Below, piece by piece: positions 1 through 64,000 of a stretch of DNA of 64,000 nucleotides. The notes below the pieces were generated by a model. The model saw only the letters and a program-made list of their open reading frames with translations, did no database searches and was not told the DNA's origin. Both the position numbers and the translations under genes were made by a program. The stretch is from NCBI RefSeq assembly GCF_018977255.1, contig NW_024704759.1:7688001-7752000 (forward strand). The letters run 5' to 3'. Source of the stretch: Callorhinchus milii (lineage: Eukaryota). Each line of letters opens with the position of its first letter. The stretch's first letter is position 1.

Positions 1-3000
1 CATAGGGCAATCAAGCAGATTAACCTCTGACCTATTGACGGTATGTAATCGTGTGGAATCCAATGCAAACAGCTGGTCCTTTTTAAAAAGCCGCCCTATT
101 CTCTCAGGTGCAGATTTGTTATATTGGTTGTGATAAAGGAGGGTAAAGTACAGAACTAATTTACTTCACATTAATAGGTAAGCTATTAAATCCTGGTGAT
201 ACTATTGACAAGAGAATGGAAGTCAATACACAGTAAAGGAAGGACTGTATCCCCAAGAACTTACTTTCATCACATCTTTGAGATATCGCAAAGCATTTCA
301 CAGTGTTTACTATAAAGTGGAGTGCCTATTCTATAGGCAAATGTGGCAGCCAATTTATTCACAGCAATGTGCCACAAAACACTCATGAAATCCCACCTGA
401 GCTAGACTGACACACTTGGATTTGTTGAGCTGCTCTTAGATTGACTTTATAAGGCTCAGTCATTAAAAACTTTCCCCAAGTCTGAACAGAAGGCATTTAT
501 CACTTTGCAGGTAGACAGCTGTTAGGTAATGAAGTTGATTGATCTCACTCAGCAACTATCTGCTAAATGTTACTAGGTGTGTTTGTTAATCTAGGTCCAG
601 TCACTGTGGGTGCGCACATTCATTTTTTTTAAATTAAAGCGGTAAGCATTCAGAAAGTAATCACAATTATTCATCAATGCAACTAATTCAGAATGACTTC
701 AAATAAATGGAATTTTGAATCCAATGATGACCAGGGACAATCCATTCTGAGTTAAAGCTTGGCAGTCATTCATTGTTTTATCCTCAGTAATAACTGGAGT
801 TTTCAGGGCAAGTATGATTTAGCTTGAAAAGAACAGGCCAGACACTCAAGACTGGAATGTAAAACAATCTCTAACCCACAACCCAGACTGTGACAACAAT
901 GAGGGCTTTCAGAGATGCTCTAAAATATAATCACTAGCACAAAATGCTCTCACTAAACAGACTATTGACATGCAGCATATGAGACCTGACCTGATTCTGC
1001 AAGAATGCACATTAGTTACTGATTAAAATGTCAAATAAGCCTTTCTTCAGCCAAATTTCTGCTATATTTCTGCAAAGTGCAGTTTGTATAATATGAAACT
1101 TTACTGAAGCTCTCTTTGTGATCATGTGATGAAACACCCCATGAACCATAGAAACTGGGGAGGGGGTGTTTCTTGCAGTCGAAATCCAATCAGGGTTTTA
1201 TTAGCAGAGATGGTGGAGCCCGATGCCAAGACTTTTGACTCGCACAGTCTCGGCTCACATTCCAATGCATTGCTGGGGGAGCTCTGCATTTCTGTAGGTG
1301 TCTTTTGGTTGTTCCCATGGTGGAAGGACAACTTAGTTTCCTTATCACATAACAATAATAATAATAATTGTTGCATTTGATATAGCGCCTGATCATGTCA
1401 TTAAGATATCTCAAAGTGTGTGTATTTTGTGAGCAAAATATTGGAATCTGCTAGAAATAAACACATATCGGTCCCCAATTTCCTTGCTTTCCGAGTGACC
1501 ATTTATCTCCGTTTCAAACTTCAGGGGCCATTAATTCCACCTAGTTTGAGGTATAAGGCTATCGTTTGCAACATTTTGACATTGTGCAGAATAAATTCTG
1601 GTTATTCTTAAATTCTTAAACTGTGAAGTCGTTCTTTAAACGTTGTTGTGTTCTGCAATTTTAAAAGAACCTATGGAAAAAACGGCTTCAAAATGTTGCA
1701 TTCAATAGTTTAAGTCTGGACCAAGATGGAATGAATTCTGCATTGATAGCTTTATTACGTGGTTAGTGTACTCCACATTCTCACAACCCTTTGAGTGAAG
1801 AAGTGCTTTCTGGATTTACTTTTAATTGGTAGACCTCTAATTTGCAAAATACGTGCCCCCTTTTTCTGATTGCCTACCAGAGGAAAAAGCTGTCCTTAAT
1901 ATTCCTAAGCGCTCTGAGACGCTACCCTGTGTGGAGGGCGCCATATAAGTGCAAGTTGTTGTTGTTGTAGAAGCAGGGTTACAGACTCACATGGAGAATA
2001 ACCATTAACATGGACTAGTTTGGCTGAATGGCCTGATTCTGTGCTGTATTGTTTAATATCCCTTGTAATTTATCTCTTGGAAATTATTTTCAACAGTAGG
2101 TTGGTGTGGGTGAAGACAGGTGTACGTGTTTTTTCATGTATTCAAAGAATGTGTGTGTCTGAGCTCTGTCATCCTAACACCAGGCTTATGAAAGACAATG
2201 ACAGAATCCACAGTGATTCAAAGCATTTTTGTGGTCCTGCTTGATGCCACTTTAGTAATTTGAGGGCAACTCGTTTGATGATAGGAATTTATTGCGAATT
2301 GTGATTCAACCGCACTGAGTAAAAGTAATTTTCCTGCAGCAATCATCACTGACCAGAGAGCGTGTGTGTACCTTTAAATTCTGTAACATTCTGTAATATT
2401 CGCATGAACCATCGTAAGGATGTCAAGATCCCCCCCCCAGTGAACGGCTGGGGATTGCGATCTTTTTGCTAGTTCACTTTGCATGCTCAAGTGCAACGGG
2501 GTTTGTGAGAAAGGACACAGTAAAAGCTCATGGAATCAATGCAGCAAAGCCAATGTCGAGGTCAGTCCAGCAGACTGTGTATAGGATTTTAAATGGGATT
2601 GAAAAAGTAAACTCAGATCGATACTTTAGGATGCATCAAGATAGTAGTTTTAGAGTTGGAAACGGTAATCTCAGGACAGACACCACACTGGTCTCTGACA
2701 GGACCTTGGTTTGCCATCTGATGTGAAGGACAACACTTCCGACAATACAGCTCTCTCTGCCAGCAGTTTAGTTTTTAAGCCTAAATATCCTTATTGTTCA
2801 CATGTTTTTTTTCTACAAAAGTATATTATCCTCATTGAAAAACGATTTGGCAATATTTTCTTTTGCTCCTTTTCCTTCAACCAAATGTCATTAGTTAGTT
2901 GAGTCTAATTGCATCACTGAATTACCCTCTGACACCATTTCTGTTTCTTCTACCTTTTTTTCCTGCTTTACAAACAATTGTGGTGATGACAAAGACTCTT

Positions 3001-3140
3001 TAAAGGCCCCACATAGAACCTAGTTTGTGAGCTTTCTGTGATAACCTCCTCTGCTTCTCAACTGTTGCTCAGGTTTTGATTTTGCAGCTCTGCCGGGATA
3101 TTGCTAAAAAGTGCTGATATATATTTCTTGTGCTACGCAG

Positions 3141-3338
3141 AATTCACAATCACTGGACACCTGCATTCAGAGCACTCTCTCGGCTCTGTACCCTCCATTC
3201 GAAGCCACTGCTCCCACAGTCCTCAGTCAGATCTTCCGTCTCATCGAGACATTTTATAAGGGAGATGGGCTCCGCTGTTTACTGGATTTCTTAATCCCTG
3301 CGAAACGCATCCTGGAGACTGTGCAACAAGACGCTTGC
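3141..3338 (+). CDS. KIAA1755: RhoGEF gene exon 2 (first exon seen; [10 protein letters not shown]...QDAC)
   Basis: cag acceptor at 3140, gtaagt donor at 3339, 198 nt phase 0/0; family N-terminal motif. Confidence 0.93.
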
Positions 3339-6300
3339 GTAAGTGTGATTAAGCATCGAGTCACCCACTCAGACTTAAATACCACGATCAAATGTCTGTC
3401 TGTTTTCTACACACAGACAGACATTTGTCTGAAATAGGTTATGTTAATAAGGCAAGGGGATGAGCAAGAATTCTGACAGTCTGAATAAACCTGATGCTTT
3501 CCAGCTATGATTTGGCTTTTGGAAATTTGCTTTAATGTAGACCTCCATGTAATGCACTGGCTTTGCCCATATTAGTGTGAAAATGTTTTGTTTCAACACA
3601 GATATGATAATTGTCAAATTATGACTCCCGCTACATGAGTTCTATGATCCTAAATATTAAATCTGTTATCAAATATCACATTTTCACCAAAGTGTTCTCC
3701 CGAATCTTATCTAAAAATGCTCCTTGGGTATATATTCACTCACCACAACACCAAACAATTAATATATTGTGGTTAACATGTAGAAGATCTCAATCTGCAA
3801 TGACATTCTCTGTCTAAATGCTAACTTTTCTCGGCAGTCCATGCACCGCAACAATTGACAGCAACATTAGATTTTGATAGATTTTCATTAATGAGCTCTT
3901 AAACTGACATGTGGCTGAATAATTGAGAAGTCAGAAGTACTTATAAAGGTGAAAATTGAGGACACAAATCTGCTTTTGTTGTAGCAATACAATAGGACAT
4001 AGGTTCAGAAGGCTTACCTCCCAAAAATTGTAAAGGGCAATTTCAGGACAGATACCAGGAAGATTTCCTTTACTCAGATAGTAATTAAAACTGGAACAGT
4101 TGCCAGGAAGGTTCAGCCCAGGACACTGGACTCATTCTAAAAGCAGCTTGTTGCTATGATGGGAGGGTGAATATTCTGGAGGGATGAGATTGAAAGGACC
4201 AAATGAGCTTATGCATCCAAACCGATATGGTAACTTTGTGAATGCAACATAGCCCCTCCAACATAAAAAGGTTGTCTCAAATGTACATTAAAAAACGACA
4301 TTAATTAGACATGAAGTGAGTGCTGTTATGGAAGCAAATGTAGCAGCAATTTGCAGAAGCCATGTCCTACAAACATAAGAGAGAAGTGAGTTATTTAGAA
4401 TAGTTAGGGTGAAATTGAAGGAGGACAGAATATAAGCCAAGATAACTATGAGTAAACTAGTTTCTTAAAGGAACAGTTCCTACTACTACAAACGGCAAAA
4501 CAGACTCCCATAGAGGTAATTAGGGAGGAATTTGGCTGTCAAACAATCTGTACTTGAAAGGCATATATCTGCACAAGATATACTGCAGCACATTTATTTT
4601 AGCTCATACTGGGTTTAAGTTATGCCACCTCCTGCTTAAAGACCAATGCTTAAGCGGTAGTACTGGCACTTGAGTGATGCTCTTTGTGTCACCTGAGTTT
4701 GCTGTTTAAATTCCTGGATTGGTTCCTGCATTTGAGTAGAACTATAGGTTCAGTACCAGTCATTCAGCCCCTGCCCCATCTCCCCACCCATTTCTCTCCC
4801 CTGGGTGGCCATTGACAGCAGAAGTAGTGACTTTTGACATCAGCCTCAGGGTCAGGCACCACTCAACAACAACAACAACAACAAGATTTCATTTATAGAG
4901 CGCCTTTCACGTCGGGAGGACGTCCCAAGGTGCTGGGACTCCCTCTGCCATTTGGGTTGGCCTAAAGCCCAGCAACTGCAGATCATCCTGGCGCAGTGGT
5001 AGCACTCTCACATCGGGTGGGGTTCAAGCCCCACATCGGAACTGGGAATCACATTGTCTAAGATGATATTCCATTGCAGTGCTGGGGATGTGTTGCATTG
5101 TTGGAGGTGGTATCCTTTGGATGAGACGTTAAGCTAAGGTCCCGTCTGCCCGTTCAGGTGGATGTTAAAGATCCCATGGCACTATTCGAAAAGAGAAGGC
5201 AGTTTCTCCTGGTGTCCTGGCCAAAAATCCCCCAAATAAAATTGATCCCTTCCTCCATGGCTGTTTGTGGGACATTGTCCACAAAATTCTCAGTCAATCC
5301 ACTTTACAGTATATCCTGTGAAGCGCTTTGAGACTTCTTGATGATGTAATAAGACACTATATCAAATGCAAAGATTATTATTATTATACTTTACTATGTG
5401 GGGGAGAGAAAAATATTTTTTAAAAATAAAGATTTTTAGCACTATATTGGAAATGATCGGCAGCCAAAACCACTTCATTTGGTTAAGTAGTGATTGATCA
5501 TTGTGATAAAAACCCAAAGAAATGTGACAATGGATAACAGGAAATGCCTCATGTCTGTAATAGTCTCTGCATTATGTACCTGCACCACAGTGGAAATCAA
5601 TCAAAGATTGAGTCTGTTGTTGACAGAAGGTGCAGCAGGTAAAAAAAATACAATACAAGTGATCTTCAAAATATTGGAGAACCTTATGATTTATTGGTAT
5701 GCTAATGGCCATAAATAAACAGGAGAAAATTAATCTGTTGACATCCATGAAAGTTTTTTTGAAATTCAATCCTTTTGTGCATAGAAGCAGGAAATCTAGG
5801 AAATACTCGCAGTAGAAACAGATAACAATTGGATGGGTCCAGACCCAGGCACATTAACAAAGTGGAGTCCTGTAGGTACTCACCAGAGGACCTGAGGCAG
5901 GGCAAAGCCTTAGGCAAGTTTCCTTACTCCACACGCCTCTGTTTATCTAGCAGTAAATAGGGACCTGGTTGTTGGTCAATTGGTGGATCGCTTTCCGGGG
6001 TTATTAATCCCTCAATTTAAGACTTCCCATTATGGAAAAAATCTAGGCATTTCCCACTTGATGAGTCTTTGGTGAGCTATCGTCTGATCCACAAAGCAGG
6101 TTTCCAGAATGCTGCTCCCTCTCTTTGTGATTACAGTAAACCTCACAAGTGTGGACCATACATTTAATATGACTTATGTACAGTATGAGTTATGTCAAAC
6201 TTGCATAAAATATAAACTCTTGACCCGGATTTGGGCAGATGTATGACTTAGGCGATTTATACAGTTCAGACTAAAACGAGTTTTACTGTACTATCAAGAG

Positions 6301-9300
6301 TAGAGGACTGAAGTTTAGTGCAGGAACAAAATGTTGAAGAAAAACCTGGTTTTCGGTGTTTTCCACTGAAATGCAATTTATCACCCGAAGTAGGCAGATG
6401 GAAGTGAAAGGTTATTACTATTATTGTCTGATGGATGGATATTTCAAAACTTTTCATAATTAGTTACAATGGAATCTGCTCAAATTGTCGGTCTCCTAAA
6501 TCATTCGCCAGCGAACACAGACAGATTTAATTACGAGTTCACAGCTGACTGCTTTTCGTGATGTATTTTTTATTGGAAGTGTCACTAGAAACAATAAAGC
6601 GAAGCACTTGACTCTTTTAAATCAGATGATTGCTCGCTGAACCAGGTCAATCCTTACTTCCTGACCTGAAATAATTTATAGTTACTAGTTTATTGTTGTG
6701 AGGTTGCATTATTTTTAGGCCCCCTTGTACCTCCAGTATGTGGACAGAGATGTAGAATGAACCAAAGCTAAAAAGTAGAGAAAAGTAGGAAAACACGAGG
6801 AAATGAACTGGAATTCAGCCAGTCTGCAGTCTTTTATAATGCAAAAATAGGTCCCTATTTTCCTTCTTCTTCCTCGCCTTGCCTTTGTAATTTTGGTCCC
6901 TGTTATTTTTGTTACTTTTAATTACGTTCTTTTTATTTGTGTTCATTATATACTGATAACAACTGCCCCCCTGTGTGGAACTTCATCCTCCAGTCTCTGA
7001 CTCATTGTATCCCTCACCTTGTTCAAGGACTGTCTCAAGGCCTACCTCCTTGACCTTGGTTTTGGTCATCCTTCCCCTCCAAACCCTCCCCTTCTGCCTC
7101 CCCCTCTCCCACCTCCAGCTTGGGTGCCAAGCGAGCATTATTAAGCACCTTGGGACGTCCTCCTAATATGAAAGGTGCTAGATAAATGTAAACCTGTATT
7201 GTGTTTGTATTACACTTTGGGTGAAAAACATGATATTCAATATCACATTTATCACCAACAATATTTATAACATTATTAACTGTTGTGATTTCTGCCCTGT
7301 TATTTCTCTCCATTTCCTTTATTCTTCACTTTCTAACATTTTCTTTTACTACATTTTTATTCCTATCTTTTCCCCCTTTCATAGTCCTTACATCTCTGTG
7401 ATCTCTACTTCTCCGTCATTTTCTGCTTCTTTTCCCTACCTTGGCTTTATTCTTCATAATCCCCTATATCTGCTCAATTTCCTAAGGATCACCCACTGAA
7501 ATTCCTGCCTCTGATCTTCCTGATTACGATTCAATAATACCTGCTGGAAAGTGCACAAATGGGTGTATCTGAGGCCCCAAATTTCTTGTCTTGAAATTTA
7601 AGTTTGATAAAATTGCGAAAAATTCTTAAATTCGCTCTTAATTCACTCGCCCACAAAATATACAGTCAGTTCACTTTACAGTATGTTCTGTGAAGCACAT
7701 TGAGACATCTCGAAGATGTGATAAGGCGCTATTTGTGGAGTCCTGTAGCTCAGTGGTTAGAGCACTCGCCTTGCAAGCGAGACACCTGGGTTCAATTCCA
7801 GGCAGGAGGCGAAACCTTGGGCAAGTTTCCTTACTCCACACGCTTAATAATAATCCCTCCAAAAAAAACAATAATAAATTGGTCATTTTCAATCCACGAC
7901 TGTTTGTGGGACACTGCTGTGTGCAATTGGCTGCCGCATTTCGCCCCCAATTATACAGTCAATTCACTTTACAGTATATTTGGTGAAGCGCTTTGAGACG
8001 TCTAGAAGACGTGAAACGCGCTATCAAATGCAAGAATTATTATTATTATTACATCAAATGTAAAGATTATTATTAATCTGGTCTAACGTTGGTTCTTTTT
8101 AAGGATTGCAGATAAACAGCTTTCAAATTAAGACTACATTTAAGAATTGTCCACAGTTCTATGCGTTCTGTAATGTTGAGACGAGGTAGGAATTGTGGGT
8201 CTCAGATAAGTTCAGGTTCAGGCGTGGTTGCGATGTCCCACCCTATGGTTGGATAGCCTGCCAAAGTACACTGTCTAAACACCCACATAAAGAATAACCT
8301 TTTGCTGAGCTGCTGGCAGGATGACTGATGCCTGTGGAACTGTACTCTGGAATGGGTCAGAGCTTTCAGAAGAGGTGGGGAGAAAAGTTATCACAAGGGT
8401 GAGATTTGGTTAGGTGGCAGTTGTCATTGGTGAAAATGCATCATGTCACTCTCAACGGGAAAGTTGTACTGCCACAATGTGACACTTGAAAAATTGAATC
8501 CATGTTTGAAAGAAGCCATCGAGTCATTGTAGTTTCAGAGCTCTGTTTACAACCTACTTCGCACCAGAGTATCAAACTCTCAATTCAAATGATAAAAAAT
8601 AATCCTTGCATTTCATACAGTGCCTCATCACACCATTGAAAGTCAAATGCAACGCATGTACATAGGCAGCCCAAATGGTGCAATGGATAGAGTTGCAGCA
8701 GACAGACAGGGAGCTTGCTTGTTTAAATCCTGCTGAGATTGCCGGTCTCAATTGCGTGGGAATGTTAAATTGTCTCTTTCCAGGGTCAAGGAGGTTGAAG
8801 TCAGCCCATTTCACTGCTCCTTGTCCCTCTTGAGCACCCTCTATAGGTGGTGTGCATGTGTAGCATCCAGGATGAGAAGAGGAATGTGCTTGTGGCGGCT
8901 TGGCTGGTCTTATGCAGTCGTTGCCAGAGCTCATTTTGGCCGGGTACCTGAGGGCAACCAGAGCAGAGATTAATTGGATGCACTGAATCTTTTTTAAATA
9001 AATACTTGCTTACATTATCCCGATGACTCTCATACCAGCATTTTCACTCCAGCAGTATATCTGCTTCCTTTTCCCACGGTTTCTCTTTCTGATCTCTGAG
9101 CATAATTTTCAAATTACTACCAGATTTGAATTTTCCTTGTACTGTGAACTCAATGCCCCACCCCTCCTCCCCTCTCCACTGGGAGTTAGATATAGATTGT
9201 GGAAAGTAAATTCATCGTTAAGGCTCTTAATAACTTTCAGAGGGAAAAACAGTCAGCTCAAAAGCAAACAGCCTACATATTTATTAGGTCCCGCACCTAC

Positions 9301-12300
9301 TGATTTCTTTTTTGTAGAAGGTGAGGGTCTGTTGGGAAAGCACTTGTGTGCTGGCACGTGATCAGGAAAATACTGAATGCAGTCATTGTTGGCAGTGGGA
9401 CTTGCAGCTGAGCCACTCGAGAATGAATTTCTACACTGCTCTGGGGGTGGTGGGGGGGGGGGGGTCATTTGAATAAAATGCACATGATTTTTTTTTACTC
9501 CTGATCACGTACCACAAAATTGTGCAACATCCCAAAACGGTCTCCGAAGTAGAAAATGCCACTGGTCTCTTCTGAAGGCTCCTCTGTGTCTCGATCGTTT
9601 TTTCGTAAACTTACTGAGAAGTCGTGTTCTTTCATAAGGACTCAACTCCACTCCAGGAGTAGATTGCATTGGAATTCCTACAGGTTTGCGCGACACAGTT
9701 TGTGTTCTTCGCCCCACACCCCCACCCCAAATATGGTCACTTAATTCATGATTGTTTGTAGGACACTGTTGTGTGCAACTGGCTGCCGCATTTCACCCAC
9801 AAAACACACAATCAATTCACTTTATAGTATCCTGTGAAGCACCTTGAGATGTCTTATTGACATGATAAGGCACTAAATCAAATGCAAGGATTATTATTAT
9901 TATTATCACAATCCTGATTTCACGATATGGATTCATTATTAAGGAATTCCGTTAAGAAGTAGCATTATTAAGAAGTAGCGCAAATGGCCACTTGTGTGGA
10001 GCGTGGAAAGAGCCCTCGGAACTACACGCTGATGTGAGGCAGCAACTTCGGGAAAGGAAGGCAGAAAATTGCAGCAGGATAGGTTAATTATGTCAGTAAA
10101 GGCATTGGGTTATCAGGAGCAACATGTCACTGACAATCGTTCAGACTCTCAGGAGTGCTGGGTTTCGCAATAGGAAATAGGATACATGCAGCAGATGATT
10201 TAAAAAAAAATGACAATTGATAAAATTGGAACAAAAAACATTTGTTTTCAATGTTAATAGCAATCCAGGGTATATTTTTGGAGGAATTTGAAGTTTGCTT
10301 TATAATCCTGCGTGGTAAGGTTATCCAGTTGTTAATTTGAAACAGAAACTTCTCCTTTCTTTACCAACTTTTTCAGTTTGCACGCATATTACAATAATAA
10401 TAATAAACCTTGCATTTTATATAGCGCCTTATCTCGACAATGCCTAACAGTTCTTCAGAGTTTTTCATAAAGTGTAGTGACTGTGTATTTCTAGGTGAAC
10501 ACGGTAGCCAGTTTGCACACAGCAAAATCCCATAAAGAGCGATGAAATGTGACCAATTTTATCTGGAGGATTGTTGGGAGAAACTCCTTTCTCTTTTCCA
10601 ATAGTGCCACGGGATCTTTAAGATCCAACTGGATAAGCAGACTTAATTTAATATCTCTCCTCCGACAATGCAGTGCACCCCCACACCCCCCGGTACTGCA
10701 TTAGAGTGTCAGTGCAGTTTAAGGGCTCAAACATTTATTTGAATCTTCATCTGAGGATCTCTGGTTGTTTGGAACAGGGTTTATTGTACAATTTCTTTAC
10801 ATTTTTCAATATAAATTTAATGTATCCTGATTATAGTAGACTTGATGTCTGTCAAAATCAGGCTAGCCTTAGGCATGCTTAAAGCACATGTACTTTGCTG
10901 ATTCTAAATCCTCATGCTGTATAGCCCTCTGTTACAGATTCCTCCTCTTTACTTCAATGCTGGTCACACTGTCCTCCCGGCTGACACTTCACCTCCTCCT
11001 TGCGATCCAGACATATTCATTCCATGCTTCTGTATTCCCAATTTACCCACTGGCACCCGCCCAGCTGCTAAACTGGGCTCTCTATGAGCAGAAAGGGCCT
11101 CAAATTCTGAATGCTGTTTCAAGCGAGAAATTGTACATGATGCAAAGAGTGTGTTAGTAGTTGTCCTCTGAATCCCTGTGATTTTATTTTCTGCTTACAG
11201 AAGTAGGGCAGGTTTGCTCAATCCACAAAGTCTGCTCCTTAGATTTACCTTTACCTACCTTTCCTGCCTGTCACATAGACGTATAGTGCTGGCTCTGGCA
11301 CCAAGGCCACAGATGCAGGATGATCCGTTTTAACAGTCAGAACATTAGGAATTTGTTTAAACACTATAACCTATATACATGTTTAGTTAGAAATAAACAG
11401 ATGCAACTGCCTAGTTTGTAGGTGAACAAAACAGCCAATTTGCACCCAGCAATGCCTCACAAACAGCTATAAATCGACTGACCAATTTTATATGGGCCAT
11501 TGTTGACCACGACACCAGAAGAAACTCCCTTTTCTTTTTGAATAGTTTCATGGGATCATTAACGTCCACCTGAATAGGCAAATGGGACAATCCTCGGTTT
11601 AACATCAGAGTCCAACCTTGACAATATAGCACCCCCAGCATTGCACTTGTATTTGGGAACTGGAGCAGCAGCCTAGGCAATGTGAAGCTTGCATTCTGAA
11701 ACCTTCCTCAAGAACTGCTGGTTCTGTGAATGATTGCACATTGTGATCGCATCGTACTGCACGTGCATTCCCGGAAACAGGAGTGCAGCGAGGCGAGGTT
11801 CAGAAGCAGTGAGCGCTGTCATGGACACTGAAAAAATCAGCCATTTCATTTATTTTTCTATGAGTGAAATTCCAGTGAAAATAATTTTTGAAGTGACTGA
11901 CTTTTATGCAAAAATACCCTGTATTTATCAGTGAATATTAATAAAAGCAAACAATTTTAATGTTCCTTGTCCATTAGGAACCAACCTCCTGAAATAACAC
12001 AGTAACAGCTTATTTATAAGTACTGCCTCACACTATGTTTCCTATTAATACAGCATGTCTGTTTTCTGCCCTCAGGCTGGATATTCAAGTCTGCTATTCC
12101 GCCATGAAGGCTGGCCTCTGTGCCTCCATGAGAAAGTAGTGATCCAACTGTCCTCTTTCAACGTCTTTCTCCTGCGGCCCGGTGACTTTTATCTACAAAT
12201 TGTACCTCGCGGACAACAATCTGCGCGGATTGTGCTGAAATATCTCAGCAGAGACCTCTGCACAGTGGAGGAGCAGCGATTGCCGGAAATATCCTACACC

Positions 12301-15300
12301 AGTATATTCACACTGGGATGGCTGGAGCGGATAAACAGTAAGCGCGCTGGAACGCCATTGCAAGCTTGCCTGCTAGCCACGGACAATGGGGTTGTGAAAT
12401 TGCCTTGGGCTAAAATAGTGACACCTGAATTTGTAAGTAAACTCAAAGTATCACCTCCGTGCAATCATATTTCCAGTCAAGCAGCAAAGGATGACTGTGG
12501 GGCTGTGAGGATGACAATGGACGTAGTCGCAGAGAATAACCCTTCGGTTCAAGACGGCGAGACGAAAATGGCTGGGCAGGATGATAAAAGTGTGTTGAGC
12601 AACTTGGCTCCAAAAGACAGTACAAAATATTCGAAGGACCAGTCTGTGAGATTGGAAAACGTCTGGCCGAATCCTTGCAAAGTCTCAGACGAAGATCTGG
12701 AGGGAGATTATGTGGATCTAATGATGTTTTCTAAAGATAATTGCACTGGTCTGATCACACAACCCCTATATAAGAACGGGGGTTCAGTCTCAGCTGTTTC
12801 AGCAAACAGCACGTGGGCATGTGGGAGGACAATAAGGTTTGCTGCAGAGCCTTGTTCACCATGCTTAAGTAGAAGATCAAATCAGGAGTTCAAAAACCAG
12901 GAGATGAAATGCCGTTATCGGGAATCCTATATAGAAGCTCTGCAAAACCCAGTGAACTTTGATTTCAATTTAGCGGCAGAAATGGCAGAAAATTCTCAAG
13001 AGAAAAGGGAAGAGCGTGTGATTGAACAGCAAGACACTTGCAGCTCAAAGGACTTTGTCAGCCACAGGCAATGCCAGGAACCAAAGAATTCCAGCAGATT
13101 TGTTGACACATCAATGAGTAAGTCACCAAAGAAAGGTGAATTATTGGAATATCTTCGTCCACTTCCTACTTCGTTAAAGGAACAGCATCAATCTGCAGCC
13201 AAACTTATCATTTCACCTGCGGTGCCTCAGAAGGGAAATCACATACGTTCACAGTCCTTAATCAACTCCAATCATTTGTTGCATCGCAATGGTGAAAGGT
13301 CAAGTTTGCCTCCTATTGACGTTGGCTCTTCAGCAGAAATGGTACCAATCAGACAAACTCCTCAATGTGCAAAGAAGAGTTTAGTGGCTTGCGTTTCTCC
13401 AAGGTCAATAAGGCGTAGAGCACAACTGAAAGGTAAATATGCTAAAAATTGTTTATCCTAGATACTTTGGTATTCTGGAGGGTAAGATCGAATCAACTAA
13501 AAATATAGAGTTGTTATTGTATATCCTGTGAAGTGCTTTAAGCTGTCCTTCTGACATGAAAGGTGCTGTATCAAATGTAAGAATTATTATAATGTTATTT
13601 CAGATTAGATAACTTCACAGAAGTAGTTTCTAAGTGATTTTCAGTGTTGGGTCAGACAGACCCTAAATACTGCCCCGTTACATTTGAATGGATATTATTT
13701 TTCGTATTTTTCTTTTAAATTTCCCCAAATAACTACTTTCTGCAGGAGGTGGACATCTTGTAAAAATATTTCCTAATTGTCTTGTTAACCATCCCAGTTG
13801 CACCAATGATGATAGGAACTATGCTTGTGTTGTACTACCACATGTGTCCACACTTAATTCATAGGTCAGCATATTTCCTGAGATATTTTGTATTTTGCAG
13901 TCACTTGGAATGGCCACATCAATGTACAATCTATTAGTTTAAAATGATATTCGGTTTATCACAGATTACTGTTCTACCTGTATGCACTTGTGAGTCCCAC
14001 GTTATTTTGATAATAATAATAATAATAATTCTTGCAACTGATATAGCACCTTTTCATGTCTTCGAGACGTCTCAAAGCGCTTCACAGAATATACTGTAAA
14101 GTGAATTGACTGTATTTTGTGGGTGAAAACGCAGCGGCCAATTGTGCACAACAGTGTCTCACAAACAGTCGTGGATTGAGGTACCAATTTATTAATTTTT
14201 TAAAAAAAATTGAAGGAATTATTACCCCCCCAGAAAAGTGATCCACCAATCGACTAACAACCGGGTTCCTTCTTACTGCTAGGTAAACAGAGCCGAGTGG
14301 ATTAAGGAAACTTTCTCCAACATTTCGCTCTGCCGGGAATGTTACCTTTTGATGTCACTTTATGTTCATACCATTTGGTCTTTATGGCCATATCAAAGTG
14401 TTTCCTTCTATAGAATTGAATAACTAAGTAAAAGAGTTAAGAAAAGTCCAGAATTTCATTCCACACGTAACATTGGGTAACATATATTTTAGCAGAAAGC
14501 AATAAGAAAAAGGATATGATGGCCTAGGAGCAAATCAGCTCCATTTTTCCCAAACCCCCACATGCGCATACAAGCACACACATACATAGAAAAGCATTGC
14601 AAGTGTGCACACCGAAACCCATGTATACGCAAACACATACACACACACTCAAGTGCACCCTTGAGTAATAGATAGAAAGAAGATGAAGAATAAATAAGAG
14701 GTTAACACATCCTTTGCCCCAGCTAACTCGATATCATAGATCTATCAGACAGAGCATGATGTTTATGTTCCAAGCATTCCAATGATAAATAATTATAGTT
14801 GCTCTGAGGCAACTCCTGTTAAGCAGATTATAGATTACTATTTATTTTGCTACATATCTGCTCAGTTACAAGCGATTATAACTCTATGGAATGTCACATT
14901 AATAACAAACTGAGTAAATTAGATAGTGCAGAGTGGTTAAGTAAAAACACTGTCCCATTTCACGGTGAAGAGATGCTTTGATTAGATGAGTTCAATGTCT
15001 CTCTTCTCTGAAATTGGATAAGGAACATAACTAAAATGATTCCTCGGAGGTTAATCTATTTCTCAATCAATGAGACTCAAGCCATAAAAGGAGTACAAAC
15101 TGGAAGTGCGGTTATCTTAGCAGTGAGTGGGCAGTGATTAAAAACTGTGAGTTACAGATTTAGTTTGCTTCTGATCTAAGTATGGGGTTTAAACATATTG
15201 CAGGTGGAGGTATAATAATAATAATAGTAATCCTTGCATTTGATACAGCGCCGTATCATGCCATTGAGGTGTTTCAAAGCACTTCACAGAATATGCACAG

Positions 15301-18300
15301 GTATCTCCAGACTAGGAAATAAATCGTGCTAGGGTACAATGTTGTTGTCGTTGCCAATAGTTAGATAAAATTAGACATTCACTTCATGGCTTCTTTGTGG
15401 GACATTGCTGTATGCAAATTTGCTGCTGCATTTGCCCCCAAAGTATCCAATTATTCATAAAAAATGTAAGTTGTCATATAGTCACTGCACTTTACAGTAA
15501 ATCCTGTGATAAATCCTTTTACCAAGACGTTCACCCTGTGTGAAAGGCACAATATAAGTGCAAACTGTGGTTGTTGTAGAAGATCAGTGTTTGCATTGAA
15601 GCTAAGCCTGATCCTGTCCTCACTCAATGGCCACATATGTCTGCTGTCCAGCAGGGATCAATGAAGCTGGAACCATCGCTAATATTTTTCCTATTCTCTC
15701 GCTGTGGCCAATTATCCCATCGATTAGCTCAGAAAAGATCAAAAATCAAACCTGGGGACCTCCTGGTCCATGAGACTCGGTGCCTTATTGGGCAGAGCGT
15801 TTATTTCAGTGAAGCGTCATGGAGAACTATTCCATGTGTGTCACTGAATTCAGCAAATACTTTTTTACCAAGAAGAAGTTTTACCAACCTTTGTGGCTCC
15901 TGATTTTAGGCTATTTTTGGTAGTTGTGGACATGTTATCCCCATTACAGATGCTTCTAAATTCCTATGTCAAACAAGAAGGAATGGGAGTTATTCAAGCT
16001 CTATGGAAACAACTATAAAAATAGTGCTTGATTATTTTCAGTACGGTTGGCATTACATTACCAATAGTGCAACATACACTGGGAGCTCAAGAACACATAC
16101 ACTATCCCTATATAATTGCTGTGCACATGTTTTTGAGACATCTCAAAGGGCTTCACAGGGCATATTGTAAAGTGGATCGACTGTATTTTGTGGGCGAAAT
16201 TTGGCTGCCAATTGTGCAGAGCAGTGTCCACAAACAGTTGTAGATTGAATGACCAAATTTATTTACTTTTCTTTTATTTATTCAAATGAATGTACTTACT
16301 TTTTTTTAACTGAGCCCTGGCTTAAACTGCCCTTCTTATGTATGTCCGTCCTGGTGTTTGCCTTTGTAACTCTGATCCTATGCCCTCTTGTTCTACATCT
16401 TGTTGTACCTGAAAATAAATTGTAGTGCAAATGGCCTTGTAGCCTATGGATTAGGAGGAAAAAACACCAGGCCAGGATTCTGAACGCTGATCATTATCCA
16501 ATGACTGGAGGGAAATGTGTGTGTGTGTGTGGAAGTCATGTGAAAATAGGATCAGTCTTGGCAGCGATGTTCTCTGCACTCAAATATCCTGCTGTTACTC
16601 GTTGTTTGAGCTGGCACATAAAGAAATCTTTAGCAAAAGATATAATGAGGATTCATAACACATATTGGCAGTTTTCCAATGATCTTCTCGCCATCCTGCG
16701 GGTTTTTGGGCTGATGAATGCACTTCTTATACGTGATAAATCCCCAGAGTACTGTCACTGTAGCATTCAGTGATGAAGGTTAAGGAGCGTGTAATAAGCT
16801 CGTCTATTCTCCTCTCTAATATGCACCATTGAACGACAGTGTGGAGGTGGCAGCTAACTGCATGCTGAGTACGGAGGCTGAGCGCACATCAATGCTTGTC
16901 ACGGACGCTTACAAATGTCTTCACAATCCCGAGTCCCCAAAATAACACCCGGTCTTAACCTGTAAGGTATTTTGCCTTAAAATTTAAGGTCGTGCAGAAT
17001 TATGCACAATTCTTAATTTGGAAGCTGGTTTCTTTTTAGGAGTTGTGGTCAATGGCTTTGCAGACTAAGACTGGGTGGATTTTTTTGCTCAGTGTTTCTC
17101 AATAAAATATTAAACGAACCCACCCCAAGATCTGTGAAAATGAGTGAGAAACATTTAAATATTCCTATCGGGGAATATATTAAATGTTCCTAAAGGGACT
17201 GTCAGATCTAAAGACAGGGCTCACTCATAATGCAGAATTTCATTATTCACAAGCAGATCAATGACTTGGATTTATATAAGCGCCCTTCACACGGGATAGT
17301 GTCTCGGAGCACTTTGATTACTGCTGATAATCATCGAAGACACTATGAATGAAAATAAAAAACATTCTCTTTCTTGTTAGCAGTCTCTTTCTGTGCAATA
17401 GCACAAGGGAATAGAACCTTTTTATAACATGGACCTTTGAGTCTAACAGCTCAGAAGTTGTGTTATAAGCAAACTGTGAAGATGACCTTATTTTACTTTT
17501 CGCCAGATTCCTTCTGCTGATGACGGTCTTATCATTGGCCAGTGATAGGTGGTGAGTTTTTGCAGTGCAGCCTGTTGATTTGAACTAGTGTGCTGTTGTA
17601 TTGTATTATTTGTCTTGCGGTGACTGCTGATCCTCCACACATACCATTAGGTGAAGATCTGATGCCCTTTCACTTTCCACACTTTGAACTCAACCATCTC
17701 TCATGAATTGGTTTCCTGCAGTTTTACCTGCAGTTGGTCAGATGCAATACAATTTTACATTTGTATGGCGTGTTTCATGTCAGGAGTACGTCCCAAGATG
17801 CTTTATATTCCTGGCTTGGGGTGGGGGTGGGCGCTAATGGGACAATGGGGGAGCGATGACCAAAAGCAGGGTTAAAGAGGATAATACATGTTTCTTTTTT
17901 TCCCCTCCCTGTAGATTCCAGGCCAGAAATCAGAGTTCGGTCAGAAATCCCCATCTTATTGGGACAAGGAGCTGAAGTTGTCTTGCCAACTGGTGATTTT
18001 CTCTTATCAGAACGTAACCAGAAGAGGTTTTCTTCCCGATTGCTGGATTTTAGCAATGATATTCTCAATTCAAAAGTTGGTTGTTTGCCAGGTAAATCAC
18101 CAGGTTTCAGTTCTGAACAACACACACGTATGACTTCTCCCATCTGTCAATGTCAATCCGCAGAATAAAGTGTTGCATAGAGATTTAAAGGGAATAGCTT
18201 GCTAGGAATGTCTGGCCAGTAAGAGAGACATTGCCAGTCTCAATGCCTCTTTAATTCTCAACCAGTTGAGATCTATCAGAACGTGTCATTTGGCAAATAT

Positions 18301-21300
18301 TGTACATCATTAGCAGATCGAATGTATTGATTGAGGAAAATGTTACAGTGCAATAAAATTTCATTTCAAATAACAGCTGTTTTTTTGTCAGTATCCAAAC
18401 CAAACTGAAAATTCGATGCATCCCATTTGTACATGGAAATTCCAGCGATAGATTGTTGGAGTGGAACGTGCACTCTCTTTCTGGAGGGACATCGTACAAT
18501 CAATTGTTTAATTACATTTTGTTTGGGTCTGTATACCATGTGTCCTTTTTCTTAAAAAAAAACTTTGTTGTGGTGGAAGGATTTTAGAGAACTATATGGT
18601 ATTTATAATACGGTAATAATAATCGATTAGATTTATATATTAAAGATTAAATATATGCCTTAAATAGGTGCTTTACAAAATGTTGATTAGAAATTAAAGT
18701 GAATTTTACTATGTAGTCAAATTGTGCCAGCAAATCCCTTCAACAGCACTCAGATAAATGGAGGGGTAAGTGAGCCAGGATAAGCAGGAGAAAGACTCCA
18801 CAAATCTTTCAAATAGCACCTGCAGTCTCTTTATGTCACCTGAATCACACGGAAAAAGAAGTGCAAACAACAGTCAAAAAAAAATAGATGGTGATGTGAA
18901 AATAAATAATAAACACAGTGAGCAGATAGTGAATAATAATAATAAACATAGCGAACAGTAGAGGGAGTTGTGTGGAGGCGGAGAGGCTGGATTTCTGCAC
19001 TGTGCCCATCTAAAGATTTTTCCCATGACAACAGCGGTGTTCTGAACCGGAAGTCACAGCACTGGCTTTTATCTTTGGCCTGGAAAATTCCCCAAAAGTC
19101 CAACGAAAACTCAAAAAGTATAACAACCTTCAAGGTCATGATTTTTAACCATTTTTCTTAAATGCGAATTCCGAACTTTCAGCCACAAAACAGAAATCAC
19201 AGTACGTGCAATGGCCTCTAGTTTGCAAATTATGGCCCTCATCCCCATTAAACACATCAAGTTTACTGTTTTGTATTCAGTTAATCAGTGCATTGCACAA
19301 ATCCCTTCACTCTCTGGCACCTCTCCGACCTCCTCACTCCCCAATCCACCACCCAGCGCCTCCGCTCGACTGGCACCGACCACCTGCTCGTCCCACCATC
19401 GGTGGTCGTGCTTTCAGCCACTATGCCCCAAAACTCTAGAACATTCTCCCTCAATCCCTCTGCCTTGCCCCCCTCTCTTCCTTTTTTTTAAGACCCTCCT
19501 GAAAAGCTTCCTCCCGCCCACAGCTTAGAGTCAGGCTCTGCCACAGTTGAGCTCTCTGAGACGCTGCCCTGTGTGGAGGGTGCTATATAAGTGCAAGTTG
19601 TTGTCGTACACTACGAATCTTAGTGTGCAAAACTATGTAACTAAAACACTACAACAGATAAGGGAATACTGCAAATATTTGATTGGCTCATATTAGATGT
19701 GTCTTGACTGAAGGAGTGGTCATATATCAGGAAGTTTCCAGCTCATGCACTGTTAATATATATTTCCTATCGAGCTCCACTGAGAGAGCCAACGGTAACA
19801 TGGAGTGAGGTGGATGACTCGTGCACAATGAGCTAACTGAGTGGTATTTTTTTTGTTGATCTTTTCAGGAAGCAGGGATAAGGCAGGGAGAGCTGTGTTG
19901 CAAGTCTGCACCAACAACAGAGTGTGGCAGAAGCCAACCTGCACCATTGCTGACCTCACCAGATTGTTTCTGTATTTCCACAGTGTTCCCAGGTGAGACA
20001 CATTCACCATATTGACCATCATTGTATCAACATTCAGAGTATTGACTCCCACTCTTCCCTTCATTGAGAACAGAAAGGCAGTACTAGCTTGTAGGGAGCA
20101 AACAGATTTTTCATCACGTTGTTAATTAATAATACCTCCATTCCGCCATATCACCTCGAAAAACACTTCACAGAGGTTTCTGTAAAGTGTAGTGACAGCA
20201 TACAGTCAAACCTGTCTTCAACAACCACTCAGGGGACTGGGTCAATGTGGCCTTTATATAAAGGTGGCCTCTGAGTAAGTGTTCAATGGTTCGTGAATGC
20301 ACACTAAAGAGGCTGTTCTGGTGTGGTTGGTAATAAGGGGTAGTTGCTAAATGGAGGTGGTTGCTTGAGCAGGTTGACTGCATTTGCAGGTTAACCTGGC
20401 AGCCGATTTGAACACAGCAATGTCCCACAAACAGCCATGAACTCAGTGATTAATTGTTTTGTCTGAAGCATTGTTGGCCAAGACACCAGAATAAAACTCC
20501 TTTCTCTTTTCAAATAGCACCATGGGATCTTTAACATTCTTGGTTTAGCATCATGGGATATGAGGGATAACAACTCTAATATTGCATAGAATATCAGCCT
20601 GGACTGTAAGTCTCAAAATCCCGATGTGGGGCTTGAACCCACAATTTTCTGACACCGAGACAAAAATGTCTTTGCAAAACAACGTATAACTGATCATCGT
20701 GAGTTGAGAGGGGCTAACGCATTTAAATAAATCATGATGGTGCCTGAGGTTAATTTATTATTGAAGCAAAAAAGCTGACTCCTCTTGTTTGGCTGTCTTG
20801 ATCAGACCAATCTGCAAAACTTTTAGCAACATGCTTTGAGCATAGTTTTGATATTTATGCAAAATAGCTCAGAGTTATTCAAGAAACTCAACAAAGCTTG
20901 GAAATGACACGGGTTCGCACTTGCACTATTGACTTAGGCTCAATGTTTTCAATGGCTTGGATCTGGGTATGAAATGAATTGATTGAGGTCAGGTTAGGGT
21001 GGAACCACCAACTTGTACTCATTCCTAGCACAGCCTTCTAGTCTTCTTTCTTGCATCCAATTCTTAACAAATGCCACACAAAGTGATCTCTGTAAAGGCT
21101 CGGTTGGATTTCCTCAAGGCAAATGATTTAAAATGCACCAAAGTCGGTAAGAAGGCTGAGAAGTGCTTTGTTCTGTAGCTTTTGGCACTTTTGTGGGGGG
21201 TCAGTTAGGTGTCTGACACATGCGGAAACCCATCACCATGTTTAAGAGTATCCAAACCAAGCTGAGGGTTCTATGCATCCCACCTACACATGGAAATCCC

Positions 21301-24300
21301 AGAGATAGATTGTGTTGCCTATTGATACGCTTTCCAACATTCCTCTGTTTCTGTTTTTTTGAAACCATACCACTGTTTGCTATGTTTGACAAAGTTGACT
21401 GTTTAATGCTGACCCCTACTGGTGATAAAAAGCATAATTTACATTGTGATTAAAGAAACACGGCATGCGATCGATATGTAGCTGATATGCAGCGAACGTG
21501 TGTCAAACTGCCGTTTCCACTAGCTCTCACATTGAATCAATGTGAGTTCAACAGTTGTACTCTGTATTCTGTAGAGTACAACTGCCGTTGTTCTGTGCAA
21601 ATTGGGAGGACGGCTCAAAACGCTTCACAAAATACGCAATAAAGTGCAGTGAATGTGTTTTTTGTGGGCAAATCAGCGCTTCACACTGAAGCAGCAGATA
21701 GCAGTATAATGTGGTTGACTTACTTTAAGCTCTCAGGAATTGCATTGTTTGATTTTCATTGTGCATATTTCTTATCACAGGAAGGAGGTTAGGGAACTGG
21801 GGCTGATGGTTGTTGTGGATGCCAGAAGATGCCCACCTCCTCTCGCACTTTATAAGGCTTTTGGGTCAATGCAGGTGAGAATTGTTACGTTCAGCCACGG
21901 ACTTTCATGGAGGTAGAATTCCACCCAGGTGTAGATTTACTACATTAAAGCAGCATTTCTGAACGTCCTGAATTTGGCAAACCGCTGAATTCAGTTTTAA
22001 CTTTCGAAGCGCGTTTTCTGTAGTTGTTGGAAGAAGCTTATAGAAAAATGGCTTCAATATGACAGAACATGTTTAAGAATTTGCCAAATTCTTGATGCTC
22101 TGAAATGCTATGTTAGTAAATTAATTTCTTAATAAATTAATTCATTTTAACTCATTTATCCAAGGTAAAATTCATTAAATGTAAACGGGTACAAGTCAGT
22201 GATCTTAAACAATCCACAATTACATTATGTTACATCTATTCAAGAGAATAGATGGATGAATCAATAGAGCAATAATACTTTAACATTCAAATCCGTGACT
22301 AGTACTAATGAGAATATCCAACATGATGGCAGACTATGATCATCCTCATTATCTCGGGTACAATATGTAATTTGGGACATGACATGTCAAGCGACTGCCA
22401 GGATGGTGGAAGGCGAAATGGATGGACCTAGATTTCTAATAATGGAGAGGTCTTTCAAATCAAATTGCTTTAATTATTTCCAAGATGGGATTTCTAAGGT
22501 CCTCTGGACAATTTGTGGAGTTATTGTATGATATATATAATATATAAAACACAGTCAATTCACTTTACAGAATATTCTGTGATTTGTTTTGAGACGTCTT
22601 GAAGACATGATAAGGCGTTATAGCAAATGCATGGATTATTATTATAAATATATGTATAGATTTGTTATTCATCTGTTTGAACTACTTTGATGTTTCGTTC
22701 TGCAGGAATCTGTCCCTCACTCCATTCACTGTGTCCTAATACTAGTAGATAAAGAGGCATCATTTAAGGTGGAGAAATATCCCGGGACAGTGGTAAGTGT
22801 TAGCTAACCTTTTAGACAATTAGATTGAATCAGGAAGTGGGTTTGCCTTGCTCTGTAACATTGGTTGCAATAAAAATAAAATTGCACCAATTGAATTTAA
22901 ACATTTTCATTGAAACCTCACTAGCTTTTCCCAATCCTGTTTGTGCCTCTTCGGCAATTTCCTCTGCTTTTCCTCACAATTTTGAGGTCTAAATGCTTGG
23001 ATTCCGATAGCATCTCTACTATTGGAGTGATACTTAACCCTTGTGTTATCAATAATAGTTTAAACAATACAATGCAAAATTACATTTGCATAGTGCCTTT
23101 CACACTGTTAAAAACACCATTAAAACACTGACATAACCAATTGGCAGAACGAAGATGAAGGACAGTCAATCCCTAGTGAATTGAAAGTAGTTATGTCTGA
23201 TGTATTTGGGACAGTCTGACCTATATTGTTTGCTATATTCAGATGGAGGTTTTGACATCCTTGAAAGCCCTGCACAAGTTCATCGAGAGCAATCAGCTGA
23301 CAGAGGACCTGGAGGGGACATTTCCTTACAGCCACTCTGACTGGACTCAGTTTCGTATGGTGAGGACAATTTCAGGCCACTGCACTTTAGTTGGTTTAAT
23401 AGAGAATTCCGTATTCATAGATTGGAGTGATCTCCGGCTGTTACATTTACTACACTTACTACCACATGCGTTTATAACAGGAAATTCCAGTATCCAGCAT
23501 TAATTTGTGCCACTTTTAATTGTCTGTCATTTAATGTTGAGGTCTAATAAATATCCTAAACAGCATTAAAGTAAATTGTAAAATGTACCAAGCCCTCTGG
23601 GACGCTATCCTGCATTAGGTGTGCTATATAAATGTACATTTTTGTTGTTGCATTTAATTTGTGTGGGACAGAGAATTGAGCGGAGAGACCAAAAAAAAAT
23701 ACTGCTTGACTTTTGAGCAACCTATTTAGGGTCTGAAATTGCTATTAGTTTTGGAACATCTGTTTATTGTAAAAATATGATTACGTTTTCAGTAATAATG
23801 TATAAATTACAGATCATCTGCTCTCCCATTGATGTAATCCAGGCTCTGAAATAACTTTGCTCCCTGTGATTTACAGTTTTTTCCCCAGTGGAAATTGCTG
23901 TATGGAGGGCCTGCAAGGACTTGAAATTACAGCCCAGCTCACAATGAATCCACACTCCCGTAACATTGGGGTCAGTGTGCTCGCCTTGCAAGCAAGATTC
24001 CCGGGCTGGACTCACTGTACTGCTTGTATGCTGTGGGACTATGCTATGATCCAGTTCTTACCTACCCCGAAATTCACAATCCTACTTAAAGGCCGAGGGG
24101 CCTAAATATTCCCTTGCCTCTGAATGAATGAAAAAACAACATTGCGATACTGCATTTTTGCCACCGGATGACAGGCTTGTGCTGTGTACCATTGTGAAAG
24201 GAGTTTGTGAGAACCATTTAGTTTATACAGAACTGTGTCTCACTGAGTTGCTGGACAAATAAATTGGCTCCACCACCATCAACATGGCTTACCCTGCTCT

Positions 24301-27300
24301 CAGATACTGGTCCCTATGGTTTTAGCTGCTGCCAGGCTTTCAGGATAATTGGTGAGGTGTCCAATAGCATGTTTATTTTTTTCAGCTGTCAGCCCTTCCT
24401 GTGTGCATAGGCATTTTTATGTTTGTAGCATGCCTCTTGGAATCAGAAAGTCTTTCCCTTTAACACAACATCCCTTTTAAATCTTCTTTGAAAGATACTG
24501 CATAGTTCCTGATGTAACTTCCACTACAACTCGTATTTCAGACCAAGGTCATGAATAATTGATACTTGTCCAGCTTGGGACCTTCTACCCCTTAGGAATT
24601 TGGCTTGTGGACATCCCTGCACTTGAAGGTCTACCTTTGATATCCTGCAAACCTGCACAGCTTTACCTGTTCTTGAATAGGTTGCTCATCTTCAAAGGGT
24701 AAAGGGTTGAGTGGATGCCCTGAGTCGGATTCAAAGACCAGACCTTGCAATCTCGAGTGTGCTTTAAATACCTCCTGCTCTCAGCCTGCAGAACCCTTTT
24801 GCCTTAAAATTTGAAATTGTGCAAAATTGTAGAAACATCCTAAAATTTGGATCTGGTTTCTCTTAAGAACCTTCGAAAAATCCCCTTTCTTCTCAATTCA
24901 TTTTTTTCCCTGATTTTTTTGCGCATCTTAAATGTTAAAGCACAAAGCTCTTAAGGCTAAGACCAGTTTGAATTGGGGGCTTCTTTGGCACTGAAGCAAA
25001 CGTGTTTCCCAGAATGGTTTTCTGGGGAAAGTGGCGTGTAAGCATTTTCTGGGTTCGAACAAATCCGTCACGACTTCAAGAACAAATGTTAATCAATTTG
25101 AAAGGAACAGAGCTGGCAAGGGTTCTCTTCCTATTGCAGCCCTAAGCAGAGGGAACAGAATATTGGCACCAATGCAAAGGCCATTCATCGAGTATTCCAT
25201 GCACAATTTCACTGGTTTTACAGACAGATTTCAGTCAAGAGATTCTCAGCTTTTATTTACATGGCAGCTTTCATGTTGGGATGATATCTCAACGTCCTTC
25301 ACAGGATATCCTGTAAAGTGTAGTGTCTGTGCATTTTGTAGGCAAATTTGGCAGCCAATGTGTACACAGGAATGGCCCACAAACACTCCTGAAGTTTGGG
25401 GGATTGTTGGCCAGGACACTGGGAGAAACTCCATAGTGCCATGAGATTGCTAACGCCCACCTGAATAGGCCGACTAAACCTTGGTCTCATGGTCTCATCC
25501 GAAGGATGGCCCTTCTATCAATGCTAAACCTCCAGGTACTGCATTTTAGAAGCAGCCTAAACTGGTTCAAATGTACCAACTTGTGGCTTGAACCCACAAC
25601 CTTCTAACTGGTGAATACTCTGAACTGAACCAGGATGGCAGTTAAATTATTTGTTAGCTTCTCATATCTAAGGTGCAATTTGTGTAAAGATGCTGAACCA
25701 ATTTTGCATGACTGTTGCGTTGAGTAATCTTTACAAAGGATGTTTGTTAAATACAAACTATGTGGTTTATTTTGCAGAAATTGGAGCTGTTCGTTAGAAA
25801 CTGCATAGATGCGTCCAGCCTACTTTTGGAGACCATTAGAACATTTGAATCCACTAAACCTGGTATCAGTGTGCAGGTACAGGTCAAGCAAGGATGAAGG
25901 AGAGAACAGAAAAAGTGGAATAATCTTCAATGACTTTTTTTTAAACGTTTTTGCAAACATTTTTAAATTCAGTCGTAATTTGGAAGACCTTTTTCCCACA
26001 GTTCTCAAAAGAATCGGACTCCAAATTAAAACTTAATTTAAGGATTTTGCATGTTCTTAATAATAATCCTTACATTTTGTAGAGTGCTTTCATGTCGGGA
26101 GGATGTCTTGGAGCATTTTGCAGGATATTCTGTGATTGACTGTATTTTGTAGAAGATAATATTGGGATGGACCAAGTATTTGCATCTATACTGGGAGGAA
26201 TGGTGGTCAATAGATAGATTGGCTCAAAAATTCACCAATTATTCTAGTTGTATGTTGTTTGCTGTAACTTTTATCCTCCTAAGTTTGGAAGAAATACATT
26301 TGTATATTAAAGCGAGACAGATCCAGGTCAGTCTGAATGAGGCAGTGCAGGGTTTTTTTTTGGAGGAAAGTTTACTTTTTATTTTAAAGTTGAAATGTTA
26401 GTTCAATAGCGACTCTCAGTTATGCGTTCAGATGTGATTCCACTAAATTGATCATATCATCTGTCCAGAGGATTTGAGTAGGTGGTTCAAGGCAGCATTA
26501 TGGGGGAAAATGGATAAGCAGTCAGTATCCACCCCTTCACCTGTGAACAATCTTATATGTTTTGGATGAGAATTGATCATCAGATTACATGTTTTTGACC
26601 CTCGCATTGCTGTGTGAGTGACTCCAGTCTGCAGTTTAGCCCCTGATCAGCTGCTCTCCGGAGCCAATGCTACAGGCGACTTTACCAGATTATTATTTTG
26701 TGGTGGTTTCCCTTCTGGAGCTGAAAGTTCTTTGTTTTTTTTTGTTTTGACAGGCAGTCCTTCACTGTATCAGTAACCACAAGATGATGATGAGGCAAGT
26801 CCTACAAGATTCACGTTTGGTTGGTTTGCAGTTGCAAGGTGGAGCAATCCTGTCTCGACTGAAGAGAGAAGAAACTCGGTTTGCCTTCTCTGAGGACTAT
26901 AGGTACGAACCTATCTTTTGGGGAGTCAGCCAAGTGTCCAGAAATTTCCCAGTACCGGGAATGGAATGCACACTCTCTGCCTGGAGGGACATATCTTGCT
27001 TACCTAGTTCCGACATGCATTAGGTACAGGTTGGAGAACTGTATGGCAAGCTTCCTACTACATTGGCTTGTCTCAATATTACATTGTAAAGGTATTGATG
27101 CATTGCCTGAAAGGGTGGTGGAAGCTGATTTGATAACAACTTTTAAGAGAGAAGTAGATAATTATTTGGGGAGGATAAGTTTGCAGGGCTATGGGGAGAG
27201 AGCGGGGGAGAGGAATTGATTTGGATAGCTGTTTTCAAAGAGCCAGCACAATGGGGCGAATGGCCTCCTTCTGTGCTGTATAATTGTATGATTCTATGTA

Positions 27301-30300
27301 AAAGTTACACTGATATAGCATTTGCATACATACTTGGATTCTGAATGGATCTATAACACTACCCACTCTTCCAACTCAGGGACGCTATGGATTCAGTCAC
27401 ATCTCTCTACAACAAGGTTGAGGAGGGTGTCCATACGCTGGTGACAAAGTCCAATTGGTGTTTGCAGCACTTAGAGTTCTTAAAGGTTCTGAGGACGCTG
27501 GAGGAAAAAATCCAAAAGGTCTGGCATTAGTTATTCATCTGCATTGTGAAAAATTGACTGTACTTTCCTGTTTATTCTTTGAGATACAACAAAAATATTG
27601 CTACAGTAGTAAAAAATCTCTGAATAACATAACTGGTTAATGCATGTAGGTTACAGTCTTGACGACAATAGTGACTTTTCTCAGGTCACTTTGCAGCCAG
27701 CAGTGCAACTGCATCAAAGTTCACATTTCTCTAGCGTGTATCATTTTGGGCTTAGAAACTGATAAGTACTGTGAATAGAACTCAGTTGACTGACATTGCT
27801 TCTCTCAGAACCATCCTGAAGGATTGTTTAGTAAGGACAACCCAGATCAGATTTCTGTCGAAGTTTGGGCATGTTGAGAGATGAGCTTTTCATTGCATCT
27901 GACCTGTGTCACACTGGACTGATGAAACACTCTCGCTGGTTACAATGGGTGAAAAATGTTCCAATCTCAACACCCTCATCCCTCGTCTTGATAATTTTGC
28001 CCGTTTGGAGATTGACACTCACCCATATATCCACACTCCCAGGACCACACACGATTAGGCCACAAGGCCACGACTGTGTGATTGGTTGGAGCCCGCACAT
28101 ACTGCTTGTCATTTCAAAGAGATGTAGTATTTTTCTAATCCATTTGTCTCTTGCGCTTGAAAAATGAGGAAGCCGAAAAGCAGAAGTAGAAATAGCATCT
28201 CTACTCTTATTAAACACAGATTGACTGAAGGGGGAAAAAAATACCATAGTATTTTACAGGTGAAAGCCAAGTAAATAGATCAAAAGACTATAAAGGATAA
28301 GAATGAATAGGAAAAAAAGGTGGCAAGAAATACAGAATTCAATTGTGTGGAGTCCCGTAGCGTAGAGATTAGAGTGCTCGCCTCCCAAGATGTGAAAAGG
28401 AAAAATTATTTTTTTATGAATCCCTGTTAAAAAAACAATAAAACTAATAAATATAATAATCCTTGTATTTGATATAGCTCCCTTATTATGCCATCAAGAC
28501 GTCTCAAAGTGCTTCACGGGAGTTTACTGTAAAGCGATGGACTATGTGTATTTTGTGAGGGTAATAGAATTCTTTCTGATTTTGTGTAGGGACAATAACC
28601 AAGCAAATGTTTAGAAATGCAGTGTTTTTAGAGGGTGAGTGAGGGAAGGCTGAAAGTGCTGGATGAGAGAAGGGGCTTTTTGAGTTCATGGCACAGATCA
28701 GCCAAGGAGCTTTGACAACTCCTAATATGCTTTCACAGTGACTGCACCTTATTAATCCAAATTGTGCTGCTGTTGCATAAAATAGTCCAGAATTGCTCTT
28801 TCAAGTCAACCCATAATGATGTTAAATTATAATATTGCTCATTATCATTTCACACATTATTAAAACCAGAAGCAAAGTGCATTAAAATTGATTAAAATGT
28901 ACTTAATTTAATTTAGACTTTGACAGTAAATTCAATAACTAGGTAATTCTTCATCACTCCTTCATTTTCTGTGCAGCTCAACGACTGGATTCTTTCTGAA
29001 GGTGAATCCTGTGTGAAGGACTCTGACTCCAGTGAAGATTCTCTCGATGCCATACAGCAAACACAGCAAAGATTCAGTGACCTCTTTTCGCTGGTCACAG
29101 TAAGTCATCTCTTTTACCATTTATTGGGCTACAGTCACATCTCTCCTCAAGTTCATACTCTGAGTGGGGAGAAAATTTAAAAGTATTCTTGAGTGTCCAG
29201 AATATTGCAAATTGATGAATTCAGTCTTAATTATGAAGCCTGTTTTCTGCAATTTCCTAAAAAGAAACTTCAAAATTAACAATAACTTGCATTCATATCA
29301 GCGCCCCTCATGCAGAGTAGCATAACCGGAGCCCCTGACAGTGGCGGAACATGACACAGAGCTGGGGTGCTAGAGAGGGTGAAAGGTGACCCTAGGTACT
29401 GTAGTAGAGGAAAGTCTCCAGGCGCGACCGAAAATGGGGAAGGAGTAGCAAGGTGAAGGGATACAGGTAGAGTGTTTCAGAGTTTCGGGGTGTAGTAGTG
29501 TAAGTTTTAAATTAAGACTGGATTTAAGAAATTGTCGTAGTCTGGATGCTCTGAAATGCCAAGGAATAGAATAAGTCTCGACCCAGGTGAAATTTCAACC
29601 CATATGAGCCATTCTCACGCTATTTTGCTACACGATCCTCGTACCCTTAATCTTCCTCTTCTTCAAGCATCTGTTAAATTTCCCATTAAAATAACAGATG
29701 GACCCTTCTTCAAATGGAGAAAAACTCCGGCGAAGTTTTGATGGATCAGATGTGTTTCTGTATTGTAAGATTCTATGAAACACTGATTTTGTTTGAAGCA
29801 AATTCTTTGCCGCTCACTTAATTTTGCCCACAAAATATACAGCCAATTCACTTTACAGTATATTCTGTGAAGCACTTTGAGTCGTCTCAAAGACACGATA
29901 AGACACCATGTCAAATGCAAGGCTTATTATCATAATTTCACTTATTCAATTGCTTTTGTGCTACCTTTGTATCCATATACACTGGTTGAAATTCCGCCTG
30001 AGTGAGAAAGTTTCACATTCCAACCAACCCTCTGTTTTCTAACCTACCCTCTTTGTTGTCTTTTTTTATTATCTGAAATGTATGCCTTTTTTTTTACTGA
30101 CTTGCCCAACAGTGGAAATAACCTACTGTTTCCCAACCCTTCCTTGCCTTGAAGACCTCTATCAGGTCACCCCCATATCCTTCTGCTGATATAAAGCTGA
30201 TTTATTCTGGCTTGAATGCACCAGTATGTGGTCTACTTCTCTTCAACCTTATCACCATTCAAACCATAGAAAGAATACCACAAGGGTTTAGAGCTGCTCC

Positions 30301-33300
30301 GAGAAGCTGATCAATTGAACGGTTCATCGTATCCTGAGTTTCCAGCCTTCAGGGAAATGGTGGAAACCTTCAAAGTGCGCATGAATAATCTTCAAACAAG
30401 AGCAAAGAGACGTCAAGAGGAGTTGGAGGCCCTGGTTCATCTGTACGCCTTCTGTGAGCAGGTCTGTACCTGGGGCCTGGTGCTCAGCAGGAAGCTTATG
30501 CTGCTTTTATACCACGGAAGCGATCGATCAGAGATCTAGTATCAGAGATTCCGATTAAATAAAAACACCAGTGTTGCTGGCCATCTCAACAATAATCAGG
30601 CAGATCTGAGGAGGTTTCTCTCCAGATGGAGCTAATTAATGCTAATTATTCCTTTAAGCTATGCCGAATTCTGGTTAATTTTTTTTAAGAGCATTGACGA
30701 GACAGGACTGTGACTGTCTCTAATAAAAAGTTTATTGTTCCATTTATTGTGAGTCAAACAGTAATGCTTGGCTGGGGCATTATTGTTCCCCCAGTCACAC
30801 TCTGCAGTGATTGTGGGTTTTACCACAGCTCATTTGTTTTTCTGTCTGTATGTTCATTCCCAGGTGTTAATCCTTGCATTGGAGATGTTGTTGTCTGTTG
30901 GCTGATATACAACATACTGTCTACACGCAAGGAACTGAAAGTCAGAAATTCTACTTGCTGCACATGTAATAACTTTGACTACGTGTGGTAACGTGGGCTC
31001 AGCATTTGTCTTAGCTCTTATTGCCAGTCTCACTCCCCTTGGCAGCATTATATAATAACGCATGTTAATAATTACATGTTTTAGAATATTATGATCACCT
31101 CCCATGTGGTATTTTGATGACGTTTATTCTGGAAGTGCATTGCTAATATTTCGGATCGCCTCATACTATTTCAGGCGACACGGTTTGCAGCGGAGTGCAA
31201 GCACTACCTCAGGCAGCTGGACGTCGGGATGCCCAAAGTGCCCAGATCGGCCGTGCTGCAGCAGCTCGAGGGTTACCAGCAGAGGTTTGGAGAATTCTCT
31301 GAGGACAAGTTCCAGCAGACGAAAGTCCGGATTTCCGGCCTGAACAGCACCAAGGGCACAAAGGTATGGAACATGACCTGGCTGAAGTGTCAGGAGGTCA
31401 GGCAACTCCTGGAAGAAAAGCTGGAGATTTGCAGGAAGGCTTTAAGAGATGGTAACGATCATTGCACTGGTGACAAGAAATCACCAGGGGACAAGGTCCA
31501 AGAGGGCAGTGATAACCCAGCTACAAACTCCATTAATAACTCTGGTGACTCCATAACTCCAGAGGATGTAAGTTGGAAGAGAGAGAAAGACAATCAGCCC
31601 CAGCCTATGAAGAGAGTTCATAACTATAACGAAAACACAACCAGTACGCAAGATGTGGTTCATTCATCAAGTGGAATACCGATAATCTCTTCAACCTTTA
31701 ATTGGCCCCTGTGGCTCCGTGCATCGCAAGGGTTGAACAGAGATAGTGGAACACAGTTCTGTTCTTTGCCCTCTTACACAGATGCCATCTTTTCTCCTCC
31801 TATCCGACGCAAAAGCTTTCCTTCCAGAAAGATCATGCAGGCGGCACAAGGCTTTCAGCTGTCAAGGCACCAGAGTTTCTGCTCTGAAGACGGAGGACCT
31901 AAGAACACTAAGCTGGTCGACAACAATAATTACCCCTCTCCCCATGTCAGCCCAATGCTGAGCCAGACTCAAGGACCAAACTTGTTACTTGGGACGATCC
32001 AGGAACCAACGACAGAAACAAAAAGACATTGCTGGTGAGAGCAGAACATACATACACACAATAATACACTTGTAGATGGAGAGTCTAGGTTTACACTCTT
32101 TGTGTTTGAGTCACTGTCACATCGAGACTTATTCTTGCTCCCTCTTTGTCTCTTGGTCATTTCAAGCACTAAACTGCAGCGAATCATGGAGGAGATGCTG
32201 ATCACAGAGAGGAAGTACGTGCGCTCTCTCGGTTACATCATCGCTCACTACTTCCCCGAAATGGAGCGGCCAGATCTGCCCCAAGACCTCCGGGGCCAGC
32301 GAGCGACCATCTTTGGGAACCTGGAGAAGCTGCATGACTTCCACAGCCAGTACTTTCTGAAGGAGCTGGAGGCCTGTGTACAAGATCCCATTAGCGTCGG
32401 CCACAGCTTCCTCAGATATGTGAGTTACCCTCCAGATTGATATACAGTCAGTTTATGTTACGGTGTTTCCTGTGAAGGGCTTTGAGACATCTCAAAGACC
32501 TGACAAGGTGCTACATCAAATGCAAGGATTATTATCATTATTTATTGATGTTATTGGTCAGCTGGGTGTGTGAAGCACGCGGAAACCCATTACCACGCTC
32601 ATTTAACAAAACAGCTTGATCCTGTGATGGTGGTGGGGGGTGAGCGGGGTTCTGGAGTGATGAGATCGGGTGGGCTGAGAGCCTTCTTCCTCCAGACCAA
32701 AGATCCGTCTGCCTGCTCAGGCAGGCGTTGCAGATCTTATTCATGGTTCAATGAGAGAAGAGAAAAGAGAAAAGAGTTTCTCCTGTGTCCAGGCCAACAA
32801 CCCTCAGGAAAATGAATCGTTCATTCCAGGATTGTTTGTGTGGAGAATTGGCTGTGGCACATACAAATATACAGTCACTACACTTACTGTGAAATCCTGT
32901 GAAACACTTTGAAACATCCAGTAATGTAATAAGGCCCTATATCAAATTCAAGGATTATTATTATTATAATGTAAGGGTCAACAAGTGTGCTTTTAACAAG
33001 TGCTTCGATCTCCCTCTGTTCTCGCTCTTAGGAGGAGCAATTTGCCCTGTATGCGTTGTACAGCAAGAACAAGCCTCAATCGGATTTCCTGCTCAGCAGT
33101 CATGGCAACACTTTCTTCAGGGTAAATACTGGAATCACACTATCAGGGCTCACAATTCCATCCAATTTCATACAGACAGCCGTTTTGTCTTAGGATTCAA
33201 GATTCCACAAAATGTTACGGAAAATTCTTCAATTCATTCTTAATTTATAAGCATTTTTGTTTCAGAACTGCGGAAAATCAACTTCCAAATTAAGGTGAAG

Positions 33301-36300
33301 ATGTTCATACCTATTTCACTTCAACCCTTCCACTCCATGACCCTTGCACTTCAGCCTGAGATGGACTCTAGTCCAGTTGCCTGAGGAGGACTGTGAGCTT
33401 AGCCCTCCACACCCCTCCCCCACCTTTACGTACCCCTATTCAACCCCTTTTGATGTAAATGCTGAGTTGGAACAATAACAAAGGAATACTGAATCTGTGC
33501 TCCTCTTTTACACTTCCTCTCCAAGTCTACAATGCTAAGGGAACTTTACAGAGTTCTCTCATATAACTTCCTTCACGACCAGTAACTCCCTACCTCTCTG
33601 ATCTTCTTGTGCCCCATTCTTCTGCCTACCCCCTCCAAGCCACTGCTCTGAGATGCTAGTGAAGGACACTATATAAATGCAAGTTGTTGCTGAAAGAAAA
33701 TCAGGGTGACCGTTTGTGGCATTTTGTAACCCATTCCTTATGGTAACAAGGAATTGTATTTTGCCATGTTTCACTGTGTGTTCCTTTAGGATAACAGAAG
33801 GCATGCACAGTGAAACATTTCAAATTACGCCCGGTTAACTAGGTATGTATTCAGGTTCCTGATGCATGGAATTTAAAGAAGCAAGAGACTTGTATTGAAA
33901 AGTTACTGGGCTAACTTCAGCATTGAAATGGTTAACCTCCCCACTTCTTCTTCTTCCTTGGCAGTCTAAACAGCTGGAGCTGGGAGATAAGATGGACTTG
34001 GCTTCCTACCTGCTGAAACCCATCCAGAGAATCAGCAAATACAACTTACTTCTGAAGGACATGATCAAAGAGTGTGGGACAGCCCAGAGCCAGGAGCGAA
34101 AGGAACTTCTCGTAGCTCATGAGATCGTCCGCTTCCAGCTTCGACATGGAAACGACCTACTTGCCATGGACGATATACAGGAATGTGATGTAAGTGTTGC
34201 TTCACTTCCGCCCATTCTGACTAGGTAGGCACAGTGTGTCCCTCTGTGGAGAGACAGAAAGGGACCATTTGTTTCCAGGCAAAGAGAAGTTTCCATGCAC
34301 ATGTTGACCTTTCAGTCTGGTTTCGATACTGTCATTTGAAATCTTACTCAGTTCTATATAGTTCCCTTTGAGATGTCCCTTTCAAGGCTTTTCCATTCAT
34401 TGCTCAAAAGCAAACATGGAGCTTCCATTCAATTTCGAAGATTACACAAAACACTTGTTGTAAAGCCCTCAATGTGCAAGATTGGCTCTAATTTGTTATG
34501 CTGCAATTTAAACCCTTCCTGTATGATAGAACACAGAAAAAAGCCGAATCCTAATGGCAGAAAATCTATTCCCAGGTGAACCTGAAGGAACAAGGCCAAC
34601 TCTTACGTCAAGATGAATTCATCATATGGTACGGACGAAAGAAATTGTACAGGCACGTCTTTCTCTTTGAAGACCTTATACTCTTCAGCAAGACCAAGAA
34701 AACAGAGGGAAGCAATGACATCTACATTTACAAGCAATCTTTTAAGGTACTAAGAATGTTTTTCAATCTAGAATTGTCCGCTACTGAAAGCTGAACTAAC
34801 CTGAAGTGGATAACACTGTAATGTAACACATTTACATCAATTGCATTAATGTAGTATAGAATTATATCTGTACATCAAATATCTGATTAGGTAATGTTGA
34901 TTCTATTTGTTAGACGTTCTCGCGTGAAAATTCTTCATTTTCCCAGGGATAAGCCCAAGCAAAGTAGATTTGGATGAAAAGCTTGTTTCTCCCTGATGGA
35001 TTAGATTTAATGCATGCTCTGTGTTGCTTATATGTTTTAGACATCCGAAATAGGAATAACGCACAACTCCGGTGAGAGTGGGTTGCGCTTTGAAATTTGG
35101 TTTAGGCGGCAGAAATCCCAGGATACCTATATATTACACTCCCCATCTCCCGAGGTGAAGCAAGCCTGGATAGAAGACTTGGAGAGAATACTGTGGAACC
35201 AAGCCTTGAGGAACAGAGGTCAGTAAACTAATGTGAAGGATGCACTGAAATAAATATATACTAAAGATAGAAAGTCATTAACAATCCTAGGGTTCAGATT
35301 CAATACTCTCGTACACTTCTAATATTTACATTGTATACATTTTTTTACTTTGTTGGGAAAGTGTCATACGTTTGGTGATTTTTCTTGGACGCACTTGTGT
35401 TTGGATTAACTGAGTACAGGATTCAGGCTTTCTCCTTAATGCAGAACCTTCTTGAATGCTGTCTATTCACCCTCATAATTGTCACCTATCTTCCAAGTCA
35501 TAGAGTGGCTTTATATCTGGGGAACGGAGCAAATCCAACTCTGCAATTCAATCTCTTTCTAAGATGATTTTCCAACCCAAAAAATTTGCAAGTATTTCCC
35601 TGAATCGTAATTTTGTTTATTTTAATCTCACATGATGTTCTTTATCAATTGCCTTCTGAAAATGATATCTACCAGGAAATCGTGTCGATTTAAATAACTG
35701 CTAACAAAAAGCATTGTGTCTTGTACCCTCTATGGTGAGAAAGTGATCTGGATGACACCTAACAACACTTTGAAACTTTTAAATTCTGTTTGCAAGTTTG
35801 CATCGTATTTAACCCTTTCTCCCCTGCAAATAATATATGGCATATTCTCCCTTGACTCAGCAAAGTGTTTGTATTTATGTCTCAAAATAGTAATGAGCAG
35901 GCAATTAACTATATTCTCCCTTCTGTTTAAATACAGGCTCTAAATTTTCTTTAATATCTTCTGAATCAAATTCCCACAATGGTTTTAAAGATAAATGCAC
36001 CATGTGGTATTGAACCACGTAGACTAAATATCTGATATTTTATCTCTGGTGAGTTAGCTGGTCTGTGTTGAGACAGTCATGGGTGGCGTTATACTTGGCA
36101 TCTCTGGTCTGCGGAGAAAGGGAAATGATCAGTTTTTCTCATTCTCGATTGCTACCCAGCCATCGTTGCGGCAACTGTGTCTGTTTGGTGTTGGGGAAGC
36201 CAAAATTAAACTCTAACATGATGCCTTCATGGTTGAACGGGGTGCCAGTTCTAACTGGCCAAGCTAACGTGAAGAATGGAGGACTGGAGGGTTTCCAGTG

Positions 36301-39300
36301 TCTGTATCTGCACACTTGCGTGTTTTACTATCTTCAGGAAAAAAGGGACAAGGCAAGAAAAATGACTCCAGGCCTATTTTGAATGTGTTAACCTGACCAT
36401 AAAGCATGGAGCTGTCACTCTGTCCATTAATAAAGACATAGCATTGTAAAATCCCAGGACTTTATTCATCCCAGAGGTTCACTGTGCTGAAGCCTTTCTG
36501 TCTACCTTGTCTGGTAATGATTGCAGAATGGTTTGAGACATTTTGCTGTGATAAGCTGCCATTATTTTGGGTTTGGGTGGGGGGCAGTCAGATATCTGAC
36601 ATGTGCAGAAATCCATCACCATGCTTAAGAGTATCCAAACCAAGCTGCCATAAAAATGCAAGTTCTTTCTAGTCTTATCTGCTAGTCTCGAGATAAACCA
36701 GGTATATAGCATTGACTGAGAATCATGCCTGAGCTAAAAGGACAGTCTACAGCCTTTCAAAAAAAGTTTTCTATCGGAACACACAGGTAATGAATCAATG
36801 CCTGACTTAACTCTTTGAACATAACAGGGTGTTCACTAACTGGCATGGAGTGCATTATTATGCTTAAGTAATTTTTTCTAGTTTTTTTTCTCAAATATAA
36901 AAGCAGTCCCTATCAATTCTGAAATTCCTTCTTTAGAGCTTCGGATGCAGGAGAGGGTGTTTATGGGAATTGGCTGTAAGCCTTTTATGGACATCAAACC
37001 TAGCGAAGCGGCCATCAATGACCGAGCGGTTGACTGCGTCACAAAAGGGAAAGGTATGAGTTTAACACCCAGGTTAGCAAGCCTCTAAAGAGGGACTGCA
37101 CTGGACTGGAACACCCAGCATTTATTCACGCTTAGGCCTGAGTCTAAGCACAGGCCAAACAGACAGTGAAATCTTTCTCTCCATCAAGAAGATGATTTCA
37201 ACATAAAAACTTGCCTGTCCTTAAACTGCTCCTATTCCCCTTTCAGAGGCTACAACGTGTTACGGATGAGATTCTCACACTGGTGTAGCGGACCTTGCTC
37301 TAACCTTGTTGGGATTCAGGTGCTCTGTCAGAGAGGTTGCAGGGGAATTTGGGATTGGATCTGTCCTTTTCCACATTGACAAAGGGGGTGGGTGTGATGC
37401 ACTATGTGATGATATGTTTAGCGAAACATATGATGCTACAGTACTGGGATGATATTAATTTACAATGGAATTAAGTAGGTTGCCAGGCTGCAGCAACTCA
37501 AGGTCTTCACTTAAAGTTCCTTCAGGCCCGAGCACCTCCACATGTTGGTGATTTTCTTCCACCCGCCTCTGCTGCTTGCCCTCTCCACTCAACTAACTTG
37601 CTCACCCCCGTCTACTTGGCTAACCTGGGCCTGTCTGCTGCCCATTCACACCACCATCAGTGTCTCAGCAACTATGGCCTTAATCTCTTAGTCCTTCTTC
37701 TATCCCTTCATCTCACACTCCCCCTCTACTGGTCATTAAATACAAATGTCTTTAAATGGAATAAACTTGTTCTCACAATAATTATTTTATCTTTAATGCC
37801 TTTGATTTACAGCCCAGCGATTGCAAAAAGGACTCACACGTGCATTTTACTTAGACCGTTGAGTGAACTTCAACGACAACATAACATATTTTCCCCCTTT
37901 TATCTTTCAGACGCCAGAATGCCAACACTGCTAGCTGGGGCTGTTCTGGAACAGGCAAAAAGACCGAATTCCACTGGCTCCAATGGCAGTATCTGCTCTT
38001 CGGGCAGCCATGCTTCTTCTTCATCTTCAGGCTTCGGTTCCCTCAACATGCACCTTTACGCCTCTTCTCCATCCACCTCAGGAGGCACTGCTCTCATCAA
38101 TGGGGCTTTCTATAATATGCACATGCGCATTGATGAAGATGACTTGGAGTGTGACCCAGATGACAGGCGTAAGTGAACAAATCACAGCAAGTATGATTTA
38201 TGTGAAGAAATACTTCCTGGTCTCATAGCCCTAATACTTCATAGCCCTAATTGATGCCATTTTGTCCTGCTGCCTCAGTGTATCTGAAAGTCTTAATCTG
38301 TGTTTATTTTCTTCCAGTAAAGTACTGTCCCGCTTTCTTTGTCTGCAGCTGAGAGTTCAGAGACATCTTCCCAGTGCAACTCTGCAGAGAGCATGAGTGG
38401 CTTTAGCAGCTCGGAGCACAGCAGCCTTTCTCTCACTGGAGGAGACGCAGACGAGTTGTCTTCACTCTGCTCCTCGTCCTGCAAACCCATCTCAGATGTG
38501 TGCTCCCATAGTGCATCTCCATTCACAATCCCTGGAGCATCGAAAGAAGAGCAGCCATTTGGCCATTACCTGAAGAAAGTAAACATTCTGTGCAGTTTGC
38601 ACTTTTTCCTTAGTGCTCTGGGATGGTACCATGCGTGAGGGGCCCTATATATAAGGCAACTTGTTGTTGTTTCCTTATCTTAAATGACATGTGTTGATTT
38701 AGAAGAATGGAGAAATTAATTCAGTATTCTCATCTGTTGAGTTTTGTTAAACAATGGGGTGAAGTTTGTGTTATATCTTAACCAAGATATTCAGAGGCAT
38801 TTGATGCAGATTTGGAATTGCCCCTTCAAGGTGTTCTGTTTTCAGAGTGGGGTTCCTTCAATTCAGAACGTAACAGTTCTGGGAAGGAGTTTCTTAATTA
38901 TCAAATATTGTTAAGAAATAGTGCAAAATTGGCGCTTAATGTCTCCAAAGATTTCAGACTATTTTCTTTGATCTTCATTGGTTTTGTGTGTGTGGTGTGC
39001 ATGAGTGAGTGTATATGCACATAGATAGATTGCCACGTGCATCACTATTATATTCTTGCACATCATTTCACGTTTCGCCCACAAAATGCACAGTCAATTC
39101 ACTTTACAGTAAGTGCTTTGAAACATCTCAAAGACAAAATGCAAGGATTATTATAATTATCATTATCATGTATTTGTACAATTGGATTCTGCCTGTTCAG
39201 GTGAATGTTAAAGATATCATGGAACTATTTGAAAAAGAAGGGATTCTCTCCTAATGTCCTAGCCACCAGTCCCTCAGATAAAATTCATCATTCACTTCAT

Positions 39301-39873
39301 GACTGTTTGTGGGACATTGCTGTGCACAAATTGGCTGCCAAATGTGCCTTCAAAATAGAGTCTCCGCACTTTACAGTGAATCCTGTGAAGCACTTTGAGA
39401 AGTCTCGAAGACGTGATAAGATGTTGTACCAAATAATAATAATAATAATAATCCTTGCATTTGATATAGTGCTTTTCATGTCGGGAGGACGTCCCAAAGC
39501 GCTTCACAGAACACACTGTAAAGTGAATTGACTGTATATTTGTGGGCGAATGCGGCAGCCAATTGCGCACAGCAATGTCCCACAAACAGTCGTAGATTAA
39601 AAATGACCAATTTATTATTGTTTTTGGTTTTGGAGGGATTATTATTAGGCTCTGTGTGGAGTAAGGAAACTTGCCCAAGGTTTCGCCCTCTGCCTGGAAT
39701 TGAACTCAGGTCTCTCACTTGCAAAGCAAGTGCTCTAACCATTGAGCTACAGGACTCCACAAGGATTATTTTTGTATTCTTGTTTGTTATGTGTAGAATC
39801 AAACAGGTTTTATTTTATTTTGTTCTAGGATAATTCTGCTGATATTCCTTCAAATCACTCAACAGCAGTCTGA
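3141..39873 (+). CDS. KIAA1755: KIAA1755-like / quattro-like RhoGEF (PLEKHG4/ARHGEF40 family): N-terminal conserved domain, SEC14/CRAL-TRIO-like region, spectrin-like repeats, DH and PH domains; 22 coding exons in window, 5' partial
   Basis: Exons joined by hand with GT-AG boundaries and matching phases: 3141-3338, 12076-13432, 17915-18091, 19869-19992, 21781-21874, 22706-22792, 23243-23359, 25778-25876, 26754-26902, 27380-27518, 28977-29099, 30270-30461, 31175-32034, 32167-32419, 33032-33121, 33965-34189, 34576-34746, 35041-35218, 36937-37053, 37911-38168, 38349-38578, 39829-39873 (5283 nt, open frame). Family motifs [51 protein letters not shown]; DH motif [12 protein letters not shown]. 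The symbol rests on the LEGDYV/PEFV motifs and TGM2 adjacency. Confidence 0.88.
4986..5388 (+). mobile_element. Deu-domain SINE (SacSINE1/AmnSINE-related)
   Basis: tRNA-like head; Deu core ggatgagacgttaag...ttcaggtggatgttaaagatcccatggcactattcgaa...ctcctggtgtcctggcc; (TTA)n tail. Confidence 0.85.
7734..8050 (+). mobile_element. tRNA(Ala)-headed SINE with L2-type 3' tail, full length
   Basis: A box tagctcagtgg, TGC anticodon-like loop, B box ggttcaattcc, body ccttgggcaagtttccttactccac, (TTA)n tail. Confidence 0.9.
10393..10712 (-). mobile_element. Deu-domain SINE (decayed)
   Basis: (AAT)n tail, aatagtgccacgggatctttaagatcca core. Confidence 0.7.
12076..13432 (+). CDS. KIAA1755: RhoGEF gene exon 3 (large exon)
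   Basis: ctcag acceptor, 1357 nt inside the 468-aa ORF, donor gtaaat; [26 protein letters not shown]. Confidence 0.92.
14003..14340 (-). mobile_element. tRNA-headed SINE family, long-body variant, head truncated
   Basis: Same tail as the 7734 copy; central block (ctgtttacctagcagtaa) shared with 5862-6015. Confidence 0.8.
17915..18091 (+). CDS. KIAA1755: RhoGEF gene exon 4
   Basis: Strong pyrimidine tract plus tag, phase 1/1, ends [11 protein letters not shown] before gtaaat. Confidence 0.85.
19310..19608 (+). mobile_element. L2 LINE 3' fragment
   Basis: [15 protein letters not shown] motif, tail gagacgctgccctgtgtggagggtgctatataagtgcaagttgttg. Confidence 0.8.
19869..19992 (+). CDS. KIAA1755: RhoGEF gene exon 5 (SEC14-like start)
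   Basis: [13 protein letters not shown]...LYFHSVPR; ttttcag / gtgaga. Confidence 0.92.
20125..20665 (-). mobile_element. Deu-domain SINE interrupted by a MITE
   Basis: Reverse Deu core caaatagcaccatgggatctttaaca at about 20510-20540; head ggggcttgaacccacaa at about 20630. Confidence 0.75.
20203..20380. mobile_element. Tc1/mariner (pogo/Tigger-like) MITE
   Basis: Terminal inverted repeats cagtcaaacctgtcttcaacaaccac / gtggttgcttgagcaggttgactg, preceded by TA. Confidence 0.75.
21781..21874 (+). CDS. KIAA1755: RhoGEF gene exon 6
   Basis: [19 protein letters not shown]; cag / gtgaga. Confidence 0.92.
21952..22109. mobile_element. Palindromic MITE-like element of an abundant AT-rich family
   Basis: About 30-bp inverted ends gcatttctgaacgtcctgaatttggcaaa / tttgccaaattcttgatgctctgaaatgc. 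Confidence 0.6.
22706..22792 (+). CDS. KIAA1755: RhoGEF gene exon 7
   Basis: [17 protein letters not shown]; tgcag / gtaagt, 87 nt. Confidence 0.9.
23243..23359 (+). CDS. KIAA1755: RhoGEF gene exon 8
   Basis: [34 protein letters not shown]; cag / gtgagg. Confidence 0.93.
25265..25620 (-). mobile_element. Deu-domain SINE
   Basis: Reverse core ggccaggacactgggagaaactccatagtgccatgaga...cccacctgaatagg; head gcttgaacccacaacc. Confidence 0.75.
25778..25876 (+). CDS. KIAA1755: RhoGEF gene exon 9
   Basis: [16 protein letters not shown]...VQ; tttgcag / gtacag, 99 nt. Confidence 0.88.
26754..26902 (+). CDS. KIAA1755: RhoGEF gene exon 10
   Basis: [25 protein letters not shown]; cag / gtacga. Confidence 0.92.
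27085..27300 (+). mobile_element. CR1 LINE 3' end fragment
   Basis: [23 protein letters not shown]...GYGERAG, then gaatggcctccttctgtgctgt...tatgattctatg tail. Confidence 0.85.
27380..27518 (+). CDS. KIAA1755: RhoGEF gene exon 11
   Basis: [25 protein letters not shown]; phase 2/0. Confidence 0.9.
28977..29099 (+). CDS. KIAA1755: RhoGEF gene exon 12 (spectrin-like)
   Basis: [10 protein letters not shown]...; tgcag / gtaagt, 123 nt. Confidence 0.9.
30270..30461 (+). CDS. KIAA1755: RhoGEF gene exon 13
   Basis: [10 protein letters not shown]...[10 protein letters not shown]; tag / gtctgt, 192 nt. Confidence 0.87.
31175..32034 (+). CDS. KIAA1755: RhoGEF gene exon 14 (large exon preceding DH)
   Basis: ttcag acceptor in frame with the 269-aa ORF; donor tg|gtgaga, phase 2. 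Confidence 0.87.
32167..32419 (+). CDS. KIAA1755: RhoGEF gene exon 15 (DH start)
   Basis: [20 protein letters not shown]...[12 protein letters not shown]; aag acceptor / gtgagt. Confidence 0.92.
33032..33121 (+). CDS. KIAA1755: RhoGEF gene exon 16 (DH)
   Basis: [18 protein letters not shown]; tag / gtaaat. Confidence 0.93.
33965..34189 (+). CDS. KIAA1755: RhoGEF gene exon 17 (DH end)
   Basis: [21 protein letters not shown]...[12 protein letters not shown]; cag / gtaagt. Confidence 0.94.
34576..34746 (+). CDS. KIAA1755: RhoGEF gene exon 18 (PH)
   Basis: [15 protein letters not shown]...[14 protein letters not shown]; cag / gtacta. Confidence 0.94.
35041..35218 (+). CDS. KIAA1755: RhoGEF gene exon 19 (PH end)
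   Basis: [23 protein letters not shown]...[13 protein letters not shown]; tag / gtcagt. Confidence 0.93.
36000..36365 (+). repeat. Ancient SINE-like dispersed repeat (related copies at about 8190-8390, 9975-10075, 16455-16640, 44030-44165, and 15595-15835 on -)
   Basis: Shared degenerate 3' block ca(c)atgaagaatggccacttg...ggaactgt...ttcaggagagg-ggagaaaat across the copies. Confidence 0.55.
36937..37053 (+). CDS. KIAA1755: RhoGEF gene exon 20
   Basis: [32 protein letters not shown], a family-typical post-PH motif. Confidence 0.92.
37911..38168 (+). CDS. KIAA1755: RhoGEF gene exon 21 (Ser-rich)
   Basis: [11 protein letters not shown]...SLNMHLY; ttcag / gtaagt, phase 1/1. Confidence 0.88.
38349..38578 (+). 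CDS. KIAA1755: RhoGEF gene exon 22 (Ser-rich)
   Basis: The only AG that keeps the frame is tgcag at 38348; [21 protein letters not shown]; donor gtaaac. Confidence 0.72.
39432..39761 (-). mobile_element. tRNA(Ala)-headed SINE, full length, young copy
   Basis: Near-identical reverse complement of 45051-45370. Confidence 0.92.
39829..39873 (+). CDS. KIAA1755: RhoGEF gene terminal coding exon ([14 protein letters not shown])
   Basis: T-rich tract plus ctag acceptor, phase 0, TGA at 39871-39873. Confidence 0.7.
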   Translation, partial: DNSADIPSNHSTAV

Positions 39874-40274
39874 AGCATCTGGCGAACCACTTATTAGGTA
39901 TTTCTACTGAGAAACACAATACATGTCAATAAGAGGATTCTAACTGTTATGGTTTATTCATTGTCCTTATGGCTTAATGTGAGTCAGACTATCCATTAAC
40001 TCTTTGCAGTTACATCTGGCCAATTCAATCTCATCCTTTCCATAGCCAAGGTTTAAAATGCATTGTCAGCCTTTGATGTTTTGATTGCCTGCTTTCAGTT
40101 CCTCCAGTGATAATAATAATCCTTGCATTTGATATAGCGCCTTACCACGTCATTGAGATGTCTCAAGGCACTTCACAGGATACACTGTAAAGCGGATTGA
40201 CTGTGAATTCTGTGAGAGTGGAAGCTGGCAGAATGAAATAGAAAGGGCAATTGAAAGCTTTTTGAAATTGAAAC

Positions 40275-40462
40275 CTCCCTTGCCTCCTTCAAAACCCATC
40301 TCAAGACCTTCCTCTTCGACCGTGCTTTTGGATCACCCTCCTTCCCCACCTGCCCTCCCCAATCCCGACCGCCAGCTCGGGTCCGAACACTGACTGTCCA
40401 GCGCTTTGGGACGTCCTCCTGATGTGAAAGGCGCTATGCACATGTAATTTTGTTGTTGTTGT
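40275..40462 (+). mobile_element. L2 LINE 3' end fragment
   Basis: ttcaaaacccatctcaagaccttcctcttcgaccgtgc, then tail gggacgtcctcctgatgtgaaaggcgctat...ttgttg, matching the 54416-54620 copy. Confidence 0.8.
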
Positions 40463-42429
40463 TTTACTTATAGCAAATGTTAGAACAGTGAACACATTTT
40501 TTTTGAAAAAATAAGGAGAATGAGGAAGAAAAGAATATGAAAAAGCAATGATGGAGAGTTTACAGAAACATTTTATAAAATGATTTGTATCTTTGTTTTA
40601 ATATTTATATTAGTGATTGATATTTAGTGATTAATATCATAGTAATAGTTTTCCCAATAATTGAGCAGCTTTTTGGTAGTTTGCAGTATTAATTTTTTTT
40701 GGCATCACACCTTGCCTAAACTGAAATTACAGTGCAATACAAATACATTTATATAGCCTTTCATGTTGGAAGGATGTCTCAAAGTGCTTGAAACTGCTGG
40801 CTGGGCACTTGAGCTGGAAGTGGGAACCAAGGAGGGAGGGGAGGGGAAAGATGAATGAAAGTGTGGTCAATGAGCAGTGACCAATGAATGCAGTGAATTA
40901 AGATGTGTGTGATTTCCCCATGAATGTCCCAATGGACTATAGATACTAATGACAGCTGTAGTAACCCAAAGCTCTGTTAATCAGAGCTGTGGAAGAATTA
41001 ACCATTAGCCTAGCAGTGGCTCACTTTCATTAGTACTGCCAGATAGAAAATTAAATTACCATTGACAGACCGAGTTACAACAGATGGGAAAATCGCACCA
41101 TGGATCCAACCCAAAACACTGCCAATTCTCTATGACCTGGAGATGACGTTAGCTGCAGAATCTTGTGTCAATACATATTAACATGCCAGAGTCAATTGGG
41201 GAATACAAAACACTCTGGCAGGCTCCCAGAAACAGACAGACATTGCCTTATTATCATTCTACAGTCGCTCCCGTACTTTAATCATTTGTCTTGTAAACTA
41301 AGTGTCTGCTTTTGCCATTATAACCAAAGTTGATTGTCAACACTTTACATGGCACTACACTAGGAAAGTTCACTTCTATTAAAAGAGAGAGGATCACCGC
41401 ACAGACACAGTTGCCAGTCAATGCAATGCGCACTGATTCAATACCTGTATTTTAATATGTGTACTTGTTTCTTGACTAGGTCTGAAATCTGCCGAATAAC
41501 AAACTGAACCTTGTTGGGGAAGCCTTGCTGACAGAACTTAAACCTGCGCTGAGGCTTGAAATTTGATTTCAGTTAAAGCTGCAGCGAGTGAACAGATTTG
41601 CACTGGTTTGTTGTGCCACCTGAGCTTTTCTATGACAGATTGTCCTTTCAGTTTGGAAGAACAGATGCTCCTCTACAGCGGAATTCTAAAATGACTCATT
41701 AGTCTCAAAGAACCAGCTTGGCCCCACAGCTGGTGGCAACATAAGGCTCAGTGATGTTATGTCCCAAAGCCTGAACCCAAACCAAGGTCAAGGGAAGGAG
41801 AGGAACTTGCAATCAAGTCGCCATGGCTGCAAGGCTGAAACCATTTTGTAATTGTATCATTCAATGATTCCAAGGCTCGGGATCTGAAGCGTGGAAAAAA
41901 AGAGAAATGTAAATGAAAAGTAATGGTCACTGGATTGGGGAAAATCTGACTGTTGATACATAAACCTCCAAACTGGATTAATCAAAGAGCGGGGATGAAA
42001 TGTTTAATTGTCATCCAACTATGTAATCATAAACATGGATTAAAGCTGACCTAAATCTCAATTAATAGTGTGTTGCACTTTGTGCTACAGCGGGTCAATG
42101 TTCTCTTTAGGCTCTAATGGGCATAGACTGGTCTAATGTGCACCATGCGTAAATGCATGCAAATCCAGAGAAGGAATGACAATGCTTCTGCGCTCTGAGA
42201 TGCTACGCCACCTCAAGGGTGCAATGCAATTGCATGTTGTTGTTATTGTTGACAGGCACCTTTAATATATAATTAACAAGTAATGACAGGATTAGTTGTT
42301 AATCACATTATTACGGGAAATTTCCTCTGTACACGTTTGCACAAGGCAGATAGTACACACTTGTTTACACATGACATACATTACATCCCAATGTATTGTA
42401 TGATACAAAATCTCAATAGCAAATGCTAT

Positions 42430-42730
42430 ACGTCAGCTTGGCTCAGTTAGTCACACTCTCACCTCTGAGTCAGAAGCTTAGGGTTCAAGCCCCAGCTTAA
42501 TGTCTCGTCCTTCGGCTGAGACATTAAACTTAGATCCTACCTACCTGTTTAGGTAGACGTTAAAGATGTTTGAAAAGAGAAGGGCATTTCTTCCAATGTC
42601 TTTGCAAACAGTCTACCATGATATAACATCTGGTCATTCCTTCATGGCTCTTTGCCATGTGCAGATTGGTTGCCATACTGGCTGTCAGATGTTTTGACAG
42701 GAAGATTTTATATCAGTTGCAAGCTTATTG
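42430..42730 (+). mobile_element. Deu-domain SINE (decayed, internally deleted)
   Basis: Head ggctcagttagtcacactctcacctctgagtcagaag...ggttcaagccc; core aggtagacgttaaagat. Confidence 0.7.
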
Positions 42731-43113
42731 ATTATTTTCTTAAATGTCAGTTACGATATTCGCCCTCACTTGAATTCCTTAATTTTTATGAACTTTAAAC
42801 GGCCGCTAGTCTTTTTGATGCCAGTGAAAGGTGTCCCATTTTGTAATTTTATCATTCACTTCTAGGCAAAGTAAACTTTTCTAATTTCACTTAATCCTCC
42901 ATCAAGCTATCTGGAAATGTCTGCCAAATATGTCTTTATCCTCAACTCTGATATAATGTAAAATGTTTAGGTAATGGCTGTTTTTTCTAATGGTTCTGTT
43001 GTTTTTTTATGTAAATTGGAATCAATGTGTTTATAAGTGTTGAATTTCTGGAGTTACTGAGTAATTTCCATTTTATGTGAACTGTAACTGTGTTGCTATG
43101 CAACTGAAAATGT

Positions 43114-43119
43114 ATTAAA
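43114..43119 (+). terminator. Candidate polyadenylation signal (ATTAAA) of the RhoGEF gene
   Basis: ATTAAA after a U/GU-rich stretch (42960-43110); an alternative AATAAA lies at 43708. No transcript evidence. Confidence 0.3.
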
Positions 43120-44924
43120 GGTTTCATTTGAACCATTTAGTATCAGAAGCTGTATCCCGATCACATCGCTCGCCTAAAATGAGTTGCTCGGTTACAAGCT
43201 AACCTGCAGACGGTAAATATTAGCAGTCTTCATTGAGATTAATGTCGCTGAACTGGAAAACGGTCCCAAGGCTGTCTGATTCCTCCAGTAGGTTTAATGA
43301 AAATGCACTTGAGTCAAATCGAGTTTGCCAAATAATGATACCGAGTGAACGCCTCAGAAATGCAGCAATGTGAGTAACGTTGTCCATGGAACAGTCTTTG
43401 CTGATCTGGCATATCACAGTAGCCCTGCACACCACTGTACTGGTGGATACAAAATGCATCAATAGAAATAATAATTCTTACATTTGATATAGCACCTTAT
43501 CACAGTGTTGAGGCATCTCAAAGCACTTCACAGAATATATTGTAAAGTGTAGTGATTGTTTTGTGGGCGAAATGTGGCAACCAATTACACAAAGCAGTAT
43601 CCCACAAACGGTCGTTTTAAATATTTAAATGTTGTAATATTTAAGTTATTACAAATAATAATAATCTTGCACTAGCAACAGACCATAATGGAGCCACATT
43701 GTTTTCCAATAAAGTCACTTTAGCTATTAAATGTAAATAGTATTTATCATGTTAGATGCAGTAATATACTTGATATGTTATAGACCAAGGTTCCTGACCA
43801 ACAATCCCCAGATAAAACTGGTCATTTACTTCATGGTTGTTTGTAGGACATTGATATGTGCAAATTGGTTGCAGAGTCCACTTATAAATGCACAATCAAT
43901 ACACTTTACAGTAAATTCTGGGAATCGCTTTGACACATCCTCTTGCCGTGAAAGGTGCGATAACAAATGCAGGAATGTTCTATATATTTTTCAAGCTCAG
44001 CTAAGTTTTCCCCAACTCCTCTACCCCGCCTCAATTGGCAACACTCACTGTCAAAGCTAACAGATGAATAATGACCACTTGGGTGTGCTAGACGAACAGT
44101 GATCAGCACCCATGGAACTGTGGCCCAATAGAAGGAGTTAAACTCTTTCGGGAGGGGGCGAATTATAGTAAAAAACAGATTGGAACATGCATTCATTGCT
44201 CCAAATGGGTTGAGCTGTGTCAGTGTGATAATTGGACTAAATTATAGATGGGTTCTTATTTAAATGGAAATCGCATAATAAATGACAATAATTACATTGA
44301 GCGGAATTCGCCCTCTCTTGCGGGGAGAGGGTCAACTGAAGCAATTAATGGCACGATTAACATTGTTTCACTAACGATCAAAGGATTTGTAATGAATTCT
44401 TTAGGAAGAAACATTTTCTCCCTTGTCTTGGGTTTATGTTTCCCACTTCACATTTTCAGACATTTGCTGTTGAGAAGTGTGTCTATGTGTGTGTGTATGT
44501 GTGTGTGTGGTGAGGTTGTGGGGGAGGTTCTATCTCCCAAAATAATAGACGTGACAGAATTTTTCTACCCCTTTTCAGTCTCTTACATAATCTACATTCA
44601 TCAGAGGGATTGGAGATTTATTTCACTGCTCTTTTATTGAAGACTGCATGATACATCGTAATCTGAGCTGTGGGACAGAGATGCATTCTCAATAATGCTG
44701 ACACGCCCCAACCGCTAAATTATAGTGATCCGCACAAGCAAATTCCCAGCAATGTCTAATGCTAACAATAATTAATGGTTCTGATTAAATGTAATTATGA
44801 ATTCCAATGGTGTTTTAGTGAAGCTGATGGTCTATGAAGTGCTGGTCAATACATTAATGTTGATGTATCGCTCTGTATTCTGAAAGATCAGAGGCGTACG
44901 GATGCCTTTTAGCATAGAATTACT

Positions 44925-45480
44925 GAGCCTGGCTCACTGGGTAGCACTCTTGTCTATGAGTCAGAGGCTATGGGTTCAAGACCCATGTTGGGACTTTGAA
45001 CTCACATCATAATAATAGTAATAATAACTCATACATTGTACATAACTCATTGTGGAGTCCTGTAACTCAGTGGTTAGAGCACTCGCTTTGCAAGCGAGAG
45101 ACCTGAGTTCAATTCCAGGCAGAGGGCGAAACCTTGAGCAAGTTTCCTTACTCCACACAGAGCCTAATAATAATCCCTCCAAAACCCAAAACAATAATAA
45201 ATTGGTCATTTTCAATCTACGACTGTTTGTGGGACATTGCTGTGCGCAATTGGCTGCCGCGTTCGCCCACAAATATACAGTCAATTCACTTTACAGTGTG
45301 TTCTGTGAAGCGCTTTGAGACGTCCTCCCGACGTGAAAAGCGCTATATCAAATGCAAGGATTATTATTATACAGGCTGACATTCCAGAGCAGGGCTGGGG
45401 GAATGCTGCATTCTTGGAGGTGCCGTTCTTCAAATGAGATGTTCAACTTAAAGTCCACCTGCCTGCTCAAGCGGACTTTT
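44925..45480 (+). mobile_element. Deu-domain SINE split by the 45051-45370 SINE
   Basis: Head at 44925-45007; body resumes at 45371 (aggctgacattccag...ggaggtgccg...atgagatgtt). Confidence 0.75.
45051..45370 (+). mobile_element. tRNA(Ala)-headed SINE, full length, young copy
   Basis: Pol III A/B boxes, same body as the 7734 copy, (TTA)n tail. Confidence 0.92.
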
Positions 45481-46251
45481 AAGACATTTTCCAATGGAAT
45501 GGAATGTGAACTGTCTCCCTAGAGGACGCATCCTACCTTACCTAATTCTGGGCAGGCCTCTGAGTATGCTTTGGAGTATGGCAGGAGTTTAATCAACTAA
45601 AACTGCATAGTTTGCCAGAATCTTTTCAATCTATTCCCCTGTTTTTTCTCTGTGTCCCTTAATGCCCTGTCTACCTCTCCTCCCTAAAGGTAACACTCTG
45701 AGACGCCATCCGGCGTGGAGGGTGCTATATAAATCCAAGTTGTTGCTGTTGTTGTTGATATCTGAATTGTTACCCTTCTAAGCACCCCCAATTGATTCTG
45801 CACATGGTACACAAAGAGTTAATATCAGTGGATGATAGAAACTCGCAGATATCTGAATTATTAAAATCAAGTTAATGGTGAAGCAAGTGAACCTACCGAG
45901 GAATTAATGCATTCAGGGCGAGGGAGGTTCCAATGCATCAGTAAGATGCATAGACAGGAATGTCTGCCAGATGGCAGTAAAGTACAAGCTCTAACACAAA
46001 CCCTGAGAACAGCACATTGTCACATTGTCAGAAGGCAAGAGCTCTCTCAAACATACGTGTATGTTATAAACTGCGAAAGATGTGAGCCATGCTCCAGCAA
46101 TTGATAAGTTTTGTATCAAACACTCGATTCACTTTTCTCATTCACTAAATAGGGACAATAGTTGGATATGTTTAGTACGTTTTTCTTATAAATACCAGCC
46201 GCACACTTGCAAAAAATGAAGGTTACCAGATACTACCCTTCCAAGGTTAGA

Positions 46252-46624
46252 TCATAAGACGTAGGAGCAGGAGTAGGCCATTTGGCCCCTCGAACCTGAC
46301 CCGCCATTTAATAAGATCATGGCTGATCTTCTAACCTAATTCCATTTACCTGCCCTATTCCCATATCCCTTAATCCCTCTATCCTTTAGAAATCTATCAA
46401 CCTCAGTCTTGAATATGTTCAAGGACTGAGCATCTACAGCCTTCTGGGGTAGAGAATTCAACAAATTCACTACCCCCTGAGTGAAGAAATGTTTCCTCAA
46501 CTCAGTTCGAAAAGACTGACCCTTAATCTTGAGACTATGACCACTAGTTTTAGATTCTCCAACCAGGGGAAACAGTCTCACAGCATCTACCCTGTCAAGA
46601 CTCTTAAGAATCTTATAGGTTTCT
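46252..46624 (-). mobile_element. CR1-clade LINE, 3' terminal fragment (copy A)
   Basis: ETYKILKSLDRVDAVRLFP...FFTQGVVNLLNSLPQKAVDA..., then the 3' UTR atggcctactcctgctcct. Confidence 0.9.
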
Positions 46625-49074
46625 AACATAACATAACATAACATAACATGTAGGAGCAGGAGTAGGCCATTCGGCCCCTCGAGCCTGCCCCGCCATTCAA
46701 TCATGGCTGATCTTCTAATCTAACTCCAGCTAATAACCTAATCATGCCTTATCCCCATATCCCTTAATCCCTTTTACAATAAGAAATCTATCTATCTCAG
46801 TCTTGAATATGTTCAAGGACTGAGCGTCAACTGCCCTTTGGGGTAGTGAGTTCCATACATTCACCACCCTTTGAGTGAAGAAGTTCTTTCTCAAATCAGT
46901 GTGAAAGGGCTGGCCTCTGATTTTAAGGTTGTGACCCCTGGTTTTAGTTTCTCCAACCAGGGGAAACAATCTCCCACTATCTACTCTATCATGCCTTTTG
47001 ATGATCTTATAGGTTTCTATAAGATCCCCTCTAATTCTTCTATATTCTAGAGAATATAGGCCCAAATTGGTCAGCCTATCCTCGTAACTCATTCCCTTCA
47101 TCCCTGGCAGTAACCTAGTAAATCTACGCTGCACCCCCTCCAAGGCAAGTACATCCTTCCTTAAGTAAGGAGACCAAAACTGCCCACAGTATTCCAGGTG
47201 TGGTCTCACCAGGGCCCTATACAGTTGCAGCAAGACTTCCCTACTCTTATACTCTAATCCTTTCATAATGAATGCTAACATACCGTTCGCCTTCCTAATT
47301 GCTGCTGCACCTGCAGACTAACTTTCTGTGATTGGTGTACAAGGACACCCAAGTCCCTCTGGATGCTAACACATTCCAATCTCTCCCGTTCTAAAAAATA
47401 ACCCACTCTACTGTTTTTGCTACCTAGGTGGATGACTTCACACTTCCCTACATTATACTTCATGTCCCACCTACCTGCCCAATCACCTAACCTATCTATG
47501 TCTCACTGCATTTTTTTAATGTCGTCCTCTGTGTTGACACTTCCTCCTAGTTTTGTGTCATCCGCGAATTTAGATATATTAGCTTTGATGTCCTCATCTA
47601 GATCGTTGATGTGGATGGTAAATAGCTGAGGCCCAAGGACTGATCCTTATGGCACTCCACTAGTCACATCCCGTTTATCCCTACTCTTTGTTTCCTACCC
47701 GTTAACCATTGCCCAATCCACGTTAATATGCTCTCCCCAATTCCATGGGCCCTTATCCTTTGGACTAACCTTTTATGCGGCACCTTATCGAATGCCTTCT
47801 GGAAGTCCAAATAGACCACATCCACTGATTCACCCTTATCTAGTTTACTGGAAATATCCTCAAAAAACTCTATGAGATTTGTCAAACATGACTTCCCTTT
47901 TGTAAAGCCATGTTGACTTGGCCTAATTATATTGTGCTCCCCTAAATACCGCACTACCACATCCTTAATCAATGATTCTAAAATGTTTCCTATCACTGAT
48001 GTGAGACTAACTGGCCTATAGTTCCCCATCTTTTCCTTTCCACCTTTTTTAAATAGTGGTGTGACATTTGTGATCTTCCAATCCATGGGGACTGTTCCAG
48101 AATCCAAGGAACGTTGGAAGATCAGACATAAGGCCTCCACTATCTCATAAGCTACCTCTTTTAAAACCCTGGAATGCAAGCCATCCGGACCATTGATTTG
48201 TCACTTTTTAGTGCTGACAGTTTCCCGAACACCAATTCTCTACTAATGAACATTTCCCTAAGTTGCTCCCTGTCCTTATCCCCTTGGTGCATCTCTATTG
48301 TTGGCAGACTTGTTGTGTCTTCTAGGGTGAAGACAGATGCAAAGTACCCATTTAGGGACTCTGCCATGTCCTTATCCCCCATTACAACTTCTCCCGTCTC
48401 TGACTGAAGTGGACCTACATTTACCCTCACTAGCCTATTCCTCTTAATATATTTGTAAAAACTTTTACAATCAGACTTAATGTTCCCAGCTAGCTTACCC
48501 TCATACTCCTTTTTCTCGCTCTTAATGAGTTTTTTAGTTTTATTTTGCTGGTTTCTAAAACTCTCCCAATCTTCAGATTTGCCGCTTTTCTTGGCAGTTT
48601 TATAAGCCTTTTCTTTTAATTTGATGCTTTCCCTAACTGCTCTAGTTAGCCACGGATGAATTGCTTTCCCTGTGATCCTCTTATTCCGCAAGGGAATATG
48701 CGACCGCTGAGAGTTTTGCACTACATCCTTAAATATTTGCCACTGTTGGTCTACATTTTTACCTTTTAATCTTATTCTCCGGTCTATTTTACCTAATTCT
48801 TTCCTCATACCTACAAAATTAGCCCTATTTAAATTCAGAATACTTGCCTCGGATTTAACTATAACCCTCTCTAACTTAATGCAGAATTCAATCATATTGT
48901 GATCACTTTGCCCAAGAGGATTCTTAATGCCTACACTGCCAACTAGCCCTGTTTCGTTACACAAAACAAGGTCTAGGATGGCCTGTCCCCTAGTTGGTTC
49001 CTTGGCATGCTGCTCTAGAAAGTTATCTCTCATGCACTCAATGAACTCTTCTTCTGACCTATTTTTGCCGATTT
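46625..49074 (-). mobile_element. CR1-clade LINE, 5'-truncated ORF2 (end of endonuclease, RT), frameshifted (copy B)
   Basis: ORFs with NYRPVSLTS, QHGFTKGKSCLTNL, YLDFQKAFDKVPH, LVRPHLEYC; 3' tail (TGTTA)n at 46625-46648. Confidence 0.95.
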
Positions 49075-50811
49075 CCTACTCTTGTACTCTAACCCTTTTG
49101 CAACGAATGCCAACATGGCATTAGCCTTTCTAGTTGCTTGATGTAACTGCAGACTAACTTTTTGTGACTGGTGTACAAGGATGCCCAAATCCCTCTGAAC
49201 ACTAACACTACCTAGTCTCTCCCCCTCTAGAAAATAATCTGCTTTTCCATTTTTACTACCTAGGTGAATAATTTCACCATTCCTCACATTATATTCCATC
49301 TGCCACCTTCTTGCTCACTCACCTAGCCTATCTATTTCCCTTTGTATTCTTTGTGTATCATCTTCACAGCTTACTCTAGCACCTATCTTCATATTGTCTG
49401 CGAATTTAGATATGTTAAGTTCTATTTCCTCATCTAAATCATTGATATAGACTGTAAATAATTGAGGCCCAAGCAATGATCCTTGTGGTACTCCACTAGT
49501 CACGTCCTGCCAATCTGAGAAGGACCCGTTTATCCCCACTCTCTGTTTTCTTCCTTTTAGCCACTCTCCAATCCATGCTAATATATTACCTTTAATTCCC
49601 TGGACTCTAATCTTATGCAACAGCCTTTTATGTGGCACCTTATCGAATGCCTTCTGGAAATCCAAATACACCACATCTACTGGTTCCCCCCTATCTAACC
49701 TGCTAGTAACATCCTCAAAAAGCTCTAAAAGATTTGTTAAACATGATTTCGCTTTCGTAAAGCAATGTTGACTCTGCCTAATCAGGTTATGATTTTCTGA
49801 GTTCCCCACAATTCCCTCTAATTAAGGATTCTAGAATTTTCCCTACCACTGATGTCAGACTAACTGGTCTATAGTTCTCCATTTTTCTCTCCCACCCTTC
49901 TTAAATAGTAGCATGACATTTGCGACCTTCCAATCAACGGGAACCATTCCAGAATCCAGGGAATTTTGGAAGATCAAAAACAAAGCATCCACTATCTCTG
50001 CAGCCACCGCTTTTAAAACCCTAGGATGCAGGCCATCAGGTCCAGGGGATTTATCGGTTTTTAATCCTATCAATTTCTCTAGTACTATTGCTTTACTGAT
50101 GTTCATTTCTTTAAGTTCCTCACTAACATTAGCCTCCAGGTTCCCCTCTATCTTTGGGAGGTTTTCAGTGTCCTCTAAAGTGAAGACAGAAGCAAAATAT
50201 TTGTTTAATGACTCTGCCATTTCTTTATTTCCCATTATAATTTCTCCTGTCTTTGCCTGCAATGGACACACATTCACTTTTGATAGTCTCTTCCTCTTTA
50301 TGTACTTGTAAAGCTCTTACAATCTGTCTTTATGTTTCTAACTAGTTCACCCTCATATTCCATTTTCCCTCTTGATTAGTTTCTTGGTTTTCCTTTGCTG
50401 TTCTCTAAAGCCCTCCCAATCCTTGGGTTTACTGCTCTTTTTGGCAGTATTATAGGCCTCTCCTTTTAGTTTTATGCTTTCCCTATCTTCTCTAATTGGC
50501 CAAGGTTGAACTACTTTTCCTGCGGTATTTTTTATTTTTCAAGGGAATATGTGATCGCTGGGAATTATGCATTATATCTTGAAACGTTTGCTATTGCTGG
50601 TCTATTGTTATATTTTTAAATCTAATTTCCCAGCCTATTTTAGCCAAATCTTCTCTCATACCTGCAAAGTTGGCTTTATTTAAATTTAAGACCCTTGCTT
50701 TGGATTCAACTATATCACTCTCTAACTTAATGTTAAATTCCATCATATTATGGTCACTCTGCCCTAGAGGAGCCTTAACGTCCAAATTGTTGATTAGCCC
50801 TATCTGGTTAC
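49075..50811 (-). mobile_element. CR1-clade LINE internal fragment, frameshifted (copy C)
   Basis: KSPGPDGLHPRVLK, YLDFQKAFDKVPH, SGVPQGSLLGPQLF, KFADN; breaks off at GLEYKSR. Confidence 0.93.
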
Positions 50812-53033
50812 TTGGATGAGATGTTAAACCAAGGTCCTTCTGACTGTTTAGATGGAAATTAAAGATCTCATGGAACTTTATGAAAAGAAGAAGACGTTTC
50901 TCCCAGAATTCTTGTCTAAATAAAATGCACTTCCCTTGCCTCCATTTTGCTTTGTGGCAACCTATGAATCTTTTCGTTCAATACTCTCCTGTCTGACTAT
51001 CTTCTTTTTATTGCCCGGGTACAATTGGCAATTGCGAGAGTTTTACTGAACTTTGAATGATTTTGCTATTATGATCTCCACTATGATTATTCAATGCTAA
51101 AGCGCTTGAGTAATTGCTATCATCTGCTGACATTATATCATGTGTGTGTTATTATTGGACCCATTATTGAAGAATGAATAAATAAATCTTTAGAACTGCT
51201 AGTGCTTCGCAAGTTCTGTCCCATCCATGGAGTATGTGTTTCCAAACCTTGCTTGTTCAATGCTAATGTGTGAATAATTACAGCTGCTTGCTCATATTAT
51301 TTCAGTTGTATGTTTTGTTTGGACTCATTGTTGAAGAAGAAATCAATGAATAGAACTAGTAGTTCTTAAGACTCACCCATATCTATCAATATAGTCCATT
51401 AATGTTTGTCATTTCCTATGTAACTGCTGAGAAGGACAAATGCCAGTGACATGCTTACTCCTGCCAGGCAGGCTGGTCAGTCATCAACAGTGTCCTCAAC
51501 TACTAGAGTCCATCAAACATTCAGCCATTATCCACAATGAAGAAAATATACACACCTGAATGATTGTAGCAGCCAGAGTGAGAAAAAATGGATATCCATC
51601 ATAATTAGCTTTCAAATTCCTTTCTCCAAATTATAAACTACAAATTCCGTCTGAGTCCAGATTTCCTCTTTCCATTTGAATGTTCAGAATTTGGTTAATT
51701 CTTAAAATTTATATTGATTCTTTCACACATAATACTCTTAAAAGATGCTATTAAATAGAGCTCGGGAACAAACACAAAAACACAAACACAACTTTGGGAC
51801 AATTGTTTTTTGGGTAATTGGGAGATCATATCAAGCTCTGGAGAGTTGGGAAATTTAACTTGAGAATTCTCTCCCCCACCTTCAATCTAATATCCACCAT
51901 TTTACTTCCCTGACTGTGTCAATGGACATCCAACTCTTTGTATGTCACTGTTTGCCCTCCACCCTCCCTGATCCCAACCCACCCCCCCACCACCCGACTC
52001 GGGTCCTAATCTCTGACCTGTAAACTGCTTTACAAATGTAATTTTGTATTGTATTGTTATGCTTTACTTTGCATTCTCTACTGGTGCATTTTTTTAATGG
52101 CAGTTTTTGAACTGATTTCTCCAAACACAATTGGGCAATTCAGGGAGCAGAGCATTTTGGGAACAGCTGATAGAATATGGGTTAAGATATGCCTTCCTCG
52201 CAATAGTTCTCTGATTAGGTTTTCTTTTCTAATTGGCAAACTGCGTTGAGGCTAATTCCTCAATTCTAATTCACAATGGGATTTACAGTTCAATTTAAAC
52301 AGTATTTTATCAGCAGAGAAAGGCTGGAATTTTGATTAAACTTTGCGTGGATTTTTTCTTTATTTATTTTAATGCAGGTGTGAATTTTGTTCTGGAAAGG
52401 ATGAGTTTATTAAGCTCATCAAATTGATGGAGGATCGTGCAGTGCAAAAAGTACAACTTGAGTGATTCAGGGAGTTGTCTCTGTGGCTACTCTCTGAGAA
52501 GATGGGTTCCACACATTCATTGCTGATTGAGGTCTTTGTCCAGTTTCTCTTTGTAGGAGTAGAATCAAAAGTTCCAAGTATGGCACATCACAGTTCTGCT
52601 AGTCTCATATGATTTTAATGATCTATAATCCTTACATTTATTATAGCGCCTTCAAGAGTGGTGACTGTGTATCCCGTGGGCAAATAGTCAGTGTTTGAAG
52701 CAAATAATGAGGTAAAATTATATTATTGGAAGATCTCATTGAACAGTAATGAGAATAGTGTTCATTTACATTATGATTTACATTTTAAGAGTTTATTTTG
52801 CTGTGGGGATGAAAGAACAACTTGTGCTCTGCAGATTGAGGAAAGCCGGTAATAGGAATATTTAGTCCCCTCATGTTTGGTTGCTCAATTTTGTCTTTGT
52901 CTACCTCAAAAAAGCAGTTTCATAGAATAACATACTGTGTTTATATTCCACATGAAACTTCACCCATCCTAATGTCCCAATCCCTAAAACAACTTATTTT
53001 GCATATTTTGCACCTACTCATTCACAAGTTTCT

Positions 53034-53063
53034 GGGCGTGACTTCCTGGATTTAAAGTATAAA
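53034..53063 (+). promoter_or_regulatory. Core promoter of the TGM2-like gene (GC/KLF box, ETS site, TATA box)
   Basis: GGGCGTG 53034-53040, ACTTCC 53041-53046, TATAAA 53058-53063, about 115 bp upstream of the ATG. Confidence 0.65.
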
Positions 53064-53176
53064 GTCTACAAACTGAATTTTGGAGGAGATACAGCCACAC
53101 ACGGTGAGAGTGTGTTTGTGAGAGGGAGAGAGTTATTGAATCCAAGCCGATAACGGAAATCGATCTCAGGGTGAAA

Positions 53177-53186
53177 ATGGCAAATG
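53177..53186 (+). CDS. TGM2: TGM2-like exon 1 (ATG GCA AAT G)
   Basis: Kozak-like aaaATGG, 10 coding nt then gtgagt, phase matches exon 2. Confidence 0.85.
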
Positions 53187-56100
53187 GTGAGTATAACCTT
53201 TTAACTACAGAAACAAAATAGTTAAATGGAAGGCGGTGTATTAATGTTATTTATTGACCTTCATAAGGGAGGGGGGAGAGAATGCATCAGTTCAATCAGT
53301 GAAGAGTCACATGAATGAAAGATAGAAGGGAATTTTGTTTAGCGCTTTTTTAAAAAAAAGTTTTGGCTGAATTAAATCAATTTGCAAACAATGAATTCAA
53401 TATTCTTGCCGTGCAGTTTATGTTTTAAATCTAAATGCATTGCTAAAAAAGAAAGTTATACCGCACCAAAGTTTAATTGCACACAAAGTTGAGAGTATGA
53501 ACTTAGTTTGAAAAGAAAATTAGCTTTGACATTGGGGAATAGACTATTTACAATGCGTTGAACATGTGTCTTGTTGATAACCGATTTGCTCCTTTTCTAG
53601 TTTTGAAATTGTCCAAAACTGATTTTCACTTTGAGCAAAATAATGTTCAGCACAAAACTAATAAGTTTGGCAAGGAGAGACTGATCATCAGACGAGGAAA
53701 GGAAATAAGCATTACCTTGCATTTTCATGGTCGGAATTATGACAAGGAAACTGACAAAATCACCTTCATTGTGAAGACAGGTAAGAACGCATCTACAGCG
53801 AAATGAAGGAACCGATTGCTTTGGCTAATGTTACTCATATGGTGATGATAAGTTTGTGTGTGTAAGTCGTGTGTTTCTCGTGGAGTAAAAGTCAGGTTTG
53901 TCCTGTGAAAGAGAGAGGTGGTAGGTGCAGAGGTAAAGGTGACGGTGAATGATGAGGGGGATTTCTGCCACCTGACTTGAGAGTCTGTGTTTGTTTTTTG
54001 AGTGAATGGAGATGACTCTTGTACCAGGGGTTTGGAAACAACCTTAGATTTCAGGGGAACCAGGGAATTGAAGGTTGTGGAGAGATGGTCATTCAGCAGC
54101 TTGATGGTTGCTTCAGGATCTCTGCGCGTGGAGGGCTAGAGGGAGAAGAGGTCAAAGGAAGAGAGGGCATTTGTGATGGACTCAGGGGAAATTTTTTCCA
54201 GGGGTGGAGAAAAATGGATTAGGGCTTGTAAGAGGGGAGGCGAATGTGGGAGAAGAGGGAGATGAGGAAGTGGTCCGAGATGACCTTGTCTGTGGTATTG
54301 ATGTTGTTAATTAATAGGGTAATGTCTGTTGTCCTATTTGTCCTGCTTGGGACTTGAAGTAATGAACGTGCTAAAAGTGTGCGTGAACAGTGGAGTCACA
54401 TTAGTGGAATCAGAATAACAACAACAAGATTCCATTTATAAAGCGCCTTTCACGTCAGGAGGACGTCCCAAGGCGCTGCACAGTTGGGTGATGACCCGAG
54501 CAGGGAGGAAATGGTCACGGTGAGGGGAGGGAAGGGAGGGAGCGAGGAGGTGGAAGAGAGTCGAGAGGGGAGCTGAAGGCTCGGTCAAAGAGAAAGGTTT
54601 TGAGACCGGCCTTGAAGGAGGAGAGGGAGGAAGCAAGGCGAAGGCACTGGGGGATAGAGTTCCAGAGCCTAGGGGCTGAGAGGCTGAAAGCCCGACCACC
54701 GATGGTAGGGCGATTGGGGCGGGGGACGTGGAGCAGACCGGAGCCGGAGGAACGGAGGGTACGGGCAGGTAGGAAGGGGGATAGTAGGTTGGAGAGGTAG
54801 GAGGGACCAAGGCCGTGAATGGCCTTGTAGGTGAGGATGAGGATCTTGAAATCAATCCTCTGGGGATGGGGAGCCAGTGGAGGCGAGCGAGGGTGGGAGT
54901 GATGTGGTCCCGAAGCCTGGTGCGGGACAGTACACGAGCTGCAGAGTTCTGAATGACCTGCAGCTTGTGGAGGGAGGTGGCGGGAAGGCCGGCGAGGAGA
55001 GAGTTCCCATAGTCCAGCCTTGAGGTGACAAAGGCATGAACCAGGGTTTCAGCAGCGTGAGGGGTGAGGTAATGCCGTAGTCTGGCAGGGTGAGGGATGT
55101 ATGTAATAGTTACAGGGTAAGGACAAAATTCCTATGATATCCATGAACCAGGTGTCAGTCTGGCTCAGTTGGTAGCAATCACCTCTGAATCATAACGTTA
55201 TAAGTTTAAGCCCTACTGATGTAGTCTAAACTGACTCACCAATACAGTAGTTGGGGTGTGACATGTGCTGTATTATTGGAGGCGCCATCCTGTGAAGTGC
55301 TTTGGGACATCCTCCTGATGAGAAAGGTGCAATATCAAATCTAAGGATTATTATTATCATTATTAACTGTGAAACTCAGCCTGAGGTTCGCTTCCCGGTG
55401 ACTCGAATAAATCAGCATACACAATATGTGAGTTGCACGAGATCTCCAGAATGTCACTGGTTATGTTTATTTCTGCTATATTGCCTTTCAGGTGTGACTG
55501 ATAAAGGACCAATGATCGAGTTTGAGCTGGCGGACCAGTTAAGGAAGAATGAATGGAGTGCTTCTGTTCACAAGAACAGTGGAAGTGAATTGTCCGTTAT
55601 AATCTTGCCACCTGCCAACTCCATTATTGGTCACTACAGCCTAAAATGCAAGATCTCGAGTGACGGGAAATCTGCAACTGCTGAGATGGGAAAGTTTGTC
55701 CTGCTCTTCAATCCATGGTGTAAAGGTACAGTTCCTACAAGTGAAACTCTTGCTATTAAAAAATATTAATCAAGTATAAGGGTCACAATTCTCTTGGCTG
55801 AGCAATGGGAGTTAGGGGCATTTTTTTGTTCTTGTTTCTGGATATCACAGACCTATTCTACCCACAACTCATTTTACTGAACACAACGTACATCAAGTGG
55901 TTGGCTGTTAAGTGTTGACAGACATGGTCGTGAAATGGTGCCACTGTGGACATGGCAATATAGCCAGTGTAGCACAGTTGCTGATTAAAGTGCATTATAT
56001 AAAATAAAATTAGTATTATTATTTATTATGATCTACTGGGCAGAGAGGAGCTGGATATGAGTTTTCTCCTTGAACTACTTTGAGTTGCAAAGTAGGAATG

Positions 56101-59100
56101 ACACTAAAATTTAAACTTCCCGTATTTCTCATATTGCCCTATGCATCTCTCCAACTCAAATGAATGGTCTCCATACAACTCCTTTTCAGATTTCTGGCAT
56201 CTGCAGTATTTTGCAGTAGTTCTGGGGCAAGTGATGGAAAGTGGGTTTAATAATCAAGGGCAATTTGGATAAAATAGTTAGCAATGACACAAACACTGAA
56301 TGGGCTGAACGACCTCTGTCAGTGTTGAAAATGTCAGCTTTTTGGATGTAAAGTTCACCATCCATAGTGAACTTTAAATGGTGCTTCGAATATGATTTTT
56401 CTTTATAACTGTGCAACAGGAAATTCATCACGGCTTTCAACCAGCACATGATAACGCCATGGCTTACAGAAGATTTGCACAGGGCAAAACCATTAGAAAC
56501 ATGATGAGTCGCATCAATTTTACACAGTACGCGTCTGTGTAATAAAGGCAGCTGAGATTCTAACATCTGCTTTGGGTTTGTTGTTTTCAATACCAGAGTA
56601 ATGCTGCAGTTACCATTTATCTTGGCACGAATAAAATAGTTTGATTTGTTTCAGATGATGACGTCTTCATGGACAACAAGCTAGACCTGAAAGAGTACGT
56701 TCAGAGTGATCAAGGATTGTTATATCAGGGGGCCAAGAAATTCATCAAAACTTCAGCTTGGCATTTTGGGCAGGTACTAGCAAGCTGTCTCAATTTTTTG
56801 TTAACATTGTTGAATGCAAAAGTATTTTGCATTCAACAAAATACAAATTGTTTGCAATAACAACTAACACAGATTGCTACATTAGCAGTTGAATTGTCAC
56901 TGGACTAACCCACAGTGCTAGCCCTTCTCGCTCTTGCTCTCCCACTCTGCTTCTCTCTCTCTACATCTATGTCTCTCTCTTTTCACTGCATAAAAGTAGT
57001 AAGTCAAATATAAAGCTTAATTTTGCTGCAGTGATTGTGCGCATGTGTGAAGCTGTGCGAGAGCACACTAGGTTACTAAGAGGCCGGAATAAACCAACCA
57101 GTGGGTAATCAGTATTCAGATAAACGTTGTTCTGCTGTGGTATTTTTGATGCCGTAGAGCGTGATGTTGGATCAAGTATGTGTTTTCTGAAATTGACTAC
57201 AAGAAACCAAGCTGACATTTACAAATTCAGAATGAGCATGTATTGTCACTGTGTTTTTTTCAACTCACTTTCAGTATGACAAAGATATTCTCGATATTTG
57301 TCTGGCCATACTGGATCAAAGCAACAATTTCCTGGCAAATCCAGCCAAGGACTATTCGAAAAGGAACAAACCGGTTTATGTCAGCAGGGTTGTGACAGCG
57401 ATGGTAAGTGCTGAAATCATATTGTTGCTATTGGTGTGAGCAACGTGATAATTTAGGATTGAAATTACGGTTATGTCAAATATTATGGTTTTCCAGGATA
57501 AATCCCCTATTTTATTTCCCATTCAATAACTCGTCTTGTCATCCACCCAGGAATACCTCTCCTTCCTCCCTGTCAAAATTTTCAATTCATCACGTTCTGA
57601 CTTCAAGCCAAGGTCTAAAGACATAAACTTTCAATCTTTAGAACTTTGTTCATTGCAACAACCATAATGAACATCGGCAGAGATCAGGATGTACTTGAGC
57701 ATTTTATCGTCATTAGTTGCTACATGTATTCAAATGACGTAACTTTGAATGCAAGTGATTTCAGAGCTGCCATTACCTCACAAGGCAGAGGAAGAAGAAA
57801 TGAAGGTGTGAAGACAGGTGTAAGTATGACTGACCACTCAAAACATTTGAGTGCTCCAGAAGAGAAGAACAAGAGGACACATGTTTAGGATTGTAAAGGG
57901 CAATTCCCAATGGAGCCCTGCAACCATATACTTCAGTCTTTGTTTGTTTCTTGTCTGTGTTACTGCCCTGCATTATAATGGTTCTTTCTTTTTTTAATGT
58001 ATGTGTAGATGAATTCTGAAGACGATAAAGGAATATTGCTCGGCAGATGGTCTTCGACCTACCCCGATGGCGTGAATCCTTTGCTATGGAATGGAAGTAC
58101 TTCAATCCTTCAGCAGTGGTATAAAAATGGTTTCCAAGCTGTTCGCTATGGCCAGTGTTGGGTATTTTCAGCAGTAGCCTGTACTGGTACGTAGGGAAAT
58201 AAGGGCACTTTTTGCACATTCAATTATCTTCTGTTTCCATGGTTTAGGTTTTAAAATTGTTGGTCACAGGTGGCCTGAATGAATAACATCAAATTTCACT
58301 TGTGTGGAATGCTATCTTGTACTTGTGATTTCTTCCAGTTTTCCGTTGTTTGGGGATTCCTAGTCGCCCCATTACAAACTTCAACTCTGCTCATGACACA
58401 AATGCAAATCTGGAAATCGACTGCATTGTGGATATGAAAGGAAAAAAANTTCCTGGTGCATCAAGAGACACGATATGGTAATTTTGCTTTCTTAGTGTAT
58501 GTAACTTTAATTTAGCAAGGAATTTACTAAGGAATTTGATAAAACGCCTTAACACACATCGTTTAGATGTGGCAAAGCACTTCAAGATTTATCGTAAAGT
58601 GTGTTGACTGTGTCTTTGAAGGCAAACCCAACAATGTCGCACTAACAGCCTTGAAGTGGATGACCAATTCTATCTTTTAATTTTCCTGCTTTATTGCATG
58701 TAACTTTCCTGCGCGAGTAAAGCACAAGTTACATTTCATTGTTAATAGGCCAACAATCCTGCTCAGAGAGGTTGCTTCAAACACTAATTTTGTACTTCAG
58801 CCAAGAAATTAAGAATTGTTCATTCCAACTGTTCTCTTTAATGTGGAAGGAATTTTCACTGCTGGACTGAATGTTGGATGAAACGATGTGATCTGAAACC
58901 AGAGTTTGATGGATGGCAAGTACTGGATGCAACTCCACAGGAGAAAAGTGAAGGTAAAGATGGATAGCTTGGGGGTATTTATGGGCACTCTGAATTGTGA
59001 GAGCTCTGTAATGTTATGCGCTTGGCGAAATATATTCACCTAGGAAAAATATTGGTGCCTTTGAGAACTGGAGCCAGAGGTTTTCCATAGTTTTTTATTA

Positions 59101-62100
59101 AGTAGTTGTCATGAATAAAACAATTGTAGATCATCATTTGGTGCATTTGTCACAGCTGATGATTTTGACAAAGAGTATCCACAGTATTGCTTTGCTAACA
59201 ATGTGAGAATAATGCATAATAAGAAGAAACCTTATATTTAATATAGTGCCTTATCACGTCTTCAAGACGTCTCAAAGCACTTGACTGAATATACTGTAAT
59301 GTGAATTCACTGTGTATATTGTGGGCGAAACGTGGCAACCAATTGCACACAGCAGTGTCCTATAAACAGTTGTGGATTGAGTGACCCTGGTGCTCGAATC
59401 CAGGTCCTCTTGTTTGCCACGTCGCTGCTGGACTCCACATTCATCGAATGATACTTATTTAACAAGCCTTTAACATGAAAAATGTTTTAAAAAATGCTTT
59501 AAAACCTTGATATCAAACATACTTTGATGTCCACTTATCGTGGAGTTGGCATTTTGTTAATATTCACTTGGATTTGATTCAGGTATCTATTGCTGCGGCC
59601 CAACCTCCATCAAAGCCATCAAAAATGGACACATCAATGAGAAATATGAAACAAAGTTTGTTTTCAGTGAAGTGAATGCAGATTATGTTACATGGTGTTT
59701 GCTTGAAAATAAAAGCCTGAAGAAAATCAAAGTTAACACTTATTTAGTTGGCCAGAACATCAGCACAAAAGCTGTGAAGAAAGATGATCGTGTGGACATC
59801 ACCATGAATTACAAATATCCTGAGGGTAAGGAGGGATGAGAAAGGAGGGTTCTGTATTGGCATAAAACTGTGAATAATAAAATACACATATTTGCGTTGG
59901 TTACAGTAAACTTATAACTAGTTACTCAATTGGGAATATTTATTTTACAAAGAATAAAAGACAGATATAATACATTTTCATGTCAAGATGTGCAAAGTGC
60001 AAATTGAAGCTTGTGTTGTTCACTTTTAAAACAACTTCTACTGGGCTAACATATTCCTCTGTCCTTTAATCTCAAGGCTCCTCAGAAGAATTGCAAACTT
60101 GCAACATTGCAAGAATTGAGAGAATAAACATTGAGCCTATGGACAAAAACATGTATCTGAAAGTGATAACTCCCATAATAATCACGAATGGTTCCGATCT
60201 TGACATTGAGATATACCTCTCAAACAAGACCGCAAAGGAAAAACATTGCAACATAATGATTACTGCCCACACCATCTTGTACAATGGTGAAATATTGAAG
60301 AAATGTGGCAAGAAAAAGGAATCTAACTTGCCAATTGGTCCAAAGAAAGGTAATGTGCCAATGTAAATAATATGTGTACTTTACGAATGGAAAAGGATGG
60401 GGGAATGGATGCTGATTTGACATGAGTACTGTAGTAACTGATTAATTACACTTCAAAAATGTGACATGCAGTGGTAGGTTTGGATGTAATATTCTGGAAG
60501 TAAGGAGAGGAAAAGGATATTTGAATTTGACAGAAAGCTACCTCAGATTCCCATAGGAGGCTTCATATGTCTTTGGGAACTCAGCTTCAAGGACATCAGT
60601 TGATTATATATATTTTATATAATAATAATAAATTGGTCACTCAATGCAGGGCTTTCACTGTTGTGTTTTGCCCACAAAATACATAGTCAATTCACTTTAC
60701 AGTTTGTTCTGTTTAGCGCTCTGAAACCCTACGTTGCGTGGAGCCCGCTACTTAATTACAACTTTTTGTTGTGGCTGTTGAATAGCTTTCAAACCTCTCG
60801 AAATCGTGATAAGGTGCTACATCAAATGTAAAGATTACTACCAAGGATTATTTTTGTTCCACTCACATCCTCAGTTCGCTGTTTCCCTTTTGCAACTTGC
60901 ATTTAAATCACAATGTTGACTTAAACTTGCTGAATGTTTGACCAGCTTGCTGTAAAAAGAGAACAAAAACATTCACAAACATGTGCAATTTATAGCATAA
61001 TAATAATCCTTGCATTTGATATGGCTCCTTATCACATCTCCAAAGCCCTTCTAAGGATTTTACTGTAAGATGCAGTGACTGTAGAATGGCAACCAATTTA
61101 TACACATCAATGTCCCACAAACAGCCATGATGTGATTGACCAATTTTATCCAGGACGTCAAGAGTTATTCCATACTCTTTTCAAATCTTTAATGTCCCCC
61201 TGATCAGGTAGACAAGGCCTCAGTTTAACGACTCTTCCACAGTTTGCCATCTCCAAAAAGCCAGTGTTTCCCCAGCAATGCATTGGAGCATCAACTCAGA
61301 CTGTGATTACATCTGCCTCTGATTTCACAGAGGAAGCAGATGTTCCAATCATGCCACATAGATAACAAGTCCTCTATGAGTCAAGAGTCCCGTTGACTGA
61401 GTGCTGTGTGGTGTGCCAGTGGGATTGTAATGAGAGTATTTGTGTGCAAGGTTAAATGAAACGTTTCAATCAAACTTATCGCTGATTCTTCTAGATATGA
61501 TTTGTAACCTGGAGGTGCTGTACAATGAATACAGCAAGTCGATTTCTGCACAATTACTTATTATGATATCAGTAGCTGCAGTGGATGAAAATAACGATAT
61601 GTTTACCACCAGAAAAGTGATTTCGCTCAAGAACCCAAAGATAGGCATTCAGGTAACAATCGCTCTGAAAAATGAGGACTGATAAGACCTCCTCCTTCCT
61701 GATCAATCTGCCCTCCACATGCAAAATCATTGATCAATCAGACATCAAATGCTGTATGCAGCTTTGTGACCAATGTGATACATTACACAGCTCCTAAGAC
61801 TTATTTCCATGCAGTTATCCCCAAACAATCAGAACTTGAGAAATTATGATGATTAAGAATAACAATCTTTGCATTTAATATAATATCTAAAAAGTCAAAC
61901 AGTGTTTTACTAAAATTCCCTGTAGAGTGTAGTGACTGGATCTTTCTAGACTAACTCGGCAGGCAATTTGCATACAGCAGTGCTACCCAAACAGCCATGA
62001 TTTGAATGCCGAATTTCATCCAGATGATTGTTGGTCAGATCATGGAAGCAGCTATTGGCTTAGAAAGCACTGATACAATGGATTCTCACGAGAGGTTTGG

Positions 62101-63210
62101 ATGAAGAAGGCCCTTCATGACCTCATACGAGAACCAAAGTTTGGGAGGGAGTTGGTATGAACTATAGATGTGAAAAATTTAGTCACAGAGTGTTAAGAAA
62201 AAAAAACCTTTTCGAGTTCCAATCAAACACAGCCACTGATTGCAACCAGAGTGGTGTTTATTAAACTCCAGGATCCGTCCAAGTTCCCGCTGGGCGTGGG
62301 CAAGTAAGCACAATCAATCAATTCACTAACAGCACAATACTACCGCGTAATCCCTCCTCGTGGTCGTCTACTTCTGACTTCTAGCTCTCAGTCTTCCATT
62401 CACGATAGGTACTGTCCTGGGCGCGGCGATCTTGGTCTGGCACGGTGTCTAAAGCTTGTGTCCATCCAATCATGGTGCGGACATTAGGTCACCTGGCCAA
62501 AATCATGCTGGGTTCACGTGAACACCTCATGGGGCGTACATGCCTCAGCACACATACACATTGTCCTTAATTGTCTAAGATAGAGGATTGATCAGTTTAG
62601 GGCTGTGTCTAGTGCTCATTATTTTGTGGTGTGGAATCATTAGAGCATTCCTTTTAAGTCACTGGTTATTCCTTATCAGTATCCTGGGATGGTACCAAGG
62701 TCCTCTAGTTTAAGCAACTTGCTCATTAAGTGCTATTCTTGAGGGTTGCTTTCTGTCGGTTGGCAGGCCCTGTCAGAATCTAGCGACTTATTGCTCAGTC
62801 GAGATCCTGTGTCGACTGGTACCTTGGACCGTTACCTCTGTGGGCTTGTCGTCATTTACTGATAAGAGGTGACCCCCTGCCCCTGTCCGTTATTCTTTCA
62901 AAAACAGAGAAAACCAGATGAGTCCTCTCCCATGACTGTCAGTCCAGTTGCCCCCCAACACTTAACTTAAAAGTTAACCCGTTCGCAACATCTATTATGA
63001 TTCTAACATTATACAAAAAGTGTAAATTCTAGCAAGAGGTGATGATTATGACCATTTATCTTTGTTTTCCCAGATCCTCGGTGAGCCAATACAATTCAAA
63101 GAAATTTGTGCTAGGATCAGCTTTACGAACCCTCTGCCGATTACGCTGACTAATTGTACCTTGTACGTGGAGGGAATTGGCGATAAATCTACTCAGGATA
63201 TGCCAGACAT
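53177..63210 (+). CDS. TGM2: Protein-glutamine gamma-glutamyltransferase 2-like (transglutaminase), exons 1-12, 3' partial
   Basis: Exons 53177-53186, 53601-53780, 55492-55725, 56655-56773, 57275-57403, 58009-58186, 58339-58477, 58850-58953, 59583-59825, 60077-60349, 61495-61652, 63074-63210 splice in frame. Catalytic YGQCWVF, WNFHCW and QVLDATPQE present; LHFHGRNY and YCCGP are TG2-like. Exon sizes 10/180/234/119/129/178/139/104/243/273/158/137 closely follow the TGM2 pattern as I recall it. Confidence 0.9.
53601..53780 (+). CDS. TGM2: TGM2-like exon 2
   Basis: [20 protein letters not shown]...VKTG; ctag / gtaaga, 180 nt. Confidence 0.93.
53870..54350 (-). mobile_element. Probable decayed LINE (L2-like) internal fragment
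   Basis: Purine-rich + strand composition like the adjacent L2 copy; no clean ORF. Confidence 0.4.
54416..55090 (-). mobile_element. L2-clade LINE 3' fragment with intact RT C-terminal frame and (TTG)n tail
   Basis: The minus strand reads [19 protein letters not shown]...[10 protein letters not shown]...ITPTLASLHWLP...[17 protein letters not shown]...[10 protein letters not shown]; 3' stem-loop and tail at 54416-54480. Confidence 0.92.
55492..55725 (+). CDS. TGM2: TGM2-like exon 3
   Basis: [12 protein letters not shown]...[11 protein letters not shown]; ttcag / gtacag. Confidence 0.93.
56655..56773 (+). CDS. TGM2: TGM2-like exon 4
   Basis: DDVFMD...[27 protein letters not shown], 119 nt. 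Confidence 0.93.
57275..57403 (+). CDS. TGM2: TGM2-like exon 5
   Basis: [10 protein letters not shown]...[11 protein letters not shown], 129 nt. Confidence 0.94.
58009..58186 (+). CDS. TGM2: TGM2-like exon 6 (catalytic Cys)
   Basis: GILLGRW...[15 protein letters not shown], 178 nt. Confidence 0.95.
58339..58477 (+). CDS. TGM2: TGM2-like exon 7
   Basis: [22 protein letters not shown]...SRDTIW; contains one N at 58449. Confidence 0.92.
58850..58953 (+). CDS. TGM2: TGM2-like exon 8 (catalytic His and Asp)
   Basis: [15 protein letters not shown]...[14 protein letters not shown], 104 nt. Confidence 0.94.
59583..59825 (+). CDS. TGM2: TGM2-like exon 9
   Basis: [14 protein letters not shown]...FVFSEVNAD...[11 protein letters not shown], 243 nt. 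Confidence 0.95.
60077..60349 (+). CDS. TGM2: TGM2-like exon 10
   Basis: SSEEL...NGSDLDI...[10 protein letters not shown], 273 nt, aag / gtaatg. Confidence 0.9.
60998..61305 (-). mobile_element. Deu-domain SINE (decayed)
   Basis: (AAT)n plus ccttgcatttgatat tail; core remnants ctttaatgtccccctga...gacaaggcctcagtttaacg. Confidence 0.7.
61495..61652 (+). CDS. TGM2: TGM2-like exon 11
   Basis: LYNEYSKSI...[11 protein letters not shown]; ctag / gtaaca. Confidence 0.9.
62191..62900 (-). mobile_element. Probable solo LTR (endogenous retrovirus / LTR retrotransposon)
   Basis: About 710-bp CpG-rich block; the minus strand starts TGAAAGAA and ends TTCTTAACA, with AATAAA about 65 bp before the end (tttatt at 62257-62262); ACAGAG occurs near both flanks. 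Confidence 0.55.
63074..63210 (+). CDS. TGM2: TGM2-like exon 12
   Basis: ILGEPIQF...[20 protein letters not shown], 137 nt, cag / gtaagt. Confidence 0.92.
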
Positions 63211-63434
63211 GTAAGTAGAAGCCACAGTTATCGATATCTGAGTGGAATATGTGTCAGTTTGCCCATCTGGTTTCCATGGTGTGTATGGAGGAAGATTTTG
63301 ATTTTTTTTTAGAATTGTAACCATCCTTGTATTTTTCGTAATGCCTTGTAACGTCTTAAAGTTTTCTGTGAAGTGTAGTGACTGTGCATCTGCAGGCAAA
63401 TGTGACGGACAATTTGCATTCACTGCAAATACGT

Positions 63435-63755
63435 CTCAGCTGACACTGCAATACAGTGCTTGGCGTGTTTTGCATTGTTAGAGGGTTGGCCTATGGATGA
63501 GATGTTAAATCGAGGATCTGTCTATCTGTTCAGGTGGACGTTAAAGATCCCATGGCACTATTCAAAAACTCAAGGGAGTTTATCCCTGTGTCCTGGCCTA
63601 CAATCCCGCAAAATAAGACATTGGGACATTGTTGTGCGCGATTGAGCTGCTGTATTTGTCTATAAATACGTTGTCACTCCATTTCACAGTAAATCCTGTG
63701 AAGTGCTTTGATATGTCTTTCCGACATGATAATGCACAATAGCAAATGCACGAGA
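63435..63755 (+). mobile_element. Deu-domain SINE
   Basis: ggatgagatgttaaatcgagg...ttcaggtggacgttaaagatcccatggcactattc...gtgtcctggcc. Confidence 0.82.
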
Positions 63756-64000
63756 AATTTCTATGGGTCTATGAGCTCAAAATCCCGATGTAAGGCTTGA
63801 ATTCATAAATGTTTGACTCAGAGGCTTGAACTTGCAGCCTTGGGACGTCCTCCTGACCTGGAAGGCGCTATGCAAATGTAGTTTGTAAGTTATTGTTGTT
63901 GTTTGACTCAGAAATGAGATTGCTCCCAATCGGGCTGGGCTGGCATCTGCTTGAAGATGAGAACATCGGCAGTGCTGATACTTTATTTTTCATCTCCTGT

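Follow-up and report, generated by a model that had tools for sequence, protein, structure and literature searches.

The window examined here, a 64,000-nucleotide stretch of the Callorhinchus milii genome, probably holds a full-length KIAA1755/quattro paralogue with an intact, likely Cdc42-activating DH-PH module, while the amniote form of the protein ends before the DH domain and is likely a non-catalytic regulator. KIAA1755/quattro groups as a fourth paralogue of the PLEKHG4/Solo family, and we infer that the four arose through the two vertebrate genome duplications. A published survey of Dbl GEFs, with a tally of 72 for bony fish, makes no mention of KIAA1755/quattro.

Gene structure and splicing

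The features below all lie on the + strand.

3141..39873, +, KIAA1755/quattro gene: 22 coding exons, 1760 aa, start-codon exon outside the model
3141..3338, +, exon 1: helical part of the Solo domain, with predicted STAT-linker-like helices (model on homologue P0273)
12076..13432, +, exon 2 (1357 nt): SH2-like part, tyrosine motif and long linker
12076..12450, +, beginning of exon 2, coding for the SH2-like region of the Solo domain; codon of Gln107 at 12196
12709..12711, +, Tyr278 codon, aligned with ARHGEF40 Tyr242
17915..25876, +, exons 3-8: Sec14/CRAL-TRIO-like domain, about aa 567-720
26754..30461, +, exons 9-12: spectrin-repeat region (Spectrin E 3e-4)
31175..32034, +, exon 13 (860 nt): last exon common with amniote KIAA1755
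32035..32166, +, intron 13 (132 nt): marks the point where amniote proteins end
32167..34189, +, exons 14-16: DH domain
34576..35218, +, exons 17-18: PH domain
36937..37053, +, exon 19: conserved segment after the PH domain; at least one isoform lacks it
37911..39873, +, exons 20-22: serine-rich tail, then stop
53177..63211, +, transglutaminase gene: 12 exons seen, continuing beyond the window end

With the exons set by these coordinates, 22/22 acceptors are AG and 21/21 donors GT, the phases are continuous, and the spliced coding sequence of 5283 nt has a single stop, at its end. Exon 19 aside, the model matches protein P0001 (XP_007910365.1) with one mismatch; the four motifs quoted in an earlier sequence-only reading of this DNA fall at residues 4-10, 175-186, 273-279 and 681-689. 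A single spliced frame links the Solo domain, Sec14 region, spectrin repeats, DH and PH.

Donor 32034 and acceptor 32167 join in frame, in phase 2. Two of the 12 AG sites between 32040 and 32200 are in frame with the DH domain, the one at 32167 being preceded by the richer pyrimidine tract (13/18 vs 8/18). None of the runs listed is on record as RNA; in run X3, which we take by guess to be RNA, one 4440-nt contig has adjacent pieces on 31172-32033 and 32166-32419; junctions were taken from the contig-piece table, the joint read table being filled by SINE repeats. A contig of run X9, whose kind is not on record and whose cover of the intron is DNA-like, spans 30223-32507 gaplessly. The proposal of the sequence-only reading, that a KIAA1755-type front splices in frame into an intact DH-PH unit and that reads should join 32034 to 32167, is thus borne out by the splice sites, the phases, the continuous frame and the bridging X3 contig, with its presumed RNA origin. 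The interval 32167..37053 that it assigned to the module does contain the complete DH-PH, although its last exon (36937-37053) lies outside the PH domain and three further exons extend the gene as far as 39873. Exon 19 is absent from the RefSeq isoform and, judged by length, from the X3 contig; none of the contigs listed includes it, which is evidence neither way. The search for a start-codon exon in its simplest form gave none for this gene, nor was an AATAAA signal found in intron 13 or in 39874-43500.

DH-PH module

The DH domain is encoded by 32167-32419, 33032-33121 and 33965-34189 and the PH domain by 34576-34746 and 35041-35218, so ordered that one transcript model carries a complete DH followed by a PH. 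The RhoGEF profile matches over positions 1-173 of 180 (E 2e-30) and the PH profile over 1-105 of 106 (E 6e-30), and databases already annotate RhoGEF and PH on such proteins. Alignment to Trio and Dbs chains places conserved DH residues at T1252, E1253, K1371, Q1374, R1375, K1378, Y1379 and N1416, so that the CR1 Thr-Glu, the CR3 Gln/Arg/Lys/Tyr and the helix-6 Asn are all present; we take their roles to be those known from work on Dbs and Trio. The contact residues are identical to those of PLEKHG4B in six of six rows and unlike those of ARHGEF40, and DH-PH identity is 64-75% to PLEKHG4B (72-75% for five of the six rows) and 35-53% to ARHGEF40. By analogy with its sister PLEKHG4B, the module likely activates Cdc42. 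The functional GEF and the GEF-less scaffold of the sequence-only reading are both inferences.

Orthology within the PLEKHG4/Solo family

Trees were built from the non-GEF region (53 rows, 662 columns) and from DH-PH (46 rows, 300 columns), in which quattro was placed via database-named orthologues from ray-finned fish other than zebrafish. The non-GEF tree unites the window gene, quattro and KIAA1755 (100/100) with PLEKHG4B as sister (100/98), and a mixture model on 26 of the 53 rows returns the same topology (clade 100/100; ARHGEF40 with PLEKHG4 95/93). In the DH-PH tree, the window gene, quattro and amphibian KIAA1755 form a 100/100 clade. The family tree reads ((ARHGEF40, PLEKHG4), (PLEKHG4B, KIAA1755/quattro)). 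Both halves of the gene group with quattro and KIAA1755, as the sequence-only reading had claimed; the N-terminal region, whose placement with PLEKHG4/4B or ARHGEF40 would have spoken against it, joins KIAA1755, and the quattro orthology that it offered as possible recurs at 100/100 in all three analyses. This orthology is less new than was implied, since quattro (quo) and si:dkey-65j6.2 are already printed as the two zebrafish KIAA1755 orthologues (PMC7367351 Table 1). Judging from database-named orthologues of other ray-finned fish, they share with the window gene the clade of both halves, and also the DH-PH architecture, whereas the window gene belongs to a cartilaginous fish, outside the teleost duplication. 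A chimera of a KIAA1755 front and an adjoining PLEKHG4B-type GEF was rejected, both halves belonging to the same clade and one contig bridging them.

That the gene is instead a second PLEKHG4B copy, its KIAA1755 likeness reflecting motifs shared across the family, could be argued from the name "PLEKHG4B-like" borne by most shark and ray top matches, from the quoted N-terminal motifs being common to the whole family, and from the 72-75% DH-PH identity to five of six PLEKHG4B rows. We consider this extremely improbable: PLEKHG4B forms a separate clade with its own cartilaginous-fish members, and the AU test rejects grouping the window gene and its shark matches with PLEKHG4B (p 4e-5). PLEKHG4B is a sister paralogue of the same architecture and DH contact residues, but the tyrosine motif pattern is missing from the six PLEKHG4B rows. 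Hardly more credible is the view that quattro, and hence the window gene, is the ARHGEF40/Solo orthologue acting as a RhoA GEF, even though PMC4791139 and PMC11521908 treat quattro as the ARHGEF40 orthologue and ARHGEF40 has been reported missing from cartilaginous fish (PMC5499878). ARHGEF40 forms a separate clade that includes ray-finned fish, lungfish and amphibians, the AU test rejects joining the ray-finned quattro clade to it (p 5e-6), and its DH contact residues differ, although the window protein may nonetheless act on RhoA. ARHGEF40/Solo shares the Solo domain, Sec14, spectrin, DH-PH and the Src-site tyrosine; it is nonetheless another paralogue, with a divergent, RhoA-specific DH.

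Regions ahead of the DH domain

The Solo domain, CRAL-TRIO/Sec14 and spectrin repeats all precede the DH domain, the Spectrin match (E 3e-4) being below the Pfam curated cut-off; the Sec14 region matches the Kalirin Sec14 structure 7ur2 (E 1e-12). The same architecture is described in PMC4791139 and PMC10881155. Tyr278 aligns with ARHGEF40/Solo Tyr242, a Src site (PMC12152665), and the tyrosine motif occurs in 115 of 121 proteins of the KIAA1755 set and in 0 of 121 after shuffling. ARHGEF40 Arg225, a disease-variant site (PMC11850187), lies within a linker that aligns poorly, and the window protein does not conserve it.

Models of the Solo domain place an SH2 core after a helical linker, in STAT-like order; the domain is predicted to be a STAT-type linker-SH2 fold serving as a protein-binding module. 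The likeness to STAT linker-SH2 structures (PDB 1uus, 4y5u, 1yvl) covers the predicted fold and the order of helices and SH2 core over most of the domain; it differs in its identity of about 10% and in a Gln for Arg at the likely phosphate-binding position, and the DNA-binding and coiled-coil parts of STAT proteins are missing from the Solo family protein. The beta-B5 arginine of the FLVR motif is invariant in SH2 domains. Gln107 occupies the likely position of this arginine, in a register inferred from the motif rather than from residue-level structural alignment; of the 53 rows, 46 have Gln there and not one has Arg, and the domain is likely not a classical phosphotyrosine reader. It is unlikely that the resemblance is a common alpha/beta arrangement without common descent, a view fitting the low identity (6-19%), the rmsd of 2.5-6 A, the Foldseek search, in which STATs were the best rows and none was significant, and the sequence and profile searches of the Solo domain, which gave no SH2 matches. 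The hits of one sequence search were low-complexity linker matches, and the ESM Atlas offered nothing usable for the domain (Atlas model pLDDT 0.41). The predicted SH2-like fold gives the hitherto structureless Solo domain a testable surface.

Loss of DH-PH in amniotes

Among 121 proteins, three unnamed rows of which were kept out of the groups, DH is present in salamanders (3/3), caecilians (3/3), frogs (20/20) and non-tetrapod fish (4/4), and in 0 of 88 amniote proteins. Since turtles, crocodilians, birds, squamates and mammals are without it while all three amphibian orders keep it, the loss is placed on the amniote stem. The trees agree with the sequence-only reading that the ancestor carried DH-PH; its dating of the loss to mammals was wrong, sauropsids also being without the module. 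Four turtle and four bird proteins stop where the DH exon begins. In the window gene, translation running on into intron 13 would reach a stop codon one codon beyond the donor, and loss of this splice would by itself be enough to produce the amniote terminus. A single truncation event in the amniote ancestor would have made exon 13 the terminal exon. Amniote KIAA1755 is an orthologue with the content of exons 1-13 (Solo, tyrosine motif, Sec14, spectrin) and probably a transglutaminase neighbour, and differs in having no DH, PH or tail; it is the same gene ending before DH, likely as a non-catalytic regulator.

Proposed mechanism and significance

In fish, the N-terminal half would keep DH-PH inhibited and site the module at junctions or the cortex until RGS-RhoGEFs, annexin A2, keratin or Src acting at Tyr278 free it, whereupon DH would load GTP on Cdc42. 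For the target we lean slightly towards Cdc42, RhoA or a mixture being otherwise expected. According to 10.1101/354316, PLEKHG4B is a GEF for Cdc42, and its N-terminal fragment acts as an inhibitor of ARHGEF11/12. By analogy with that fragment in cells, the half retained in amniotes may bind ARHGEF11/12 and dampen G12/13-RhoA signalling, a suggestion we make tentatively. There is close to an even chance that, the orthology holding, amniote KIAA1755 is no RhoGEF regulator and has another adaptor role, with keratin, annexin or Src/SH2 partners, or a rare unannotated GEF-bearing isoform: our literature search yielded no paper on KIAA1755 mechanism, and in published work the Solo N-terminus binds keratin and the PLEKHG4B centre annexin A2. 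Against this, the absence of DH from 88 of 88 amniote proteins and the alignable sauropsid ends fit a fixed new terminus, and RGS-RhoGEF binding likely predates the paralogues because Solo and PLEKHG4B both show it.

A broader reading, on balance doubtful, gives the whole Solo/PLEKHG4 family an unrecognised STAT-type linker-SH2 beside a conserved Src site, with the fourth paralogue dismantled in opposite ways: frogs would have lost the SH2-like domain while keeping the GEF, and amniotes would have lost the GEF, their retained SH2-like regulatory half being a natural dominant-negative that curbs G12/13-ARHGEF11/12-RhoA signalling and might explain the KIAA1755 heart-rate locus. KIAA1755 is a replicated locus for heart rate and heart-rate variability with no known mechanism (PMC5474732, PMC5458336), for which its standing as GEF-less sister of PLEKHG4B provides a concrete test, namely ARHGEF11/12 binding and RhoA damping. 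Zebrafish knock-outs modelling KIAA1755 disrupt genes that, in other ray-finned fish, encode complete GEFs, which the human protein is not. The gastrulation phenotype of quattro has been cited in support of Solo function in vivo, yet it belongs to a different paralogue.

Downstream transglutaminase gene

The human region TGM2-RPRD1B-KIAA1755 is named in PMC9941620. The TGM2-like gene placed "directly" downstream by the sequence-only reading is indeed a transglutaminase on the same strand, but starts 13.3 kb on, at 53177, with LINE-type fragments between the two genes. It has the catalytic Cys, His and Asp motifs, and its nearest solved chain is TGM2 (78 bits vs 71 for TGM3 and 51 for factor XIII, TGM5/6/7 not being among the matches).

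Results

The gene occupies 22 exons from 3141 to 39873 on the forward strand, and a script check of the exon limits returned AG/GT at every intron, continuous phase and a reading frame of 1760 codons with a single stop, at its end. The database protein P0001 (XP_007910365.1, 'uncharacterized protein KIAA1755 homolog') equals our model apart from one mismatch, exon 19 (36937-37053), which it lacks, and its start, for which no exon supplying the initiator Met was located in the window. Pfam detects near-complete RhoGEF and PH domains and a spectrin repeat scoring under the cut-off, and the Kalirin Sec14 structure matches residues 568-721 of P0001 (E 1e-12).

Four read runs, assumed to be RNA, were mapped to the window. 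A 4440-nt contig from run X3 aligns in adjacent pieces to 31172-32033 and 32166-32419, which corresponds to the 32034-32167 splice offset by one shared base, and the frame-continuous junction of a KIAA1755-type front with DH-PH described in the sequence-only reading is borne out. Its remainder measures 606 nt upstream, against 603 nt for exons 9-12, and 662 nt downstream, against 664 nt for exons 15-18 without exon 19 and 781 nt with it. Because these leftover lengths fit exons 9-12 and 15-18, this single contig likely joins the spectrin region to DH-PH. Run X5, from a different study and likewise assumed to be RNA, contains the exon 16-17 and exon 20-21 joints; in run X9, intron 13 is crossed without splicing. 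The RefSeq isoform leaves out exon 19, which is conserved and located after the PH domain; one contig, judged by length, does so too. This exon is possibly a regulatory alternative one.

Relatives were collected from the best 120 of 634, 250 and 329 matches in three protein searches and the best 150 of 492 HMMER matches, with 30 nameless rows looked up. The 53 proteins of the tree were hand-picked, with quattro and KIAA1755 represented by species other than zebrafish and human; P0147 was labelled a same-species PLEKHG4B from its accession block and position rather than from a displayed name. Outside DH-PH (662 columns), the window gene falls into one clade (100/100) with its shark matches, coelacanth, lungfish, sturgeon, gar, teleost, amphibian and amniote proteins, the teleost members being those named quattro or si:dkey-65j6.2 and the amphibian and amniote ones KIAA1755. 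Branching inside this clade is near species order; the closest proteins are from sharks and rays, to which the window gene is sister. PLEKHG4B is the sister of the whole clade (100/98). When 26 of the 53 rows are fitted with a mixture model, the tree is ((ARHGEF40, PLEKHG4) 95/93, (PLEKHG4B, KIAA1755/quattro) 98/96), a shape that we infer to be the one expected from two genome duplications. The DH-PH-only tree recovers the KIAA1755/quattro clade again (100/100), with PLEKHG4 placed without resolution. AU tests rejected forced groupings of the ray-finned quattro clade with ARHGEF40 (p 5e-6) and of the window gene with PLEKHG4B (p 4e-5). Members of this family are frequently misnamed in databases: shark orthologues (P0002-P0016) often carry PLEKHG4B or PLEKHG4B-like, two 'ARHGEF40-like' rows group with PLEKHG4 in the non-DH-PH tree, and misnamed rows include P0226, P0232 and P0217.

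The proposed orthology with KIAA1755 and quattro stands on trees of both halves, but the proposed loss of DH-PH in mammals is better placed on the amniote stem, since turtles, crocodilians, birds and squamates also lack DH. We counted annotated proteins among the 120 best rows of one search (329 matches) plus one placental, assigning groups from species names and putting 3 nameless rows aside. DH is present in 26/26 amphibians (PH in 25) and 4/4 non-tetrapod fish, and in none of the 88 amniotes (10 turtles, 3 crocodilians, 52 birds, 17 squamates, 5 marsupials, 1 placental). Alignment with four proteins each from turtles and birds holds through exon 13; these proteins terminate where DH starts, at which point caecilian, lungfish, coelacanth and window proteins run on into DH. 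Read past the donor at 32034, the window gene meets a stop after one codon. The simplest reading of these annotated proteins is a single loss on the amniote stem, through a gene ending at exon 13. DH is also missing from four fish models, which resemble fragments or isoforms.

Neighbouring features of the window are as follows.

53177-63211, transglutaminase gene, catalytic motifs present
46250-50800, minus strand, a pair of broken LINE-type retroelement copies that match reverse transcriptase at 47667-48200 and 49318-49821

The transglutaminase may be TGM2 or one of TGM5/6/7; one of its exons contains the window's single N (58449). Short interspersed repeats are plentiful in introns throughout (e.g. 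29800-29940, 32480-32540, 39380-39700), and contigs from all four runs stack on intronic copies.

Discussion

Databases and one paper already contain the window gene and its orthology. Passages of PMC7367351 give quo and si:dkey-65j6.2 as KIAA1755 orthologues, via Ensembl and Genomicus; the words RhoGEF, Rho, guanine and domain do not occur in its main text. Quattro is called the Solo orthologue in passages of PMC4791139 and PMC11521908. In PMC5499878, 72 Dbl GEFs are counted for bony fish, and the passages and supplement searched contain neither KIAA1755 nor quattro. Literature listings, whose coverage leaves out most subscription papers, yielded no paper that treats the truncated amniote KIAA1755 or an SH2 fold for the family. 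Our analysis adds a worked-out history of four paralogues, corrects the claim that quattro is the Solo orthologue, and offers a predicted SH2-like Solo domain and a testable mechanism for KIAA1755, a GWAS orphan whose heart-rate associations, a stop allele among them, are reported in parts of PMC5474732 and PMC5458336.

In the window DH domain, T1252, E1253, K1371, Q1374, R1375, K1378, Y1379 and N1416 are intact and align with what we take to be contact residues in Trio and Dbs. These eight positions are identical in 19/19 DH-bearing clade members, PLEKHG4B and PLEKHG4; ARHGEF40 departs at most of them. Such clade-wide retention argues for an active GEF.

According to passages of 10.1101/354316, PLEKHG4B is an exclusive Cdc42 GEF autoinhibited through its N-terminus, which binds ARHGEF11/12, and an N-terminal fragment reduces ARHGEF11/12 RhoA activity and G13 signalling; PDZ-RhoGEF is bound by Solo too (PMC11238083). 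Based on these properties of its paralogues, we predict that KIAA1755/quattro of fish and amphibians would be a GEF leaning to Cdc42, and that of amniotes a brake without catalytic part.

The Solo domain (3141-3338 and 12076-12450), also found in scallop and starfish homologues, is predicted to model as a STAT-type linker-SH2 fold, with helices from exon 1 and an SH2-like core from the start of exon 2. This fold may already be on record under the new Pfam family PF27628, which marks the Solo region. Tyr278 (12709-12711) corresponds to the ARHGEF40 Src site, and this tyrosine motif pattern is missing from 6/6 PLEKHG4B and 3/3 invertebrate rows. All 20 annotated frog KIAA1755 proteins among the rows counted (P0442-P0489) lack the Solo domain, keep DH and start just upstream of the tyrosine motif. 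The Solo domain is present in one marsupial PLEKHG4 and absent from a placental one (seal, P0340); judged from these sequences, the family has here been trimmed independently once more.
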